Source of the DNA: an uncultured virus (IMG/VR IMGVR_UViG_3300045996_000435)
Lineage: Duplodnaviria > Heunggongvirae > Uroviricota > Caudoviricetes
DNA length: 64,000 nucleotides
Reading direction: 5' to 3' (one strand)
IMG/VR virus record: IMGVR_UViG_3300045996_000435
In this document: one piece after another, positions 1-64,000 of the stretch
Position numbering within the stretch: position 1 is the stretch's first letter
Layout of the letters: the number at the start of each line of letters is the position of its first letter
The notes under the pieces: generated by a model
What the model was told of the DNA's origin: nothing
Seen by the model: the letters and a program-made list of their open reading frames with translations, nothing else
The model's database searches: none
Translations under genes and position numbers: made by a program

Positions 1-72
1 ATACTAAGATGAAGATTATATCTATATCAATAGTTATATTCTTTGGCATTTTCATGAGTTTGAGTTTTAAAT

Positions 73-99
73 AGGAGGACAGCACGAAGCCATCCTCCT
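73..99 (-). terminator. Hairpin, terminator-like on minus strand
   Basis: AGGAGGA/TCCTCCT stem; inner mismatches become G-U pairs on the minus strand; only a short T tract follows. Confidence 0.4.
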
Positions 100-316
100 T
101 AGGTGAGAGAGAGAGTCAGAACTGGAAAGATCAGTCATAGCTTGTTCCTTCATACCACTCATTGAGCAGTTTAGGACCTGGCCTTACGAGAATAACAGTA
201 GTTCCCATGATATATGATTTGGTGTAAACTTTGGGACCATGCTGGGGTTCAAGCGAGCGAAGCGAGCGATAAGAGAGTAAAGGTTAAAGCTGGTTAACCT
301 TGATAGTAGTCCAGCT

Positions 317-502
317 TTAGAACTGTCTGTCGTTGCGTACCTTCTTAGCCAACAGTAATCCACCTTGTGCAACACACAGCATGGCACATATGAGGAGTAA
401 TGTAGGATAGAACTTAGACAGATTATCCACAGTATGGATAAGCATGATGCCTATGAGTTCTAAAACAGCGGCAGCAACGAAGAAAAAGATGATCCATTTC
501 AT
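317..502 (-). CDS. Small two-helix membrane protein resembling the N-terminal half of SMR transporters
   Basis: Two hydrophobic segments; W..AAVLELIG..LSKFYPTLL pattern; A-rich upstream region. Confidence 0.6.
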   Translation of the reverse strand: MKWIIFFFVAAAVLELIGIMLIHTVDNLSKFYPTLLLICAMLCVAQGGLLLAKKVRNDRQF

Positions 503-666
503 AACTTTGATTTTAGGATTAAGGGGGTACCCCGGAACTTTGGAGTTTGGCTGGGGTTGGTTTTATAGGTACTATCACCACACGAACTTACATAACAAAA
601 ATCATGGGGGGTACTTCTATTAAAACATAAAGGCGGGGGGTATGTTTATAAAAAGTATCTATATTA

Positions 667-698
667 TTTGGAAACGTATAAATAATGTTGTATATTTG
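667..698 (+). promoter_or_regulatory. Bacteroidota-type -33/-7 promoter
   Basis: TTTG (667-670), 20-nt spacer, TATATTTG (691-698). Confidence 0.75.
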
Positions 699-703
699 CA
701 TCC

Positions 704-1081
704 ATGAAATTAAAAGAAGATCGTAGCTTTATTCATTTACCAGAGTATCAGTATAGTATAGAGATTATCTTTACTAATGATATTATAGCTTCTAGGAATA
801 AAGATTCAGAGTTTATAGGTTCTGTGTTTTATTCAGCTCGTCCTCCAGCAGCTTTACATTCGACAGCAGATGGTCAGTTATTTTCTAAGTTATATTTTAA
901 TTATGGACCTGGTCCTGGTATAGTAGCTCATGAGTGTTGGCATTGTATTTATAATCTGTTTGGTATACTAGGGGCTGACTTTGAGAACGAACTTACTGCT
1001 TATTTACTGGCTTATTTAGTAGAATCTGTATATCAGTTTGATATGAGATTACACCAGCGCAAAAAAACTTTAAAGAAATAA
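704..1081 (+). CDS. Small zincin-like metallopeptidase
   Basis: IVAHECWH (HExxH) followed by ENELTAY. Confidence 0.65.
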   Translation: MKLKEDRSFIHLPEYQYSIEIIFTNDIIASRNKDSEFIGSVFYSARPPAALHSTADGQLFSKLYFNYGPGPGIVAHECWHCIYNLFGILGADFENELTAYLLAYLVESVYQFDMRLHQRKKTLKK

Positions 1082-1090
1082 CATAAAAAA

Positions 1091-1122
1091 TTTGGATTCG
1101 GGTTTAAATAGTCGTATCTTTG
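1091..1122 (+). promoter_or_regulatory. Bacteroidota-type promoter
   Basis: TTTG-N20-TATCTTTG. Confidence 0.75.
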
Positions 1123-1171
1123 TATCCCCCTGGGATTTTAGGAATAGAGGGACAATAGAAAAACAGAGAAC

Positions 1172-1393
1172 ATGGATGAGTTAGGAATTTGGGAGAGAGA
1201 TACTAGAAGGATGGCTGAAGATATGTTTATTGATTACATTAGAAATGTCTATCCTACTGTGACAATTGAACTTAAAGATAATATGTACGAAATAATTGGA
1301 TCAGTAGAAACACTAGAAGAAATCCAGGAAATTATAAAACAGGTAATGTATGATAACGAAAGTGGAAGAGGGGCTCTGGAAGATAGAGATTAA
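1172..1393 (+). CDS. Hypothetical protein
   Basis: ORF downstream of promoter. Confidence 0.65.
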   Translation: MDELGIWERDTRRMAEDMFIDYIRNVYPTVTIELKDNMYEIIGSVETLEEIQEIIKQVMYDNESGRGALEDRD

Positions 1394-1529
1394 TGGAGAA
1401 GAGTTCTTTTGTGGAATAGAAGGAAAGTTAATGTATGAAGAAATCATCAAAGAGTGGGAAAGGCTTAACAACTCAGACAGTTCAGACGATGGACAAGATG
1501 AAGCTGAAGAAGTTACTGGACTTAGTTGA
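1350..1529 (+). CDS. Hypothetical 59-aa acidic protein (not in track)
   Basis: MITKVEEGLWKIEINGEEFFCG...; fills the gap between neighbours. Confidence 0.55.
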   Translation: MITKVEEGLWKIEINGEEFFCGIEGKLMYEEIIKEWERLNNSDSSDDGQDEAEEVTGLS

Positions 1530-1695
1530 ATTTACTGATACTCCTAAAATAGTTAAAAAAAGTAAAGTTAAATGGAATGCATGGGTAGAATTATTTAGCT
1601 TTTATAACGAAGATAGAGATTACCCTGTAGATATGAACTTAGTATTTAATTATGCTAAAGTATATATGAAAGCTTTAAATTATATTCATGAATAA
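1489..1695 (+). CDS. Hypothetical protein (start probably 1489 rather than 1435)
   Basis: ORF track; 8-nt overlap with next gene. Confidence 0.55.
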   Translation: MDKMKLKKLLDLVEFTDTPKIVKKSKVKWNAWVELFSFYNEDRDYPVDMNLVFNYAKVYMKALNYIHE

Positions 1696-2128
1696 AATTA
1701 GATTGTTTACTGTATCGTGTTTGTTAGGTCTGTTAAGTTTTGTTAGTGTAAAAGCTCAAAAGCTTGACTTTGATTATAAGATAGATACAGTTAGTGTAGG
1801 TACGTTAAGTCAAGGAAGTGTAGATTCAGTGTTTGCTTTTCCTACAACATTTAGATTCGAAAGGTTTGGAGATTCTTCTGTAGTTAAGTTTGGTAATGGT
1901 AGAGAAGTAAAAAGCTTTTACGTAACGAAGTTTGTTAAAGTTACTACTAGTCCAGATTCTACTATGTGTAGTCATTTGTTCGAAGTAAAAGATAATGAAG
2001 GCAATGTTTATTTGTTTCAGTTAGCTTTTTTAAATCCTGGTCATATATTATTAGCTTTTGCCTTTTCAGCTGATGATAAGATTATTATTTATTTTATTAA
2101 ACAAAAAGAGCTAACCCTAGAAGGATGA
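1688..2128 (+). CDS. Secreted protein with signal peptide
   Basis: MNKIRLF..VSVKA|QK signal peptide with +1 Gln, typical of Bacteroidota. Confidence 0.65.
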   Translation: MNKIRLFTVSCLLGLLSFVSVKAQKLDFDYKIDTVSVGTLSQGSVDSVFAFPTTFRFERFGDSSVVKFGNGREVKSFYVTKFVKVTTSPDSTMCSHLFEVKDNEGNVYLFQLAFLNPGHILLAFAFSADDKIIIYFIKQKELTLEG

Positions 2129-2571
2129 TAATGACAGAAACTTATTTCACACCTGATATAGAAGATATTAGAATAGGGTTAGAATGTGAATATACTACCG
2201 ATTCTCTTGCTTTTAGAGTACATGCTGTAGAATGTATTAGTAAACAAAAACTTGGATTTTGGGATATTGAAGAAATGGTAGGACTGGGAATTAATGAAGA
2301 TTTAAAAAATCATATTAGAATTCCTTATCTTAATAAAGAACAAATAGAAGCTGAAGGTTGGAAATCTATTGGTAAAGGAGCCGGACCTTATTGGTTTGAG
2401 AAAACTGGTAATTTTAAAGGTGGTTTTTGGCGAGTAGTAATTAGTTATGACTATACTGCACATCACTTATTAGTTGTGTTTGATGATATGGGAGAACCTC
2501 ATCATGTTTTTGAAGGAGAGTGTAAAGATATTAATACATTAAGATATATAAGTAAACTACTAGGAATATGA
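2125..2571 (+). CDS. Hypothetical phage protein
   Basis: ORF with ATGA overlaps on both sides. Confidence 0.7.
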   Translation: MIMTETYFTPDIEDIRIGLECEYTTDSLAFRVHAVECISKQKLGFWDIEEMVGLGINEDLKNHIRIPYLNKEQIEAEGWKSIGKGAGPYWFEKTGNFKGGFWRVVISYDYTAHHLLVVFDDMGEPHHVFEGECKDINTLRYISKLLGI

Positions 2572-2678
2572 TATGTGAAGCTTGTGGAGGGAGTGGATTT
2601 ATAAAAGATTTAGAATTTTGTCTTGAATGTCAAGGAGAAGGATATATAAACGATGAAGATGAAGAAATTAATTTGTAA
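2568..2678 (+). CDS. 36-aa DnaJ-type zinc-finger microprotein (not in track)
   Basis: MICEACGGSG...FCLECQGEG: two CxxCxGxG motifs. Confidence 0.65.
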   Translation: MICEACGGSGFIKDLEFCLECQGEGYINDEDEEINL

Positions 2679-2772
2679 ATTATTTCATAAAAGATTTTGG
2701 AAACTTACAGCATTACATTGGCAAGGTCATGATTATCAATGTAACAAATGTAAAGTAGTTCATTATGAATAG
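2653..2772 (+). CDS. 39-aa Cys/His microprotein (not in track)
   Basis: MKMKKLICKLFHK...YQCNKCK; ends at the terminator. Confidence 0.55.
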   Translation: MKMKKLICKLFHKRFWKLTALHWQGHDYQCNKCKVVHYE

Positions 2773-2794
2773 CCCTCTTAATTGAGGGTTTTTT
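2771..2794 (+). terminator. Rho-independent terminator
   Basis: AGCCCTC-TTAATT-GAGGGTT plus T tract. Confidence 0.8.
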
Positions 2795-2839
2795 GTTTCA
2801 CAAAATGTAGTTTTTTATTTTAAAATAGTTACTTAAATA

Positions 2840-2871
2840 TTTGGATTTGGCTTTTAAATGTTGTATCTTTG
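2840..2871 (+). promoter_or_regulatory. Bacteroidota-type promoter
   Basis: TTTG-N20-TATCTTTG. Confidence 0.75.
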
Positions 2872-2889
2872 TAAACATATAAAGTTTGT

Positions 2890-3936
2890 ATGTTAGAAAA
2901 TCAAGATATAAAAGTAAGCACTTGGGTAACAGGTGTAGAGAACATTACACCTTCAACGGGTGGAACATTAATTGTATCTACTACAGATGCTGGACATTTA
3001 ATGTGGGATTGTCTTTCGCCTAATGCTACTCTAGATACAGCTTCTGGAATGTGGAATACAGGAACTAATGTAAAATTTGGACTTGATACAGCTTGTCCAG
3101 GTGGGAAAGAAATACCTCAATCAAATCCTGTAAAAGGATTAAGATTTAATGAGGGTAAACTTCGTTACGATTTAATCCATCCTGAAGCACAAAAAGGATT
3201 AGTTAAAGTTCTTACTTTAGGGGCTCAGAAATATGCAGAGCGTAACTGGGAAAAAGGAATGGAGTGGTCGAAAATTACTGCATCTCTTAAACGCCATATT
3301 GCAGCTATAGAAGCTGGAGAAGATTTCGATAAAGAAAGCGGTCTTTTACATGCTGATCATGTACAAGCCAATGCTCATTTTTTATCAGCCTACTATAAGA
3401 TTGCCCCACAATATGATGATAGGCCTCATACCTGGTTAGACAAGAAGAGAGTAGCTTTAGATATTGATGAAGTGCTTTGTGATTTTACAGCAGGTTGGGC
3501 AGAACAGTTTCATGATGTAGACTCTAGACCTACAGCTTGGTATTATGATAGAAACATGCTAGACAGATTTAATCAAATGAGAGAAGCTGGAGCCTTGGAT
3601 GCTTTTTACTTAGGTTTAAGACCTAAAATGAATCCTAAAGAACTACCTTTCGAACCAGTATGTTATATTACTTCTAGACCAGTATCTACAGAAATTACTG
3701 AGCAGTGGTTAGATATGCATGGCTTTCCTAGAGTAAAGGTCGTAACAGTACCTCATGGTAAATCTAAAGTAGAAGCTCTTCAGGAAAATAACATAGATAT
3801 TTTTGTAGACGATAGCTTCGATAATTTTAGAGAAGCCAATGCAGCAGGAATTTGTACTTTTCTTTGGAGTGCCCCTCATAATGAAAGATTTGATGTAGGA
3901 TTTAAAAGAATTAAAAGTTTAAAAGATTTAGTATAA
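2890..3936 (+). CDS. DUF5664 (dATP/dGTP diphosphohydrolase-like) domain fused to HAD 5'-nucleotidase-like domain
   Basis: GKLRYDLI..GAQKYAERNWEKG..ESGLLHADH; C-terminal VALDIDEVL, YITSR, FVDD. Confidence 0.8.
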   Translation: MLENQDIKVSTWVTGVENITPSTGGTLIVSTTDAGHLMWDCLSPNATLDTASGMWNTGTNVKFGLDTACPGGKEIPQSNPVKGLRFNEGKLRYDLIHPEAQKGLVKVLTLGAQKYAERNWEKGMEWSKITASLKRHIAAIEAGEDFDKESGLLHADHVQANAHFLSAYYKIAPQYDDRPHTWLDKKRVALDIDEVLCDFTAGWAEQFHDVDSRPTAWYYDRNMLDRFNQMREAGALDAFYLGLRPKMNPKELPFEPVCYITSRPVSTEITEQWLDMHGFPRVKVVTVPHGKSKVEALQENNIDIFVDDSFDNFREANAAGICTFLWSAPHNERFDVGFKRIKSLKDLV

Positions 3937-4289
3937 TGGCAAATAATAATAAGATATATAGAGGGCTTCCAAAAGTCATTAGTTCTATTTTAATAACCTC
4001 TAAAGGATGGTTAGTAGGGTCTTCTATCAGACAAATTCTTAATGGAGAGACTCCTAGAGACTTTGATATAATCGTAAGTAATGGGGATGACTTTCAGAAC
4101 ACAGTAATGTTTCTAAGAGACATGGCTACTTCGTATAAGATTAATACTTGTGGGGGATTAAAGTTTGATTTAAATGGTTTAGAGGTCGATATCTGGGTCG
4201 AAGACCTAGAGCACTTTATGAGAAGTGCGTCGAGTTTCGACTATATCTATAGTTTTAGGCAACAACTTCTACTTAAGCTAGAAAAATAA
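3936..4289 (+). CDS. Minimal nucleotidyltransferase (CCA/poly(A) polymerase head-like)
   Basis: WLVGSSIRQ..PRDFDII..VDIW. Confidence 0.65.
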   Translation: MANNNKIYRGLPKVISSILITSKGWLVGSSIRQILNGETPRDFDIIVSNGDDFQNTVMFLRDMATSYKINTCGGLKFDLNGLEVDIWVEDLEHFMRSASSFDYIYSFRQQLLLKLEK

Positions 4290-4290
4290 A

Positions 4291-4322
4291 TTTGGTCAAA
4301 CTTAAAAAATTTACTATCTTAT
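4291..4322 (+). promoter_or_regulatory. Variant promoter
   Basis: TTTG-N20-TATCTTAT; ATG at 4326. Confidence 0.55.
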
Positions 4323-4325
4323 AAT

Positions 4326-4568
4326 ATGTTAGAATACTTAATGGAAAGAGGCTTCGTAAAGAAAATAGATGGAAGATTAATGATTACTTCCACTTGTCCT
4401 ACATGGGTGTTTGTAGGAACTAAAGACGGAGTCACTCTTCCAGCTTTAGTTGTTAGTACCAGATTAACAGGCAAAGATGCAATGGTGCCAATAAAAATAA
4501 GGACAATAGAGGACTTCGAAACACTAGAACATATTATTGGAGGCGTAAAAAAGACAAACAATGAATAA
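4326..4568 (+). CDS. Hypothetical protein
   Basis: ORF track. Confidence 0.65.
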   Translation: MLEYLMERGFVKKIDGRLMITSTCPTWVFVGTKDGVTLPALVVSTRLTGKDAMVPIKIRTIEDFETLEHIIGGVKKTNNE

Positions 4569-4791
4569 AGTTAAGAAAACTTTACTTACATCTATATATC
4601 CTCATATTTCTGATGAACCTCTTGGGGATGATAAGAACCAGTACGAAATTAACCTTCAGCATACTTTAGATTCTCTGTATCAATCTTTTTATCGGTTGGT
4701 CAGAGATGCCTATGAAGAAGGTGTTTATACTAAAGGAGTAGAATGGGAACAGGATTTTTTAGAGTGGATAGAGAAGCTTGATATAGATTAA
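4561..4791 (+). CDS. Hypothetical protein
   Basis: ORF track, 8-nt overlap. Confidence 0.65.
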   Translation: MNKVKKTLLTSIYPHISDEPLGDDKNQYEINLQHTLDSLYQSFYRLVRDAYEEGVYTKGVEWEQDFLEWIEKLDID

Positions 4792-4796
4792 ATATA

Positions 4797-4855
4797 AACT
4801 TTTAAAGTTTTAATGTTTAAAAATTTGTTTATATCAGAAATTAATCGTATATTTG
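4797..4855 (+). promoter_or_regulatory. Palindrome AACTTTTAAAGTT plus Bacteroidota-type promoter
   Basis: Palindrome 4797-4809; TTTG 4824-4827; TATATTTG 4848-4855. Confidence 0.7.
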
Positions 4856-4869
4856 TATAAATCAAGAAC

Positions 4870-5052
4870 ATGGACACAACCTATTTAGTCGTAAATTGGT
4901 ATACAGTCGAGGATCATGAACTAGCTGGTATTATTTCAGATCTACTGAAAACAGCATATAAAAAGGATCGAGATGTAAAGTCAATATTAGAACAAGTAAA
5001 TAAAACCAATTATAGTGGAAGAGAACTTAAACGAACAAGTGAGCAGTATTGA
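4870..5052 (+). CDS. Hypothetical protein
   Basis: ORF after promoter. Confidence 0.55.
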   Translation: MDTTYLVVNWYTVEDHELAGIISDLLKTAYKKDRDVKSILEQVNKTNYSGRELKRTSEQY

Positions 5053-5179
5053 GGTTATAGATGCTAAAGATAAAGAGATTTTTGATCTTCAGTTTCAGCT
5101 CCAAAAAACATTTCTAATTAAACAAATCCTTCAGGAAAAGTTACAAATAAAAGAACTAAAAAAAGCCCTAGAAGAATAA
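5015..5179 (+). CDS. 54-aa coiled-coil protein, GTG start (not in track)
   Basis: Preceded by AAACCAA; fills the gap to 5193. Confidence 0.55.
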   Translation: MEENLNEQVSSIEVIDAKDKEIFDLQFQLQKTFLIKQILQEKLQIKELKKALEE

Positions 5180-5192
5180 CAAACCAAAACCA

Positions 5193-5534
5193 ATGGCAAT
5201 AGTAATATCCAAGAAAGTAAAAGTAGATTCCCAATTCGAAATGGTGAAGCTACAATTTTTACTTTACTGTTTCTTAAAAAATATTAACTTAAGTAATTCA
5301 GATTTGGACTGTTTGACCACTATTGCTATCAAAGGTTATAGTAAACATGTAATCGAAGAGATAGTAGAAAAAGGTGTATTTAAATCTCAACAGACAGTTA
5401 GAAACTGCATAGTTAAACTAACTAATTTAGGGATACTAGTTAAAGACACTGATGGTCGAAAAATAAATCCAAATTTGTCTATAGGTGTAGATGCAACAAT
5501 TATTATGGATTTAAAAATAGCAAACTTACCATGA
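5193..5534 (+). CDS. Putative winged-helix DNA-binding protein
   Basis: LSNSDLDCL..SQQTVRNCIVKLTNLGILVK pattern. Confidence 0.55.
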   Translation: MAIVISKKVKVDSQFEMVKLQFLLYCFLKNINLSNSDLDCLTTIAIKGYSKHVIEEIVEKGVFKSQQTVRNCIVKLTNLGILVKDTDGRKINPNLSIGVDATIIMDLKIANLP

Positions 5535-5950
5535 TTAGGCCAAATGACTTAATTGAGAAATCTAAAGTCAATATCCCTAAATCTGAGAAGTCTAATATTT
5601 TAAGTTTTTTTTGGTTAGACATTTATCATGCTTTAGTTGATTTAAATTATAAAGACGTATATATAAGAGGGTTAGGTACTTTTTGGATGCGTTATAATAA
5701 ATTAGAAGGGCTAAAGAACTACATAAGAAAAAAAGTAGAAACTGTACAAAGTAGAGAAGATTTAAGTCCAGATACAAAAGATAGGATGCTTTCTGAACTT
5801 CTAGTATATTTAGAGAATATTGAAGCTAGAAAGAAAGAGCTTAGAGATTTAAAAGAAGAAAGGATTAAATTCAATGAACAGAAAGAAGCTATTAGAAATA
5901 TTTCAGAACAGGGGGAAGATTTGGGAAGGTCTAAGGAATCGAGTCTTTAA
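5531..5950 (+). CDS. Possible divergent HU/IHF-like protein
   Basis: VYIRGLGTF resembles the HU/IHF V.I.GFG.F motif. Confidence 0.45.
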   Translation: MIRPNDLIEKSKVNIPKSEKSNILSFFWLDIYHALVDLNYKDVYIRGLGTFWMRYNKLEGLKNYIRKKVETVQSREDLSPDTKDRMLSELLVYLENIEARKKELRDLKEERIKFNEQKEAIRNISEQGEDLGRSKESSL

Positions 5951-6209
5951 ACAAGAACATATAGAAGCCTTATATGAAGAACGAATGGAAATCTGTAGAG
6001 GTTGTGAATCTTATGATACAGATGGAAAAGGTTGTTCAGTCCCAGGTACTGCTCCTTGTTGTAGTGAATTAAGCGGGGGATGTGGATGTTCACTTAGTCT
6101 TAAAGGTAGATCCCCTTCATCTAGTTGTCCTAAAAATAAATGGTTAGCCGTTATGAACGAACAGGAGGAAGAACTTCTAAAAGCTAATCTACATGATAAA
6201 GCACGATAA
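5874..6209 (+). CDS. Cys-rich putative zinc-binding protein
   Basis: CRGC..C..CC..GCGC..CP..KW. Confidence 0.65.
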   Translation: MNRKKLLEIFQNRGKIWEGLRNRVFKQEHIEALYEERMEICRGCESYDTDGKGCSVPGTAPCCSELSGGCGCSLSLKGRSPSSSCPKNKWLAVMNEQEEELLKANLHDKAR

Positions 6210-6552
6210 CCATGAAATTACTTTGTATGTTATAAGTCCAGTTTATAAAACAAAATTAAAAACTGTAAAAGATGGACTGGGAAACATAGTAAAGAATGAA
6301 GATGGAAAACCAGTAAAGGGGTATGAAGAGGTATGGCATAAAGATATAAGATTAAAAACTATTTTCCAAAAAGATGCTATTACTTTACGAGGTGAGACCT
6401 TAGATAGGAAAAATAAACCTTGTAAAAAAAGATGTGTAATTTATGACAAATACATTGGTAAGTTTTTTACAATAGCTCATTCCTTATCTGAATTGGAGCA
6501 AGCCTTAAATGGCGTTGATGAAAATACTCCAATCGGGTTTAAAAGATATTAA
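6193..6552 (+). CDS. Hypothetical protein
   Basis: ORF track. Confidence 0.65.
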   Translation: MIKHDNHEITLYVISPVYKTKLKTVKDGLGNIVKNEDGKPVKGYEEVWHKDIRLKTIFQKDAITLRGETLDRKNKPCKKRCVIYDKYIGKFFTIAHSLSELEQALNGVDENTPIGFKRY

Positions 6553-6553
6553 A

Positions 6554-7285
6554 ATGAAATTCATTTCAGAAAACCATACTTACGTAACTGAACAAGGCGA
6601 ACAATATACTTCAGTTACTAGCTTAATCAAACAATATTGTCCTAAAAAAGATTGGGGTAAAATTGCTGAAAGTTATGCTAAAAAGAATAAAAAATCAGTA
6701 GAAGAGGTTCAAGCAGCATGGAAAGCAGAAGGAGATAAAGCAGTTATTAAAGGTACAGCTTTTCACGAAAAGATGGAAAACCTTTATAAAGAAACTGGCT
6801 CTTTTAAACTTGAAGATATAGATTGTGCAGTATTTGATTCCCCTCTTGTAGATGGAATTAAACTTGCAAAAGATTTAAAATTAGATACAGGTATTTATCC
6901 AGAGCTTTTAATTTATTCTCATAAATATAAATTAGCAGGTCAAGCAGATTTAATAGAAATCATAAATGGTAAAATAAATGTAAAAGATTATAAAACAAAT
7001 AAAAAAATAGACAAAGAATCATATAAGCACTGGAAAGATGGACATGAAATGATGCTCTTTCCTGTAAATAACTTCATGAACTCTAACTATTGGCATTATG
7101 CTTTGCAATTAAACATTTATATGTTTTTGTTAAAAGCACATAATCCAAAGTTAAAAGTCGGGGATATGTTTATTTATCATATTCAAGAAGATGAATCTGT
7201 AGTACCATATGAGGTAGAAAATCTACAGTCCGATGTTAAAGTTTTATTAGAACATTTTAAAGAACGAGAACTATTTAGATTCTAA
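6554..7285 (+). CDS. PD-(D/E)xK exonuclease (Cas4/RecB-like fold); probable start 6554
   Basis: SVTS, GTAFH, PE, AGQADL, DYKT, YALQLNIY. Confidence 0.85.
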   Translation: MKFISENHTYVTEQGEQYTSVTSLIKQYCPKKDWGKIAESYAKKNKKSVEEVQAAWKAEGDKAVIKGTAFHEKMENLYKETGSFKLEDIDCAVFDSPLVDGIKLAKDLKLDTGIYPELLIYSHKYKLAGQADLIEIINGKINVKDYKTNKKIDKESYKHWKDGHEMMLFPVNNFMNSNYWHYALQLNIYMFLLKAHNPKLKVGDMFIYHIQEDESVVPYEVENLQSDVKVLLEHFKERELFRF

Positions 7286-7288
7286 TTA

Positions 7289-7945
7289 ATGAAGAAAGAC
7301 AACACCGAAAAAAGAGTACCTAAAGGGGAAATAAGTTATAGGATTCAATTGTCAGATGAGCAGAAAGAAGTAAAACAGGGAGTATTTGAGAAAGACGTAA
7401 CAATTATAATGGGTAGACAAGCAAGTGGTAAAACACAAGTTGCTGTTCTTTGTGCTCTAGATTTATTACATAAACGTTTAGTAAATCAGATTATAATCTC
7501 TAGACCTGTCATAAAAGACAGTATAGGGCTGCTTCCTGGCACTATGAAGGAGAAGATGGAATACCAAGTAGCCCCAATCATACAGTGTCTGTATGCGGCT
7601 TATAACCCCCAAATCATTGATAAGTACTTAGAAGAGAAGATTATTCAGATTCTGCCTATTGATTATATGAAGGGAATAACATTTCAGAATGCTTGCACTA
7701 TTATTACAGAATTTGAGGATTGTACTTGGAAGCAGTTTGAGAACGTTTTGACTAGACTTGGAAAAGGATCGAAACTGATTTTCGAAGGCTCTTTAGAACA
7801 GATTGACAAAAGTGTAGGTAAAGAATCATGTTTACATAAAGTAATGAAGCTTGAAAAAGCTGGACTTGTAAACTATCATATTCTTAAAAGTAACCATAGA
7901 AACGAAGACATTTTTAAAATATTAGACTATATAGATGCTAATTAA
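7289..7945 (+). CDS. phoH: PhoH-family ATPase
   Basis: GRQASGKT Walker A; IIISRP, GLLPG..EKM, LTRLG..SK, QID, HR. Confidence 0.9.
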   Translation: MKKDNTEKRVPKGEISYRIQLSDEQKEVKQGVFEKDVTIIMGRQASGKTQVAVLCALDLLHKRLVNQIIISRPVIKDSIGLLPGTMKEKMEYQVAPIIQCLYAAYNPQIIDKYLEEKIIQILPIDYMKGITFQNACTIITEFEDCTWKQFENVLTRLGKGSKLIFEGSLEQIDKSVGKESCLHKVMKLEKAGLVNYHILKSNHRNEDIFKILDYIDAN

Positions 7946-8126
7946 CCAACACGACATAATAGCCAAGAATGTATTTTCTAAAGCTTTTTATGTAGCTGAA
8001 ACTAAAGAAGATAAGATATTAGGGTATTATTTAAAAGGCCCGAATGAACATTTATCTAAACTTAATGAAGAAGATTATGTAGAGTGGCAAGGAGATTTTG
8101 TTAGACTTGGAAGTGTTACTATTTAA
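7935..8126 (+). CDS. Hypothetical protein
   Basis: ORF track. Confidence 0.55.
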   Translation: MLINQHDIIAKNVFSKAFYVAETKEDKILGYYLKGPNEHLSKLNEEDYVEWQGDFVRLGSVTI

Positions 8127-8142
8127 ACATAAAATTTATAAA

Positions 8143-8418
8143 ATGAATAAACCAAAAATTACTCTATTGGAAGATAGAGTTTTAATAAAGCCCCTACCAA
8201 AAGAAACCAAAACAGCTAGTGGACTTTTTATCCCAGAGGAAGTAGTAAGTGATGAAGGAATACTTAAAGGTATGATTTTAGTTACAGGTACTGCAGACAC
8301 TTTGCTTGTTAAACCAGATGATGTTGTTCTTTATGGTAAACATTCAGGTAGAGAAGTTCGATTAGAGGGTGAGAGTTATTTAATAATGCGTCAAATGGAT
8401 ATTGTAGGAATTTTATAA
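8143..8418 (+). CDS. groES: Co-chaperonin GroES (probable start 8143)
   Basis: LEDRVLIK..KTASGLFIP..VKPDDVVLYGKHSG..YLIMRQMDI. Confidence 0.9.
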   Translation: MNKPKITLLEDRVLIKPLPKETKTASGLFIPEEVVSDEGILKGMILVTGTADTLLVKPDDVVLYGKHSGREVRLEGESYLIMRQMDIVGIL

Positions 8419-8428
8419 ATCATATGAA

Positions 8429-8620
8429 TTGAAGAAAATACTCATAATAATTGTTCTAACTTTAACAGGATGTTGGATGTTAGAAAGGACTGCACGAAAA
8501 GGACATTACCTTGATGGTCCAACAGATACAACTTATGATACGAAATATATGTATTTAAAGTTTAAATGTACAGAAGATAGTTGTGATTATTATGAGTATT
8601 ATAAAAAACCATTAAAATGA
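8429..8620 (+). CDS. Small lipoprotein (TTG start)
   Basis: KK-hydrophobic-LTGC lipobox. Confidence 0.55.
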   Translation: MKKILIIIVLTLTGCWMLERTARKGHYLDGPTDTTYDTKYMYLKFKCTEDSCDYYEYYKKPLK

Positions 8621-8790
8621 ATTATAAGTTTAATTTTACAATAACAAAAGATGAGGTAGAATATCATCGAATACTTTTTGTTAATCCTACTTCTATATCG
8701 GAAAAAGATCTTATTAAGATTGTAACTAATCAAATTAAGACTTTATACCAGGATGCGAAAGTAAACCAAACAAATGAAGAAAATATTTGA
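8617..8790 (+). CDS. 57-aa hypothetical protein (not in track)
   Basis: ATGA overlap; MNYKFNFTITKDEV... Confidence 0.5.
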   Translation: MNYKFNFTITKDEVEYHRILFVNPTSISEKDLIKIVTNQIKTLYQDAKVNQTNEENI

Positions 8791-9295
8791 TATAGTAGAT
8801 CAACGTGTAATACTTAATGAAAATTGTCTACTTATACCACAATTTAGAAATGTAATCGAAAAGTATGAAGATAAAGCACTTGATGTTTTATCTTTTATCT
8901 ATTTCTATTGTGACTATAAAAGTCCTTTTTGTGATTATGATGAACCTCATAGAGAAGAGACTCTTATGGAAATGTTTAATTCAGAGGGTGATTTTACTTT
9001 AGAGGATGTGGAAGTAATTGAGGCTATGGAATTATATAATCAACTACAGTGGACTGCTCCAATGGAATTACTTCAAGGAGCTAAGGCTATGTTGAGAAAA
9101 ATGGGTCAATATTTAAAACATGCCCAAATTAGAGATGATTCTAAAGATGGTGGTAATATAATGGCTATTAATAACGTCATGAAAAGTATTGGTTCCAACT
9201 TAGCTAGTTATGATGAGCTTATGGCTCAAGTAGAAAAAGAAACACAGAAGACTAGTGTAAGGGGTGGAAAACACGTAAGTAAAAGGGAAAGATAA
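8774..9295 (+). CDS. Conserved protein upstream of TerL; possible terminase small subunit
   Basis: TAATG coupling to TerL; helical with basic C-terminus. Confidence 0.5.
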   Translation: MKKIFDIVDQRVILNENCLLIPQFRNVIEKYEDKALDVLSFIYFYCDYKSPFCDYDEPHREETLMEMFNSEGDFTLEDVEVIEAMELYNQLQWTAPMELLQGAKAMLRKMGQYLKHAQIRDDSKDGGNIMAINNVMKSIGSNLASYDELMAQVEKETQKTSVRGGKHVSKRER

Positions 9296-11340
9296 TGCCA
9301 TTTTTTAATCAGTGGACAAATACAGATGAGTTTTGTAAAGAAGCTCAAAAGTTTGATAAATACGGGTATTATATTGAATATCCTGAAGGTACTTATGAGT
9401 ATGATAAGTATTGGGATGAGCAAGAGCGTATCATAGAAGAAGGAATGGTTAATAGTGTAGGAATGCGTATATGTGGCCTACATTATTTTTATTTAAACTT
9501 TGTACAGATTTACAACAAGGAAAAAAAGAAATTAGCTTTTCCTGATTTTTGGGATACAGATGCTTGGATTTTCGATGAAATAGAAAGAGCTCAAAAAGAA
9601 GGTAAACATATTGTTCTTGTTAAGGCTCGTCAAAAAGGAGGATCAGTAAAGTTTGTTAGTATTCCTTTAAAGAAGTTCTATCTTAATAGGTTCTCAATTA
9701 ACTACATTGCAGGTTATATAGAAGATAAAGCAGATAGAGCTTGGGAAATGATGGAGCACATGGCTAATCATCTAGATAGAAATACTGATTGGAAAAAGAA
9801 TAAGAATCCTTATAAGAAAGATTTCTGGAAATCTCAATTTAAGGAAATGTTAGGAGAAAAGGAAGTATGGTCTGGATATAAATCAGAAATGCATAAACTT
9901 ACTCTTAAACAAAACCCTGCATATGGTGTGGGTGGTGCAGTGGATACGTTTTTATATGATGAAGCTGGTCTTGCAAAAACTCTTCTTCACTCTATTCTTT
10001 ACGTAGATCCTGCTTGCTCAGATGGTGCTATTAGAACTGGTACTATGTTAATCGTAGGATCAGTAGGTGAATTAGATGATTGTCAGGGATTAAAAGAAGT
10101 ATTCTATAATCCAGATAAATATGGATTTTTAGCTGTAGATAATGTTTGGGACGAAAAAGGTGGAGGTACAACTTGTGGCTTGTTTATTCCAGAATATTAT
10201 TCTTTAAAAGGCTATATAGATGAATGGGGTAATTCTAAACTAGATGAAGCTAAAGAATATTGTTTAAGACAAAGAGATCAAAAGAAGAAACAAGATCCTG
10301 AGCAATATAGACTTTATATGTCTCAGCGTCCTTTTTCTCCTGAGGAAGCTTTTCAGTTTAGACGAGAATCAATATTTCCTACAAGGTTGATTGAAGAACA
10401 GATGATGTCTATTGAGCAGAATAGTTTGCATGGGCGTACTGTATTTTTAGATTGGGATATAAATGGAAAAGTTTATTATAAAGATATAAATAAATCTCCT
10501 ATTAGAGAATTTCCTATTAAAGACCACACCAATAAAGAAGGTGTTATAGTTTTATGGGAAGAACCTCCTAAAGAAGGGGCTCCTTGGGGAATGTATTATG
10601 CAGGTGTTGACCCTGTACGAAATATTAAAACTACTACTTCCAAATCACTTTCTTCTGTTTATATCTTTAAACGTAGTGTACAAAAAGGCACAGAATTTGT
10701 TGGAGATGAGATAGTAGCTTGTTATACTGGTCGTTATGATGATCCAGATAAGACAAATGAAGAGATTGAAAAGTTAATTGAACTGTACAATGCACAAGCT
10801 TTAGTTGAGAATGACGTTACTTCTTTTATTGAACACATGATTAAGAAGAGAAAACAACGTTTTTTATTAAAGAAGCAAGATGTGCCTATCATTCAAGAAT
10901 TGAATTTAAACCAAAGTAATCACGCCGTTTACGGTATTACAGGTACAACTCCTACTAAGAAAAAGATTTACGAAATGATGATTAACTATCTTAAAGAGGA
11001 ATTTGATAAGATATTTGATGCAGAAGGTAAAGTTGTAAGAACAATTAGAGGTACTAGTAAAATACGTGATATTATGTTACTTACTGAAATGAGAGATTGG
11101 CATGAAGATCTTAACGTCGATAGAATCATGGCCTTTGGTTATGCTTTGATGGCTGCCAGATCTCAAGCTCAACATACATATATGAAGCAAGATCCAGATA
11201 CTAGTTACTTAGAAAAAAATAAAGAAATTATTAAAGGTTTAAATAAATCTCCTTTTAGATATATTGGAAACTCTACGACTTCTAATTGGCAGTCTGGAAT
11301 GACCAGTATTAACAAGAATCCGTTTAAAAATATAAAATAA
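9295..11340 (+). CDS. terL: Terminase large subunit
   Basis: HYFYLNF, KARQKGGS Walker A, FLYDEAG Walker B, YAGVDP and DRIMA nuclease motifs. Confidence 0.92.
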   Translation: MPFFNQWTNTDEFCKEAQKFDKYGYYIEYPEGTYEYDKYWDEQERIIEEGMVNSVGMRICGLHYFYLNFVQIYNKEKKKLAFPDFWDTDAWIFDEIERAQKEGKHIVLVKARQKGGSVKFVSIPLKKFYLNRFSINYIAGYIEDKADRAWEMMEHMANHLDRNTDWKKNKNPYKKDFWKSQFKEMLGEKEVWSGYKSEMHKLTLKQNPAYGVGGAVDTFLYDEAGLAKTLLHSILYVDPACSDGAIRTGTMLIVGSVGELDDCQGLKEVFYNPDKYGFLAVDNVWDEKGGGTTCGLFIPEYYSLKGYIDEWGNSKLDEAKEYCLRQRDQKKKQDPEQYRLYMSQRPFSPEEAFQFRRESIFPTRLIEEQMMSIEQNSLHGRTVFLDWDINGKVYYKDINKSPIREFPIKDHTNKEGVIVLWEEPPKEGAPWGMYYAGVDPVRNIKTTTSKSLSSVYIFKRSVQKGTEFVGDEIVACYTGRYDDPDKTNEEIEKLIELYNAQALVENDVTSFIEHMIKKRKQRFLLKKQDVPIIQELNLNQSNHAVYGITGTTPTKKKIYEMMINYLKEEFDKIFDAEGKVVRTIRGTSKIRDIMLLTEMRDWHEDLNVDRIMAFGYALMAARSQAQHTYMKQDPDTSYLEKNKEIIKGLNKSPFRYIGNSTTSNWQSGMTSINKNPFKNIK

Positions 11341-11344
11341 TAAC

Positions 11345-14104
11345 ATGAGTTCAAGTGTAGTCTTGTCGTCCTTTGATTTACATAAAGGTAAGACAGGTAA
11401 ATATGATCGTACTTCTAGACTATCTGCTCCAATTCAGATGCTTGCTAAAAGCAAAAAGAATCAGGACTGGAAAGAACAGAACTTAGATTGGTACGAACAT
11501 GTTGGCTTAATGCAAGTACAGGCAAAGGCTAAAAAAATATATAAGTTCTATAATATGGCTGAAGGTATTATAGATAAAAGTGATTATATTCCAGAACAGT
11601 CAGAACATGCTCCTCTTATAGAAGCATTGACTAAAGAGAATGAATCTCCACTTCAGTTACGTTTTTATCCAATTATTCCAAACATAATTAATATTTTATG
11701 TGGAGAATTTTCTAAGCGTAATAACAAAGTTTTAGTTAAAGCTATAGATGAGTACTCAATTAATGAGATGCTTGAGAAAAAGAAAGAGATGGTAACTCAA
11801 TCTCTTATTGCTATGGCTCAACAAAAGATTGCAGGGCAATTAGTACAACAGGGAATTGATCTCAATAGTGAAGAGGCTGGACAAGCAATGGAGCAAGTAA
11901 AGTCTCTTCCTGAGATCCAAGAGTTTTTTAATAAGAGTTATCGTGGTTTAGCTGAACAATGGGCAAGTCATGAACTTGAAATTTGTGAAGAGAGATTTAA
12001 AATGTTCGAATTAGAAAATTTGACATTTAAGGATTCTCTTATAACAGGTGAGGAATTTTGGCATGTTCGCATCGCTGAAGATGATTATGAAGTAGAAAGA
12101 TGGCATCCAATAAATGTTTTCTATCATAAGTCTCCTGATGTTCGTTATATATCAGAAGGTAATTACGTAGGTAGAATTTTGTTAATGTCTGTTGCTGATG
12201 TAATTGATCGTTATGGTTACATGATGGATGAAAAGCAACTTCAATCTCTTGAGGCTATTATTAGACCTAAAGGTGATTTTGGTAATATCCAAAGTGTGGA
12301 TGCTATGCCAACTGATCACTATAATACCAGTAAAAAGCCAAATGACCAAGTACAATCTGTACATTGGAATCAAGCTGTATCAATGAAAACGATGTTTGAT
12401 AATCAAACGTCATTTATGGATTGGCTTAGAAAAGAAGATGCTTTTGTTTCAGAAGGTCTTTTGCGTGTTACAGAAGTATATTGGAAGTCTCAAAAGAAAG
12501 TAGGCCATCTTAAACAAATTGATGAGCAGGGTACTGTATTCGAAGACTTAGTAGGTGAAGATTTTGTAGTAACAGAAGAGCCCATTTATGATGATTCTAT
12601 TACTAAAAAAGAAACTAAAGAAACGCTTCTTTATGGTCAACATATAGATTGGATTTGGGTAAATGAAGTTTGGAAGGGTATTAAGGTTGGAGTTAACTTC
12701 GGTAGCTCTTTAGCTAGTAGAGAAGGAAGTTTTGATCCACTTTATCTAGATGTTAAACCTTTGGAGTTTCAGTTTAAAGGTGATGAATCTGTATATGGTT
12801 GTAAACTCCCTGTAGAGGGTTTAGCTGCTAATCAACAAACAACTAGAAAATCCTCTCTTGTTGAACAGATGCAATCTGCTCAGATAGGGTATAATATGGC
12901 AATTAATCAAATAGTAGATATGCTAGCTGATGAAGTTGGTAATGTGATTCTATTTGATCAGAATATGATTCCTAGAACTTCTCTTGATGGAAGTTGGGGT
13001 AAGCACAATTTTGTTAAGGCTTACCAAGTAATGAAAGATTTTGGATTCCTTCCTATAGATACTACACTTGCTAATACTGAAATGCCTATTAACTGGAATA
13101 ACACTCAAGTTGTTTCTATGGAAAAGACTAATCTTTTCATGAGTAGGATTAAAATTGCAGAATTCTTTAAGAATGAAGCAATGAGTGTTGTTGGTATTAC
13201 GCCACAAAGAATAGGACAAGTTTCTAGTTCAGAAAGTGCCACAGGTGTTCAACAGGCAGTAAACAATTCATATGCACAAACTGAGATGAACTTTGTTAAT
13301 CATATCAATTTCTTGATGCCTAGGGTTAAACAAATGATTCTTAATGCAGCTCAGTATGTTAACTCCAATAAAAAGAATGTACGTATAGCTTATATGAATT
13401 CTAATGAAGAAAACATTTTCTTCGAAATAGAAGGTACTAAACTGCTTCTTGCTGATTTTAATATTTATTGTACTGCGCGTCCTGATCAAAAAGCTGTTCT
13501 TGAACAACTTAAGAGATTAGCTGTAGAAAATAATACAGCAGGTGCTACAATATTTGATTTGGCTAAAATTATTGAATCTAGTTCTGTTACTGAAATTTTG
13601 GATACTCTTAAGAGATCTGTACAGAAAGCTGAGGAGCAAATGATGTCTCAACAGGAATCTCAAGAAAAAATGCTTCAGGAGAAATTGGCTATTGAGCAAC
13701 AAGAAGCTGAATCTCAACGAATGTTTGATGCAGAACAAAATGATCTTGATCGTGCTAATGATAGGTATGTAGCTGAAATTAGAGCTTTGGGTATGACTAG
13801 CCTTAAGGATGGAGATATGAACCAAAACAATATTCCTGATCCTCTAGAAGTAGCTAAATTTAACGCTGAGCTTGGTAAGCACTCTGAAGAAATTCTCATG
13901 AAGAGAGAACAAGAGACTAGTAAGAGGTTAAAGGATCAAGCGGACATGAAAATTAAGTCCAAGCAATTGGAATTAGAAAGAGAAAGAGCAAGGAAAGAAG
14001 CTGAAATAAAAGAGAAACAACTTAAACTTGATCGAGATAACATGAAAAATGATATTGAGATCGAAAAGATTCGAGCCAGAAATCGTAATAAGACTAAGAA
14101 ATAA
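11345..14104 (+). CDS. Portal protein
   Basis: Follows TerL; YPIIPNIINILCGE and GITPQRIG motifs; coiled-coil C-terminus; crAss-like synteny. Confidence 0.88.
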   Translation: MSSSVVLSSFDLHKGKTGKYDRTSRLSAPIQMLAKSKKNQDWKEQNLDWYEHVGLMQVQAKAKKIYKFYNMAEGIIDKSDYIPEQSEHAPLIEALTKENESPLQLRFYPIIPNIINILCGEFSKRNNKVLVKAIDEYSINEMLEKKKEMVTQSLIAMAQQKIAGQLVQQGIDLNSEEAGQAMEQVKSLPEIQEFFNKSYRGLAEQWASHELEICEERFKMFELENLTFKDSLITGEEFWHVRIAEDDYEVERWHPINVFYHKSPDVRYISEGNYVGRILLMSVADVIDRYGYMMDEKQLQSLEAIIRPKGDFGNIQSVDAMPTDHYNTSKKPNDQVQSVHWNQAVSMKTMFDNQTSFMDWLRKEDAFVSEGLLRVTEVYWKSQKKVGHLKQIDEQGTVFEDLVGEDFVVTEEPIYDDSITKKETKETLLYGQHIDWIWVNEVWKGIKVGVNFGSSLASREGSFDPLYLDVKPLEFQFKGDESVYGCKLPVEGLAANQQTTRKSSLVEQMQSAQIGYNMAINQIVDMLADEVGNVILFDQNMIPRTSLDGSWGKHNFVKAYQVMKDFGFLPIDTTLANTEMPINWNNTQVVSMEKTNLFMSRIKIAEFFKNEAMSVVGITPQRIGQVSSSESATGVQQAVNNSYAQTEMNFVNHINFLMPRVKQMILNAAQYVNSNKKNVRIAYMNSNEENIFFEIEGTKLLLADFNIYCTARPDQKAVLEQLKRLAVENNTAGATIFDLAKIIESSSVTEILDTLKRSVQKAEEQMMSQQESQEKMLQEKLAIEQQEAESQRMFDAEQNDLDRANDRYVAEIRALGMTSLKDGDMNQNNIPDPLEVAKFNAELGKHSEEILMKREQETSKRLKDQADMKIKSKQLELERERARKEAEIKEKQLKLDRDNMKNDIEIEKIRARNRNKTKK

Positions 14105-14148
14105 TTAGTTATATATTGCGAACTTCCAAACAAATAAAGTGTGAAAAA

Positions 14149-14178
14149 TTTGGTAGAGTCAAAATTATTTTATATTAT
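14149..14178 (+). promoter_or_regulatory. Variant (late?) promoter
   Basis: TTTG 14149-14152; TATATTAT 14171-14178 (18-nt spacer). Confidence 0.5.
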
Positions 14179-14199
14179 TAATTAAAACCAATAAGATTT

Positions 14200-15429
14200 A
14201 TGTCTCAAGACATGCAAGAAACCTTCTTGTCGACTTTAGCTGATGATTTAGCAGCAAGTCTATTTGATGGTGCAGGTAGTTCTTCTAATGTTATTACTCC
14301 TACGGATACCGATCCTTCTAAAGAAGAAGCAGGTACTCCAGATCCAGCCAAAGTAGCTGTGAAACATAAGTCCTTCAGTAATCCAGTGGATGATGTATCT
14401 ACTGATGAATTAATTGGAGACTTACTGAAAGATGATGACAAAGTAGAGTCAACTCCAGCAGTTGAAGCTACAGCTCAACAACTTCCGCCTAAAGCGACTA
14501 AGAAAGACAAGAAAAACACAGAGTTAGGATTTGATATTGGAGATCTTTATAAAGAGGGTTTAATTTCCCCTTATGAAGATGAAGCTCCAATTACTAATGT
14601 TGATGAGTTTAAAGCTCTATTAAAAGCTAATAGGGAAGAACTTGTAGAAGAAACAAAAGAAGAAGCTTTAAAGTTATATAAGGATTCTCTTCCAGAACAA
14701 GCTAAGATTCTATTAGAATATGCTGAAAAAGGTGGAGAAGAGTTTAGTAGACTTATTAAATATTTGAATCAGGATCAGACAGTTAAAGAAATTAATTTAG
14801 AAAGTCCTGAAGATCAAAAGGAAATTATTCGTCAGTATTACGCAAGTCAGGAGTGGACGCCTGAGGAAATCAGAGATGAGATCGAGGATCTTCTTGATTC
14901 TGGCGAAGAAAAACTCAAAGAAAGAGCCTCTAGGCTTAAACCTAAGTTGGATGCTATGAATCAAAAACAGATTGAGGCCCAACTTAAAGAAGCTGATATG
15001 CTTGAACAACGTAGGCAAGAAGCTCGTGAATTTTACGTATCAAACGTTGTAGATACATTAAAAAAAGGTAAACTAGGTAGTTTGCCAATTACTAAAGACG
15101 AGCAGGCTGATATATATAAAGCCCTTATAGAGGAAAGATATAACAGCTTGAGCGGAACAACAAATAGACTAGGTGCTTTATTGGATGAAATTCAGTATAT
15201 TAAACCTAACTATGAACTTTTGGGAAAAGTAATGCTAATGCTTAGTGACCCAGAAGGTTATGATAAAAAAATATTAGATAGAGTTAAACAAGAAGTTACA
15301 GCAGATACTGTAAAGAAACTTAAGAGCCAACAAGGTCTAAAAAAGACTGGAGCTGGTTTGGAAACAAGAGGATCTGGTAATAAGCTTCCAAGGTTGAATT
15401 CTAATTTTAAAAATCCCTTTCAAGATTAA
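14200..15429 (+). CDS. Acidic scaffold-like head assembly protein
   Basis: Acidic disordered N-terminus, helical body; between portal and MCP. Confidence 0.6.
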   Translation: MSQDMQETFLSTLADDLAASLFDGAGSSSNVITPTDTDPSKEEAGTPDPAKVAVKHKSFSNPVDDVSTDELIGDLLKDDDKVESTPAVEATAQQLPPKATKKDKKNTELGFDIGDLYKEGLISPYEDEAPITNVDEFKALLKANREELVEETKEEALKLYKDSLPEQAKILLEYAEKGGEEFSRLIKYLNQDQTVKEINLESPEDQKEIIRQYYASQEWTPEEIRDEIEDLLDSGEEKLKERASRLKPKLDAMNQKQIEAQLKEADMLEQRRQEAREFYVSNVVDTLKKGKLGSLPITKDEQADIYKALIEERYNSLSGTTNRLGALLDEIQYIKPNYELLGKVMLMLSDPEGYDKKILDRVKQEVTADTVKKLKSQQGLKKTGAGLETRGSGNKLPRLNSNFKNPFQD

Positions 15430-15449
15430 TTTAAAAAGTAACATAAATT

Positions 15450-17069
15450 ATGGCAACACCAGTTTTAAATAACGGTATTTTTCTAAGAGATACAAGCTTC
15501 AGTGCAGGATCGCACCTTGACATGTATCACTTGTCTAATATGGGTTATACCGAAGACTCTCGCAAGAATGACTTTGGTGTAATTGATATTTGGGCATTAA
15601 AACAAAAGGCTGAGATGCCTTTGTATTCAATGGCTTCTTTTGGCGGTAAAAATGTTATCCCCGTAGATGGTCACTATTTTGAGTGGGGTATTCCAGTTGT
15701 AACCGATATTCCTCATATGGTTGAGGACATCTCCGGTACAGTTACTCCAGGTATTGATGGGCAGAAGTTCAAAATTCTTGTAAGTGAAAAAGCATTCGGT
15801 CACGGAGCTATCATTACTTACGATAAGATGAACGGTAAAGAAATGTTCGTTGAAGATGATGCAATTGTACAGCGTGGTGATTACTTCGAGTACACTGTGT
15901 CTCTTGTACGTTCAGGTCGTGCTGATGAGTATCTGAGCCCTACATTTCTTAAAGCTGGTACTAAACTCTTTAGAGTTGGTTCTGCTAAAGGTGATTATGG
16001 TCAAAAATTCGATGAAGTACAGTTTAAAGGTGGTGTTCGTAAGTTCTACAACTTCGTAGGTCTTGCTGAAGCACATAAGACTTTGTCTGTATCTCGTTGG
16101 GCTGACATGGTTAAGTTGAGGAAAGATATCCTTGAGATCTATCAGATCGCAGGTACTAATACAGATCCTTCTGTAAACTTGGCTCAACTTCGTACTAAGT
16201 TTGGTTCTGATGTAGACTTTAAGAGCTACGTTAAAGGTAATATTCAGTCTTTCCGTTGGTTACCAAAAGCGGAGGCTGCTTTGATTTCTGAGATTGGTCG
16301 TGATATTGAAAACCAATTGATGTGGGGTAAAGGTGGTCGTATTCAAGGTCAAGGTCCAGATGATATGAAAATGTCAGTTGGTCTTTGGAAGCAATTGGAT
16401 AATGGTAATAAAGTAATCTTTACTAGGGAATCATTCTCTATGAAGATGTTTAAAAACGCTATCTACAATTACTTTAATGGCAAGGTTAACTTCGACAAAT
16501 CTGATTCAGGTCGTTTGCTCGTAGTTCAAACTGGTCTTGGTGGTATGGAAATGATTACCCAAGCTATTGCTAGAGAAGTAGGCGGTTCAGGTATGCTGTT
16601 GAATGCTAAAGAAGTTGGTGCTCTTAGCGGTGATGCAATGAACCTCGTATGGGGTGTAAACTGGACTGGATTTAATATTCCGTTCCTCGCTAACGTTAGG
16701 TTTGTGGTTAACCCTGCATTTGATAATAAAGAACAAAATGATATTGAAAATCCAAATATTGATGGTCATCCGTTGACTTCGTATTCTTTCATTATCTATG
16801 ATTTTAACAACGAACAAGGTAATGACAACATTGTATTGTTGAAGTATGCACCGGATGGTGACCTTAGAGCTTCTGATCTTCACTGGAACTATCAACAAGG
16901 TACAATGCCTTATGGTGGTCTTGGTGCTGCGAAAGGATTCCTTTCTAGTGGTAACTTCTCTGGTTTCGTAGTTAATATGTTCCAGCGTTATCCAGCAATT
17001 TTTGTAAAAGATCCTACTAAGGTTCTGAAACTGGTTATGAAGAACCCAATTACTGGCGGTAGCTTCTAA
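15450..17069 (+). CDS. Major capsid protein
   Basis: 539 aa; strong codon bias; QLMWGKGG and IFVKDPTK motifs; crAss-like position. Confidence 0.85.
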   Translation: MATPVLNNGIFLRDTSFSAGSHLDMYHLSNMGYTEDSRKNDFGVIDIWALKQKAEMPLYSMASFGGKNVIPVDGHYFEWGIPVVTDIPHMVEDISGTVTPGIDGQKFKILVSEKAFGHGAIITYDKMNGKEMFVEDDAIVQRGDYFEYTVSLVRSGRADEYLSPTFLKAGTKLFRVGSAKGDYGQKFDEVQFKGGVRKFYNFVGLAEAHKTLSVSRWADMVKLRKDILEIYQIAGTNTDPSVNLAQLRTKFGSDVDFKSYVKGNIQSFRWLPKAEAALISEIGRDIENQLMWGKGGRIQGQGPDDMKMSVGLWKQLDNGNKVIFTRESFSMKMFKNAIYNYFNGKVNFDKSDSGRLLVVQTGLGGMEMITQAIAREVGGSGMLLNAKEVGALSGDAMNLVWGVNWTGFNIPFLANVRFVVNPAFDNKEQNDIENPNIDGHPLTSYSFIIYDFNNEQGNDNIVLLKYAPDGDLRASDLHWNYQQGTMPYGGLGAAKGFLSSGNFSGFVVNMFQRYPAIFVKDPTKVLKLVMKNPITGGSF

Positions 17070-17105
17070 TTGAACTTCCTTCTTGTTTCTATATATATTA
17101 GGTTC

Positions 17106-17126
17106 GGGGAGTACCTTAAACTCCCC
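17106..17126 (+). terminator. Stem-loop after MCP
   Basis: GGGGAGT-ACCTTAA-ACTCCCC; weak T tract, probably leaky or stabilising. Confidence 0.55.
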
Positions 17127-17152
17127 AAATTTTAAACCAAAAAAACCAATAA

Positions 17153-18082
17153 ATGAATAAAGTTAAGGTTTCTATTGAACCATATTTTGAGGCAGAAGTG
17201 CCTAATATGGGATTAGAAAAATATGGAATGGTAACATTTCCTGACACTGAAGTTAGAGAATTTGTTTCTCAAGATATTAATGGACGGTATATAACAGGTA
17301 TTGACCCTGATGCACCAGCCATAACAAATATCGAAGATGATGAAGAAAGAGAAGCAAAACTTAAACAAATACAAGAGATTAAAAGCCGACTCGAAAGAGT
17401 TTTTGGTAAAGATAACTTGGATGCTAGAAACGGTAATTTCTGGAATAATTTTGAACTTGTAGTTCATAATAATAAGAAAGAACTAGATCTAAAAATGCCT
17501 AAGGATGAATTACTTTATCATGCCGTCAAAGCTGGCGGTTTTGAACTAGTAGCTCCTGACTATGATACTGCTCGTACTTCCCCAAAAGAGTTTAAATACT
17601 ATATGAGGAAGGAAGACGAAGATGCAGATATTAAAATCAGATTTACAATCTTGATTAACGAGGCCAAATCGAAACTTAACGAAATGTATCATACAGATCC
17701 TGCTTTGATGTTTAGGATTGCAAAAGTGATACTCCCTTCGTCTACTAGTTTTAAGCCTACTACTGCACCTGGGTTGATTTATCAGAAGCTTAATGATTTT
17801 ATTGAGGGCAAAGTTGTCAAAACAACAAAAAGAGAAACAGCTACTCAATTTATAAGTGCATGTTCTACTGATAGAGAGACATTGACCATTACCGGATTAG
17901 TCCAAGATGCAATTTACTACAGTATAATTGTACAAGAAAAAGATGGTCATTTTTATAACAGGGAAACAGAGGCAAGATACGGCAAAACAGTCAAGGAGAT
18001 CGTTGCGTTTCTTAAAAATCCTATTAACTCTTCAGACTTAGAAAACATAACAAAGAGAGTAGAGACTAAATGGCGTAACTAA
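17153..18082 (+). CDS. Conserved crAss-like protein following MCP
   Basis: Synteny; 309 aa. Confidence 0.6.
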   Translation: MNKVKVSIEPYFEAEVPNMGLEKYGMVTFPDTEVREFVSQDINGRYITGIDPDAPAITNIEDDEEREAKLKQIQEIKSRLERVFGKDNLDARNGNFWNNFELVVHNNKKELDLKMPKDELLYHAVKAGGFELVAPDYDTARTSPKEFKYYMRKEDEDADIKIRFTILINEAKSKLNEMYHTDPALMFRIAKVILPSSTSFKPTTAPGLIYQKLNDFIEGKVVKTTKRETATQFISACSTDRETLTITGLVQDAIYYSIIVQEKDGHFYNRETEARYGKTVKEIVAFLKNPINSSDLENITKRVETKWRN

Positions 18083-18774
18083 TGAAAGTACAATGGATTC
18101 CAGTAAAAATTAAAGAACGACTTCAAAAACTGGATAGTTCTGATTATACAAATCTGGAATGTTGGCAGTTCGTAGAAGCGTTTAATAAAGCTCAACTTGA
18201 GTGGGTTCGTTCAGCATTAGATCCTAGAAATAGTAAAAATGAGGGTGCTGAAAGTAATCTAAAGAGAACTAATGATTTATCTATTCTTCTTACACAGTCT
18301 ACTTTAATGGGTGTGAATAAGAATGAATTTTTTGAGTCTCAAGTTCTTCCAGAGGATTATTTACAATACAGGCGTTTAGCAGTATATGCTGTTAAAGAGA
18401 CTTGTAAGAACCAGAAAATGGTATGTGATTTACGAGAAGAAGCTAATGTGGATGAACTTCTAGGAGATCATAATACTAAGCCTAGTTTTGAGTGGAGAGA
18501 AACATTCTCTACTTTAATAGGTGGAAAACTTAGGGTATATAAAGACGAATTTAATGTTGAAAAAACAGAGCTCGTTTATTATAGAAAACCTATAAATATA
18601 AGTCTATCAAATTGTCCTGATATAACAGGTCAGTTAGGTACCAATATAGATCCTGAATTACCAGATGATGTAGTTGAGCTTATCATAGATGATGCTGCAG
18701 CTATTTTAGCAGGAGATATAGAATCTATAAATCAGGTACAAATATTAAATAATCGTTCAGAGAAAAATAAATAA
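18082..18774 (+). CDS. Tail ring / head-tail adaptor protein
   Basis: FNKAQ, LPEDYL, YYRKP, ELPD..ELII pattern. Confidence 0.65.
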   Translation: MKVQWIPVKIKERLQKLDSSDYTNLECWQFVEAFNKAQLEWVRSALDPRNSKNEGAESNLKRTNDLSILLTQSTLMGVNKNEFFESQVLPEDYLQYRRLAVYAVKETCKNQKMVCDLREEANVDELLGDHNTKPSFEWRETFSTLIGGKLRVYKDEFNVEKTELVYYRKPINISLSNCPDITGQLGTNIDPELPDDVVELIIDDAAAILAGDIESINQVQILNNRSEKNK

Positions 18775-18795
18775 ATAATTTAAACTTAATTAATA

Positions 18796-19935
18796 ATGGC
18801 AACATTTCCTCATTCTTTTCGTAAAGTACTTATAGGTAAAGATGCTGGTGGTAGCATAGCAGATATCGTAGTATCAGGTACTACTGCTGATCTTACTGCT
18901 AATCAGATTGGTCTTTTCGATGCAAAGACTTATCAAGCTCTTCCTGTAGGTTCAACTTTTACAACTAACCGTGAAGTGATCCTTGCACAAGGTTCTTCAC
19001 ACACTGTACACACTTTGGCTCTTGGTCATGGTGGTTACAAAGATTCTATTAAAACTCGCCCAATCGAAGGTAAATACATTACTTCGTTTAGGAAGGTATC
19101 TCCAGTTACTGCAGTTCAACAAATCGTAGCTATCGGTTATGATGGTGTAGATGCAGGTAAAGATATCATTGTTGAGTGTGGTAAAATTTATACGCTTAGA
19201 CTTACCATTAAAGGAAGTCCAGCTGACAGGTTTATCCAGCATAATCTTTATCATGACTTTATTGTAGCTGCTCCTGCTTGCGATGCATGTGCTGAAAATC
19301 CTTGCGATACTTCAGTTTCTGCAGCTGATAAAGAAGCTATGGTTGATGATTTGGTACTTCAGATCAACTCACATCCTTACATTAAAGATTTTGTTCTTGC
19401 TGAGAAACTTGATGGTACTACTGTATTCGGTATTAAACTTACTGGTGCGTATGTAGATACTACCTTTGGTAATTGTTCTTTTGAGCCTATGGATCATGTA
19501 GAACTTGACTTGGTAACTATTGAACCTACTATCGTAGTTAACGACCCAATGAAAGCTACAATAGATGATATCGAATTCGAAGCTTGGGAAGTAACTGAAC
19601 TTCAAGCTAAGGTGTATCCTAGTGGTCTTGGTGAAAATGTTCTTCGTGAATTGATCACATTCTTGGGTTACAAGAAAGAAGATTACTTCTGTGATCCTCG
19701 TATGAGAACTACTCAAAACCTTGATCCAGTACTGGAAGCAGTAGACAGAACAGCTAAATATAAGATTTATTATCTTACATATAATGTTCCTTATTACAGT
19801 AATAAGACTAATCTGTATAATAATGAAGAATACGAAATAATGGTAGCATTTAAATCTGATTTGGATACTACTGTTTTTGAGAACTTGATTAATCAGTACA
19901 TTGAATCTAATGGTATTTTACTTACCGGCGTTTAA
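18796..19935 (+). CDS. Probable auxiliary capsid / abundant structural protein
   Basis: High-expression codon bias; beta-rich; followed by terminator; synteny. Confidence 0.55.
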   Translation: MATFPHSFRKVLIGKDAGGSIADIVVSGTTADLTANQIGLFDAKTYQALPVGSTFTTNREVILAQGSSHTVHTLALGHGGYKDSIKTRPIEGKYITSFRKVSPVTAVQQIVAIGYDGVDAGKDIIVECGKIYTLRLTIKGSPADRFIQHNLYHDFIVAAPACDACAENPCDTSVSAADKEAMVDDLVLQINSHPYIKDFVLAEKLDGTTVFGIKLTGAYVDTTFGNCSFEPMDHVELDLVTIEPTIVVNDPMKATIDDIEFEAWEVTELQAKVYPSGLGENVLRELITFLGYKKEDYFCDPRMRTTQNLDPVLEAVDRTAKYKIYYLTYNVPYYSNKTNLYNNEEYEIMVAFKSDLDTTVFENLINQYIESNGILLTGV

Positions 19936-19958
19936 TACATATTAATACTTTTTGGAAT

Positions 19959-19993
19959 AAAGGAGGCGAGGTACAAAACCTCCCTCCTTTTTT
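19959..19993 (+). terminator. Rho-independent terminator
   Basis: AAAGGAGG(C)GAGGT-ACAAA-ACCTCCCTCCTTT plus T tract. Confidence 0.8.
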
Positions 19994-20000
19994 ATTTATA

Positions 20001-20032
20001 CTTGGTATAATCATAAAAATTTCGTATATTAT
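20001..20032 (+). promoter_or_regulatory. Variant promoter
   Basis: CTTG-N20-TATATTAT; ATG at 20036. Confidence 0.6.
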
Positions 20033-20035
20033 ATT

Positions 20036-20578
20036 ATGACAACAGAACTAATTTTGGAGTTTCCAGAGACTAATAATACTAAAACTTTTAGAGTTTTAGA
20101 TTGTAGTGCATATAATCCAGATTTGGATGTAAAATGTGGCATATTGGAAATTACTCCTCCAGGATTTAATATAGCAGCTATATATGATGTTAAATCAGAA
20201 TTTGATCTTATAATTAATGCAGGTAATCTTGGATTAACTAAAAGACCAACTGCTAATACAATGCCTAATCTTCCAGATGGAGTTTATAAAATAAAGTATT
20301 CTATTAATCCAAATGATAAGATTTATGTAGAATATTATTACTTTAGGAATCAAATCCAAGTAAGAAGATATGCAGGTGAAATTTGTAATTTATTTCAAGA
20401 TAGATGTGATTTTTCTGATCCTGAATTTATAGAAAGAAGGAAACAACTTATATGGATTAAGGAACTTATGGATGCTGCAAAGTATACTGTAGAAGAGAAA
20501 AATGATATAAATGCTGGAATAAAATTTTATAATGAAGCTAATAAACTATTAAAGGCTTTAAACGGAGAAGAATGCTAA
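20036..20578 (+). CDS. Tail hub-like structural protein
   Basis: LPDGVYKIKYS beta-sandwich motif; synteny. Confidence 0.5.
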   Translation: MTTELILEFPETNNTKTFRVLDCSAYNPDLDVKCGILEITPPGFNIAAIYDVKSEFDLIINAGNLGLTKRPTANTMPNLPDGVYKIKYSINPNDKIYVEYYYFRNQIQVRRYAGEICNLFQDRCDFSDPEFIERRKQLIWIKELMDAAKYTVEEKNDINAGIKFYNEANKLLKALNGEEC

Positions 20579-21024
20579 AAACATTTAAAGGTGAAATATC
20601 ACCCTTTATTAAAAGAGTTTTTAACAAGTATGTTAAAGATGCATTTGGTGTTAATAATCCTGGGCTTGCTTATAATAGTGGAGAAATGGAAGAATTAAAA
20701 CTTTCTCTTGACTTAATAAAGAGTAAGTATAAGTGTGAAGTCTGTACTGATTTAATAGAAATAGATTATCTTCCAGAAGCTAGCAAAGCTAATATTGTTA
20801 ACGTATATAATATCTGCAGTGTGGGTAGTGGTGGAACATTTGTATTTAATCAAACTTTTGCATCAGCTACATGGACAATAACACATAATCTAAATTACTA
20901 TCCTAATATAAGAACTGAAGATCATATTGGCAATGATATTGAGGGTGTAGTAACATATTTAAGTGCAAATGAATTAACAATTACTTTTTCTACTGATTTT
21001 CAAGGTAAAGCATATTTATCATAA
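20572..21024 (+). CDS. Tail hub/fibre-base structural protein
   Basis: C-terminal ATWTITHNL.YYP..GKAYLS domain typical of phage fibre proteins. Confidence 0.55.
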   Translation: MLKTFKGEISPFIKRVFNKYVKDAFGVNNPGLAYNSGEMEELKLSLDLIKSKYKCEVCTDLIEIDYLPEASKANIVNVYNICSVGSGGTFVFNQTFASATWTITHNLNYYPNIRTEDHIGNDIEGVVTYLSANELTITFSTDFQGKAYLS

Positions 21025-24000
21025 TGGTTGGAAAAAAAATATTGGGGTATACTGTTGACCTCATTAACAATAAATTAGAACGATTTAGAGTACATCCTAT
21101 GAGCACTGCTGATAGGGTTGCTTATGGATTAACCCTCTCTACAACAGAAGAGGGTATATTTGTTTTTGATACTGATCATAAAACAACTTATTATTGGGAT
21201 GGTAACTTTTGGAATACCCATGAAGTTGCTTATTTAACAGGTGGGGCTGGGATGGTTAGAAGTGGGTATGAATTTAATATACAGACAGCTAGTACTGATC
21301 GAATTGTAATTAATACAGATAGTATTGACTTAGCTACAACTGCTGTTACAGCAGGCTCTTATGGGTCATCTACAGCTATTCCTACCTTCACTGTAGACAG
21401 CTACGGTCGTCTTACAGCAGCAGGTACAGTTTCTATAGATTTGTCACAGTATGTAACTAAGATTACTGAGCTGACTATCAATGGATTAACTCAAGACTTA
21501 TCTACAGATAGAACTTGGAGTGTAGACTTACAATCTGTATTAGATGAAGGGAACTCTGCAACACAAGATATTAATCTGAACGGAAGCTTTTATGCTAATT
21601 ATGTTGAATCTCATGGGGATGTATGGGTAGGTAAACCAGATGGAACTGCTGGCGGAGGTCTTTATCTTAATGATGGTTTAGTATCTTCAGCTCAGTTGAG
21701 AAGCGGTAATCTTACAGCAGATAGAGTATATCAAACTCCTGATGCAGATGGGGTACTTGCTCTATCTGTAAATGGGACTCTGGCAGATACTACTGGTAAC
21801 ATCACTATTACAGCAGGTGGACTAGGCGCGCCTACAGGTTCAGGTACACTCAACTACCTAGCAAGATGGACTCCTAATGGAACTACACTTGGTATAGGTG
21901 CAACAAGAGATGACGGTACTGATGTTGCGATTGGGGGAGCTATTAATTCTTCTTATAAACTTTATGTAGCAGGTAATGTATTAGCTTCTGATGTTCATGT
22001 TACTTATTTAAGAGTCACTGGCTCAGGAGACCCTTCTCTTGGTGGATACGGGGATAACGCTATAAGATTACAGGGCACAGTAGATTTAGGAAGAGATGCT
22101 CACGGTATAATGGATGTAAGAACCGTAAGAAGTTCTGCTGGCTACAATGTAGGGTATGCATCTTACGATGGAATAGCCCAACTGATTGACCTGAATGGGT
22201 ATAGTTATGACCATATCAGCACTTTCCAAGCTAGACCTACAATTTACACCACGGGTACAATCGGGAATGTATATGGCGGATTCTCTCAGCCAGAATTAAA
22301 AGATGTTACCGCTACTAATGTTATCGGATGGTATTCCGCAGAATACACCAATTATGTTGGGCCTTCTACTGTTACCAACAACTTTGGCTTCTATGCAGCA
22401 GGTACTTCTAAAGCTGTTAACAACTACGGCTTCTATGGTGGACTTTCTTCAGGTACAAATAGGTGGAATCTTTATATGGGAGGAACTGCTGCAAATTATC
22501 TTGCTGGTTCACTTTCTATAGGAACAACTTCCACTACTTATAAGCTTGATGTCAACACAAGGCTCGCTGTATTCGGTAGTGATAATGCGACTGATGGGAC
22601 ACGAACTAATGGGGTTGCAAAGTCTATGAGACTCGGAATGGTACACTATTCCACTGCTACACCTGTAATTGCTTTAATGGCTGATAGCACAGCAACTACC
22701 AGCGGAGTTTATATTGGCGGTGGCACTTCTCTTGGTTATGCAGTTACACAGGTGAGTTTCTATGCAGCAGCAAATAGTACTACAACAACAGGTACAGAAT
22801 ATGGTAGGCTCTTTGGAGCAACAGGCAACTGGTTCTTCGGCTCTACCCCTGTTGATGCAGGCTACCGTGTAGATATTAATGGTACGCTGAGAAATATCAA
22901 TAGTGCATTCTTCGCTACTACAAGTGGTGGGGTAAGCATCGGAGCAACCACAGCACCAACAGAAAAACTTCACATATTCTCTGCTACGTTGGCTAATGCA
23001 GGATTGAAGTTGACTTCTGGCGCAGAAAACGCTGCCATTCTTTATAGTGATGCTGACCAGAATTTGAAGATTATCAACTATGGTACATTTTCAGGAACGG
23101 ATGATAGCACCACTCAGATAAACTTCTATACGAATAACGATGTTACTACTCCAAAGATTACCATACAACGGAGAGGTACATTATGGACAAGAGCATCCAT
23201 CACCGCATCCTCAGCCATAGCAAGAGGCGTGTATGTAAACAATACCCTTGTAGCAGGGGCAAATAATGATGTACTGGTAGGGTTGGATATAAGCAACACT
23301 TTTACGGTTGGAGCATTCACTGGTGTAGGAAGACTGTCAATAAGGACAGCAGGATATATTCAGACCAACGCTGGTCTTGCAGTAGGTGCGACATCCTATA
23401 GTACATCAACAGGGTTCCCAACGAATGGCTTCCAGTTAACGAATGATGGAACCTTTGGACAATTCAATATAGGGTCTGGTTCGGGCTTCGGTTATAAATT
23501 TAGCACTAACAACGGAACAGAGAGATTCAGGATTACCGATGCCAATGTAATGGTACTTAACACCAACATGCTCGTTGGCACTACCACAGACGCAGGATAC
23601 AAATTCGATGTAGCAGGTACGGGTAGGTTTACTTCTGACCTGTATGCAAATACAAGAATATCACTTGCAGGTACTTCATTATTGACATGGGGAAGCGGGT
23701 GGCATTCTATGCAGGGAGTGAGTTGTTTAACCTCATTGATACTAAGTAATTCATCTGGAATAGGTAGCCATCTCACCACAAATGGGTATTACAATGGAAC
23801 GGCATGGAAGTATGTTTCTACGGCAGGTGCAAGTAATATATATCTTGGAGATGGTACAGTTACAGGTGCTATGGTGTTCAGGGTCGCAGCTTCTGGCGCA
23901 GCAGGAAATGATATTACATGGACGAATGCTTTGGTATTGTCAACAACAGGTGCAGCAACATTCGCATCATATTCTTTTATGAACTCAGCAGGAGTATCAC

Positions 24001-27000
24001 AGATACTTTTAAACTCACTGGGTTCTAATTATGGAACAATACAAAACAACTCAAACGGCTCTTGGTCGTTAGGTTATTCCCCAACTCTTTCCTCAGCACT
24101 TGGCACACCAGTAATAACATGGACTTCAGGTGGAACAGTTGCGGTTGCGGGAACATTCTCAGCCACATCTCTTACTGCTACTGGATTAACAGCAGGGAGA
24201 ATACCTTATGTAGGCACTGGGGGATTGTTACAGGATAACTCTACTCTTACTTACGATACTGCAACTTGGCATCTTGTTACTGTTAAAGCCCCATCTACAG
24301 GACAAGCAGGTGGACTTGTAGCTTATGATTCTACAAGTACTAACTATGCTTATTTCATGGTGAGAGGAACATCAGCATCAAATGTTTTTGGTGATAGCGG
24401 CCCTGCTGAAATAAATACAAATAGGGTTCTCGGTATAGTTACTACTAATGATATTAAAATAGGCTCAGGCACAGGGTCAAGTTTGAAGTTCTTGTTTACC
24501 ATGACCTCTGGCAGCTTTACTGCCAATGATTTAGTAAATGCTGCAAGGTTTGCTAATACCACAGGCAATAATACATTCAATTTAACGTCAGGCAATACGT
24601 TGATAGGTACATCAACAGACAACGGCGCAAAGCTACAAGTAGTAGGTACTACATGGATTAATGGTGTACTTCAAATAGGTGATGCACTTGGCTTCAGGGG
24701 ACATATCATGGCTGATGGTCAGTATCAACACAGCTACCATCTTGGTGGTAGCTTAGGTATTCATTCATTTGGCTTTGGAGCTAACCCTGCGACAGCGGCT
24801 AATAGATTATTTTCCATTTATCAGGATGCTGTTGCCACGTCGGGCACCATCAATTCCTTTGATTTTACAAAGACATTTGCATTAGCATCTGGTACTGCTA
24901 CTTGGAATTACCTCAATGTAAAACCTACATTAAATTTTACAGGAACATACGTTGGCACGTTCAGAGGGGTTTATTATAATCCAACACTTACTTCAACGAC
25001 AGGTGTAACTCACTACGCATGGGAAAGTACCGCAGGGGCTTTTAAAATAACAGATAGCCAGGCATCTACTGTGACTACATTTAATGTTACAGGTACAAGG
25101 ACAATTACAGCCGTAGGCATGATGGGGACGTGGGCTGCTATCAACCCTGCAATTACGGACAACAACGCCTCAAATAATACCGCTTATTCATATTTCAGTG
25201 TAGGTGGAACTGTTTCACATTCTGTAGGGTTGTCGGGTAGCAACTTCCTAGCATTGTTCTCCCCTGCATTCACATCATCAGGGGGCAACAATGACATTTC
25301 CAATATGAACTTCGTCACTATTTCACCCTCATTTACCAATCAAAGACATATTGGTAGCGGTGGTGGAGTTAGGGGTCTCTACATCGCTCCATCATTTTCT
25401 GGAATAACAGGCACTAATGGATGGAGAGCTATTGAGACAACCGTAGGTACTGTCATCTTTAACTCTACATCTGGTAATACGCTGATAGGAACCACAACAG
25501 ATGCAGGACAGAAGTTGCAGGTAAATGGGGATTCATTACTTAGTGGTACACTCAATGTAACAGGTAAGACTTCTCATGGTATATCTGGATTTGGAGCAGC
25601 TAGTAAGAATTATTGGTATAATGATAATGTGGCCACTCCATTTACATATCAGAATGAATATGTAATGCTGAATAACGGTGGATCAACTCCTACATTAAAC
25701 AATCTATACCAAGTGAATAATAGCTCAGGTTCACATGGGGCAGTGCAGTTTACATTCATGCTTCAGGGAGTAAATGCTACACCATCACTAATTAATGGTG
25801 GATATATTCGTATGGCATTTACGGATAGCGGTACAGGAACTATGGGTTTCGCTTTCGCTAATAGGACTAATAATTCAACAGCGGAAAGAATGTCGTTAAG
25901 TGGTAGCACATTTACTATCGGAGCTACGGGCGAAGCACTGCAATCTACTATCCAAATGAACTATCAAAGTTCAAGTATGTCAGCTGAGCAAACATTCGGT
26001 GTAGTACGTACGGGAAATAGTGGATGGTCTGGTCAGAATCTAGCATTTAAAGCTGGAGCAGCATTTTTAAATGGAACAAATGTAAACGGTGGATCAGCTA
26101 GAATATACGGTGGCGTCGCTACAGGATCAGGATCATCTAACGTAGAGATATTCACTCATGGTGGGGGTTCATCAGGTACAACTGATACTACAGCTTATCA
26201 ACTTGTAACATTTAAAGGTACTGATAAGAGTATTATATACCATGCTACAAGTTATGATCTTACTATTGGTATGATAACATCACCTGTTTCAGGTATAAGA
26301 ATAAGTCATAATAGTGCAAGTAGATGGCTTTCTTTTGGTGTAAATAGTTCTGATAACTTAGCTATTAGTAATACTGGTAAAGTATTAGTTAATAGCACTA
26401 CTGACAGTGGTGAGAATTTTCAGGTCTCTGGTACTTCAAAGTTCACTGATACCATGACGTTGTTTGCAGGTGCATCCAATAAGAGACTAATAGTATCTGG
26501 CTCAGGAACTCAAGGCGGTATTTACAGCGACAATAGTTCTGGTCTCAGGATTTCAGGATATGGTTCAGGTGCTACAGCAAACACTGTCAGTATTTATTTA
26601 CTGGGCGCTGGTGATATAGGCGGTGGAGCATGGAGTCCAACTTCAGGTACTACGTCTATAGTAATGGTTGGCAGCAACAGTTTCGGCAACCAGTGGGCGC
26701 CTTCATCTGGCACTGCTACTTACAACTTGATGACATTAGCTCCTGGTATTAATACTACTGGAACGTATGCGGGAACAGTAAGGGGTATTTATTATGCTCC
26801 AACCTTAACATCGTTAACAGGGACAACACACCGCTTTATTGAGAGTACGGCAGGAAGTGTTCAATTTATACAAGGTACAAATGAATTTTACTTTGCAGTG
26901 GGAAGTAATACATTCGTAGTAAACTCTACAGAACATTACTTCCAAGTAGCAGGTAATAACCAGATTGAAATTAGTGCTACTTCAATTTCTTTAAGAGAAA

Positions 27001-27176
27001 ATACATTTGTTCAAGGAGATTTAATGCCTTATACAGACAATTTATACTACTTAGGAGAAAATAGTATTACAACACCGCAGGCGTGGAAAGGAGTCTGTGT
27101 TAAAGACACAACTAATGGAAATTATTACAGAATAGAGGTAACTAATGGTGTAGTAACAGCAACACAAATAACTTAA
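21024..27176 (+). CDS. Long tail fibre / receptor-binding protein (2050 aa)
   Basis: G/T/S/N-rich; VTAGSYG..VDSYGRLTAA fibre motif; repeated IGTTTD.G.KLQV.G junctions. Confidence 0.85.
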   Translation: MVGKKILGYTVDLINNKLERFRVHPMSTADRVAYGLTLSTTEEGIFVFDTDHKTTYYWDGNFWNTHEVAYLTGGAGMVRSGYEFNIQTASTDRIVINTDSIDLATTAVTAGSYGSSTAIPTFTVDSYGRLTAAGTVSIDLSQYVTKITELTINGLTQDLSTDRTWSVDLQSVLDEGNSATQDINLNGSFYANYVESHGDVWVGKPDGTAGGGLYLNDGLVSSAQLRSGNLTADRVYQTPDADGVLALSVNGTLADTTGNITITAGGLGAPTGSGTLNYLARWTPNGTTLGIGATRDDGTDVAIGGAINSSYKLYVAGNVLASDVHVTYLRVTGSGDPSLGGYGDNAIRLQGTVDLGRDAHGIMDVRTVRSSAGYNVGYASYDGIAQLIDLNGYSYDHISTFQARPTIYTTGTIGNVYGGFSQPELKDVTATNVIGWYSAEYTNYVGPSTVTNNFGFYAAGTSKAVNNYGFYGGLSSGTNRWNLYMGGTAANYLAGSLSIGTTSTTYKLDVNTRLAVFGSDNATDGTRTNGVAKSMRLGMVHYSTATPVIALMADSTATTSGVYIGGGTSLGYAVTQVSFYAAANSTTTTGTEYGRLFGATGNWFFGSTPVDAGYRVDINGTLRNINSAFFATTSGGVSIGATTAPTEKLHIFSATLANAGLKLTSGAENAAILYSDADQNLKIINYGTFSGTDDSTTQINFYTNNDVTTPKITIQRRGTLWTRASITASSAIARGVYVNNTLVAGANNDVLVGLDISNTFTVGAFTGVGRLSIRTAGYIQTNAGLAVGATSYSTSTGFPTNGFQLTNDGTFGQFNIGSGSGFGYKFSTNNGTERFRITDANVMVLNTNMLVGTTTDAGYKFDVAGTGRFTSDLYANTRISLAGTSLLTWGSGWHSMQGVSCLTSLILSNSSGIGSHLTTNGYYNGTAWKYVSTAGASNIYLGDGTVTGAMVFRVAASGAAGNDITWTNALVLSTTGAATFASYSFMNSAGVSQILLNSLGSNYGTIQNNSNGSWSLGYSPTLSSALGTPVITWTSGGTVAVAGTFSATSLTATGLTAGRIPYVGTGGLLQDNSTLTYDTATWHLVTVKAPSTGQAGGLVAYDSTSTNYAYFMVRGTSASNVFGDSGPAEINTNRVLGIVTTNDIKIGSGTGSSLKFLFTMTSGSFTANDLVNAARFANTTGNNTFNLTSGNTLIGTSTDNGAKLQVVGTTWINGVLQIGDALGFRGHIMADGQYQHSYHLGGSLGIHSFGFGANPATAANRLFSIYQDAVATSGTINSFDFTKTFALASGTATWNYLNVKPTLNFTGTYVGTFRGVYYNPTLTSTTGVTHYAWESTAGAFKITDSQASTVTTFNVTGTRTITAVGMMGTWAAINPAITDNNASNNTAYSYFSVGGTVSHSVGLSGSNFLALFSPAFTSSGGNNDISNMNFVTISPSFTNQRHIGSGGGVRGLYIAPSFSGITGTNGWRAIETTVGTVIFNSTSGNTLIGTTTDAGQKLQVNGDSLLSGTLNVTGKTSHGISGFGAASKNYWYNDNVATPFTYQNEYVMLNNGGSTPTLNNLYQVNNSSGSHGAVQFTFMLQGVNATPSLINGGYIRMAFTDSGTGTMGFAFANRTNNSTAERMSLSGSTFTIGATGEALQSTIQMNYQSSSMSAEQTFGVVRTGNSGWSGQNLAFKAGAAFLNGTNVNGGSARIYGGVATGSGSSNVEIFTHGGGSSGTTDTTAYQLVTFKGTDKSIIYHATSYDLTIGMITSPVSGIRISHNSASRWLSFGVNSSDNLAISNTGKVLVNSTTDSGENFQVSGTSKFTDTMTLFAGASNKRLIVSGSGTQGGIYSDNSSGLRISGYGSGATANTVSIYLLGAGDIGGGAWSPTSGTTSIVMVGSNSFGNQWAPSSGTATYNLMTLAPGINTTGTYAGTVRGIYYAPTLTSLTGTTHRFIESTAGSVQFIQGTNEFYFAVGSNTFVVNSTEHYFQVAGNNQIEISATSISLRENTFVQGDLMPYTDNLYYLGENSITTPQAWKGVCVKDTTNGNYYRIEVTNGVVTATQIT

Positions 27177-27189
27177 AAACAATAAAAAA

Positions 27190-27483
27190 ATGGTATTTAA
27201 AATTCAACCGAAAGTAATGACAGCCGAAGAGCTGGAAGTAAAAGTAATAGGTCATACTGATACAGAAGTACAATTCTGGTGGGGCCTTAAAACAGTTCCT
27301 TCAGGTAAAGTAATTGACAGTGGCAATTGGTCACTTCCGAAATCATCTTTTCTTTTATTGGGTTCAATTGAACTAGATGCAGAAGGTTGTATTACAGATC
27401 CTAATTTAAAAGGTGCTGTAGGTCAAATTCTTTCAGATCCAGCTATTGATATAGTATTAGGTGATCCTACAATAGAAGAATAA
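27190..27483 (+). CDS. Possible tail fibre assembly protein
   Basis: Small ORF directly after fibre. Confidence 0.5.
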   Translation: MVFKIQPKVMTAEELEVKVIGHTDTEVQFWWGLKTVPSGKVIDSGNWSLPKSSFLLLGSIELDAEGCITDPNLKGAVGQILSDPAIDIVLGDPTIEE

Positions 27484-27484
27484 T

Positions 27485-27892
27485 ATGAAGTTATTATTAA
27501 GACTTTTTGGTAATTTAGCTCTATTTTTACTTTCTCAAGTAATGGGGCTTATTATGATTCCTTTAGGTATAATTTGGGGATTTGGAAAAGCTTTCTGGAA
27601 AAGACGTTGGAGAACAGGAGTTAAAATAATGGCTGATAAGTTTATTACAATAGCAGCTTCTTTTGATAAATATGGTGGAATCGTATGTGCAGAGTTCTTA
27701 AATGATACTATGATTACTAAAGATTCTGTTCATAAATTTGGAGATAAGGACAATTTTACTATTAGTAAAGATTATGGTTTAAATGATAAAGCTAATACTC
27801 TTACTAAATTTGGTAAATTCTGGGTGAAGGTTCTTAACAAATTAGACAGAAATCATACCAATAAAGCAGTAGAAGCAAAAAGTAAACTTTAA
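27485..27892 (+). CDS. Membrane-anchored hypothetical protein
   Basis: N-terminal hydrophobic helix. Confidence 0.6.
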   Translation: MKLLLRLFGNLALFLLSQVMGLIMIPLGIIWGFGKAFWKRRWRTGVKIMADKFITIAASFDKYGGIVCAEFLNDTMITKDSVHKFGDKDNFTISKDYGLNDKANTLTKFGKFWVKVLNKLDRNHTNKAVEAKSKL

Positions 27893-27931
27893 AAGTTAAT
27901 TTGTTTGTTATCTGAAAAATATTTATATTAT
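27885..27931 (+). promoter_or_regulatory. Palindrome plus variant promoter
   Basis: AACTTTAAAAGTT 27885-27897; TTTG-N20-TATATTAT. Confidence 0.65.
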
Positions 27932-27967
27932 AATGTATAATGTTCATTTAAACCAAAAAACCAAAAA

Positions 27968-28354
27968 ATGGAAACAGTTAAAGTAACTAATGGAGAGCTT
28001 CTGACTCTCATTCAAAATGATCTTCCTGAATTTCTTAAACAAGAAGCAGAGCCTAAAACTAGGTATTTGTTGATTGAATTAGCTAAAAAAGTTAATGCTT
28101 CTATTGAATCTTACACTAAAGTAAATGAAGAAGTAGTTAAGAAACATACACCTGAGGGCCAAAATGGCATTACTAGAGTTAAGGAAGGTACTAATGAATT
28201 TACTCCAGAATTTTTAGCTTATATTAAGGATATCGAACCTGTGTTACAGGAAGTAATTGAACTTGAAGTTAAGCTTATTCCAGAAGAATTACTTAAAGGT
28301 ATGAAGACTAAAGCTTCAGATGCCTTTTTTAAATTTGTAAAGTGGGAAGAGTAA
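27968..28354 (+). CDS. Hypothetical helical protein (possible assembly chaperone)
   Basis: ORF with doubled AAACCAA upstream. Confidence 0.65.
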   Translation: METVKVTNGELLTLIQNDLPEFLKQEAEPKTRYLLIELAKKVNASIESYTKVNEEVVKKHTPEGQNGITRVKEGTNEFTPEFLAYIKDIEPVLQEVIELEVKLIPEELLKGMKTKASDAFFKFVKWEE

Positions 28355-28357
28355 CCT

Positions 28358-28525
28358 ATGGCTACTTGTCCAAAATGTAAAGAAAGTAGGGGATGTGCCT
28401 GTAACTTTGTAGTGGTTGCAGGCTATTCCGTTCCTATATGCTCTGTCTGTAAATATAGACTAGAACAGGAAGCTAGAGCTGCAGCCCAAGAAGCTAAAGA
28501 AAAAGCTAAAAATAAAGAAAATTAA
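28358..28525 (+). CDS. 55-aa Cys-rich protein (not in track)
   Basis: MATCPKC..GCAC..CSVC. Confidence 0.6.
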   Translation: MATCPKCKESRGCACNFVVVAGYSVPICSVCKYRLEQEARAAAQEAKEKAKNKEN

Positions 28526-28537
28526 AACTAATTACGA

Positions 28538-29755
28538 GTGACTCCATCTAATTCTTCTTATAATAAACAAACTTGCCCTGATGTGGTAAGTTCTAACTGC
28601 ACGATCTGGAATGGTCCAGATATTCCTTGTATGAGTATTTGTCAAGGAGATACAGTTAGTGATGTTGTTTATAAGGCAGGTATTTTAATATGTCAATTAA
28701 AAGACGATATTAATTTAGAGGATATTGATCTTAAATGTTTAGTAGAAGCTTGTTTAACTTGTCCTTCTCCTGAAAAGACTCTTAAAAATATAATTCAACT
28801 CCTGATAAATAAAGTATGTACTTTAGAGGATTTGATTGAAAATATTGATGGTGGTTCCACTGTTAATTCTGATACACTTAATGTTAACCTACGTTGCCTT
28901 GCTATATTGGATGGTTCAGGTAATGTACTTAACGATGACAATAATAATGAAATCGTTCAGTCTATTATTGATCAAGTTTGTGCTAATAAAACAGATATTG
29001 ATTTAATTAAAAATCAAGTTGAAGACATAGATACTCGTCTTACTGATTTAGAAGATGCTCCTGCTCCTACATTAACTATTCCAAATGTTAATGGTTCTTG
29101 TTATGGTACTAATGAACCAATAACGAACGTAGTAAGAGACATGTCTGAAGAGTTTTGTGATTATAAAGAAGCTTTGGGAACTGTTACACAGATGACGCAA
29201 GCAATTGCACAACAGTGTACTAATTTGCAAACTACTTATGGATCAACTACAGGCTTTACAGCTGCTCCTACAAATCTATCTCAAGGTGTTAGAAATCTTT
29301 GGGTAGTTTTATGTGATGTTTTAAATCGTGTAACTTCTATTGAAGATACATGTTGTGCTCCTTCTTGTGACTTGGTTAAAGTTGGGTTCCAAACTGTATT
29401 CGAAAGTAATACTGTTAAACTACAGTTTACTTCTGGAGCTGGAACTTCTATACCTTTTGGATTTACAGATTGTGGTTCAGAACTTACAATCTCTGATAGT
29501 GATGGAAATACTGTTACTGTACCACTCCAAATTGCTAATAACTATACTAGTGATGACATTGATTTGTCTGTCTTCTCTCCTGGAGAAATGCTTACATTCG
29601 ATGTTTTAGTTAAGATGTGTTCTGATGGATTAACTTGTGAAAAGTGCGTAAGTAAATTGATTACTTATAAATCAAGTGAATGTTGTTCAGTTACGAATAT
29701 AGGTGAAGATACTGTAACAATTATGTATGAAACTGATTTAAATACTGGAGGATAA
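28538..29755 (+). CDS. Cys-rich structural/fibre protein (GTG start)
   Basis: Cys-rich N-terminal module, coiled-coil segments, beta C-terminus. Confidence 0.65.
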   Translation: MTPSNSSYNKQTCPDVVSSNCTIWNGPDIPCMSICQGDTVSDVVYKAGILICQLKDDINLEDIDLKCLVEACLTCPSPEKTLKNIIQLLINKVCTLEDLIENIDGGSTVNSDTLNVNLRCLAILDGSGNVLNDDNNNEIVQSIIDQVCANKTDIDLIKNQVEDIDTRLTDLEDAPAPTLTIPNVNGSCYGTNEPITNVVRDMSEEFCDYKEALGTVTQMTQAIAQQCTNLQTTYGSTTGFTAAPTNLSQGVRNLWVVLCDVLNRVTSIEDTCCAPSCDLVKVGFQTVFESNTVKLQFTSGAGTSIPFGFTDCGSELTISDSDGNTVTVPLQIANNYTSDDIDLSVFSPGEMLTFDVLVKMCSDGLTCEKCVSKLITYKSSECCSVTNIGEDTVTIMYETDLNTGG

Positions 29756-29758
29756 TTA

Positions 29759-30247
29759 ATGCCAACTGTAATAAAAACTGTAATTTTAAGTCCGGGAGAA
29801 ACGTTTACGTTACCTCCTGGTGCTAGTATTATATATACAAGTAGCCTTGAGAGCTTAAGCACTACTTGTGAAGATATATTAAATGCTTCATCTGAACTTT
29901 ATTGTTTCAGAATGGAATGGTCAAGTAATAGAAATCAAGCTGATTCCCCTGCATTAGAACAACAAGACACAACTGTAGAATCTATACTTGTTAATGGAGT
30001 TACTTATGCATTAAATCATGATGATGAAACTAACGTTCCTACTTTAATAGATGCTATTGAAAATGCAATAGGAACTGGAGTTTTGTTGAATTTAGGTGGA
30101 GGTGATGCAGGTAGTACATCTGATAGATATGTTAGATATATTACTTTTCAGGCTCCTCAAAGTCTTGGTAAGACTGTTGAACTTAAATTAATTGGTCCTG
30201 GATTTAGTCAAGGTTTGTTTGCTAAAGCTCAAGAAATTGTTTGCTAA
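29759..30247 (+). CDS. Putative structural protein
   Basis: ORF within fibre cluster. Confidence 0.6.
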   Translation: MPTVIKTVILSPGETFTLPPGASIIYTSSLESLSTTCEDILNASSELYCFRMEWSSNRNQADSPALEQQDTTVESILVNGVTYALNHDDETNVPTLIDAIENAIGTGVLLNLGGGDAGSTSDRYVRYITFQAPQSLGKTVELKLIGPGFSQGLFAKAQEIVC

Positions 30248-30267
30248 TAATAAAATAATTTATAAAT

Positions 30268-32211
30268 ATGTCTTGTCCCTGTTCAAATTGCTCATCTAGT
30301 CAAACAACTACTACAACTCTTAACTGTACTCCAGTTAATTATTGTGTAGATGGTTGTCCTGATATATTAGACTCTAAATGTATAGTCTATAAAGGAGACG
30401 ATTTAACTTGTACTTTAATAGAAGCTAATGATACTATTGAAGATGCAATTGTTAAATTAGATACAGCTATTTGTGGTATTACAAATGATTCAGATGATAA
30501 AATGGTTCGTATATCATCTGCTGATACAACTAGTGGGTATTTAGAAGATAAAATTATTGCAGGTGACTATATTACTGTTGATAAACTCAATACAGGTCTA
30601 AATGAAAGTTTAGAAGTAAATGTAGATTATGCTGCTTTATCTGGATTGCTAGTTCAAACTCCTCTAGTAGTTACTAGTACTGATAATAGTATATTCTTCG
30701 CTCAATCTGGTACAGCTAATCATACTGTTAACTTAAAAGTTAATGTTTCCGGTGATGCTGGCAATATAGTTCAAATGTACGCTGATGGTCTTTATGTACA
30801 AGCTAGTGAAGTTCATAAAGTAATGAGTAATAATTTGGATGAAATTCCAGATTATTTGGAATCTAAAATAGTTGCAGGTAGTAATATTACACTTACTTCA
30901 GTTCCTTATACTGTAGGCTCTGATAATGGATATAGAATTAGAATTGATGCTGCAACAAGCATATCACCTAATTTGACTATTACTTCTCCTGACAGTTCAA
31001 TTACTATTGTACAAGGTGGAACACAGGGTCACGTTGTAACCTTAGCTTGTGGTACAACTGCAGATAATGGTCTTACAAAAACTTTAAATAATACACAGCT
31101 CGGTGGAGTCTTGATTCAAGATACTTACATTGATGCTATGAATTATAACTTCTTGACAACTAATGCAAATGCTGTTGAGTTTTATAATTTAGCTGGTATG
31201 GGATTGGGTATTAGTCCAACTGATACTAATCTTACTGCTATTAATAATCTTACTTTATCTGGCGAGAACGTAATAATTGAAGGTTTAGGTGGTTCTATTA
31301 GTCTTACAGCTAGTACTGATTTGACTCTTACTGCTCAGACTGTAACTATTACACCAAGTGGTTCTTTGGAATTAGTTAATATTCCTACAACTACACTTGG
31401 TACTGGTAAAGTGTTATTCTTAACTGCTGCAAATGAAGTTAAAAACTTTGATCTTGCTGCATATATTGGAGCAACTACTGTAACAGGTGGAAATGGTCTT
31501 ACTAAAAGTGGTAGTACAATTAAGCTTGGTGGTTCTCTTACTGAACTTACTACAGTTAATACTACTGGATTTACTTTGAACTTTAGTAAAAGTACTAACT
31601 CTGCAGGTAATGTTCTTGCAACTAATCACAGTGTATCCTTTACAGGAGCGGCTACAACAGATTCAACACAATCTTTTTATGCTGGTATTTTTAATCAGGT
31701 AGCTTGGCTTAAAGCTAGTGATTCAGCTTTACATGCAGATACTAAGATGGGAGCAAGTCTTCATTCTTTCTATTTTGTTCAAGCTGGCAATATAACTGGA
31801 ACAGCTAAACCTGGTATAGTAAGTATATATGCTTTGTTAGGAAGTACAGGTAATATACCTTTCTTATCTAATATTGCTATTGCTGCTCCTAAACAAGCTT
31901 CTGGATTTACTTATACTGGAGTAATTACTGATTACTATGGTATCTATATTGAAGATTTAGCTTCTAGTGATTGCGAGGCTCAACTTACTAATAAGTATGG
32001 TATTTATCAAGCAGGTACTATTGATAGTAACTACTTTGGAGGTCCTACTAGATTTGTAAGTGGTATTAAATGGGAATCTAAAGCTGGTGATCCTGGAACT
32101 TCTGATATAGCAGATGGTTATTGGGGTGTATGGAAAAATACATCAACTGGTGATATTAAACTTTGGGCTAATAATGGAGGTGTTATGGAATCCTCTGCTG
32201 CTCTTGCATAA
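30268..32211 (+). CDS. Second fibre protein with Cys-rich N-terminus
   Basis: YLE.KI.AG x2 and NGLTK..LGG.L x2 repeats; T/G/S-rich. Confidence 0.7.
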   Translation: MSCPCSNCSSSQTTTTTLNCTPVNYCVDGCPDILDSKCIVYKGDDLTCTLIEANDTIEDAIVKLDTAICGITNDSDDKMVRISSADTTSGYLEDKIIAGDYITVDKLNTGLNESLEVNVDYAALSGLLVQTPLVVTSTDNSIFFAQSGTANHTVNLKVNVSGDAGNIVQMYADGLYVQASEVHKVMSNNLDEIPDYLESKIVAGSNITLTSVPYTVGSDNGYRIRIDAATSISPNLTITSPDSSITIVQGGTQGHVVTLACGTTADNGLTKTLNNTQLGGVLIQDTYIDAMNYNFLTTNANAVEFYNLAGMGLGISPTDTNLTAINNLTLSGENVIIEGLGGSISLTASTDLTLTAQTVTITPSGSLELVNIPTTTLGTGKVLFLTAANEVKNFDLAAYIGATTVTGGNGLTKSGSTIKLGGSLTELTTVNTTGFTLNFSKSTNSAGNVLATNHSVSFTGAATTDSTQSFYAGIFNQVAWLKASDSALHADTKMGASLHSFYFVQAGNITGTAKPGIVSIYALLGSTGNIPFLSNIAIAAPKQASGFTYTGVITDYYGIYIEDLASSDCEAQLTNKYGIYQAGTIDSNYFGGPTRFVSGIKWESKAGDPGTSDIADGYWGVWKNTSTGDIKLWANNGGVMESSAALA

Positions 32212-32212
32212 T

Positions 32213-32551
32213 ATGAAAGTACTTAAAAAAATATTTAAATATATAGAACCTTTATGGCTAGGGAATGATGGTAAAATTTCTTTACGATCTTCTCTAGCTA
32301 TAGTGTTTTCTATTGATCTAGTTATAAATTTACATACTGTAATTGCTTTATTCCCTAAAACAGTTAAATTAAATACAGTAGCCGAAGTAGTAAATGCTTT
32401 AATGGCGGGATTAGCTCAGGCAGGTGTGATACTTAGTATCGAAGCTGCTATGATTGGAATGTTGTTAGGAATTAAAGCGTGGCAAACTCTAAAGGAGAAT
32501 AAGCTAGCAGATAAGCAAACCCCTATTGAACAACCACAGGAACATGTATAA
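32213..32551 (+). CDS. Holin-like membrane protein (probable start 32213)
   Basis: Two hydrophobic helices; G.DGKIS.R start; near endolysin. Confidence 0.55.
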   Translation: MKVLKKIFKYIEPLWLGNDGKISLRSSLAIVFSIDLVINLHTVIALFPKTVKLNTVAEVVNALMAGLAQAGVILSIEAAMIGMLLGIKAWQTLKENKLADKQTPIEQPQEHV

Positions 32552-32853
32552 TGGTGAAAAATATATTCGGAATCTTGAAAAGAGATTTCAAGCTTGCTCT
32601 TATAGCTATACTTTTTGCAGCTGTAGCTTATTTATTTTATCAGTACGTAGTAATAGTTAACAGTACAACAAAACCATGCACAGAGGAACTACAGGAATTA
32701 CGTGGAAAAGTTTTAGACTTGCAGGAAATGCGTCTGAAAGAAGCCGAGAGAATGAATGCCTTAGTAGATTCTTTGAAGGATCAGCAGAGAAAGAGAGAGC
32801 GAGAATTAGACTCGCTGATATATATTCTAAAAAGCAAAGTAAAGTCGAAATGA
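32551..32853 (+). CDS. Membrane-anchored coiled-coil protein (lysis/spanin-like)
   Basis: One TM helix plus coiled coil. Confidence 0.5.
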   Translation: MVKNIFGILKRDFKLALIAILFAAVAYLFYQYVVIVNSTTKPCTEELQELRGKVLDLQEMRLKEAERMNALVDSLKDQQRKRERELDSLIYILKSKVKSK

Positions 32854-33119
32854 GAAAAATAACGATTGGCTTCTTTGTATTTTTACCCCTATTTTTTTTA
32901 CTTAGCGCAACTAAAGGAACGTTAAATAATGCTGCTAAAGTAGACCCAATAGAAGCAAAAATACAAGCTTTAGATAGCTCAACAATCACTGCTGCCTCTG
33001 AATTAGATGGTCTATACTATAATAATCTTACAAAGCTATATGTAGCTGCTTATTATTTAGATTCATTAAAAAACCAAAATGAAAAAATTAAACCTGAAAC
33101 AGTGGTGGAGCAAAAATAA
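32850..33119 (+). CDS. Exported small protein (probable start 32850)
   Basis: ATGA overlap; MRKITIGFFVFLPLFFLLSA signal/TM segment. Confidence 0.5.
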   Translation: MRKITIGFFVFLPLFFLLSATKGTLNNAAKVDPIEAKIQALDSSTITAASELDGLYYNNLTKLYVAAYYLDSLKNQNEKIKPETVVEQK

Positions 33120-33873
33120 AATTGGAGTAATCTTTACAGGGTTACTTTTAATTAGCTTTATAACTATAGGTATTCTTATTAATATTATAAGAACCGATAA
33201 AGCAGATGCTAAGGCTGCTAAAAAACAGCATGACCAAAATGTAGCTGCTTTAACAGATTCTCTTCGCGTGACTAAAGATAAACTGGGAAGGGAAGAGTTT
33301 AATAAAACTGCTTTTGTAGCAGCTTTGGAAGATCTTAAGAAAATGAACTTAGATCTTTATAATGAAGTTAAAGCTATAAAAGGTCAAGTTAAATCAATTG
33401 CAAAAGTAACTGCTGAAATTGCTGGAGATACGAGTTTAAATATAGCAACGACTAAAGAACCTGTTATCTTAAAAAGTGGAGACACTGCATATAATTATAA
33501 TTGGAGGGGAGATACAACCTATTCTCCAGGCAATTACAGGCGTTTAGCGGGCACTACTTTTACAAGTAAGGAATATAACCAGACAAAGCTTACAGAGGAT
33601 AGAATAGGGTTTAAATTGGTCACAGGGGTTAAACAAAACCCACAAACTAAGCAGTATGAGATATTTGCTAAGACTGATTACCCTGGATTGGAAATTACAG
33701 GGCTTGAGGGAGCTGTTCTTGACCCATCCTTATTCTCTAAGCCAAAACGAAAGAAACTAATAACTCTTGGTGCTCATGTGGGTTATAGTCCTTTTCAATA
33801 TAATTTAGGACAAAGAAAAATAACCTTTGATCAGTTAATAACTGGTAGTGTAGGGATTAATATAAATTTTTAA
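33079..33873 (+). CDS. Spanin-like envelope protein
   Basis: N-terminal TM helix, coiled coil, C-terminal beta strands ending in F. Confidence 0.5.
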   Translation: MKKLNLKQWWSKNKIGVIFTGLLLISFITIGILINIIRTDKADAKAAKKQHDQNVAALTDSLRVTKDKLGREEFNKTAFVAALEDLKKMNLDLYNEVKAIKGQVKSIAKVTAEIAGDTSLNIATTKEPVILKSGDTAYNYNWRGDTTYSPGNYRRLAGTTFTSKEYNQTKLTEDRIGFKLVTGVKQNPQTKQYEIFAKTDYPGLEITGLEGAVLDPSLFSKPKRKKLITLGAHVGYSPFQYNLGQRKITFDQLITGSVGININF

Positions 33874-33874
33874 A

Positions 33875-34291
33875 ATGTCATACACAAAAGTAATTAGTAG
33901 ACTTTATGCTTTAGAAAGGTTAGTTAAAAACCTTATTGGTAAAGTAAATTCTGCTGCATCTTCTTATCAAGCTTATGTGGCGATTATTTCGCAAAGTGGT
34001 TCTTCTGAACCTGTAGTGACAGTATTGAATGAAAATGCTAGTAACTACTTAGGTCCAATATTGTGGACTAGAAATGCTAGTGGAGAATATTTTGGAATTA
34101 GTGCAGGAGCTTTTCCGGTTGCTAAAACTTGGTTAATGGCTGGACAAGGAGCTCCTACAAGTGCAATAGCAATTGTTAACATTACGAGAGCTAGTGATAA
34201 TCAAGTTACTCTCTTTTATACGAATACTGCAACTGGAGCTGCTACTGATAATTTTGTAGACTTAGCTGTAGAGATACGAGTATATCCTTAA
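33875..34291 (+). CDS. Small fibre-tip-like structural protein
   Basis: YVAIISQSG..P..VLNE..WTR..GEY..VEIRVY. Confidence 0.55.
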   Translation: MSYTKVISRLYALERLVKNLIGKVNSAASSYQAYVAIISQSGSSEPVVTVLNENASNYLGPILWTRNASGEYFGISAGAFPVAKTWLMAGQGAPTSAIAIVNITRASDNQVTLFYTNTATGAATDNFVDLAVEIRVYP

Positions 34292-34301
34292 ATTAATATA
34301 A

Positions 34302-34424
34302 ATGAAGAAATCTTTTTCATCTTCTTTTAAAGTAGTATTTGGAAAAAGAAAAGGTAGAAAAGCTAGTAAGTCTAAAGGACCTAAAGATAAGAGAGTTTCT
34401 AAATACAGAGGACAAGGAAGATAA
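34302..34424 (+). CDS. 40-aa highly basic peptide ending YRGQGR (not in track)
   Basis: MKKSFSSSFKVVFGKRKGRKASKSKGPKDKRVSKYRGQGR. Confidence 0.7.
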   Translation: MKKSFSSSFKVVFGKRKGRKASKSKGPKDKRVSKYRGQGR

Positions 34425-34434
34425 AACCAAATAA

Positions 34435-34947
34435 ATGATAGATCAAATAACCTTAGACAGGATTGAAAAACTTCATCCTAAAGTTAAAGAAGAAGTAAAG
34501 AATATTTACTTAAATGAAATTGTGCCTGCTTTATCAGGTAAGGCTGGTTGTAGATTTGCTTATACTATTAGAACAGATGCTGAACAAGCTGCTCTTTATG
34601 CTAAAGGTAGAACAACTCCTGGACCTAAAGTAACTAATGCAGCTGCTGGACAGTCTATTCATAATTATGGACTTGCTTTGGATATAGTTCTTCTTTATGA
34701 TAAAGATAGTAATGGAACTTTTGAGACAGCTACTTGGGATATGAAAGCAGACTTTGATAATGATAAGAAAGCTGATTGGATGGAAGTAGTTGCTATTTTT
34801 GAGAAACATGGTTGGACTTGGGGTGGTAGATGGACTAAATTTCCAGATGGACCTCACTTTGAAAAACCTTTTGGGCATACATGGAAAACTTTACAAGCTG
34901 CTAGAAAAGCAGGTAAAGTAGATGGTCAAGGCTTTGTAATAATTTAA
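34435..34947 (+). CDS. Endolysin, M15 family L-Ala-D-Glu peptidase
   Basis: R..EQ..LY..GRT, VTNA..GQS.HNYGLALD, WGG.W..D.PHFE. Confidence 0.92.
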   Translation: MIDQITLDRIEKLHPKVKEEVKNIYLNEIVPALSGKAGCRFAYTIRTDAEQAALYAKGRTTPGPKVTNAAAGQSIHNYGLALDIVLLYDKDSNGTFETATWDMKADFDNDKKADWMEVVAIFEKHGWTWGGRWTKFPDGPHFEKPFGHTWKTLQAARKAGKVDGQGFVII

Positions 34948-34988
34948 CAATAAATCTTAGTTGATTGTTAGTAATCAACACTTAACCG

Positions 34989-35450
34989 ATGGCAAAACAA
35001 TTTTATGCTAAATCCGGTCTGATCTCCACCAAAGCTAGGATAGGAGGATTCGACATTAATAGAATGGTTAAAAGCATTCTACAAACCTTTAAAATACCTG
35101 TAATAGATGCTTGCTGTGATGACACTGAACGTCTTATTGCAGTTTACCCTCAAGTAGCTCAAGATAATATTGCAGCTGCTGCAGGAGGTGCTATTTCTGT
35201 AACTAATTATTTGACTACTATTAATACTGATGCTGGTGGAGATACTTTTACTCTTGCAGATGGAAGTGTTATAGGACAAATGAAGAAGATTCTTTTGGTA
35301 GTTGATGGTGGTGGTAACGCTGTTATTACTCCAGCTAACCTTGCTGCTGGTACAACTATTACTATGAACGATGCTGCTGACTTTGTTATTCTTCAATGGA
35401 ATGGTACTGAGTGGGTAGTTATTGAAAATTCAGGTTCGACTGTAGCTTAA
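34989..35450 (+). CDS. Head decoration/fibre-like protein
   Basis: TLADG..GQMK..DGG..TITMNDA.DFV. Confidence 0.55.
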   Translation: MAKQFYAKSGLISTKARIGGFDINRMVKSILQTFKIPVIDACCDDTERLIAVYPQVAQDNIAAAAGGAISVTNYLTTINTDAGGDTFTLADGSVIGQMKKILLVVDGGGNAVITPANLAAGTTITMNDAADFVILQWNGTEWVVIENSGSTVA

Positions 35451-35485
35451 TTTCTTTTTTTTAATATTTAAACAATTCAATTGAC

Positions 35486-35809
35486 ATGGCAAGAAATCTA
35501 ACAACTACCGGCACATTTAGAAATGCTGGTACGCCACAAACCCTGACTGGTGCAGGTGCTGTTAATTTAACGACGTACGCCACTTTGTTGGTGACAACAG
35601 GAGCTAATGCTTTGACGCTAGCTGCTGGTGCAGAAGGTCAACACAAATTTATCCGCATGAAGACTGATGGTGGAGATGGTACACTTACTGTAACAAATTT
35701 ACAGGGTGGAACTACCATTACTTTTAATGATGCTGGTGATTTTGTTCATCTTTTTTACGTTGATGCTAAATGGCACATCCTTACGAATTCAGGCGCTACT
35801 GTTGCGTAA
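35486..35809 (+). CDS. Paralog of preceding decoration-like domain
   Basis: TLAAG..GQHK..DGG..TITFNDA.DFV..NSG.TVA. Confidence 0.6.
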   Translation: MARNLTTTGTFRNAGTPQTLTGAGAVNLTTYATLLVTTGANALTLAAGAEGQHKFIRMKTDGGDGTLTVTNLQGGTTITFNDAGDFVHLFYVDAKWHILTNSGATVA

Positions 35810-35811
35810 TA

Positions 35812-35858
35812 AACTTTTAAGATTTATTTGGTTAGTATGAAAAAAATAATTATATTAT
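35812..35858 (+). promoter_or_regulatory. Degenerate palindrome plus variant promoter
   Basis: AACTTTTAAGATT; TTTG 35827-35830; TATATTAT 35851-35858. Confidence 0.55.
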
Positions 35859-35861
35859 ATT

Positions 35862-35992
35862 ATAATATTAAATTTCATTATTAACATATAAACCAAACAC
35901 GCACAGGAAATTATTTTACTTTATTGAGAAGAGGGTTTTTTGGTTTCCCTACTTCTTAGTTGGTAGGGGCTCTTAACGGAGTCCCTTTTTTT
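35862..35992 (+). ncRNA. Candidate ~130-nt non-coding RNA / attenuator
   Basis: Bounded by promoter and terminator; no credible ORF; alternative hairpins. Confidence 0.4.
35966..35992 (+). terminator. Rho-independent terminator
   Basis: GGGGCTC-TTAACG-GAGTCCC-T7. Confidence 0.8.
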
Positions 35993-36003
35993 ATGCCTAA
36001 TAA

Positions 36004-36035
36004 TTTGGAAGTTTGCCTTTTTTTGCTTATCTTTG
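36004..36035 (+). promoter_or_regulatory. Bacteroidota-type promoter (tandem 1)
   Basis: TTTG-N20-TATCTTTG. Confidence 0.7.
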
Positions 36036-36109
36036 TACTTCTGGGGATCGGGAGAATTGGAGATATTGGATACAAAGGGATTGGATATCTTGAGAATCCG
36101 GCAATTAAA

Positions 36110-36141
36110 TTTGGAAGTTTACCGGAAAATTCGTATCTTTG
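36110..36141 (+). promoter_or_regulatory. Bacteroidota-type promoter (tandem 2)
   Basis: TTTG-N20-TATCTTTG. Confidence 0.72.
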
Positions 36142-36162
36142 TATTACAATTAATTAGATATA

Positions 36163-37098
36163 ATGATAAGTTATCAAGAATTAAAAGACAAGTTTTTTCA
36201 ACATCCGTCTTATTTTAAGAAGGGTAATCAATTTTTAGCGGATCAGTTTAATGTTCCTGTTAATATAGTTGCTGCTCTTCGTACAGAATGGAATGGATTA
36301 AGAAAAGGAGCTGCTATTGTAAATGAAGCAGAAACTGAAATTTCTCGAAAGCAGAAAGTTCTCATTTACGATTTGGAGACTTCTTATAATATCGTCTCAA
36401 CCTGGCGAGTAGGAAATAAGGTAAGTCTTCCTCACTATTCCATTATAAGAGAACGTGCAATTATTTGTGTATCTTATAAATGGGTAGGAGAAGATGAAGT
36501 ATATAATATTGCTTGGGATAGCAATCAATGTGATAAATCTCTTCTAGAAGAGTTTATTAAAGTAATGAATGAAGCTGATATCATTGTAGCTCACAATGGA
36601 GATCGTTTTGATCTTAAATGGCTTAAAACAAGAGCACTGAAGCATGGATTAGAAATGCTTCCTTATTATACACAAGTAGATACTAAATGGTTGGCTAGTA
36701 AACATTTTTACTTTAACTCTAATAAACTTGATTATATTGCTAAGTTTCTTGGGTTTGAGGGTAAGATTAATACTGAACCAGAACTGTGGGATAAGATCAT
36801 TTTACATAAAGATCCTATAGCTTTAGAAAATATGATTGAGTACTGTAATGAAGATGTTAGACAGCTTGAGAAAGTTTATGTTAAACTAAGTACTTGGGAT
36901 AGGCCTAAACAGCACGTAGGAGTCATTGTAAACGACGATAAGCTTTCTTCGCCAATATCTGGTAGTACAAACTTAGAGCTCGTTAAAACGACTGCAACGT
37001 CTACAGGGAATAAGAAGCGAATTATGCGAGATTTGGATACAGGACGTTTGTTCGAAATGTCAGATGCAAATTATAAAAGATATATTAACTTGTCATAA
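36163..37098 (+). CDS. DnaQ/RNase H-like 3'-5' exonuclease
   Basis: IYDLET, AHNGDRFD, YCNEDV. Confidence 0.85.
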   Translation: MISYQELKDKFFQHPSYFKKGNQFLADQFNVPVNIVAALRTEWNGLRKGAAIVNEAETEISRKQKVLIYDLETSYNIVSTWRVGNKVSLPHYSIIRERAIICVSYKWVGEDEVYNIAWDSNQCDKSLLEEFIKVMNEADIIVAHNGDRFDLKWLKTRALKHGLEMLPYYTQVDTKWLASKHFYFNSNKLDYIAKFLGFEGKINTEPELWDKIILHKDPIALENMIEYCNEDVRQLEKVYVKLSTWDRPKQHVGVIVNDDKLSSPISGSTNLELVKTTATSTGNKKRIMRDLDTGRLFEMSDANYKRYINLS

Positions 37099-37132
37099 TC
37101 TAATAAATTGTCTCCGTAATTGGAGGCCACCT

Positions 37133-37159
37133 GGGGTAGTCAAAAGCTACCCCTTTTTT
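37133..37159 (+). terminator. Rho-independent terminator
   Basis: GGGGTAGT-CAAAA-GCTACCCC-T6. Confidence 0.85.
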
Positions 37160-37167
37160 ATGCTTTA

Positions 37168-37214
37168 AACTTTAAAAGTTAATTTGTCTATGTACAGTAA
37201 ATTTATTATATTAT
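37168..37214 (+). promoter_or_regulatory. Palindrome plus variant promoter
   Basis: AACTTTAAAAGTT 37168-37180; TTTG-N20-TATATTAT. Confidence 0.65.
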
Positions 37215-37233
37215 ATTAGGGAATAGTGTATTT

Positions 37234-37758
37234 ATGTCAAGGATTGTAAAGATAAATGATAAAAAAGCTCCCAGATTTAGGCGTAACAAAGGCGCATATT
37301 GTGTAATCAGTAGAGACCTATATAAGCGGTATAAAGAGAAATATTCAGATAGTACCGTTTCATATAAGGATTTCTCTGCTTTTTTATTAGAGCATATTGA
37401 GTTTATTACAAATACAGTAGTAGATGACAGGGATGGCATTAAGTTTCCCTACTCAATTGGTAGTATTTTTATAGGGGCTTGTAAACCGAACAATAACCCT
37501 ATAGATTATCAAAAGAGTCAAGAATATGGAGTAGAGGTTAAAAGTAACAATTTCGATACTGAAGGGTTAATAGCAAAGATTTTCTTTACAAATTATAGTG
37601 AAGAAAGACGTAGATTTAGAATTGCCCATAGAAAGATATGGACATTTAAACCAGCTAGAAAATTTAAACTTAAGGTTTCGAAGGCTTTTAAGGAAAACTT
37701 TACTTATTATAAACAAGTTAATACTGACGATAAAATTTGGAAAAAAGTTATTGAATAA
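37234..37758 (+). CDS. crAss-type IHF-like DNA-binding protein
   Basis: Basic; KFPYSIGSI and WTFKPARKFK; precedes tail ring genes as in crAss-like phages. Confidence 0.6.
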   Translation: MSRIVKINDKKAPRFRRNKGAYCVISRDLYKRYKEKYSDSTVSYKDFSAFLLEHIEFITNTVVDDRDGIKFPYSIGSIFIGACKPNNNPIDYQKSQEYGVEVKSNNFDTEGLIAKIFFTNYSEERRRFRIAHRKIWTFKPARKFKLKVSKAFKENFTYYKQVNTDDKIWKKVIE

Positions 37759-38423
37759 TGCTAATAGGAGAAATCATATCACGAGTTCGTACTACTAATA
37801 AGTTAGTAGGTGCTGATATTAGGATTACTGATAGGTATGTATATAATCAGCTTACTACTAAACGTAACTATTTTATTAAGCTAGAAGACGATAAAAGAAG
37901 GCTTTTAAAACATACACAATTATTCAAACCTTTAAATGAGGTAGAACTAATTGATGTTAATACTGCAGAAGTTTGTGGTATAGATATTGGTAAGATTATT
38001 AAGCGTACTAGATATAAGTTGCCTAAAATAGTAAAAGCTGGCTATGGTCCAGTTATAAAGAGAGTTTCATCTTTAGATGCTTCTGAATTACTTGTGCAGA
38101 CAGATGAGAATTCATTTAGTCGTAAAGTTACTTTAGACACTTATAAATATGATAAAACTCTGTACTATTTTTTAAAGGATGGTTATATGTATTTTCCTAA
38201 TCTTCCTTGGAATGTAGTTAGTATAGAAGCCTACTTTGAAGACCCCTTTGAAGTAGATAGTTTAAATGATTGTGAAGATAGTTGCGAACCTATGCAAAAT
38301 CGTGAATTTCTCGTTCCTTCTTTTTTAGAGGAAGTTATTATAAAAGAAGCCTCTGAAGAATTAGCAAGATACTATTCTCGTTTAAGAGAGGATTTAAACA
38401 TAAATAAAAATCCTAACGAATAA
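37758..38423 (+). CDS. Tail ring protein
   Basis: YYFLKDGYMY..EAYFEDP; synteny. Confidence 0.6.
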   Translation: MLIGEIISRVRTTNKLVGADIRITDRYVYNQLTTKRNYFIKLEDDKRRLLKHTQLFKPLNEVELIDVNTAEVCGIDIGKIIKRTRYKLPKIVKAGYGPVIKRVSSLDASELLVQTDENSFSRKVTLDTYKYDKTLYYFLKDGYMYFPNLPWNVVSIEAYFEDPFEVDSLNDCEDSCEPMQNREFLVPSFLEEVIIKEASEELARYYSRLREDLNINKNPNE

Positions 38424-39238
38424 TGCTACAATATAGAAAAGCACAACAAATATTTACCTCAGTTGCAGAAGACTTAAAGAGTTATGCAGATGAGAATATG
38501 ATTGATTATTCTACTTTAATTAAAATAATTAAAGAGTGTAATGCTTTTTTAGGTATTCATATTAATCAAGTAAAAGAAAAGATTATAACAATTTCTAATG
38601 GTAAAGGTAAACTTCCACCAGATTTTGTTACTTTAAACTTTGGTCTTTTATGTGGTGAATATAAAATAGTGAGTTCTGCTCCTACTGGTTTTTGTGTAGA
38701 AACTCAAGCAGTTAACAGTTGTCAAACAACATGTTCAAATGAATTTAATAGTCCAGTAACTATTTTCGAATGTTGTAATGAAGGTTATAAAATTATTGAT
38801 GATGTTAGTGTAGCTAAACTAGTTCAAACTTCAAGTTCAATGTTGGGGGGTAAATGCGTTAATGAATTTTCAGATTCTGAATTTGAGTTTAAAATTAAAG
38901 ATGGTTGGATTTATACTAACTTCGAAACAGGTAATTTCTATATTAATTATAACTCTTTAATGGAAGATGAAGACGGGGACCTAATTGTTTTAGATCATGA
39001 TCTTATAACACCTTACTATGAGTGGGCTTGTAAAAAGAAAGTATTTGTAGATTTATATTTAAGTGGAGATGAAAATGTAGAAAGACGATTACCATTTGTT
39101 ACGAAGGAATATGAATTAGCGAAAAGACAAGCATTGCTTGTAAGAAATATGCCAGAATATTATGAACTCCAAGAAGTCTTTAAATATAACAGAAGTAAAT
39201 TCTATAAAAAGTACTACGAGTTCTTCGACCAGATATAA
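38423..39238 (+). CDS. Tail tubular/ring protein
   Basis: GKLPPDF, IYTNFETG, DEDG motifs; synteny. Confidence 0.65.
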   Translation: MLQYRKAQQIFTSVAEDLKSYADENMIDYSTLIKIIKECNAFLGIHINQVKEKIITISNGKGKLPPDFVTLNFGLLCGEYKIVSSAPTGFCVETQAVNSCQTTCSNEFNSPVTIFECCNEGYKIIDDVSVAKLVQTSSSMLGGKCVNEFSDSEFEFKIKDGWIYTNFETGNFYINYNSLMEDEDGDLIVLDHDLITPYYEWACKKKVFVDLYLSGDENVERRLPFVTKEYELAKRQALLVRNMPEYYELQEVFKYNRSKFYKKYYEFFDQI

Positions 39239-39587
39239 ATTTAGTATTGATATTCCAATTCTAGATGCAAAAATTATAATAATCTTTTGTAAAGACTTTG
39301 CTAAAACATTTAATAGAGTCTGTAAAAAGGAGAAAGCAGAACTAGAATTAGAAGGTGGAGAAGATGCAGTATCTATTATATTAGAAGATCCAACAAAGTA
39401 TTATATTATATATAATATAGATAAGTTGGGTTATAATGTACTTACTCATGAAGTACATCATATTACACATTATATTGCAGAATATAGAAATATGTTAGAG
39501 GATACAGAATCAATGGCTTGGTTAAATGGATTTATAAACGAGAAAGTCATTAACTTTGTTCATAAAAAGAATTTAGAGTTAAAATAA
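39162..39587 (+). CDS. Small zincin-like metallopeptidase
   Basis: LTHEVHH..DTESMAWL. Confidence 0.6.
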   Translation: MNSKKSLNITEVNSIKSTTSSSTRYKFSIDIPILDAKIIIIFCKDFAKTFNRVCKKEKAELELEGGEDAVSIILEDPTKYYIIYNIDKLGYNVLTHEVHHITHYIAEYRNMLEDTESMAWLNGFINEKVINFVHKKNLELK

Positions 39588-39588
39588 A

Positions 39589-42500
39589 ATGCAAGAATCT
39601 AAAGATATAAAAACTTCTTTTTTAACCCAAGGATTGAATCAAGATATTCATCCTTCTCTTTTAAAGGAGGGACAATATACTAGTGCTATTAATGCTAAAT
39701 TAAGTTCTCATTTAGGGGATGCTTTTTTTATACAGAATGAACCTTCTAATTTTAAATGTCTAGATTTGGCATTTACATTGATAGGTCATATTAAGATTGA
39801 AGATAGTAAATATGTTATCTTTTCTACTAATGACTTTAATTCTGAAATTGGGGTTTTTAATCCTTTAGAATGTAAGTATACTACATTAGTAAAAAGTACA
39901 TGTTTAGGTTTTAATAAATCTAATTTAATCAGAGGTGTTTATAAAACAAATGCAGATTGCACCACAACTGTATATTGGACGGATGGTTTAAATCCTATTC
40001 GTTATTTAAACATAGATAATATACCTTATAAGTATACAGTTGAGGATGACGTATGTCAAACTAAAACGTATACTAATGAGTTAGATTGTGAAGCTCTAAG
40101 GCTTTTTGGTAAAGTAGAATATCCTGAACTTAGTGTAGAACTAGGAACTGATGGTACTATTAAAAATGGTACATATCAAGCTTGTATTGCTTATTCTGAA
40201 AAAGGTATGAGAGTGACTGACTTTATGGGAATTACACTTCCTTTAAAAGTCTTTTCTCATGAGAATAAAGGTTATTCATTAGATGTTACAATAGATAATT
40301 TAGATCGAAACTTTAGTGAGTATGAGTTGGCTATTATTTATAGGTTAGATGGTGTAACTTCAGTAGACAAGATAGGTTACTATTCGACTGCACAAAATAA
40401 AGTTACTGTAACTACAGTAGGTCAAGGTGCTGTTAATAACAGCCCTTTAACACTAGGAGAAGTAACTACGCAACGTCCTTTTTATGATACAGCAGATGAT
40501 GTTGTAGCCACGTCTAATAATTTGTTTTGGATTAGTCCTACTACTCGTAAAGAGTTGGATTATCAGAAACAAGCTATGGCAATTAAAACTAAATGGGTTG
40601 CCTATAAAGTACCACCTAAATACTATCGCAATAGTGGTAGTAAGGTAGGGTATATGAGAGATGAAGTGTATGCTTTTGGTATACAATGGTTATATGATAC
40701 AGGACATTGGACTCCTGTTTATCATATTCCTGGTCGTAAGGCTACTAATGGTGAAACAAGTTATGCAGGTGGTGGAGATGCGTATGAAGGTCAAATAGAT
40801 ACTTGTGATGAGCCTGAAAAAGCAAAGTATTGGCAAGTATATAACACAGGTAAGATTACTAAGATTCATTCAGGATTCTTTGGTAATTGTGATGAGGGTG
40901 TAGTAGCTGAAGGAGATATGGCTTATTGGGAATCAAGTGAAAAGTATACAGACAATGAATACTTATTTGGAGATGATTCTTGTAAAGCTATTAGGCATCA
41001 TAGAATGCCAGATTCTTCTATTATTCATACTCACGATAATGATATAAATAATAAAGATCCTCATCCTATTATTTTAGGAGTAAAGTTTGATAATATAGAA
41101 AAACCTAAAGATGAGAATGGAGTAGCTTTATCTAATGTAGTTGGGTATAGAATTCTTCGTTCTGATCGTAGAGGTAATAAAACAATAGTTGGTAAAGGTC
41201 TTTTGTTTAATACGGGTTCTTATGAAGATAATGGAGAAAAGTATATTTATCCTAATTATCCTTATAATGATTTAAGAACAGATCCTTTTTTAAGTAAGAC
41301 AAAAACAAAGTTAAACTTAAGTGGAGAGCAAGGATATACTCCATTGGGAACTTATTCTCATACTAAGTTTACTATGCACAGTCCTTCTTTTTCTTTTAAT
41401 AACCCTACATTTGGTACGGAGTTAAAGGTAGAAACAGAAGAAATAGCTACAGTAAATGGTAAGTTTAGTAAAGTATATAAACATCCTAAGTATAAATTTT
41501 TTACTAACTTTGCTGTTGGTGTAGCTCTTGCTATTGGTATAGGAGAAGCTGCTATAGCGGTATTTGGAAAGAAATGTGTGTATGCAGGAAACTTTCCTGG
41601 AGGAATGGATGGTGTTCCTAGACCCTTTAACTATGCTGTTGAATGTCAAACAGCATTAGTTGGAAGAAAAGGTTTACCTGGGGTTGCGTTACCTATACCG
41701 AATTTTGCTGCAATAGGTTTAGCAATGGGCTTTTATATTTCTCAAGGTACGCAAGCAGTAATGATGCTTATGAAAGCCTTGACAAATTTTCAAGATTTTG
41801 CATGGCAATATAATTCACATGGTTTTTATGGTGGTTATGATAGTGTAGATATAGGTAATAAAAGAAGATATATTAATGATATTCAATATTTAATTCCTGG
41901 TATACAGCAAGTAGGTGATGTTAAAGTAAATAACTTTGAACGAGAAGGTTCCGTTTTACTGGAGTTACATCGACCTTTACTTAAAACTAAACATGGAGAT
42001 AATACTAGAAACACTATAAGTGGTTTTGGTATGTGTAATAATCCTGAAGGTAATATAGTAAGTCAAGCTGTTTCATATTATGCTTCTATTAAAAGAAAGA
42101 TTAAAAATCAATATGGACAACTTGATTCTATTAATTATTTAGATACAGGTAATTTACATTATATAACTGATTCAGAATATCAAACTTCAGATGTAATATT
42201 TGGAGGAGATACTTATGTTACAAGGTTTACCGTTAAGCGTAAACTCTCCTATTTTAATCAACGATTGTTTGATGTTCCAGATGGATTTGAGTTTAACTAT
42301 ATGGATTACTATAATATAGCTTATCCTCGTTACTGGATTAATGGGCAAGAATACGATTTTCAGGAAGTAACACAACTTAAGATTCCTAGTTCTAGACATA
42401 ATATGGATTGTCGTAGTTCTAGTGGTCGTTTGTTTTCAGTTAAAGATAGATATTTTTATATGTCTAATAATGGTATTGTTGACTTCTTATGTGAGTCAGA

Positions 42501-44094
42501 ATACAATACAGATTATAGAGATTGGGATGATACTATTAATGGTAGGCACTTTGATATTAGAAGTTATACTGATTTAAAAGATTTATTTAGACAAGATCGT
42601 CATGGGTATGATAATAAATACTTATATGATAGATCTTACTTAAAGCAGTTAGAAGAAACTTTTGTAGCAAAACAAAGTAAAGATTTTAATCCTGCTGTAT
42701 GGGATGCTTGTTATACCAAATTCTCAAATAGAATTATATATTCTTTGGGTGCAGATGAAACTGTTAATAAAGATAATTGGTTAGTTTATTTACATAATAA
42801 CTACCATGAAGGTGCTGGAGAAGGTAATTTAACTACTGTAAGAAACTTTAGTAAAGATGCACTTATCTTTTTATATGATAAAGGTAGTCCTTTTGTTACA
42901 ATGCCAGTAGATACTTTACAGACAGATCTTAATCTAAAGATAACTCTTGGAGATGGAGGTTTATTCGAAAGAGCACCTCAACCTTTATTGTTTACTGAAA
43001 ATGGGTATGGAAGTTCACAATCTAAGTGGTCATGGATTACTACTCAATATGGGTCTTTTTATCCATCACAAAGACAAGGTAGAGTATTCCTCTTTAATGG
43101 GCAGTCTTTAGAAGATATATCCAGACAAGGAATGGAAACGTGGTTTAAAAAGAATTTACCCTCTAAATTACTTAAGCAGATTCCTAATTATAAACATAAA
43201 GACAACCCTATAAAGGGAGTAGGTCTTTTATCTAGTTGGGATAATGAAGATGAACTTTACTACTTAACTAAGATAGATTGGAGAATAGCTGATAATAGAA
43301 TTGCAGGTACAACCTATAATGAAGAGGAAGATTTATTCTATTATAATGGAGTACCGTTTGAATTAGGAAATAGTTTTCTATTCGAAGATGCTTCTTGGAC
43401 TATTAGTTTTAGTCCTAAAACAAAAACTTGGATTTCTTTTCATGATTGGCATCCTAACTGGACTATATCTACAGAGAGTCATTTTATGACTTATAAAGAC
43501 AGAAGTCTATGGAAACATAATGAATTATGTAATTCATTTAATAACTACTATGGTGAACAAAAGCCTTGGGAATTAGAACTTGTGATTAACAATCAAGGTC
43601 AAACAATGATATTAGGTAACCTTGAATGGAATATGGAAGCCTTTAAATATCATGACGATTGTTACAGTCCCTACCATGTACTAGATCATAACTTTGATCA
43701 AGTAATGATATATAATACAGAGCAAAATTCTGGACTACTTAAACTTAATAAACGTTCTAGAAATCAAGTCTTTTCAGATTATCCTATAATTAATGCAACT
43801 AGTGTTGACGTAGAATATGCAAAAGTTGAGCAGTCTTATCGACTGAATCAATTCTTTGACTTAACTAAAGATCGTGGTGAATTTAGTGGTCAAGAATTAG
43901 AAATGTGGGATTGGATGCCAAATGGTTATAGAAAAGTAGTTAAAAAGAATTACTTAAATTATGGTAAGAATCAATATGAAAGAAAAAAATTCAGACATAA
44001 TTATCATAAAGTAATTCTTAGACGTACTGAAAATGACGACGTTAAAATGATTTTTAGATTTAATAAAAGTAAAAACCTCAATTCATTTAGATAA
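39589..44094 (+). CDS. Tail stabilisation / muzzle protein
   Basis: 1501 aa; GLNQD, YWTDG.NP.R, YMRDEVY, FGGDTY, W.SFHDW.P; synteny. Confidence 0.8.
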   Translation: MQESKDIKTSFLTQGLNQDIHPSLLKEGQYTSAINAKLSSHLGDAFFIQNEPSNFKCLDLAFTLIGHIKIEDSKYVIFSTNDFNSEIGVFNPLECKYTTLVKSTCLGFNKSNLIRGVYKTNADCTTTVYWTDGLNPIRYLNIDNIPYKYTVEDDVCQTKTYTNELDCEALRLFGKVEYPELSVELGTDGTIKNGTYQACIAYSEKGMRVTDFMGITLPLKVFSHENKGYSLDVTIDNLDRNFSEYELAIIYRLDGVTSVDKIGYYSTAQNKVTVTTVGQGAVNNSPLTLGEVTTQRPFYDTADDVVATSNNLFWISPTTRKELDYQKQAMAIKTKWVAYKVPPKYYRNSGSKVGYMRDEVYAFGIQWLYDTGHWTPVYHIPGRKATNGETSYAGGGDAYEGQIDTCDEPEKAKYWQVYNTGKITKIHSGFFGNCDEGVVAEGDMAYWESSEKYTDNEYLFGDDSCKAIRHHRMPDSSIIHTHDNDINNKDPHPIILGVKFDNIEKPKDENGVALSNVVGYRILRSDRRGNKTIVGKGLLFNTGSYEDNGEKYIYPNYPYNDLRTDPFLSKTKTKLNLSGEQGYTPLGTYSHTKFTMHSPSFSFNNPTFGTELKVETEEIATVNGKFSKVYKHPKYKFFTNFAVGVALAIGIGEAAIAVFGKKCVYAGNFPGGMDGVPRPFNYAVECQTALVGRKGLPGVALPIPNFAAIGLAMGFYISQGTQAVMMLMKALTNFQDFAWQYNSHGFYGGYDSVDIGNKRRYINDIQYLIPGIQQVGDVKVNNFEREGSVLLELHRPLLKTKHGDNTRNTISGFGMCNNPEGNIVSQAVSYYASIKRKIKNQYGQLDSINYLDTGNLHYITDSEYQTSDVIFGGDTYVTRFTVKRKLSYFNQRLFDVPDGFEFNYMDYYNIAYPRYWINGQEYDFQEVTQLKIPSSRHNMDCRSSSGRLFSVKDRYFYMSNNGIVDFLCESEYNTDYRDWDDTINGRHFDIRSYTDLKDLFRQDRHGYDNKYLYDRSYLKQLEETFVAKQSKDFNPAVWDACYTKFSNRIIYSLGADETVNKDNWLVYLHNNYHEGAGEGNLTTVRNFSKDALIFLYDKGSPFVTMPVDTLQTDLNLKITLGDGGLFERAPQPLLFTENGYGSSQSKWSWITTQYGSFYPSQRQGRVFLFNGQSLEDISRQGMETWFKKNLPSKLLKQIPNYKHKDNPIKGVGLLSSWDNEDELYYLTKIDWRIADNRIAGTTYNEEEDLFYYNGVPFELGNSFLFEDASWTISFSPKTKTWISFHDWHPNWTISTESHFMTYKDRSLWKHNELCNSFNNYYGEQKPWELELVINNQGQTMILGNLEWNMEAFKYHDDCYSPYHVLDHNFDQVMIYNTEQNSGLLKLNKRSRNQVFSDYPIINATSVDVEYAKVEQSYRLNQFFDLTKDRGEFSGQELEMWDWMPNGYRKVVKKNYLNYGKNQYERKKFRHNYHKVILRRTENDDVKMIFRFNKSKNLNSFR

Positions 44095-46637
44095 TGAAGA
44101 AGATTAAGCGAATAAAGAAATATGATGGGGGTGGTGCTATTCCACCTTTGCCCCCTACTATTGCACCTGATGAAGGAATTATAGAACCTTCTGAAGAAGT
44201 AAAATTACAAATGCAAGAAGCTGCTAAGCTATTGCAGACTCCTCCACAAGGAGTACTTATTAATCAGGGTACAGGAGCTAAACTTCCTGAAGATGATTTG
44301 CAATGGTGGAATAAAAGATATAATGAGGAAAAAGGGTATCAGAAGAAATTCGATCACTCTGTTGGAAGGAGTCTTTATGAAAATAATGCTCCAGATTCTC
44401 ATGCATATAACTCTTGGTATAATAATAAGTATGATACTAGGAGTCCAAATAGGTTTGGAGCTATGCTTCGTAATAAATGGAATAGTCCTGATTTTTTTCA
44501 GTATATGAATACTGATGAAGGTAAAGCAATGAATCTTGTTAATTTGGGAATAAATAACTTTGCAGTAAATCGACTTAATAAGCAGAATGATGCTTATCAG
44601 AATTATTGGAAGCGTAAATATCAAACACCAGAAGATGTTGTAGACCCTAATAGATATGGAGATGTAGAAGCACTCCGTTATGGTGGTAATGTATCTGATC
44701 TTGATGACAAGGCTCGACGTAGAGGACAAGCTATGGCTATGGTTAATTTTACACCTCAATTTCAATATGGTGGAGAAGTTAGAACTACTGTTAATGAAGT
44801 AGATAGAGAGAATGCTAATGTTGAAGGAGAGAAAGGAGAATTTATACTTGGTTCAGGTTTAGCTAGAAATCCTTTTGAGGAAGATTCAGCTATAGGGCCA
44901 GGTTTATATCATATTAATAAAGGAAACTCTCACGCTAAAGGCGGTACTAATTTAAAGGCTAGTCCTGGCGATTTCTTTTTCAGTAAAGATCCACAACTTG
45001 CTTTAACTCCTGAGCTTGTTAAAGATATCATTGGTAAAGACAAAACTAAAGTAAAAGATAGAACTCCTGCTGCTCTAGCAAGTTATTATAAAAATCTAAA
45101 TAAGTATATAGCAATGTCGCAGGACGAAACTGTAACTCCATTAGAAAGAAAAACAGCTTTACTTAATGTTAATAACTTTATGGGTAAATTAAGTGAAATT
45201 GCAGTAGCCCAAGAAGCTCTAAAAGGGTTTCCTACTGGTATGCCTTTGTTTGCTGAAAATGCTTTAACTTCACAAGCACCACAACAAGACGTTCCTATGA
45301 TGAGAAGGGGAGGACAACTTCCTAGATATACTACTGGAGGTGTAACAGGTAATGACCCTGGGAAAACTCTTACAGGAATGTCTTTTAACTATACTCCTTA
45401 TGGAGCTAATGGTGGTAAGACTGGTACAGGAGAACTTAATGATATTAATAATCTAGTAGCTGCTTATGGTATAAATAATGGGGATGATCCTTATGCAGGG
45501 TTTGAACAAGATCTTCAGAGTAGAGCTAGAAGTCTTAAATTTAGAACAGATAATAATGCCAACTTTTCTGCAGATTTGTGGGATTATGTACAAAAGAGTG
45601 ATCCTTCCCTAATAAAGAAGATGCAGCAGACTTTTGGATCTTACAATCAAGCAAGTGGAGCAAAATCTTTAACAAGAGATAACTTTGTTACAAACGATCC
45701 GATAGGAGCTAGAACAATGTGGTTATTTAATAATGTTAGACATACTCCAGAGAAAACTGTAGGTGTAGAAAGAAATCGTACATTTACTACTCCTAAAATT
45801 AGTATGCCTCCTATTACTCCAATGAGTGGTGGAATACCTCCTCAAACTCCTGGTAATATACCTCCTTCTAATATACCTCCTGGAAATTTAACTCCAGTAA
45901 GACGTAACTATGCTACTCCAGTAGATCCTCTAATCAATGAAGTGTATGCTGGTTGGGCTGCTAATAGGCAATTTCCTGATAGATATCCAGTAGCACAAAG
46001 ATTTTATGAAGAGCAAAATATAGATGCTTTAATTAATTCTGGATACAAAGATTTAAGTTGGAAACCTTATTTGGATAATACTCAACGTCAAATGAATGGT
46101 ATTAATCAAACTACTGGTAATTCTCCAGTAGGAACTGCTAAAAATCTTGGAGCATGGCAGATGGGATTACAACAAAATAGTGGAGATATTGCTAATATAC
46201 AACAAGGTAATATGCAAAGGAAGATGGCTCAAATACAAGCATTAGTTCAAAATCAAAATGTAAAAGGTCAATATAGACTTCAACATCAAAAGAACTATGT
46301 TAATGAATTGGAAACTCTTGCACATAATAAAGAAACTGAAGCTAAACAAAGAGCTGCTCAAACAAGTACTCTTTTTAATAGCTACGTACAAAGAAGATAT
46401 GGAACACAGTATACTAATGCTATGGCAGATTATACTATGATTGATAGATCTGGTACTGTTACTCCTATGCCAATAGACATTAAGAATGCTATTATGGCTG
46501 ATCGTTCTTCTACACAAGGAGCTGTACAAATGAATCAATTCCAACAAATGCTTCAGATGTATAAACAATATTATCCTGAAGATAAAAATGGACCTGCAGG
46601 AATGATGTTTAAAATGATTAACGGAAGTACTAATTAA
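44094..46637 (+). CDS. Internal virion (ejection/cargo) protein
   Basis: Q/N/P-rich; repeated xxGG motifs; NVEGEKGE..SHAKGG; after muzzle. Confidence 0.65.
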   Translation: MKKIKRIKKYDGGGAIPPLPPTIAPDEGIIEPSEEVKLQMQEAAKLLQTPPQGVLINQGTGAKLPEDDLQWWNKRYNEEKGYQKKFDHSVGRSLYENNAPDSHAYNSWYNNKYDTRSPNRFGAMLRNKWNSPDFFQYMNTDEGKAMNLVNLGINNFAVNRLNKQNDAYQNYWKRKYQTPEDVVDPNRYGDVEALRYGGNVSDLDDKARRRGQAMAMVNFTPQFQYGGEVRTTVNEVDRENANVEGEKGEFILGSGLARNPFEEDSAIGPGLYHINKGNSHAKGGTNLKASPGDFFFSKDPQLALTPELVKDIIGKDKTKVKDRTPAALASYYKNLNKYIAMSQDETVTPLERKTALLNVNNFMGKLSEIAVAQEALKGFPTGMPLFAENALTSQAPQQDVPMMRRGGQLPRYTTGGVTGNDPGKTLTGMSFNYTPYGANGGKTGTGELNDINNLVAAYGINNGDDPYAGFEQDLQSRARSLKFRTDNNANFSADLWDYVQKSDPSLIKKMQQTFGSYNQASGAKSLTRDNFVTNDPIGARTMWLFNNVRHTPEKTVGVERNRTFTTPKISMPPITPMSGGIPPQTPGNIPPSNIPPGNLTPVRRNYATPVDPLINEVYAGWAANRQFPDRYPVAQRFYEEQNIDALINSGYKDLSWKPYLDNTQRQMNGINQTTGNSPVGTAKNLGAWQMGLQQNSGDIANIQQGNMQRKMAQIQALVQNQNVKGQYRLQHQKNYVNELETLAHNKETEAKQRAAQTSTLFNSYVQRRYGTQYTNAMADYTMIDRSGTVTPMPIDIKNAIMADRSSTQGAVQMNQFQQMLQMYKQYYPEDKNGPAGMMFKMINGSTN

Positions 46638-46644
46638 ATAAAAA

Positions 46645-46700
46645 AACTTTAAAAGTTAAGAGCGAAAACTTGTAAACTTACAGAATTTTTCGTATCTTTG
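46645..46700 (+). promoter_or_regulatory. Palindrome plus Bacteroidota-type promoter
   Basis: AACTTTAAAAGTT 46645-46657; CTTG-N20-TATCTTTG. Confidence 0.7.
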
Positions 46701-46712
46701 TATATATAAACT

Positions 46713-49514
46713 ATGCCTAGTTTCCTTCATAAATCAGAGTTTGTACCTATTCAGCCTTATGCTCATCCAATGGAGTTGCAGGCTAAGGCGTTAATGTATA
46801 GAGACAACAAAGTTAAAGAAGGCTTACAGTCTATTAGAAGTAAGTATGATTCTATACTCTCCTACCAACTAACTAATCCAGAAAACCAAGAATTCGTTAG
46901 AAATGAATTAAAATCTGCTTTGGGTAGACTCGATAGTTTATCTGGAGCAGATCTTTCTCTTCCTGAGAATGTTGGTATGGCTATGTCTACATTTGATCCT
47001 ATTACAAGTGACAGAAAGCTTTTAGAAGATATTTCTTTTACTAGGCATATGGCTGGAGAGAAAGCAAAAATAGAATCTCTTCAAACATCTCATCCTGATT
47101 TAGTTACTCCACAAAACATATTGCCTGTTTTAGAGGCTGAAAATAATTATCGTAATGCAAGGGTAAGAACTGGGCAGTCAGGTAGTCCTGAGTTTGCTAA
47201 GTTTGAACCCTATTATAATTTTGAGAAAACGCATAATGAGTTTCTTACAAAGATTAAAGCTGATATAGATCAACAATTTTCAGATATTCATTATGAAATA
47301 GATATGCCAGATGGTTCTAAAAAAACTGTTGGTATGTTAACTGTACAAGAAAAAGAAGAATTATCAAAATATAAGGTACGCCAGGCTTTGATGTCAGAGT
47401 TTAATTCTGATCCTAAAGCTATGCGTCAGATGATGCTTGATCATCAGTATAATACCAAAATGGAGTTATACAATCCTGAAGAATTAATGACTCGTTTAAA
47501 AGGAGAAACAGATTCTTGGGATGTTAAGATTAAACAAATGCAAAGCCAAGTTGCTCAAGCTAAAGCTATGGGAGTATTAAGTCCAGAGCAGGAAGCACAA
47601 GCAAGTGGGCATATTAAAGAATTAGAAAGCATTAGAGATTCCTATAAAAATAGATATAGTAGTGTAGCAGGAAATCCTTCAGCTTATCAGTTTACCATGG
47701 GAGACCTCGTAGATTCTTATGTTACTAAACAAGAGAATAGATGGTCTTATAGTCAAAAGAAGAAATTGGATTTGGCTCCGGGTCAAACTGAAGTATTTAA
47801 ATTTACTACAGAGAGCTGGCTAAAACAACTTCAGGCTTCTCTTGATATTGCTACTGAAAAGGCTAAAAGTCAAATTAAAATTGAGTTTGATGCTGCTGAT
47901 AGATGGATAAATTCAGATGGTACTCCTGCAGATAGAGTATGGTTGTATGAAGTTAGTGAAGCTGTAGAAACTAGAGGTAGTTATTCTACTGAACAGAATG
48001 ATCCTTCATTACGTGCTCTTGCTGGAGACGTTGATCCTAAAGATGATAAGATTACAATTAATGTTGATAGTGCTGGATTAGAAGGTACTGGAATTATTGT
48101 CAAACCTGCTGTATTAGGAGATAACGTTGAAGCAACAAAAGGTTATACATTCCTTACAGCTTTAAATAAAGGCGTTCAAGATATTGCTAAAATTAATAAT
48201 AAAGAGTTTCAGACTGAAGTTAAACATGTTCAAGGTAAGTCTGATATTCCTTATAGTACTTGGAAGTCGATGTCTTCAAGTGAAAAAGCTAATAAGCTAT
48301 TTAAACTATATAAAGACTATAAAGCTAATCCTAAATCCTTTAAATATACGAGTTCAATGGATTTAATTGTGCCTACTTTAGAGGGCATGGGAATTACAGC
48401 ATCTAGTACAGAAGTTGATTTTACTAAGAAGTATAGTGATGCTTTAACACATACTAATCTTTCTGAAGATCAAGTATCAACAATAGTTGACGCCGGTATT
48501 AAACTTAGTGAAAAAATTCATGGTAAATTTGAGTTTATTCCTGCAACAAAAGATCAAGTAAAAGGATTAGATAATGGTAAATTAGGTGTTGATGGTTGGT
48601 TATTGATGCCAAAGACTGTAGCAGCTAGTAATAAGATACCTGTTGCAGAAATGCAAGCCGCAGGATTATTAAAAAATACATTCAACGAAGAGCAACTTAG
48701 TTATCTTAAAAGTGATAATACTACTGATTATAAAGATTGGGTTGCTATTAAAATAATTAAACCTGTTGATGGAAACAATCAACAAATATTAGAAGCTACG
48801 CAGAAAGCCAGAACTACTTTAACAGGTCAAGATGCAGATAAGTATCTAAAACGATCACAAAAGTTTTGGACAGAATATGAATCTTCTAAAGCAAATTGGG
48901 CAGATTTAGTTCATACTGCTAAATCTAATATAGGTAAGCAATTAGAAGAAGGTAAGATTACTGCAGAAGAAGCAGAAAAGAAACTGAATCAAGTAAGGCA
49001 GTTTGACGAAAATAATAATAAAGGTCTTAGTAGATATCAGAAAGCTTGGAACTTAAAAACGTTACAAGGTCTTACACTGGGAGGTGCTTCAGTAAAGGCT
49101 ATAGAGTTTCTTAAGAGAGATGATATAGAAGGTTTTTATGAAAAAGCTTATCCAGATGGTGGAAGGTATAGTATAGGTTATGGTACTTATGCTACATCTA
49201 GAGATCAAAAGATTACTAAAGAAGAAGCTGAGCAAGCTCTACAACAAGAAGTAACACAAGCAACACAACAAGTAGATGCTGCAGTTAAAGCTCCTTTAGT
49301 GGATGAACAAAAGGCTGCTCTTATATCATTAACATATAATGCAGGTTTTGGAATATCTCAGAGAGTAATTAATTTAATTAACTCTGGAGCTAGTGAAGAT
49401 GAAATTAAAAAGGTTTGGTTAAACCTTGCACTTACAGAAAAAGGGGCTCATCATAAAGGTCCAATTTTAAAATCAAGAAGAGAAAAAGAGGTAGCCCTCT
49501 ATTTCGGTAAATAA
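46713..49514 (+). CDS. Ejection protein with C-terminal GH24-type lysozyme domain
   Basis: EGFYEKAYPDGGRYSIGYG..ITKEEAEQ..ALISLTYNAG..RREKE. Confidence 0.8.
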   Translation: MPSFLHKSEFVPIQPYAHPMELQAKALMYRDNKVKEGLQSIRSKYDSILSYQLTNPENQEFVRNELKSALGRLDSLSGADLSLPENVGMAMSTFDPITSDRKLLEDISFTRHMAGEKAKIESLQTSHPDLVTPQNILPVLEAENNYRNARVRTGQSGSPEFAKFEPYYNFEKTHNEFLTKIKADIDQQFSDIHYEIDMPDGSKKTVGMLTVQEKEELSKYKVRQALMSEFNSDPKAMRQMMLDHQYNTKMELYNPEELMTRLKGETDSWDVKIKQMQSQVAQAKAMGVLSPEQEAQASGHIKELESIRDSYKNRYSSVAGNPSAYQFTMGDLVDSYVTKQENRWSYSQKKKLDLAPGQTEVFKFTTESWLKQLQASLDIATEKAKSQIKIEFDAADRWINSDGTPADRVWLYEVSEAVETRGSYSTEQNDPSLRALAGDVDPKDDKITINVDSAGLEGTGIIVKPAVLGDNVEATKGYTFLTALNKGVQDIAKINNKEFQTEVKHVQGKSDIPYSTWKSMSSSEKANKLFKLYKDYKANPKSFKYTSSMDLIVPTLEGMGITASSTEVDFTKKYSDALTHTNLSEDQVSTIVDAGIKLSEKIHGKFEFIPATKDQVKGLDNGKLGVDGWLLMPKTVAASNKIPVAEMQAAGLLKNTFNEEQLSYLKSDNTTDYKDWVAIKIIKPVDGNNQQILEATQKARTTLTGQDADKYLKRSQKFWTEYESSKANWADLVHTAKSNIGKQLEEGKITAEEAEKKLNQVRQFDENNNKGLSRYQKAWNLKTLQGLTLGGASVKAIEFLKRDDIEGFYEKAYPDGGRYSIGYGTYATSRDQKITKEEAEQALQQEVTQATQQVDAAVKAPLVDEQKAALISLTYNAGFGISQRVINLINSGASEDEIKKVWLNLALTEKGAHHKGPILKSRREKEVALYFGK

Positions 49515-49523
49515 AAAATCATT

Positions 49524-52500
49524 ATGGCAGACGGATTAATGTTCAATCCTGATCAACTTTTAAATAGTCTTCGTCAAAATTTTGGGGCTCCTAGTAATAA
49601 CTATAACCCTGAATTTAATTTTAAACCTTCCACTACTTATGGAGGGTTTAATAGTCCTACGCCTATACTAACTGATAGTAGTTACTATGATTTAGATAGA
49701 ATTGCTTTTCAATCTAACTTTACAAATGGTTGGAATTCATTTATACAAGGTATTAATGAAACACAAGTTTCAGTTACTAAGTATGACTACTTTACAGCTA
49801 AAGCTAATATTGCCGATATAGAAGGATATTCACCATCTACAGGTAAACTTAAAGAACTTGATTACAAACTTAATTCTAGACAAATTTCTCTAGAAGATTA
49901 TAATAAACAAAAAGCTGCATTAGATTCAGAACTTAGTTCATTATATCAATCTCTTCGAAAGTTAGAAGAAGATATGGCAGGAGATCATGCTGATATGGCT
50001 GACAATCCTGTTTCTAAAAGATATGCTCTTAAAGAACAACTGGTTCAATCTCAAGGTAATGATGCTGCACTGTGGGATCAGCTTACCTATGCAATGCCTC
50101 GTGTATCTGGTAGTTCTGCTTCATTAGCAGCTACAGCTCTTACTGCTAATTTAGGTGCAAGGCTTGCTAAACAAGTTGTTGGACGTGCTGCTGCTGGTTT
50201 ATGGGGTGGGCATGTTGGCGCAGCTATTGGAGCTATTTCAGGTCTTATATCTTTCTTAGCTCCTATGGCATATGCTAGGCACTTAGAGTCTAAAGCAGAA
50301 GTAGGTGGTGCAGTAGATAATGCTTATCAGGAACTTAAATTTAAAAAAGAAGAAGAGTTAGGACGGCCTTTAAGTGAAGCTGATCCTAATGATAAAGTCG
50401 TACTTAATGGTTTAGTTAAACAAGCCATGGAAGGTTCTGACAGACAATATTGGAAGAATATGTCTCTAGTAGCTTCTGACTGGATGCAAGCTGCTATACT
50501 TCCTGGTGTATTTGGTAGATTTGGTACTATGTTAAATACTACCAATAAATTAACTAGGCTTGGAGCTAGAGCAGGAACTTTAGCTGCAATGGGTAAATTA
50601 GAAGCTTTAGAAGAAGGTCTTCAGTTTGGATTTGAACATGAAAAGCAACAAGCTTCTCAAGGTTATAAACCAAATAAAAATTTCTTAGAGAGCTTAGGAG
50701 GCGATTATGTAGATGTACTTTCTTCTATGGATTTTGGTCCTATTAGAGGAAATGGTAAATATGGAGATAATAAACAGTTTCAGTTTGCTACTGATGCTGG
50801 ATTCTTGTTAGGTACTTTAATGGCTGGTCCAGGTACTATTTTACAAACAGCAAAAGATGTTTATAATTATAAGAAAACTAATCAAAAGTTAAGAGATGCT
50901 TCTTTGCTAAATACTGAAGAGAATACGCTTAAACTTAAAGATGAAGTTTATCAACAATTCTTTGAGGGAACTCCACAAAGAAGTTCTAATGTGTATCGTA
51001 TGCTTGGTTTTGGAACTGAAGCAGATGATCGTGTACATTATTTAATTGAAGGTATTAAAGGTCTTCGTGGTAAGAAAGACGAAGAAGGTAATCTCATTAT
51101 GTCTGATGATGAGATCAGTAAAGAACTTTCTGATATAAAGAAGGCATATAAGATCTATCATAACATTGGTAAGTCTATAGATAAGATTTTAATTCCTTAC
51201 GGTAAGGAAAATGTTGGTGCTTATAAAGTAGCAGCTCATGCATTTAAGCAAGATTTATTCCATACAACTATGGGATTGATACGTACTAATGAACGTATTA
51301 CTGATGCTTATGCTGCACATGAAGGTCAGGTTGCTTTGACTGAAACTAATCCTGTAATAAGGCCCTTAGCAAGTGCTATGGCTAAATTAGAAGCTGCTGA
51401 AGACTTACTTAAAACAGTTCAAGATACAGCAACAGATGGTAAAGCAAAAGAACAAAGAATAAAAGATTTAAATACCTATATAAAGGAAACTCAAGAAGAA
51501 GTTACTCTTAATCTTGATTTGGCTGGTGTTAAACAATCTGATGTAGCAATGCTTCAGCAATATAAAGATAATGCTGCAGAATTAGTACGTCAAGAAATGT
51601 ATAGAAAAGATTTAGAAAGAAAACAAAAAGATCTTTCTAAAGTTAGTCTATTTAAAGGTAAGTATAAAAATCCATTTACTGGAGCTGAACATAGTGGATT
51701 AATTGATTGGTTTACTGGAAGAAGTATTACTCGTCAAAGTGATGCAGAAGATGCACTTTTTGAGCTTACATTAGAAGGTGCTAAAATGTATGCTGATGGT
51801 CAAAAGAAATCTCGTACTAAGTCTTGGGCTGATTTGTCAGCAGAAGAGAAAGTAAATAGAAGGGCCCAAAATGCAGATATACTTAAGAAAGCTCAATTTA
51901 CAGATGAAGAAGTAACTGCTATGTCCGAGGAAGAAGCTGATGCGAAAGCAGATGATATCCTCGAAGATTTTTCTAGCAAACGTATGCCCTTTAATGAAGG
52001 CGATACTCTTGCTAGATTAGCTACTATGGATGCAGAAGAGTTTGATCGTATGAAAGGTAAGCCTCAATTTAGAAGTAACTTAAGTAAGTTATTTCCTAAT
52101 TGGGAAAATACTACGTTTGATATTCTTAAACAGGCAGCTGAAGATAGACTTAAAAAGAAAGCTGAAGAAACTAAAAAAACTGGTAAGAAGAAGCCTATTA
52201 CAGGAAATATTGATTCTTTTAATGGAATTGTTGGAAGAAAAAAAGATTCTTCTGATACTCGTACTTATAATGAGTTTCTTACTTTATTAAATATAAACAA
52301 TAATGAAAGTACTCAAAAAGAAGTACTAGAATTTATTATAGCTAGTGATTTTGCTAGTCCTCAAGAAAAGCAATTAGCAAAAGAACTTTTGAGTTTGACT
52401 AAAAGTTCAGATAAAATTATCTTTACTGATTTATCTACTCCTGGTCTTTATACTAGATTAGGCTCTGGAGATCTTGTAGATCAAGTTGCAATTGATTTAA

Positions 52501-55500
52501 GATTTCTTAGTGATGATTATGACAATACAGGACTTGCTATAGAAGCAGTTGTTCTTCATGAACTTATTCATAAATATACTATTAATTCTATTAATGACAA
52601 TCCAGATCTTCAACAGAGAGTAACTGAATTGTTTACAACGGCTAAAGAAGCTGCAATTGCGCAAGGACTTACTTTACCTCATTATTATGGATTAACTAAT
52701 GAAGCTGAACTTCTTGCAGAAGGTATGGTTTCACCTCAATTTCAAGAATTTTTAAAGAGAATTAAATTTGATTCTAAGAAAACATATTGGGATAAGTTTC
52801 TTGAATTAGTTAATCAAGCTTTAGCTGCTTTAGGTATTAATACTACTAAAACTGCACTAGATGAATTAATTTCTATTGTAAGTGAAGCTGCAACGTTTAA
52901 AGGATTTGATGCTTTAAAAGATAAGTATCAAAGTCAAGCTAAAGAAATAGTAAAAGCAGCAGCAACTGTTGAGGATGCTATTAATAGTGTTAATCCTATT
53001 CTTGATGAGATAAGTGGACTTAGACAGAATACAAGTATTACTGATGTTCAATATCAGATGCTGTATAATGCTGTTATGGAAGAAGTAGGACTTCGTGGGA
53101 ATCAACTTGCTGCAGAGTTAGCAGCTAATTATACCGTTCTTATAGAAGGCTTTACTCTTACTCCTAATATGTATATTGTTTTACAGAATGGTAAGTATGC
53201 ACGTATTGAATCAGTAGGCAAAGATAAAAAAGGAAATCCAGCAGTTAGATACCAATATAAAGATAATGGTGGTGCAACTGTTAAGATGACTGTAACGGGA
53301 GGACTTAAAGCAGCTTTCAGAACTTACAATGAGATGAAGGCCTATTTAGAAAATGAAGGTCAGGAAGCAGAACCTGATATCATTTTAGAAGAGCCTGTTG
53401 TTATGGGATTAAGTCACCCAGACGATATCAGAGGATATTGGTTTAAATTAGGTCAATCGAAGAACGGTACTTTTTTTGTAGAAAATACAAAAGCAGGTAC
53501 AGATGGTAAAGTGTTTACTTTTCGTGTTCTTGGAGATGCTAAAGAATATATTAGAAGTCAAGTAGCAGGTAGTGAAGTATCAGTTACTGATAGGGATATA
53601 GAAGCTAAGAAAGCTGATATAGAAAGAAGAAGGCAGGAAGAATTAGAGGAAAATGCTTATAGAATAAAAGTTAAGAAAGAAAGTAGAAGAAGTAGGGAAG
53701 ATGATGGAACTATTATAAAAGTAGTTATTACTACTATGCAAGATGGTAGTAAAGTTGCATATACTGAAATTGATGGAAATAGAACTGCTCCAACAACTTA
53801 TTCCAAAGATTTATCTAATGATAAAATATATGAAGCAAGTTCTCCAAATGCAGAAGAGTGGATAGATAAAGAAGCTATAGAAGAAGCTGTACCAAAGTCT
53901 AATGTAACTGAAAAAATCAATGCTAAATATGATGCTGAGTTAGCTTTACTTCCAAATAATACGTCTGTTTCAGAAGAAACAAAAGTTATTCTTGCTACTA
54001 TTGATTCAATAGATAATGAGAGTCCAGAACTTTTAAATAGGCTTAATGAACTTGCCAATGAAGATGATGAATATAAAATGGCAGGTGAGTTGTTTGATCC
54101 TAAAACATTAGAGTCAGTACAAAAAGTTGTACAAGCTGCTTTAAAAGATGGAAAGAATAATTTTGTGGATATAATGAAGTTTGCTGCAAAGCATATCTCT
54201 AAAGATAAGCTTCAGAATGTTTATAATAAAATGAGAGCTGGTTATGCATTTGTTTATGCACAGCTTTCTGAGAAAGGACAATTAATAGAAGATCCTGCTT
54301 TTTTAGTTAACTTAATGAATAACAAGTATACTCTTGACGATATACTTGCTATGGCTGCTGCTCCTGTAACTCAACAAGAGAAAGTAGTTCCTTATGCAGA
54401 TTTACGAGAAGAGAATATAGCTAATAGAGATTTTAGAGCTGGTGTTCTTTATAAAACTGCTGCTCAAGATTTTGAAGTATTGGATATAGATGGTAATAAG
54501 ATTTATAGTAAAGATATTAAGAAAGAACCAGTAGCTGCAAGACGTAGGAACTTTTTGTCTTATCTTTATAAAGAAGTTGAGCGTAGTGGTAAAACACCTA
54601 CAGACTTAGGGTTCTTTGGTCTTATGACTAAAGATAGTCTTGCTTACCCACATGATGCAGAAGATGTAGCTTTTTTAACTACTAAGCCTGAAGCAGCTGG
54701 TGAAATTATTGTTTTAGTTGATAAAGATTTACAGCCTATTAAAATTAACGATAAGGGAGAACCTGATGCGAATGGTGAAGTATTGACTATGTACTTCGAG
54801 AGTCCTGAAAAATTAAGAAAGAGGGCTGATAAAGAAGGGGATCTTAAGTCAGTATGTAAACTTAATAATTTAATTACTTATTCTCCACAAGGAGATGAGG
54901 TATTTGATTTTAATACTGCTAGAGAAATGCTTACTAATGCTGCAGAGAATATTGAGCATTTAAGAGCAGAAGTAAAAGATAATAAACAAGTACTTGTAAC
55001 TTTTAATCAAGTTACGCCAGGCATTCGTCAAACCAGTAAAGAAGGTGTAACAACTACTTTCTTAATAGGTAAGAATGTTAAAGCCCACTTAATGGATACT
55101 CCAATTAAGAAGGGTGGTAATATTGGATACTCAAGTACTGCTAAGAATAAGAAAGGTCGTTTGGGTTATGCTTATGTAGATTATAAAGGAGACTTTATAG
55201 AATTGCAGAGGGATATTTTACCTGATAATATTATAGAACTGATTAGTTATGTTATTAATAATCGTGATACTATTGATGCTACTACAAAAGAAGAGCTTAA
55301 AACATTCTTTAGGAATATCAAGAAAAACTCACAACTAGATATAAATGTTTATACTGGTAGGGTTACTTTAGAGGGCACTGTATTAACTCCAGATCAATTT
55401 GCTGTTGAATTAAAACGTGCAGTGTTGTCTTTTTCTTCAGATGTTATTAATCAGAACTTTAAAGAATTCTATTTAGAAAATGGAGAATTAAAATCAAGGG

Positions 55501-58500
55501 TAACTCCTTATAATGATTTTATGTTCCGTTATTATAAGATGTTTGTGAAACTAGATGAGAATGGTGAACCTTTGTTTGCCAATGCTTATTTAGCATATCA
55601 ACCTTCTAATGTAATGGAGATTATAAAGGGTGAACAGAATGTAGAAGAAATTAAAAAGCAAGAACAAGAAGAAGTTAAAGCAGAAGAAGTTATTACTCCA
55701 TTAGAAGTAAGAGTAGAAGGTGTTAATAAAACTAAAGAAGAAATCTTAAAAGAGATTGCTGAGCGTAAAGCTAAACTTCAGAAGAAAGCTGATAATGTAG
55801 ATGTACGTCTTAGAAAAGATGAAGGTAATATTACTGGATTACCTCGCTCTATTTATCTAGAAAATGATACTGATTTAACAGTTAGTCCAGAAGAGCAAGA
55901 TTGGTTTAAAACTACTCTTGCTGGTGTATATTCTGGTAAGTTTGCTTCTCGTCATATGAAGCTTGTTAAAGAGCTAATTAATTCAGACTCTTGGGGACTT
56001 TTTGCAGAGAGTGGTACGATACTTGTAGAGAACGCTCCTGAAGGTACTTTGTACCATGAAGCTTGGCATGAGTTTACTCAATTATATCTTACTCTTAAAG
56101 AGAAGAAGGCTTTATATAACGAAGCTAGAAAGCAAGGCGAAAGTGATTATCAAGTAGAAGAAAGATTAGCAGAAGAGTTTAGAGCATACGCACTTAAACC
56201 CAGAAAACCTAAATATAGTATATTTGAGAGAATATTAAACTTTATTAAGCAAACATTCTTTGGTAAAGTATCTGTTGATGTTTTGTTTGATAAGTTATAT
56301 AAAGGAGAGATTAATAAATATAATCCTTCTATAAATAATATACAGTTTAAGAGACTTAACGCTGGTATCGCAGATTCAGCAGGAAATGAATTATTCTCTA
56401 ATAAGAGAACACAAACTCTTATTAAGACAATTGATAAGTTAATTTATGATTATATTCATAATGTTCAAGGTTGGTCTTTGTACCGTGTATTCAATGAAGA
56501 GCACGTTTTATTTGCTGCTTATACTTATGCTTACAAGCAGTTTATTGATAAAGACCTTGAGAAGCAGAATCAATTCGAGGAAGCGATTGTAAGAGAAGAA
56601 GATCCAGTAAAACTAGAAAAGATTTATGCTGAAATGGAGTCTCATAGAGATTTGTATGATAGAGTTATTAATAACTTTACTACAATTCTTGAGCACCATA
56701 AGAAGAACTCTAGAACTTTTGTTATTACAGAAGATGAGATTTCTGGTGTATATGATGAAGCTGGAAATATAATCTTTGAAGAAGAGGGTGATGATACTAA
56801 TACTGAGAAAGCTAGTAAGGTATTTGATCAAAAAGCAGGTAATGAAATTTCCTCTATTGATGGAGCTAATAAAGAAACTCGAGCTTTAGTTCGGGGACTT
56901 GCTCGTAGAGTAGATGAAAATAATATTTATATTAATGAATTTGGTTTTCCAGAGCTTGTAGATTTTGCTCAAACTTGGAATAACTTAGCACTTAACCTTG
57001 CCAATACGTATGAGTTTGATAAGATATTAGTTAAGTTGGATAACTTAAAGAATCGTTATCCGGAATATATTGAGTTACTTAAGATCCTTAATGATTATCG
57101 AGTTCATGAAAAAACTGGTCTAGATAAGATATTAATGCTTACAAAGTTTAGACAAGACTTCTCTAGAAGCTTTGTTCCAGTATATGAACTTATCTATGAT
57201 GCTAATACTCTTGAGTATAAAGTAGACGAAACAACTAAGAATAACTTTAAAGCTATTAAGAAATTATTTGATGATAATTTTATTAGTCGTGATGAAAATA
57301 AATATATAAAGAAAGATAAGGATGGTAATAACTATTTAAGTCCTCTTATTTTAGAAGATTTTAATCCTAATGGGTTTTCTAATAAAGGTACAAGAATTAA
57401 ATTCTTGGATGCTTTAGGAATTACGTTTTCAGCTCCTGCCATTAAAGATAGTAGATTTGATGATATCGTAAATAGTTCTAGGCTTACTTTTATTTACAAT
57501 GGTATTAAGCAATTGCTTGATGCTAATGTAAAGATCATGAACCCAACTGAAGATCTTAGTAATAATAGTCGTTATGCTAAATTTGGTTTCTTTGGAGAAA
57601 CTGGAAATCTTAATGCTCTTATTGCAATAGAGTCTAAATATAACTCACTTAACCCTACAGCTTCTATGCAGAATGCTGAAGGTAATACTGTGTATGCACT
57701 TCAATTAAGAAATGCTATTAGTACTATATCTGATTATTTATCAGATTATGTAAACTATCCAACTTATCAAGATTTAATTAGTGAACCTCATTTGGCGTTT
57801 TTAGATTTTACTAAAAATCCTTATGTTAAGAATTCTATCTGGTTAAACAATATGTTTGTACTAGATGAAGAAAGTATACATTTTGGTAAAAGAAAATCTG
57901 TAGATGGTATTTGGAACCCTGAGAAATTAGATCCTGTTGTTATACAGATAGTCAATTTTAATGGTTTGAATGTTGACGCCGAAGGTCTTGATTTAGGTAA
58001 GACAACTACACGTTTGTACGTTGGTGATAAGATGGTTCAGGACTTTACTACATTACTTAAGGCAAGTGGTGGATTTAAAGAAATGATGAGAGCTGGAGAT
58101 AAATCTAGTGCATTTGCTGTTAAATTCTCTTCTTATAGTCAAGCTTTAAATAACCAAAGTAATTTACCAATAGATACTTCTGCATTTAAGAATAATTTGT
58201 TTGGAGGTAAGGATTTCTTAAATATAATGAGTGGATACTTATTTGATGAACTTAAACGTATTCAAGATTATAAGTATAAGAAAGTAGGTACTGATCTTAA
58301 AGCATTTGCTTTAGGTGAAATTAATCTATTTAGAGATTTACTTACTTCTGAAACTAAAACCTCTATTGTAGAGGCTTTAACAGGAGATGCAGATATTAAT
58401 ACAATTATTAACAATCATGCTGCTAAGTTAAGAACTGAACTAGCTGTTTACTTTATTAAACAATTTAATAGTAGAGTTGACAGCTTTAATGATAAGGGTC

Positions 58501-61500
58501 TTAGAGTTCATATAACAGGTACTGATAAGTTTGGAATGTATCAATTAGGAGAAATGCCTAAATGGGTTTCTAAAGATTTGATTACTCCTTATAAAGTAGC
58601 TGGAGAAGTTATTACTCCTACTTTTAGTCAGTTACTTAGATCTTATATTGTTAATGCATTTATACTTAATGTAGAGCAAACAAAGATATTTAATGGAGAT
58701 GGGGCTTTCTATAAAGATTTTCACAAAAGGAATTCTAAAGATAGTGCCACTAAAACAACGATGACAACTGATTCATTCTTTTTGGATTGGTTAAACTATA
58801 GTCCTAATACTAACTTACAGAGTAAACTCCTTGGAGTTTATAATTCTGTTTCTAATGTAATTAATAGTGTTATCTTTAAAGATAATGAAGTACCTTCAGC
58901 TTATATAGATTCTTATAAAAATACAGTAAGGGCTTTGCTTGAAGAAGAATACCTTGATCCTGAAAAAATTGAGGAGACTATTAATCGTATAGAAAGTAAG
59001 TATGGTAAGAATAATGAAGGGGATGCTCAAGGGTGGATTACTCTTGACTTTTACAGAACGTTTAAATTGTCTCAAGGTAAATGGTCTACAAAGCATGAAA
59101 ATGCTTATCGTAAGATTATTATGTCTGAGTTTTATACTAAACAACTAGATACAGCGAGTTCTGAACAAGCTCGTAAAGATATACAATCAAAGATAGGAGA
59201 GAATAAACTTACTGGAGAAGAGATGGCCTATTTTGTGCCAGTTAAAGCTCAATATGCAGGTCCTCTTGTATATAAGGGTCTTTATGCTCCTGCCTTTCAT
59301 AAGTTCTCCCTTGTGCCTCTAATTCCCTCTCTGATAAGGGGTACAGCACTCGAGCATCTAAACGAAAAGATGATTCGTAGTAATGTTGGTTATGGTTTGT
59401 TCGAGTCAGGGTCTAAGGTAGCTAGTATCCAGAAAGAAGTTAATGGTAAAAATGTTCATGAAGATTTCTATTTAGATTATACTTCTAGAACACCTGTAGA
59501 TCGTAATAGTACTTTTGATACAGTAAATCCAGTTTATAGTCACTTCTTAGGGGAGCAAGTTAACATTGAACCAAAAACACACTCTGATGTAATCTTTGGA
59601 ACTCAATTTAGAAAGCTGTTATTTCAGAACCTATATAATCAGGGAGAACCTTTAGATGCTGAAGTTGGAAAACTTTATCATGAATTTTCTGATGTACTTG
59701 CTAAAATGATACAAGTAGAAAAGAAAAGATTGTTTAAAGATTTAGGAATTAAAGAAATTAAACGTGGTAATGAAACTTACTATGAAGCGGCTAACTATGA
59801 AAAACTAGTTGACACTTTAATTCGTGAGGTTAATCGTCGCGATTTAAATGATAACGTAAAGAGATACTTAGAATATGATAAGAGTACTGGCAAGTTCAAA
59901 TATCCTTTAGATGGATCTATGAACAGAAAAGAAATCGAAACTCTTTTAATGTCTCTTATTAATAATAGATTAGTACGTCAAAAAATGAAGGGAGACTTGA
60001 TGATTCAAGTTGCATCTTCAGGATTTGAGTCTACTATTAAGCCTGTTTTAGCTACTGAAGAAGAAAGGCTAGAATATGGTACAAATGGGTTGCGTACTTA
60101 TTATTTAAAAGGTGGTGAAGTAAGAGTATCTGAAGTCAAAGTTCCTTTAACAGAAGACTTTAAGAACTTACTTTATTTTAAACATACGGATGGTAATCAT
60201 ATTGGAACGTTAGAGCGTCTCAATGAAATGATGAGAAATGAGACTTGGAGAAAAGAGCACCGAAAATCCTTAAGGATGGTTGGTTATCGTATTCCTACCC
60301 AAGGTCTTAATTCTATAGAATCTATGGAAGTTAAAGAATTTTTGCCAGAAGAAGCTGGTAATATAATTATACTTCCTACGGAAATTGTAACTAAAGCTGG
60401 TTCCGACTTTGATATTGATAAACTTTCTATATTTAAACCTTCTATTGCAGTTAAGAAAAAATTAACTCTTAATGAGAAAGGTAAATGGATTGAGGAAGTA
60501 GATACTGCTTACTATGTACGTTACAGAAAAGAGTTTAGAGATTACTATGAAATGAAGGATAAAGTAGAAGCTAAGTATGAACCTTTAATACAATCATACA
60601 GAAATAAGTATGATCAGTATATGAAGGATTTAGAGTCTATTTATAGGGAATTTAAAAGAACTGCTGGCGTAGGTAATATAGAGAATTATGTATTAGAAGT
60701 ACAAACTCAAATTGAACTTATTAAAGATCAGCGTGATCTTCTTAAAATAGAGTTAGAATTAACTACTAGTTATGCTGAATGGAAGAAATTAAAATCTTCA
60801 GATAAGAAGTATGCAAATTCTTTAGTAAATCTTAACAGTGAATTATTACTTCTTACAAGTATGATTCATAATCAGAAAGCTTTACTTACTGAAGAGCAGA
60901 TTGCTAATCTTGAGAGTCTAAACTTAAATATGTCCAAATCTTTACAGGCAGATCTTAAATCTTTGCTTAGTAAAGACGGTAAATTATTTAAAGAAAGGCA
61001 AGCAGTTCAGAAGAAGTTTAGAGAATTAATTCTTCAGAAGAAAGAAGCTTTAAGGGAGGCTCTTGATTACAAGAATGGTTTGCAGAATAGGGTAATTGAG
61101 ATTGCTGATAAGATCATGACAGATGATAGAAACTTTATTCAGGTTATTACTCCTAATGATACATTCTTAATTAAACCTCTTATTACAGATAAAGGTGGTA
61201 TTAAAGATAGATTAGGGTTTAATAAAGTTAACTATACTGGTACTAATATCTATACTGAAGCGACTCAAGAAGAGAAGTTTCAGGCAGGTCTTGTAGGTAA
61301 GAAAGCTTTAGGTATTGCAGCTATAACTAATACTTATATGCAGCTTTTCCAAAAAGTTAAACTTCATATTAATAGAAATTATACTAATATATTTAAAGAT
61401 GAGCCTAGTAATCATACTGTCCATCATTATTTATTACCACAAGAATATGCTGGTATAATGAGAGATGCTAGTGGTAGGGTTGTTGGGTATGATCTTAGTC

Positions 61501-64000
61501 AGAAGTATGATGCTGAGGGTGAACTTAAATCAGAGTTTGCATCTCAAATGATTAATGCTTACGTTGACGTATTAAATGATGATTTCATTTTCTATGGTAA
61601 TGCTGGTTTGGATGTAGCTCCTGTATTGTTTTACTTAAAGAATGTTGGAGTTCCTACTAAGACCATTCTACATTTTATTAACCACCCTGTTATAAGAGCT
61701 TATATTGCTCAAACACAAGCGTCGAAGTCTATTGTTCTTGAGACAATTAATCACTTCGAAACTATGCATGATATTGGAGAAACTGAGCAAGGTGTAGTAA
61801 GTAAATTACTTGGTACTAAAGAAAGTGTATGGGCGATTGTAGGTACAGATGATTTATCAGAATACTTTAATGGGGAACTATTAAATCAACGAATAGATAA
61901 CAAGTTAAGCGAAATACCTTTAAGAGAGAAAGCAGCTATACTAGCTCATTATCTTGAACTAAAGCAACAAGCAGAAATGCTTAGAAAGTTACAAGCTTCT
62001 ACTAACTTTGATACTAATACTTTTCAGACTCCAATAGACGCTGATATTCAAGTGGATATGAAAGGAATGGTTAAGGCTACAAAAATGTTTAATAATGAAG
62101 CTCTTGACAGGATAACTGGTGAGACTGTTATTAAAGGGTTTAATGTATCGAAAGTAGTTAATGATATCTTCGAACAGCTTCTTCCTGTTACAGGGTCTAA
62201 GTTCTTTAGGAGTCAAGCTCTTCGCGCATTTAAAGCTATAAGTAAGATTAACTTTGAGATTGATCAGAATAAAGTAGTTAAAACATTTACAAATGATTTT
62301 CTGCTTTACTTACTTACTAAATATTCTACTGTACAGTTAGGAAACCAAGAACAAACTCTTTACAGTTATGTTATGCCTATGTTTGCCTACAATGGACATG
62401 GTGTAGATAATAGATTAGCTTCTAAATTAATTAAGTTTAAAGCTGATCCAGTAAATAGAGACTTAATTAATAAGTATCCTTTAATTCAAAATCTAAAGGC
62501 AGAGTATTTTGGTAACTTAGGAAACATTAAATTAACTCGTCAAGATAATTCCAGTGAAGCTCAAAATTCATTTATTGAGCAGTTTGAGGAATTAATCAGG
62601 CATCCTGACAGTAAAGTAAGAACTTTATTTAAGAATATAGCTTTGTTCTCTATCTTCCAAAGTGGAGTTACTAAGAGTCCTATATCTTTTACAGATATAA
62701 TTCCTAGTCACTTTTATACAACTTATATGTTAAAAGCTATAAGTAAGTATAATAAACTTAATGAAGGAGAAAAACAAGCTTTATTCCAAGAGTTCTTTGG
62801 CAGGTTTTATGTTAACAACTTAGGGCTTTATGGTGAAGTCGCAAGTGTACCTTCTTATAGGTTTAAGAACTATGGTCCAGATGTTATGGTAGTTACTCCT
62901 AAAGGGAATAGTACACAATTCTTTAATGATCAAGATTTTCTTCCACCTGTACAAGGACAATTATTTACAAATGATAATTCTAGTATAATTTATTCTAAGT
63001 TAGGAGATAAGACTGTATCAGGTAATGTTAAATTAGAATCTTGGTCGCAATTAAAAGATGCTAAAAAAGCATTTACAGATATTTATGGTTCTATCGTACA
63101 TATAATCTCTACCCGTATACACGGATCTAATGAGCATTTTGGTAATCCATTTTCTCATGATCCAGCAGGAAAGACTCAAGGACTAATTAAAACTAATACT
63201 ATTAAAGAAGCTGTACAAAATTATATTGACTGGTTAACAACTAATAAATTTGAGAGCGTCCAGCCAGGTAGAAGGCAATGGATTATAAATCAACTTAAAT
63301 CTGAAAACTTAAAAGATAAACCTATTCTTTACTTTAAAGAATTAGGGGAACCTTCTCATGCTACGGCCTTAGATTATTTAATTAATAAGTATGATTGGAA
63401 TAATAATTCTATTACTATTAATAAACAAGAGTTATACACTCAAGATAGATTAGATAAAGCACTAGGAACTCAAAATACTTTTATGTCTAACTTTCATCAA
63501 TTAGAAAATCCTATTATTGATGAATTTGGAAATCAATATTGGAATTCTGAAGGTTACTATATGGCTTTAAGAACTCAAGATCAATCTATTAAAAAAGAAA
63601 TAGCTCAATTTTCTAAACAAGGTGGTCAAGTAGCTAGAAATGCTAGATCTAAATATTCTCTCGATATGCATGAGAATAATAGATTAGAGTATATGAGGAA
63701 AGCTATTAAAGCTAAATTTGATAATAATCCTAGGTTAAGAGCTGAATTGTTAAGTACTGGTAATAAAGAGATAATTGAGAAAAATTATTGGAAAGATGAT
63801 TTGTTTGGTGTCAGAATAGATACAAGGCAAGGCGCTAATATTTTAGGTAAGCTTTTAATGGAGTATAGATCTACTATTCCTGGAGCCCAAAAAGATTTGT
63901 TTAAAGGAGATTCTTTTAAAATAGGTGGACAACAAAATGAAGTTGAAGTTAATTATAAACTTAAAATAGTTAGAGCTTTAAATCATCCAAAAACTAAAAG
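49524..64000 (+). CDS. Giant virion RNA polymerase polyprotein (>4800 aa, runs off window)
   Basis: ATG 49524; same frame for HELIH (52557), HEAWH (56055), GYRIPTQG, AGSDFDIDK (60396-60422) and the window end; no + strand stop-terminated ORF in the track. Confidence 0.9.
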   Translation, partial: MADGLMFNPDQLLNSLRQNFGAPSNNYNPEFNFKPSTTYGGFNSPTPILTDSSYYDLDRIAFQSNFTNGWNSFIQGINETQVSVTKYDYFTAKANIADIEGYSPSTGKLKELDYKLNSRQISLEDYNKQKAALDSELSSLYQSLRKLEEDMAGDHADMADNPVSKRYALKEQLVQSQGNDAALWDQLTYAMPRVSGSSASLAATALTANLGARLAKQVVGRAAAGLWGGHVGAAIGAISGLISFLAPMAYARHLESKAEVGGAVDNAYQELKFKKEEELGRPLSEADPNDKVVLNGLVKQAMEGSDRQYWKNMSLVASDWMQAAILPGVFGRFGTMLNTTNKLTRLGARAGTLAAMGKLEALEEGLQFGFEHEKQQASQGYKPNKNFLESLGGDYVDVLSSMDFGPIRGNGKYGDNKQFQFATDAGFLLGTLMAGPGTILQTAKDVYNYKKTNQKLRDASLLNTEENTLKLKDEVYQQFFEGTPQRSSNVYRMLGFGTEADDRVHYLIEGIKGLRGKKDEEGNLIMSDDEISKELSDIKKAYKIYHNIGKSIDKILIPYGKENVGAYKVAAHAFKQDLFHTTMGLIRTNERITDAYAAHEGQVALTETNPVIRPLASAMAKLEAAEDLLKTVQDTATDGKAKEQRIKDLNTYIKETQEEVTLNLDLAGVKQSDVAMLQQYKDNAAELVRQEMYRKDLERKQKDLSKVSLFKGKYKNPFTGAEHSGLIDWFTGRSITRQSDAEDALFELTLEGAKMYADGQKKSRTKSWADLSAEEKVNRRAQNADILKKAQFTDEEVTAMSEEEADAKADDILEDFSSKRMPFNEGDTLARLATMDAEEFDRMKGKPQFRSNLSKLFPNWENTTFDILKQAAEDRLKKKAEETKKTGKKKPITGNIDSFNGIVGRKKDSSDTRTYNEFLTLLNINNNESTQKEVLEFIIASDFASPQEKQLAKELLSLTKSSDKIIFTDLSTPGLYTRLGSGDLVDQVAIDLRFLSDDYDNTGLAIEAVVLHELIHKYTINSINDNPDLQQRVTELFTTAKEAAIAQGLTLPHYYGLTNEAELLAEGMVSPQFQEFLKRIKFDSKKTYWDKFLELVNQALAALGINTTKTALDELISIVSEAATFKGFDALKDKYQSQAKEIVKAAATVEDAINSVNPILDEISGLRQNTSITDVQYQMLYNAVMEEVGLRGNQLAAELAANYTVLIEGFTLTPNMYIVLQNGKYARIESVGKDKKGNPAVRYQYKDNGGATVKMTVTGGLKAAFRTYNEMKAYLENEGQEAEPDIILEEPVVMGLSHPDDIRGYWFKLGQSKNGTFFVENTKAGTDGKVFTFRVLGDAKEYIRSQVAGSEVSVTDRDIEAKKADIERRRQEELEENAYRIKVKKESRRSREDDGTIIKVVITTMQDGSKVAYTEIDGNRTAPTTYSKDLSNDKIYEASSPNAEEWIDKEAIEEAVPKSNVTEKINAKYDAELALLPNNTSVSEETKVILATIDSIDNESPELLNRLNELANEDDEYKMAGELFDPKTLESVQKVVQAALKDGKNNFVDIMKFAAKHISKDKLQNVYNKMRAGYAFVYAQLSEKGQLIEDPAFLVNLMNNKYTLDDILAMAAAPVTQQEKVVPYADLREENIANRDFRAGVLYKTAAQDFEVLDIDGNKIYSKDIKKEPVAARRRNFLSYLYKEVERSGKTPTDLGFFGLMTKDSLAYPHDAEDVAFLTTKPEAAGEIIVLVDKDLQPIKINDKGEPDANGEVLTMYFESPEKLRKRADKEGDLKSVCKLNNLITYSPQGDEVFDFNTAREMLTNAAENIEHLRAEVKDNKQVLVTFNQVTPGIRQTSKEGVTTTFLIGKNVKAHLMDTPIKKGGNIGYSSTAKNKKGRLGYAYVDYKGDFIELQRDILPDNIIELISYVINNRDTIDATTKEELKTFFRNIKKNSQLDINVYTGRVTLEGTVLTPDQFAVELKRAVLSFSSDVINQNFKEFYLENGELKSRVTPYNDFMFRYYKMFVKLDENGEPLFANAYLAYQPSNVMEIIKGEQNVEEIKKQEQEEVKAEEVITPLEVRVEGVNKTKEEILKEIAERKAKLQKKADNVDVRLRKDEGNITGLPRSIYLENDTDLTVSPEEQDWFKTTLAGVYSGKFASRHMKLVKELINSDSWGLFAESGTILVENAPEGTLYHEAWHEFTQLYLTLKEKKALYNEARKQGESDYQVEERLAEEFRAYALKPRKPKYSIFERILNFIKQTFFGKVSVDVLFDKLYKGEINKYNPSINNIQFKRLNAGIADSAGNELFSNKRTQTLIKTIDKLIYDYIHNVQGWSLYRVFNEEHVLFAAYTYAYKQFIDKDLEKQNQFEEAIVREEDPVKLEKIYAEMESHRDLYDRVINNFTTILEHHKKNSRTFVITEDEISGVYDEAGNIIFEEEGDDTNTEKASKVFDQKAGNEISSIDGANKETRALVRGLARRVDENNIYINEFGFPELVDFAQTWNNLALNLANTYEFDKILVKLDNLKNRYPEYIELLKILNDYRVHEKTGLDKILMLTKFRQDFSRSFVPVYELIYDANTLEYKVDETTKNNFKAIKKLFDDNFISRDENKYIKKDKDGNNYLSPLILEDFNPNGFSNKGTRIKFLDALGITFSAPAIKDSRFDDIVNSSRLTFIYNGIKQLLDANVKIMNPTEDLSNNSRYAKFGFFGETGNLNALIAIESKYNSLNPTASMQNAEGNTVYALQLRNAISTISDYLSDYVNYPTYQDLISEPHLAFLDFTKNPYVKNSIWLNNMFVLDEESIHFGKRKSVDGIWNPEKLDPVVIQIVNFNGLNVDAEGLDLGKTTTRLYVGDKMVQDFTTLLKASGGFKEMMRAGDKSSAFAVKFSSYSQALNNQSNLPIDTSAFKNNLFGGKDFLNIMSGYLFDELKRIQDYKYKKVGTDLKAFALGEINLFRDLLTSETKTSIVEALTGDADINTIINNHAAKLRTELAVYFIKQFNSRVDSFNDKGLRVHITGTDKFGMYQLGEMPKWVSKDLITPYKVAGEVITPTFSQLLRSYIVNAFILNVEQTKIFNGDGAFYKDFHKRNSKDSATKTTMTTDSFFLDWLNYSPNTNLQSKLLGVYNSVSNVINSVIFKDNEVPSAYIDSYKNTVRALLEEEYLDPEKIEETINRIESKYGKNNEGDAQGWITLDFYRTFKLSQGKWSTKHENAYRKIIMSEFYTKQLDTASSEQARKDIQSKIGENKLTGEEMAYFVPVKAQYAGPLVYKGLYAPAFHKFSLVPLIPSLIRGTALEHLNEKMIRSNVGYGLFESGSKVASIQKEVNGKNVHEDFYLDYTSRTPVDRNSTFDTVNPVYSHFLGEQVNIEPKTHSDVIFGTQFRKLLFQNLYNQGEPLDAEVGKLYHEFSDVLAKMIQVEKKRLFKDLGIKEIKRGNETYYEAANYEKLVDTLIREVNRRDLNDNVKRYLEYDKSTGKFKYPLDGSMNRKEIETLLMSLINNRLVRQKMKGDLMIQVASSGFESTIKPVLATEEERLEYGTNGLRTYYLKGGEVRVSEVKVPLTEDFKNLLYFKHTDGNHIGTLERLNEMMRNETWRKEHRKSLRMVGYRIPTQGLNSIESMEVKEFLPEEAGNIIILPTEIVTKAGSDFDIDKLSIFKPSIAVKKKLTLNEKGKWIEEVDTAYYVRYRKEFRDYYEMKDKVEAKYEPLIQSYRNKYDQYMKDLESIYREFKRTAGVGNIENYVLEVQTQIELIKDQRDLLKIELELTTSYAEWKKLKSSDKKYANSLVNLNSELLLLTSMIHNQKALLTEEQIANLESLNLNMSKSLQADLKSLLSKDGKLFKERQAVQKKFRELILQKKEALREALDYKNGLQNRVIEIADKIMTDDRNFIQVITPNDTFLIKPLITDKGGIKDRLGFNKVNYTGTNIYTEATQEEKFQAGLVGKKALGIAAITNTYMQLFQKVKLHINRNYTNIFKDEPSNHTVHHYLLPQEYAGIMRDASGRVVGYDLSQKYDAEGELKSEFASQMINAYVDVLNDDFIFYGNAGLDVAPVLFYLKNVGVPTKTILHFINHPVIRAYIAQTQASKSIVLETINHFETMHDIGETEQGVVSKLLGTKESVWAIVGTDDLSEYFNGELLNQRIDNKLSEIPLREKAAILAHYLELKQQAEMLRKLQASTNFDTNTFQTPIDADIQVDMKGMVKATKMFNNEALDRITGETVIKGFNVSKVVNDIFEQLLPVTGSKFFRSQALRAFKAISKINFEIDQNKVVKTFTNDFLLYLLTKYSTVQLGNQEQTLYSYVMPMFAYNGHGVDNRLASKLIKFKADPVNRDLINKYPLIQNLKAEYFGNLGNIKLTRQDNSSEAQNSFIEQFEELIRHPDSKVRTLFKNIALFSIFQSGVTKSPISFTDIIPSHFYTTYMLKAISKYNKLNEGEKQALFQEFFGRFYVNNLGLYGEVASVPSYRFKNYGPDVMVVTPKGNSTQFFNDQDFLPPVQGQLFTNDNSSIIYSKLGDKTVSGNVKLESWSQLKDAKKAFTDIYGSIVHIISTRIHGSNEHFGNPFSHDPAGKTQGLIKTNTIKEAVQNYIDWLTTNKFESVQPGRRQWIINQLKSENLKDKPILYFKELGEPSHATALDYLINKYDWNNNSITINKQELYTQDRLDKALGTQNTFMSNFHQLENPIIDEFGNQYWNSEGYYMALRTQDQSIKKEIAQFSKQGGQVARNARSKYSLDMHENNRLEYMRKAIKAKFDNNPRLRAELLSTGNKEIIEKNYWKDDLFGVRIDTRQGANILGKLLMEYRSTIPGAQKDLFKGDSFKIGGQQNEVEVNYKLKIVRALNHPKTK

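Follow-up and report, generated by a model that had tools for sequence, protein, structure and literature searches.

A NADAR domain fused to the virion RNA polymerase polyprotein of a crAss-like phage: a candidate virion-delivered ADP-ribose hydrolase

The giant polyprotein encoded at the end of the structural gene block of an uncultured crAss-like phage carries, behind its virion RNA polymerase (RNAP), a NADAR domain with a conserved catalytic constellation. The window, that is, the whole 64,000-nucleotide stretch of DNA analysed (IMG/VR record IMGVR_UViG_3300045996_000435), ends within this polyprotein, the parts of which are collected in Table 1. By analogy with the cargo proteins of related phages, the domain would act, with a probability of roughly 0.5, as a virion-delivered hydrolase that takes ADP-ribose off nucleic-acid bases. 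If so, a known counter-defence would take a new delivery form, arriving with the phage DNA.

Table 1. Features of the giant polyprotein, with residue numbers of the ORF and positions in the window
Feature	Residues	Window positions	Strand	Basis or remark
Giant ORF		49524..63998	+	Fused crAss-like cargo/RNAP polyprotein, open at window end
N-terminal module	1 to ~2100	49524..55820	+	Conserved HExxH at aa 1012
crAss-type virion RNA polymerase core	~2100-4450	55821..62873	+	tblastn homologues, DFDID
Domain X	~4474-4632	62943..63419	+	DUF4326-like, motifs HFGNPFS and KELGEPSHATALDYLIN
NADAR domain	4650-4785	63471..63878	+	Pfam, phrog, structure-sequence and fold matches
Putative active-site residues of NADAR	E4676, R4683 (Lys position), R4708, R4720, E4752, D4758		+	Alignment
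40 residues past NADAR		63879..63998	+	Low-confidence model; linker to downstream sequence or disordered end

The window holds a block of structural and cargo genes from a crAss-like phage. Its last gene encodes the giant polyprotein and comes after CrAss_Ring_2, CrAss_Ring_1, crAss_MUZ and a 933-aa ORF that bears a lysozyme. The polyprotein is a single ORF that exceeds 4825 aa and has not closed by base 63998, the true C-terminus lying outside the window; along this uninterrupted frame, the fusion proposed in the initial annotation holds. Three parts make up the polyprotein: a module with a zincin motif, a virion RNA polymerase of the gp66 type and, at the C-terminal side, an accessory cassette specific to the lineage. 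The first of two HExxH motifs (window 52557-52571) falls in the N-terminal module, where it is kept as VLHEL[IV]H in 9/15 checked relatives, and the second (aa 2178, window 56055-56069) inside the RNAP core region. The N-terminal module is probably the zincin-like partner encoded by a separate gene (gp65) in phi14:2, the zincin assignment of gp65-type partners being that of bioRxiv 10.1101/2020.03.07.982082.

The virion RNAP was likewise correctly recognized beforehand, as seen from the catalytic DFDID motif (aa 3628-3632, window 60405-60419), from 113 crAss-like phage records matched by aa 3100-3800 of the core in tblastn (E 2e-42 for cr108_1, 2e-21 for phi14:2 gp66 and 2e-21 for crAss001), and from the location of the gene after the ring, muzzle and cargo genes. 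DFDxD was found in 15/15 checked relatives. According to its database record note, phi14:2 gp66 is a virion protein detected by MS/MS; it is reported to carry DFDID, to transcribe ssDNA far better than dsDNA and to make the early transcripts of phi14:2 (bioRxiv 10.1101/2020.03.07.982082). The RNAP-associated proteins of crAss001 are described as capsid cargo (PMC10172136).

The in-frame translation of window 49524-63998 (+) contains TFMSNFHQLENPIIDEFGNQYWNSEGYYMALRTQ and, further on, KAKFDNNPRLRAELLSTGNKEIIEKNYWKDDLFGVRIDTRQGANILGKLLMEYR, the motifs that had been read as the NADAR/YbiA pattern, and the interval first proposed for the domain (63480-63870) lies inside the one given in Table 1. 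An HMM search, suggested earlier as a check, matched Pfam NADAR (PF08719) to the domain with 63.7 bits (E 3.1e-17; curated cutoff 35.1 bits) over profile positions 9-162 of 163, and phrog_1017 matched with E 1.7e-25. The single sequence matched E. coli YbiA (2b3w, E 4.4e-7) and the Phytophthora nicotianae NADAR (8bau, 1.1e-4), and a profile of 18 subfamily members matched them at 7.5e-14 and 1.7e-10, respectively. The AlphaFold model of the domain (pLDDT 84.3) had only these two structure matches at E<=0.001, namely 8bau (E 2.2e-6, TM 0.61) and 2b3w (E 4.8e-6). The NADAR assignment is confirmed far beyond chance, and the opposite strand under the domain holds no ORF of at least 40 aa. In the tail that follows, model residues 155-183 had a pLDDT below 50, and no relative of the tail was present among the stored proteins.

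Glu at the diagnostic position marks the YbiA family (Schuller 2023), and the NADAR domain here is of this Glu (YbiA-like) type. In common with YbiA and the P. nicotianae NADAR, its best sequence and fold matches, it has Glu at the E125-equivalent position and keeps the equivalents of E43, R79, R93 and D130, whereas in the alignment K50 is exchanged for Arg, W89 for His and W133 for Phe. R4683, R4720, E4752, D4758 and F4761 are invariant in the 18 aligned subfamily members and E4676 is kept at a level of at least 90%; judged from these sequences, the active site is under purifying selection and the domain looks catalytically competent. The invariant Arg occupies the position of the catalytic Lys (K50 in P. 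nicotianae, K95 in E. coli C7). The NADAR call of the first annotation is retained without a likeness to DarG1, which was rejected because the diagnostic residue is Glu instead of Asp, the subfamily profile gave no match to the G. lovleyi DarG1-type structure 8bat at E<=0.01, and Arg stands at the Lys position. No basic N-terminal extension of the DarG1 type was identified. The T4 AdfN type was also rejected, with Glu instead of His at the diagnostic position and no match of the NADAR region to Pfam Phage_30_3 at E<=0.1.

The closeness to E. coli YbiA in the profile search, the YbiA-family Glu (Schuller 2023), the 'GTP cyclohydrolase II' labels of several of the best cultured-phage matches and the Arg at the catalytic Lys position would also suit a housekeeping YbiA-like role, as an N-glycosidase on reactive riboflavin intermediates, or an inactive or structural remnant. 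The labels, however, probably stem from known RibA-COG3236 fusions. It is not apparent why a riboflavin-damage enzyme should be attached to a virion polymerase, and the invariance of active-site residues across the subfamily argues against decay; we consider either of these roles highly improbable.

Past aa ~4450, the highly conserved DUF4326-like domain X is followed by NADAR and then by sequence cut by the window end. This cassette is an add-on to a conserved protein and not part of it, because the alignments to the nine nearest relatives, which start at about aa 20, stop at aa 4450-4459 in all nine; aa 4450-4474 form a poorly conserved joint between RNAP core and cassette. Among the 120 giants that the C-terminal region retrieved, 119 have domain X. 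Its model had a pLDDT of 90.7, and 14 of the best 50 rows of a BFVD fold search were named DUF4326 (best named match E 1.5e-2, prob 0.99); the top Atlas clusters carry DUF4326, and Pfam DUF4326 gave sub-threshold matches in 8/23 members. Domain X immediately precedes NADAR (gap <=46 aa) in seven of the nine Pfam-confirmed NADAR-bearing giants examined (P0006, P0034, P0050, P0082, P0083, P0158 and P0164), and in the exceptions, P0178 and P0004, a SLOG or Nuc_deoxyrib_tr-like domain stands ahead of NADAR. DUF4326 was tied by context analysis to soluble ADP-ribose derivatives and proposed to strip terminal phosphates off ADP-ribose breakdown products (Iyer et al. 2022, PMC9503650), and domain X probably acts on the same ADP-ribose chemistry as NADAR.

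Such a neighbourhood makes it possible, at a lower probability than the main reading, that the cassette acts on soluble ADP-ribose derivatives and not on modified nucleic acids. NAD+-derived immune signals, NAD+ depletion products and RNA-repair ADP-ribose phosphates would be candidates, and the cassette, delivered or made late, would blunt NAD+/ADPr-based defences. Besides the placement of domain X and its replacement in P0178 and P0004, histidine phosphatase domains in 9/120 of the closest RNAP relatives and the argument of Iyer et al. that phage NADARs mostly target soluble derivatives (PMC9503650) speak for this. Domain X and several alternative occupants of the cassette region (SLOG/cpYpsA in 4/120, the histidine phosphatase in 9/120 and, as a weak match, a Nuc_deoxyrib_tr-like domain) point to chemistry on small-molecule nucleotides or ADP-ribose, which counts against a nucleic-acid substrate. 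Yet the cysteines that a rhodanese-type phosphatase should have are absent from domain X, whose link to DUF4326 stays below threshold, all NADARs tested so far are described as acting on base-linked ADP-ribose (PMC11125620, PMC11833690), the cited phage-NADAR literature reports no natural soluble substrate, and a tether to an ssDNA-reading polymerase fits a nucleic-acid substrate better. Giants with the C-terminal region also bear AlkB (8/120), a RecD/Pif1-type helicase (29/120), RNase H and a UDG fusion, all of them enzymes that act on nucleic acids.

Precomputed PF08719 is carried by 14 giants retrieved with the C-terminal region, 11 of which bear the RNAP core. NADAR is missing from the closest RNAP relatives (0/120 by precomputed Pfam, 0/119 by the subfamily HMM), indicating that the polymerase can do without it. 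Even so, C-terminal fusions occur in the reference genomes cr272_1 (Buhlduvirus porcinus) and cr130_1 (Chuhaivirus simiae), whose RNAP genes measure 19161 and 17406 nt and have NADAR behind the core (40.4 and 37.4 bits with TAG read as Q). In cr126_1 (Kolpuevirus hominis), unlike here, NADAR is N-terminal (aa 62-189 of 2402, 51.6 bits); RefSeq labels this RNAP gene 'DUF1768 domain-containing protein'. All three domains are in frame with the RNAP, as here, but keep the canonical Lys and belong to different lineages; the subfamily HMM did not match them, and domain X was not detected in the three proteins. The NADAR-RNAP fusions in reference Crassvirales appear to be independent, recurrent acquisitions at different places. 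In P0004, NADAR is 64% identical to that of this phage against 27-30% for the RNAP cores, indicating that the module moves between phages.

Recurrence also bears on whether the cassette is injected at all. Cut off by the zincin-like module or left unpackaged, it would work inside the producing cell during the middle or late phase, for instance by clearing ADP-ribose from replicating or to-be-packaged DNA. The location within the structural block, the two conserved HExxH motifs, the poorly conserved joint and the cleavage of fused polyproteins expected by the phi14:2 authors (bioRxiv 10.1101/2020.03.07.982082) are in keeping with this, and possible cleavage is a point against virion delivery. 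Fusion to a cargo protein is nevertheless the usual route into the capsid, and for polyvalent and MuF-fused effectors processing is predicted to follow delivery (PMC5512222, PMC9503650). Since a purely intracellular role could be filled equally well by a separate early gene, repeated independent fusion to the RNAP argues for co-delivery, and we judge action in the producing cell alone to be unlikely.

As a virion-delivered hydrolase, the polyprotein would be synthesised late, packaged in the capsid and ejected into the cell before or together with the DNA, by analogy with phi14:2 gp66 and the crAss001 cargo gp47/49/50. NADAR would then hydrolyse the N-glycosidic bond that links ADP-ribose to a nucleobase, guanine or possibly cytosine. 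All four tested NADAR subtypes, YbiA included, are reported to remove ADP-ribose from guanine and not from thymine in vitro (PMC11125620), and NADARs to reverse guanosine ADP-ribosylation of RNA (PMC11833690) and cytidine ADP-ribosylation (PMC12945103). The likely substrates would be early RNA or single-stranded phage DNA, the template preferred by gp66-type RNAPs and the form modified by DarT-type toxins, so that base-ADP-ribosylating defences would be neutralised ahead of all phage gene expression. The general biochemistry assumed at first, including the countering of DarTG1 by phage NADARs (AdfN; PMC11825919), agrees with these reports. Against the main reading, neither YbiA nor T4 NADAR is described in PMC11125620 as rescuing DarT1 toxicity in uninfected cells, and the exchange of the catalytic Lys for Arg and the closeness to the YbiA/P. 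nicotianae type, with no 8bat match, may weigh against it as well. The system is also less new than 'little-described' implied, virion-packaged phage NADARs having been predicted in 2022 (PMC9503650) and the DUF1768 label being present on cr126_1.

Compared with known systems, phi14:2 gp66 and the crAss001 cargo proteins share the homologous core, the identical DFDID and a gene position after muzzle and cargo genes, whereas gp66 has 2180 aa without a Pfam domain and the RNAP here is fused to a ~2100-aa N-terminal module and a C-terminal enzyme cassette. YbiA and the P. nicotianae NADAR are stand-alone cellular proteins, in contrast to a part of a phage cargo polyprotein. With DarG1 (the BC4488-type NADAR antitoxin of DarTG1; PMC11543638), the superfamily is common and the chemistry is expected to be alike, but no DarT is adjacent here and the catalytic position is Glu instead of Asp. 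AdfN (T4 gp30.3) and other stand-alone phage NADARs, as described in PMC11825919, are likewise phage-encoded, free of a partner toxin and of the DarG1 N-terminal extension, and expected to de-ADP-ribosylate phage nucleic acid; AdfN, however, is small, free-standing and produced after infection, and the T4 type has the diagnostic His and matches Phage_30_3, whereas Glu and Arg for the catalytic Lys are found in the polyprotein here. Polyvalent proteins and head-packaged effectors (T4 Alt, MuF fusions; PMC5512222, PMC9503650) are described as similarly giant and multidomain, encoded in virion gene blocks, and as having zincin-like motifs and exchangeable enzyme domains with a predicted action on arrival; the 2017 polyvalent-protein paper (PMC5512222) makes no mention of NADAR, DUF4326 or crAss. 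Unlike these proteins, the present one has the virion RNA polymerase itself as its scaffold.

The giant ORF that carries the NADAR domain lies in the cargo and RNA polymerase (RNAP) block of a crAss-like phage. The window has a GC content of 33.5% and encodes terminase, portal, and major head protein families of the crAss type. The gene order reads CrAss_Ring_2, CrAss_Ring_1, crAss muzzle protein (by Pfam), an 847-aa ORF, a 933-aa ORF, and the giant ORF, the same position that the cargo and RNA polymerase block is described to hold in crAss001 (PMC10172136). The 933-aa ORF probably encodes an ejected cargo protein cutting peptidoglycan. A tblastn search with aa 3100–3800 of the giant protein retrieved 113 phage records, nearly all crAss-like, including cr108_1 (E 2e-42), the 'putative RNA polymerase' of crAss001 (E 2e-21), and Cellulophaga phage phi14:2 (E 2e-21). 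The phi14:2 gene matched encodes a 2180-aa 'structural protein' annotated from MS/MS, which is the virion RNAP gp66, and a local search gave an E value of 6e-28 for this protein. Gp66 was reported to contain a DFDID motif, to prefer ssDNA in transcription, and to play a role in early transcription, the gp66 type being defined by a DFDxD motif whose fourth residue is Ile or Val (bioRxiv 10.1101/2020.03.07.982082). DFDID occurs at aa 3628 of the giant protein, and the motif region was conserved in 15/15 relatives checked. A sequence search of the PDB matched neither the gp66 structure with the giant protein nor anything with the muzzle ORF. The RNAP link rests on tblastn. The initial annotation, made from sequence alone, had proposed a NADAR domain fused to the virion RNAP, and this proposal is supported by the unbroken reading frame, with the RNAP identity following from homology and gene order. 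By analogy, the giant protein would be packaged into the virion, presence in the virion and ejection of such RNAP cargo being described for phi14:2 and crAss001 only (PMC10172136 for crAss001).

Features of the giant ORF and of two further genes in the window
Feature	Position (nt)	Position (aa of giant ORF)	Strand	Description
348-aa ORF	2890-3936			dATP/dGTP diphosphohydrolase N-terminal domain (PF18909, 102 bits) and weak NT5C-like nucleotidase part
933-aa ORF	46713-49514			directly upstream of the giant gene; C-terminal phage lysozyme domain (Pfam, 66.8 bits)
Giant ORF	49524-63998		+	4825 codons without stop; frame open at window end
HExxH motif 1 (VLHELIHKYT)	52557-52571	1012		kept in 9/15 relatives checked
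HExxH motif 2 (LYHEAWHEFTQ)	56055-56069	2178		kept in 9/15 relatives checked
Domain X	62943-63419	~4474-4632	+	sequence conservation and model; unannotated, ~150 aa
NADAR domain	63471-63878	4650-4785	+	Pfam PF08719 profile match

A search with the RNAP core (aa 3250–3700) retrieved 1067 giant proteins. In genome contigs, a core query had no relatives. The nine nearest relatives (P0262–P0270) align from aa ~20, and their alignments end at aa 4450 (seven), 4454 (one), and 4459 (one), indicating that the conserved part comprises the N-terminal module and the RNAP core. Judged by these alignments, everything beyond aa 4450 is lineage-specific, namely domain X, the NADAR domain, and a tail of ~40–45 residues to the window end that was modelled as disordered and had no relatives among the stored proteins. 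The two HExxH motifs are candidate zincin-like peptidase sites for polyprotein processing. They fit the published description of a gp65 orthologue with a zincin-like protease domain and of phages in which a single polyprotein, 'likely cleaved', unites gp65, gp66, and gp67 (bioRxiv 10.1101/2020.03.07.982082). One rival explanation holds that the cassette of domain X and NADAR is cut off and is active only in the producing cell; this is considered improbable.

The NADAR domain itself was found where the initial annotation had placed it, at a level far beyond chance. In the HMM search suggested there as a check, Pfam NADAR (PF08719) scored 63.7 bits against a gathering cutoff of 35.1 (E 3.1e-17, profile positions 9–162 of 163), and phrog_1017 matched the same residues (E 1.7e-25). 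A PDB sequence search with the whole giant protein returned only E. coli YbiA (2b3w, E 4.4e-7) and the Phytophthora nicotianae NADAR (8bau, E 1.1e-4), and a profile of 18 close NADAR homologues (hereafter the subfamily HMM) improved these values to 7.5e-14 and 1.7e-10, respectively. The AlphaFold model of aa 4640–4825 reached a mean pLDDT of 84.3, and Foldseek against the PDB at E ≤ 0.001 gave only 8bau (TM 0.61/0.60) and 2b3w (TM 0.61/0.67), the predicted structure being a YbiA-like fold with a helical core and small flanking beta hairpins. The opposite strand past base 63179 contains no ORF of at least 40 aa. No DNA near-identical to the window was found in the phage collection, an exact 61-mer from the window was not present in viral or metagenome contigs, and the C-terminal piece of the giant ORF had no relatives in viral contigs. 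The GC content of the cassette is 0.292 and its GC3 is 0.146, compared with ORF means of 0.321 (sd 0.017) and 0.180 (sd 0.030), respectively, a weak compositional hint of recent transfer.

Alignment to 8bau, with residue roles after Schuller et al. 2023 (PMC11543638), mapped E43, K50, R79, W89, R93, E125, D130, and W133 to E4676, R4683, R4708, H4716, R4720, E4752, D4758, and F4761 of the window NADAR. E4676 thus retains the catalytic Glu (P. nicotianae E43, E. coli C7 E88) and E4752 the second acidic position (E125/D171), and the catalytic Lys (K50/K95), seven residues past the Glu, is replaced by R4683, a conservative change that is a subfamily trait. R4683, R4720, E4752, D4758, and F4761 are invariant in the 18 subfamily sequences, and E4676 is conserved in at least 90%. 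By these residues the window NADAR looks like an enzyme under selection, and a housekeeping or decayed role is considered very improbable. As to substrates, Cihlova et al. 2024 assayed four NADAR subtypes, among them YbiA; each of them stripped ADP-ribose from guanine and none from thymine, and DarT1 toxicity in uninfected cells was not rescued by YbiA or the T4 protein (PMC11125620). NADARs were also reported to reverse guanosine ADP-ribosylation of RNA (PMC11833690) and cytidine ADP-ribosylation (PMC12945103).

Domain X, the partner of NADAR in the cassette, has a much wider distribution. A search with aa 4440–4825, restricted to giant proteins, gave 315 matches, and among the 120 listed domain X occurred in 119 and a close NADAR in only one (P0004). 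The copies of domain X are 42–77% identical; their place in the protein varies, and insertions interrupt some of them. The RNAP cores of phages sharing domain X at 42–77% are only ~25–30% identical. In many giants (P0002, P0012, P0016, P0021, P0026, P0028, P0033, P0035, P0040, P0041, and others) domain X is halved by a gap of ~25–230 residues. The intervening sequence could be an inserted domain or an intein, and Pfam labels of the intein/homing-endonuclease kind are present on P0051. Domain X immediately precedes NADAR in seven of the nine Pfam-confirmed NADAR-bearing giants examined, and the two others have a SLOG or a weak Nuc_deoxyrib_tr-like domain in its place. In genome contigs, domain X occurred at four loci, none with a crAss RNAP core. 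It is present in giant ORFs of Moraxella nonliquefaciens and of a Neisseriaceae MAG, both without the crAss RNAP core. Outside the window, domain X was located at aa 1977–2148 of L005 and in L006. Domain X may be a more widespread unknown than NADAR.

No Pfam family matched domain X above threshold. Within its motifs HFGNPFS and KELGEPSHATALDYLIN, the residues N, P, V, Y, P, S, H, A, and A do not vary across the alignment. Domain X and NADAR were folded separately; a joint alignment for a two-domain fold was dropped after sequences with domain X only were misaligned (11–19% identity). The domain X model has a pLDDT of 90.7, Foldseek against the PDB gave no match at E ≤ 0.001, and a wide VIA-align search reached a best Z of 2.8, with seven chains at Z ≥ 2 and none at Z ≥ 5. 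In BFVD, 14 of the top 50 rows were named DUF4326, the best of them with E 1.5e-2, probability 0.99, and TM 0.42/0.47, no row falling at E ≤ 0.001. Pfam DUF4326 (PF14216) scored the window copy below threshold (12.5 bits against a cutoff of 25) and was likewise sub-threshold in 8/23 domain X members (best E 0.006). The two best Atlas clusters (feature scores 0.91 and 0.89) are viral and DUF4326-bearing. These three lines, each of them weak, concur in suggesting a DUF4326-like domain, which is not called a member of the family. Domain X resembles DUF4326 distantly and is without the cysteines.

The DUF4326-like partner supports the main rival explanation, in which the cassette acts on soluble ADP-ribose derivatives. 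The SLOG and histidine-phosphatase domains that occur as alternatives on the giants also speak for such a substrate, as does the contextual argument put forward in Iyer et al. 2022 (PMC9503650), with which the position of domain X next to NADAR agrees. The soluble substrate is regarded as rather unlikely.

The frequency of the fusion was estimated from precomputed Pfam labels on the best 120 rows of longer lists. Among the 120 giants closest by RNAP core (of 1067), none bore a NADAR label, and the labels found were DUF7831 (40), histidine phosphatase (9), cpYpsA SLOG (4), AlkB (2), helicase domains (2), and ART-PolyVal (1). Of the accessory domains labelled on crAss RNAP giants, DUF7831 (PF25176) is the most frequent, and it comes immediately after NADAR in P0034 and P0082. 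With the subfamily HMM, the closest core relatives gave NADAR in 0/119 and domain X in 6/119. In the sample collected by C-terminal region, which is biased toward domain X, 14 of the 120 listed proteins carried PF08719, and 11 of these 14 had the RNAP core by HMM. A broad iterated NADAR HMM drifted, and its counts (26/120 and 6/119) were discarded in favor of the Pfam labels; all eight of its extra giants that were checked (P0002, P0021, P0031, P0056, P0072, P0076, P0081, and P0093) lack Pfam NADAR at E ≤ 0.01.

The survey of related RNAP C-termini that the initial annotation had recommended found NADAR C-terminal of the core in cr272_1 and cr130_1, within genes of 19161 and 17406 nt when in-frame TAG is read as Gln, to be set beside its absence among the labels of the 120 closest relatives. 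In cr126_1, RefSeq names the product of the RNAP gene (2402 aa) 'DUF1768 domain-containing protein', and NADAR lies at aa 62–189 of it; cr131_1 was matched as well. A search with the cr126_1 NADAR matched 94 records, which did not include the cultured Kolpuevirus 'frurule', from the genus of cr126_1. The canonical Lys is retained in the reference NADARs, and the subfamily HMM does not match them; on this basis, the fusions in the window and in the reference Crassvirales appear to be independent acquisitions. Moreover, the window and P0004 share 64% identity in NADAR and only 27–30% in the RNAP core, which indicates that the NADAR module moves between distant phages.

Several NADAR homologues show signs of possible recoding. 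In-frame TAG occurs inside the NADAR segments of cr272_1 and cr130_1 (L007 7001–7528 and L008 7001–7456), and one TAG of cr130_1 occupies the position of the conserved Gln in the xExxFQAxK motif, which agrees with a reading of TAG as Gln. Seven stand-alone homologues (P0215, P0230, P0246, P0248, P0252, P0254, and P0258) have Trp at a Gly conserved in the subfamily (SEWYYMA for SEGYYMA, LFW for LFG, and LWKL for LGKL). This pattern suggests TGA translated as Trp where the residue would truly be Gly, as in code-25 lineages or their phages.

In the favoured reading, held at a probability of roughly 0.5, the NADAR domain is a hydrolase that is delivered and takes ADP-ribose off the bases of nucleic acids. 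This reading is favoured because the carrier is a cargo polymerase, because this polymerase prefers ssDNA, the form modified by DarT toxins, because many of the other enzymes grafted on the giants, among them AlkB, helicases, RNase H, and a UDG fusion, have nucleic-acid substrates, and because the NADAR-RNAP fusion arose repeatedly. Pfam detected no DarT or other ART, no Macro, and no further NAD-related domain in the giant ORF and 40 other ORFs scanned; self-immunity against an ART of the phage's own is therefore unsupported within the window. A broader reading joins two propositions and is, as a whole, tentative and rather unlikely. The C-terminus of the crAss-type virion RNAP would be a swap site hosting exchangeable 'first-responder' enzyme cassettes (NADAR, DUF4326-like, DUF7831, SLOG, histidine phosphatase, AlkB, helicases, and ART). 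The NADAR/DUF4326-like pair would be active while tethered to the transcribing polymerase, in a transcription-coupled de-ADP-ribosylation that would clear the single-stranded template, or the early RNA as it emerges, of ADP-ribose before phage gene expression. Elsewhere in the window, the 348-aa ORF encodes a predicted diphosphohydrolase of a type linked to phages that alter nucleotide pools, and no PurZ-like gene was seen among the window ORFs scanned.

Several parts of the favoured reading have precedents. Phage NADARs are described as anti-DarTG1 factors, the defeat of DarTG1 having been shown only in 2025 and with free proteins produced once infection has begun (PMC11825919). Earlier descriptions exist of DUF4326 fusions and of NADAR, Macro, and Nudix proteins packaged in virions (PMC9503650), and polyvalent injected proteins are known (PMC5512222). 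A full-text literature search of main texts found, among the papers listed, no discussion of a NADAR fusion to the crAss virion RNAP and no text joining crAss-like phages with DUF1768. The combination of crAss-like and NADAR gave only a free NADAR gene in a list, the other hits being judged unrelated by title or abstract. The 2017 polyvalent-protein paper (PMC5512222) nowhere mentions NADAR, DUF4326, or crAss, and the running text of Yutin 2021 contains neither 'fused' nor 'ADP-ribos', its Figure 3 on transcription-block domains lying outside the text search. The concepts are already in print, and the NADAR-RNAP fusion itself is already visible in RefSeq annotation (cr126_1).

Among the phages of the human gut, the crAss-like ones are the most abundant, and to our knowledge their counter-defences are almost unstudied. 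A defence that marks incoming DNA acts before phage expression, and an eraser carried on the polymerase of the first genes would close that gap. The recurrent and apparently independent fusion of NADAR with the virion RNAP provides a concrete hypothesis testable with cloned domains, and the DUF4326-like neighbour, far more widespread and very conserved, likewise yields one. For new anti-defence enzymes, the variable tail of this RNAP polyprotein is a promising region to search.

Compared with known NADARs, the window domain groups by its second acidic residue with YbiA, since Glu at the E125 position was assigned to the YbiA family, Asp to the DarT1-linked BC4488 group, and His to the T4-like phage group (PMC11543638). 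NADARs of the DarG1/BC4488 type have Asp at the D171 position, an N-terminal extension of basic character, and a darT1 gene next to them, whereas the window NADAR has Glu, no DarT was detected by Pfam in the ORFs scanned, and the DarG1-type structure 8bat was not matched by the subfamily profile. The AdfN-T4 type has His at the conserved Glu position, whereas the window NADAR keeps the Glu, and Pfam Phage_30_3 (PF08010) was not among the giant ORF matches at E ≤ 0.1. Polyvalent proteins are characterised by numerous unrelated domains on a single phage polypeptide, by a peptidase module, and by a setting among virion genes (Iyer et al. 2017); in the giant protein, an RNAP core, domain X, NADAR, and two candidate peptidase motifs (HExxH) lie in the cargo block.
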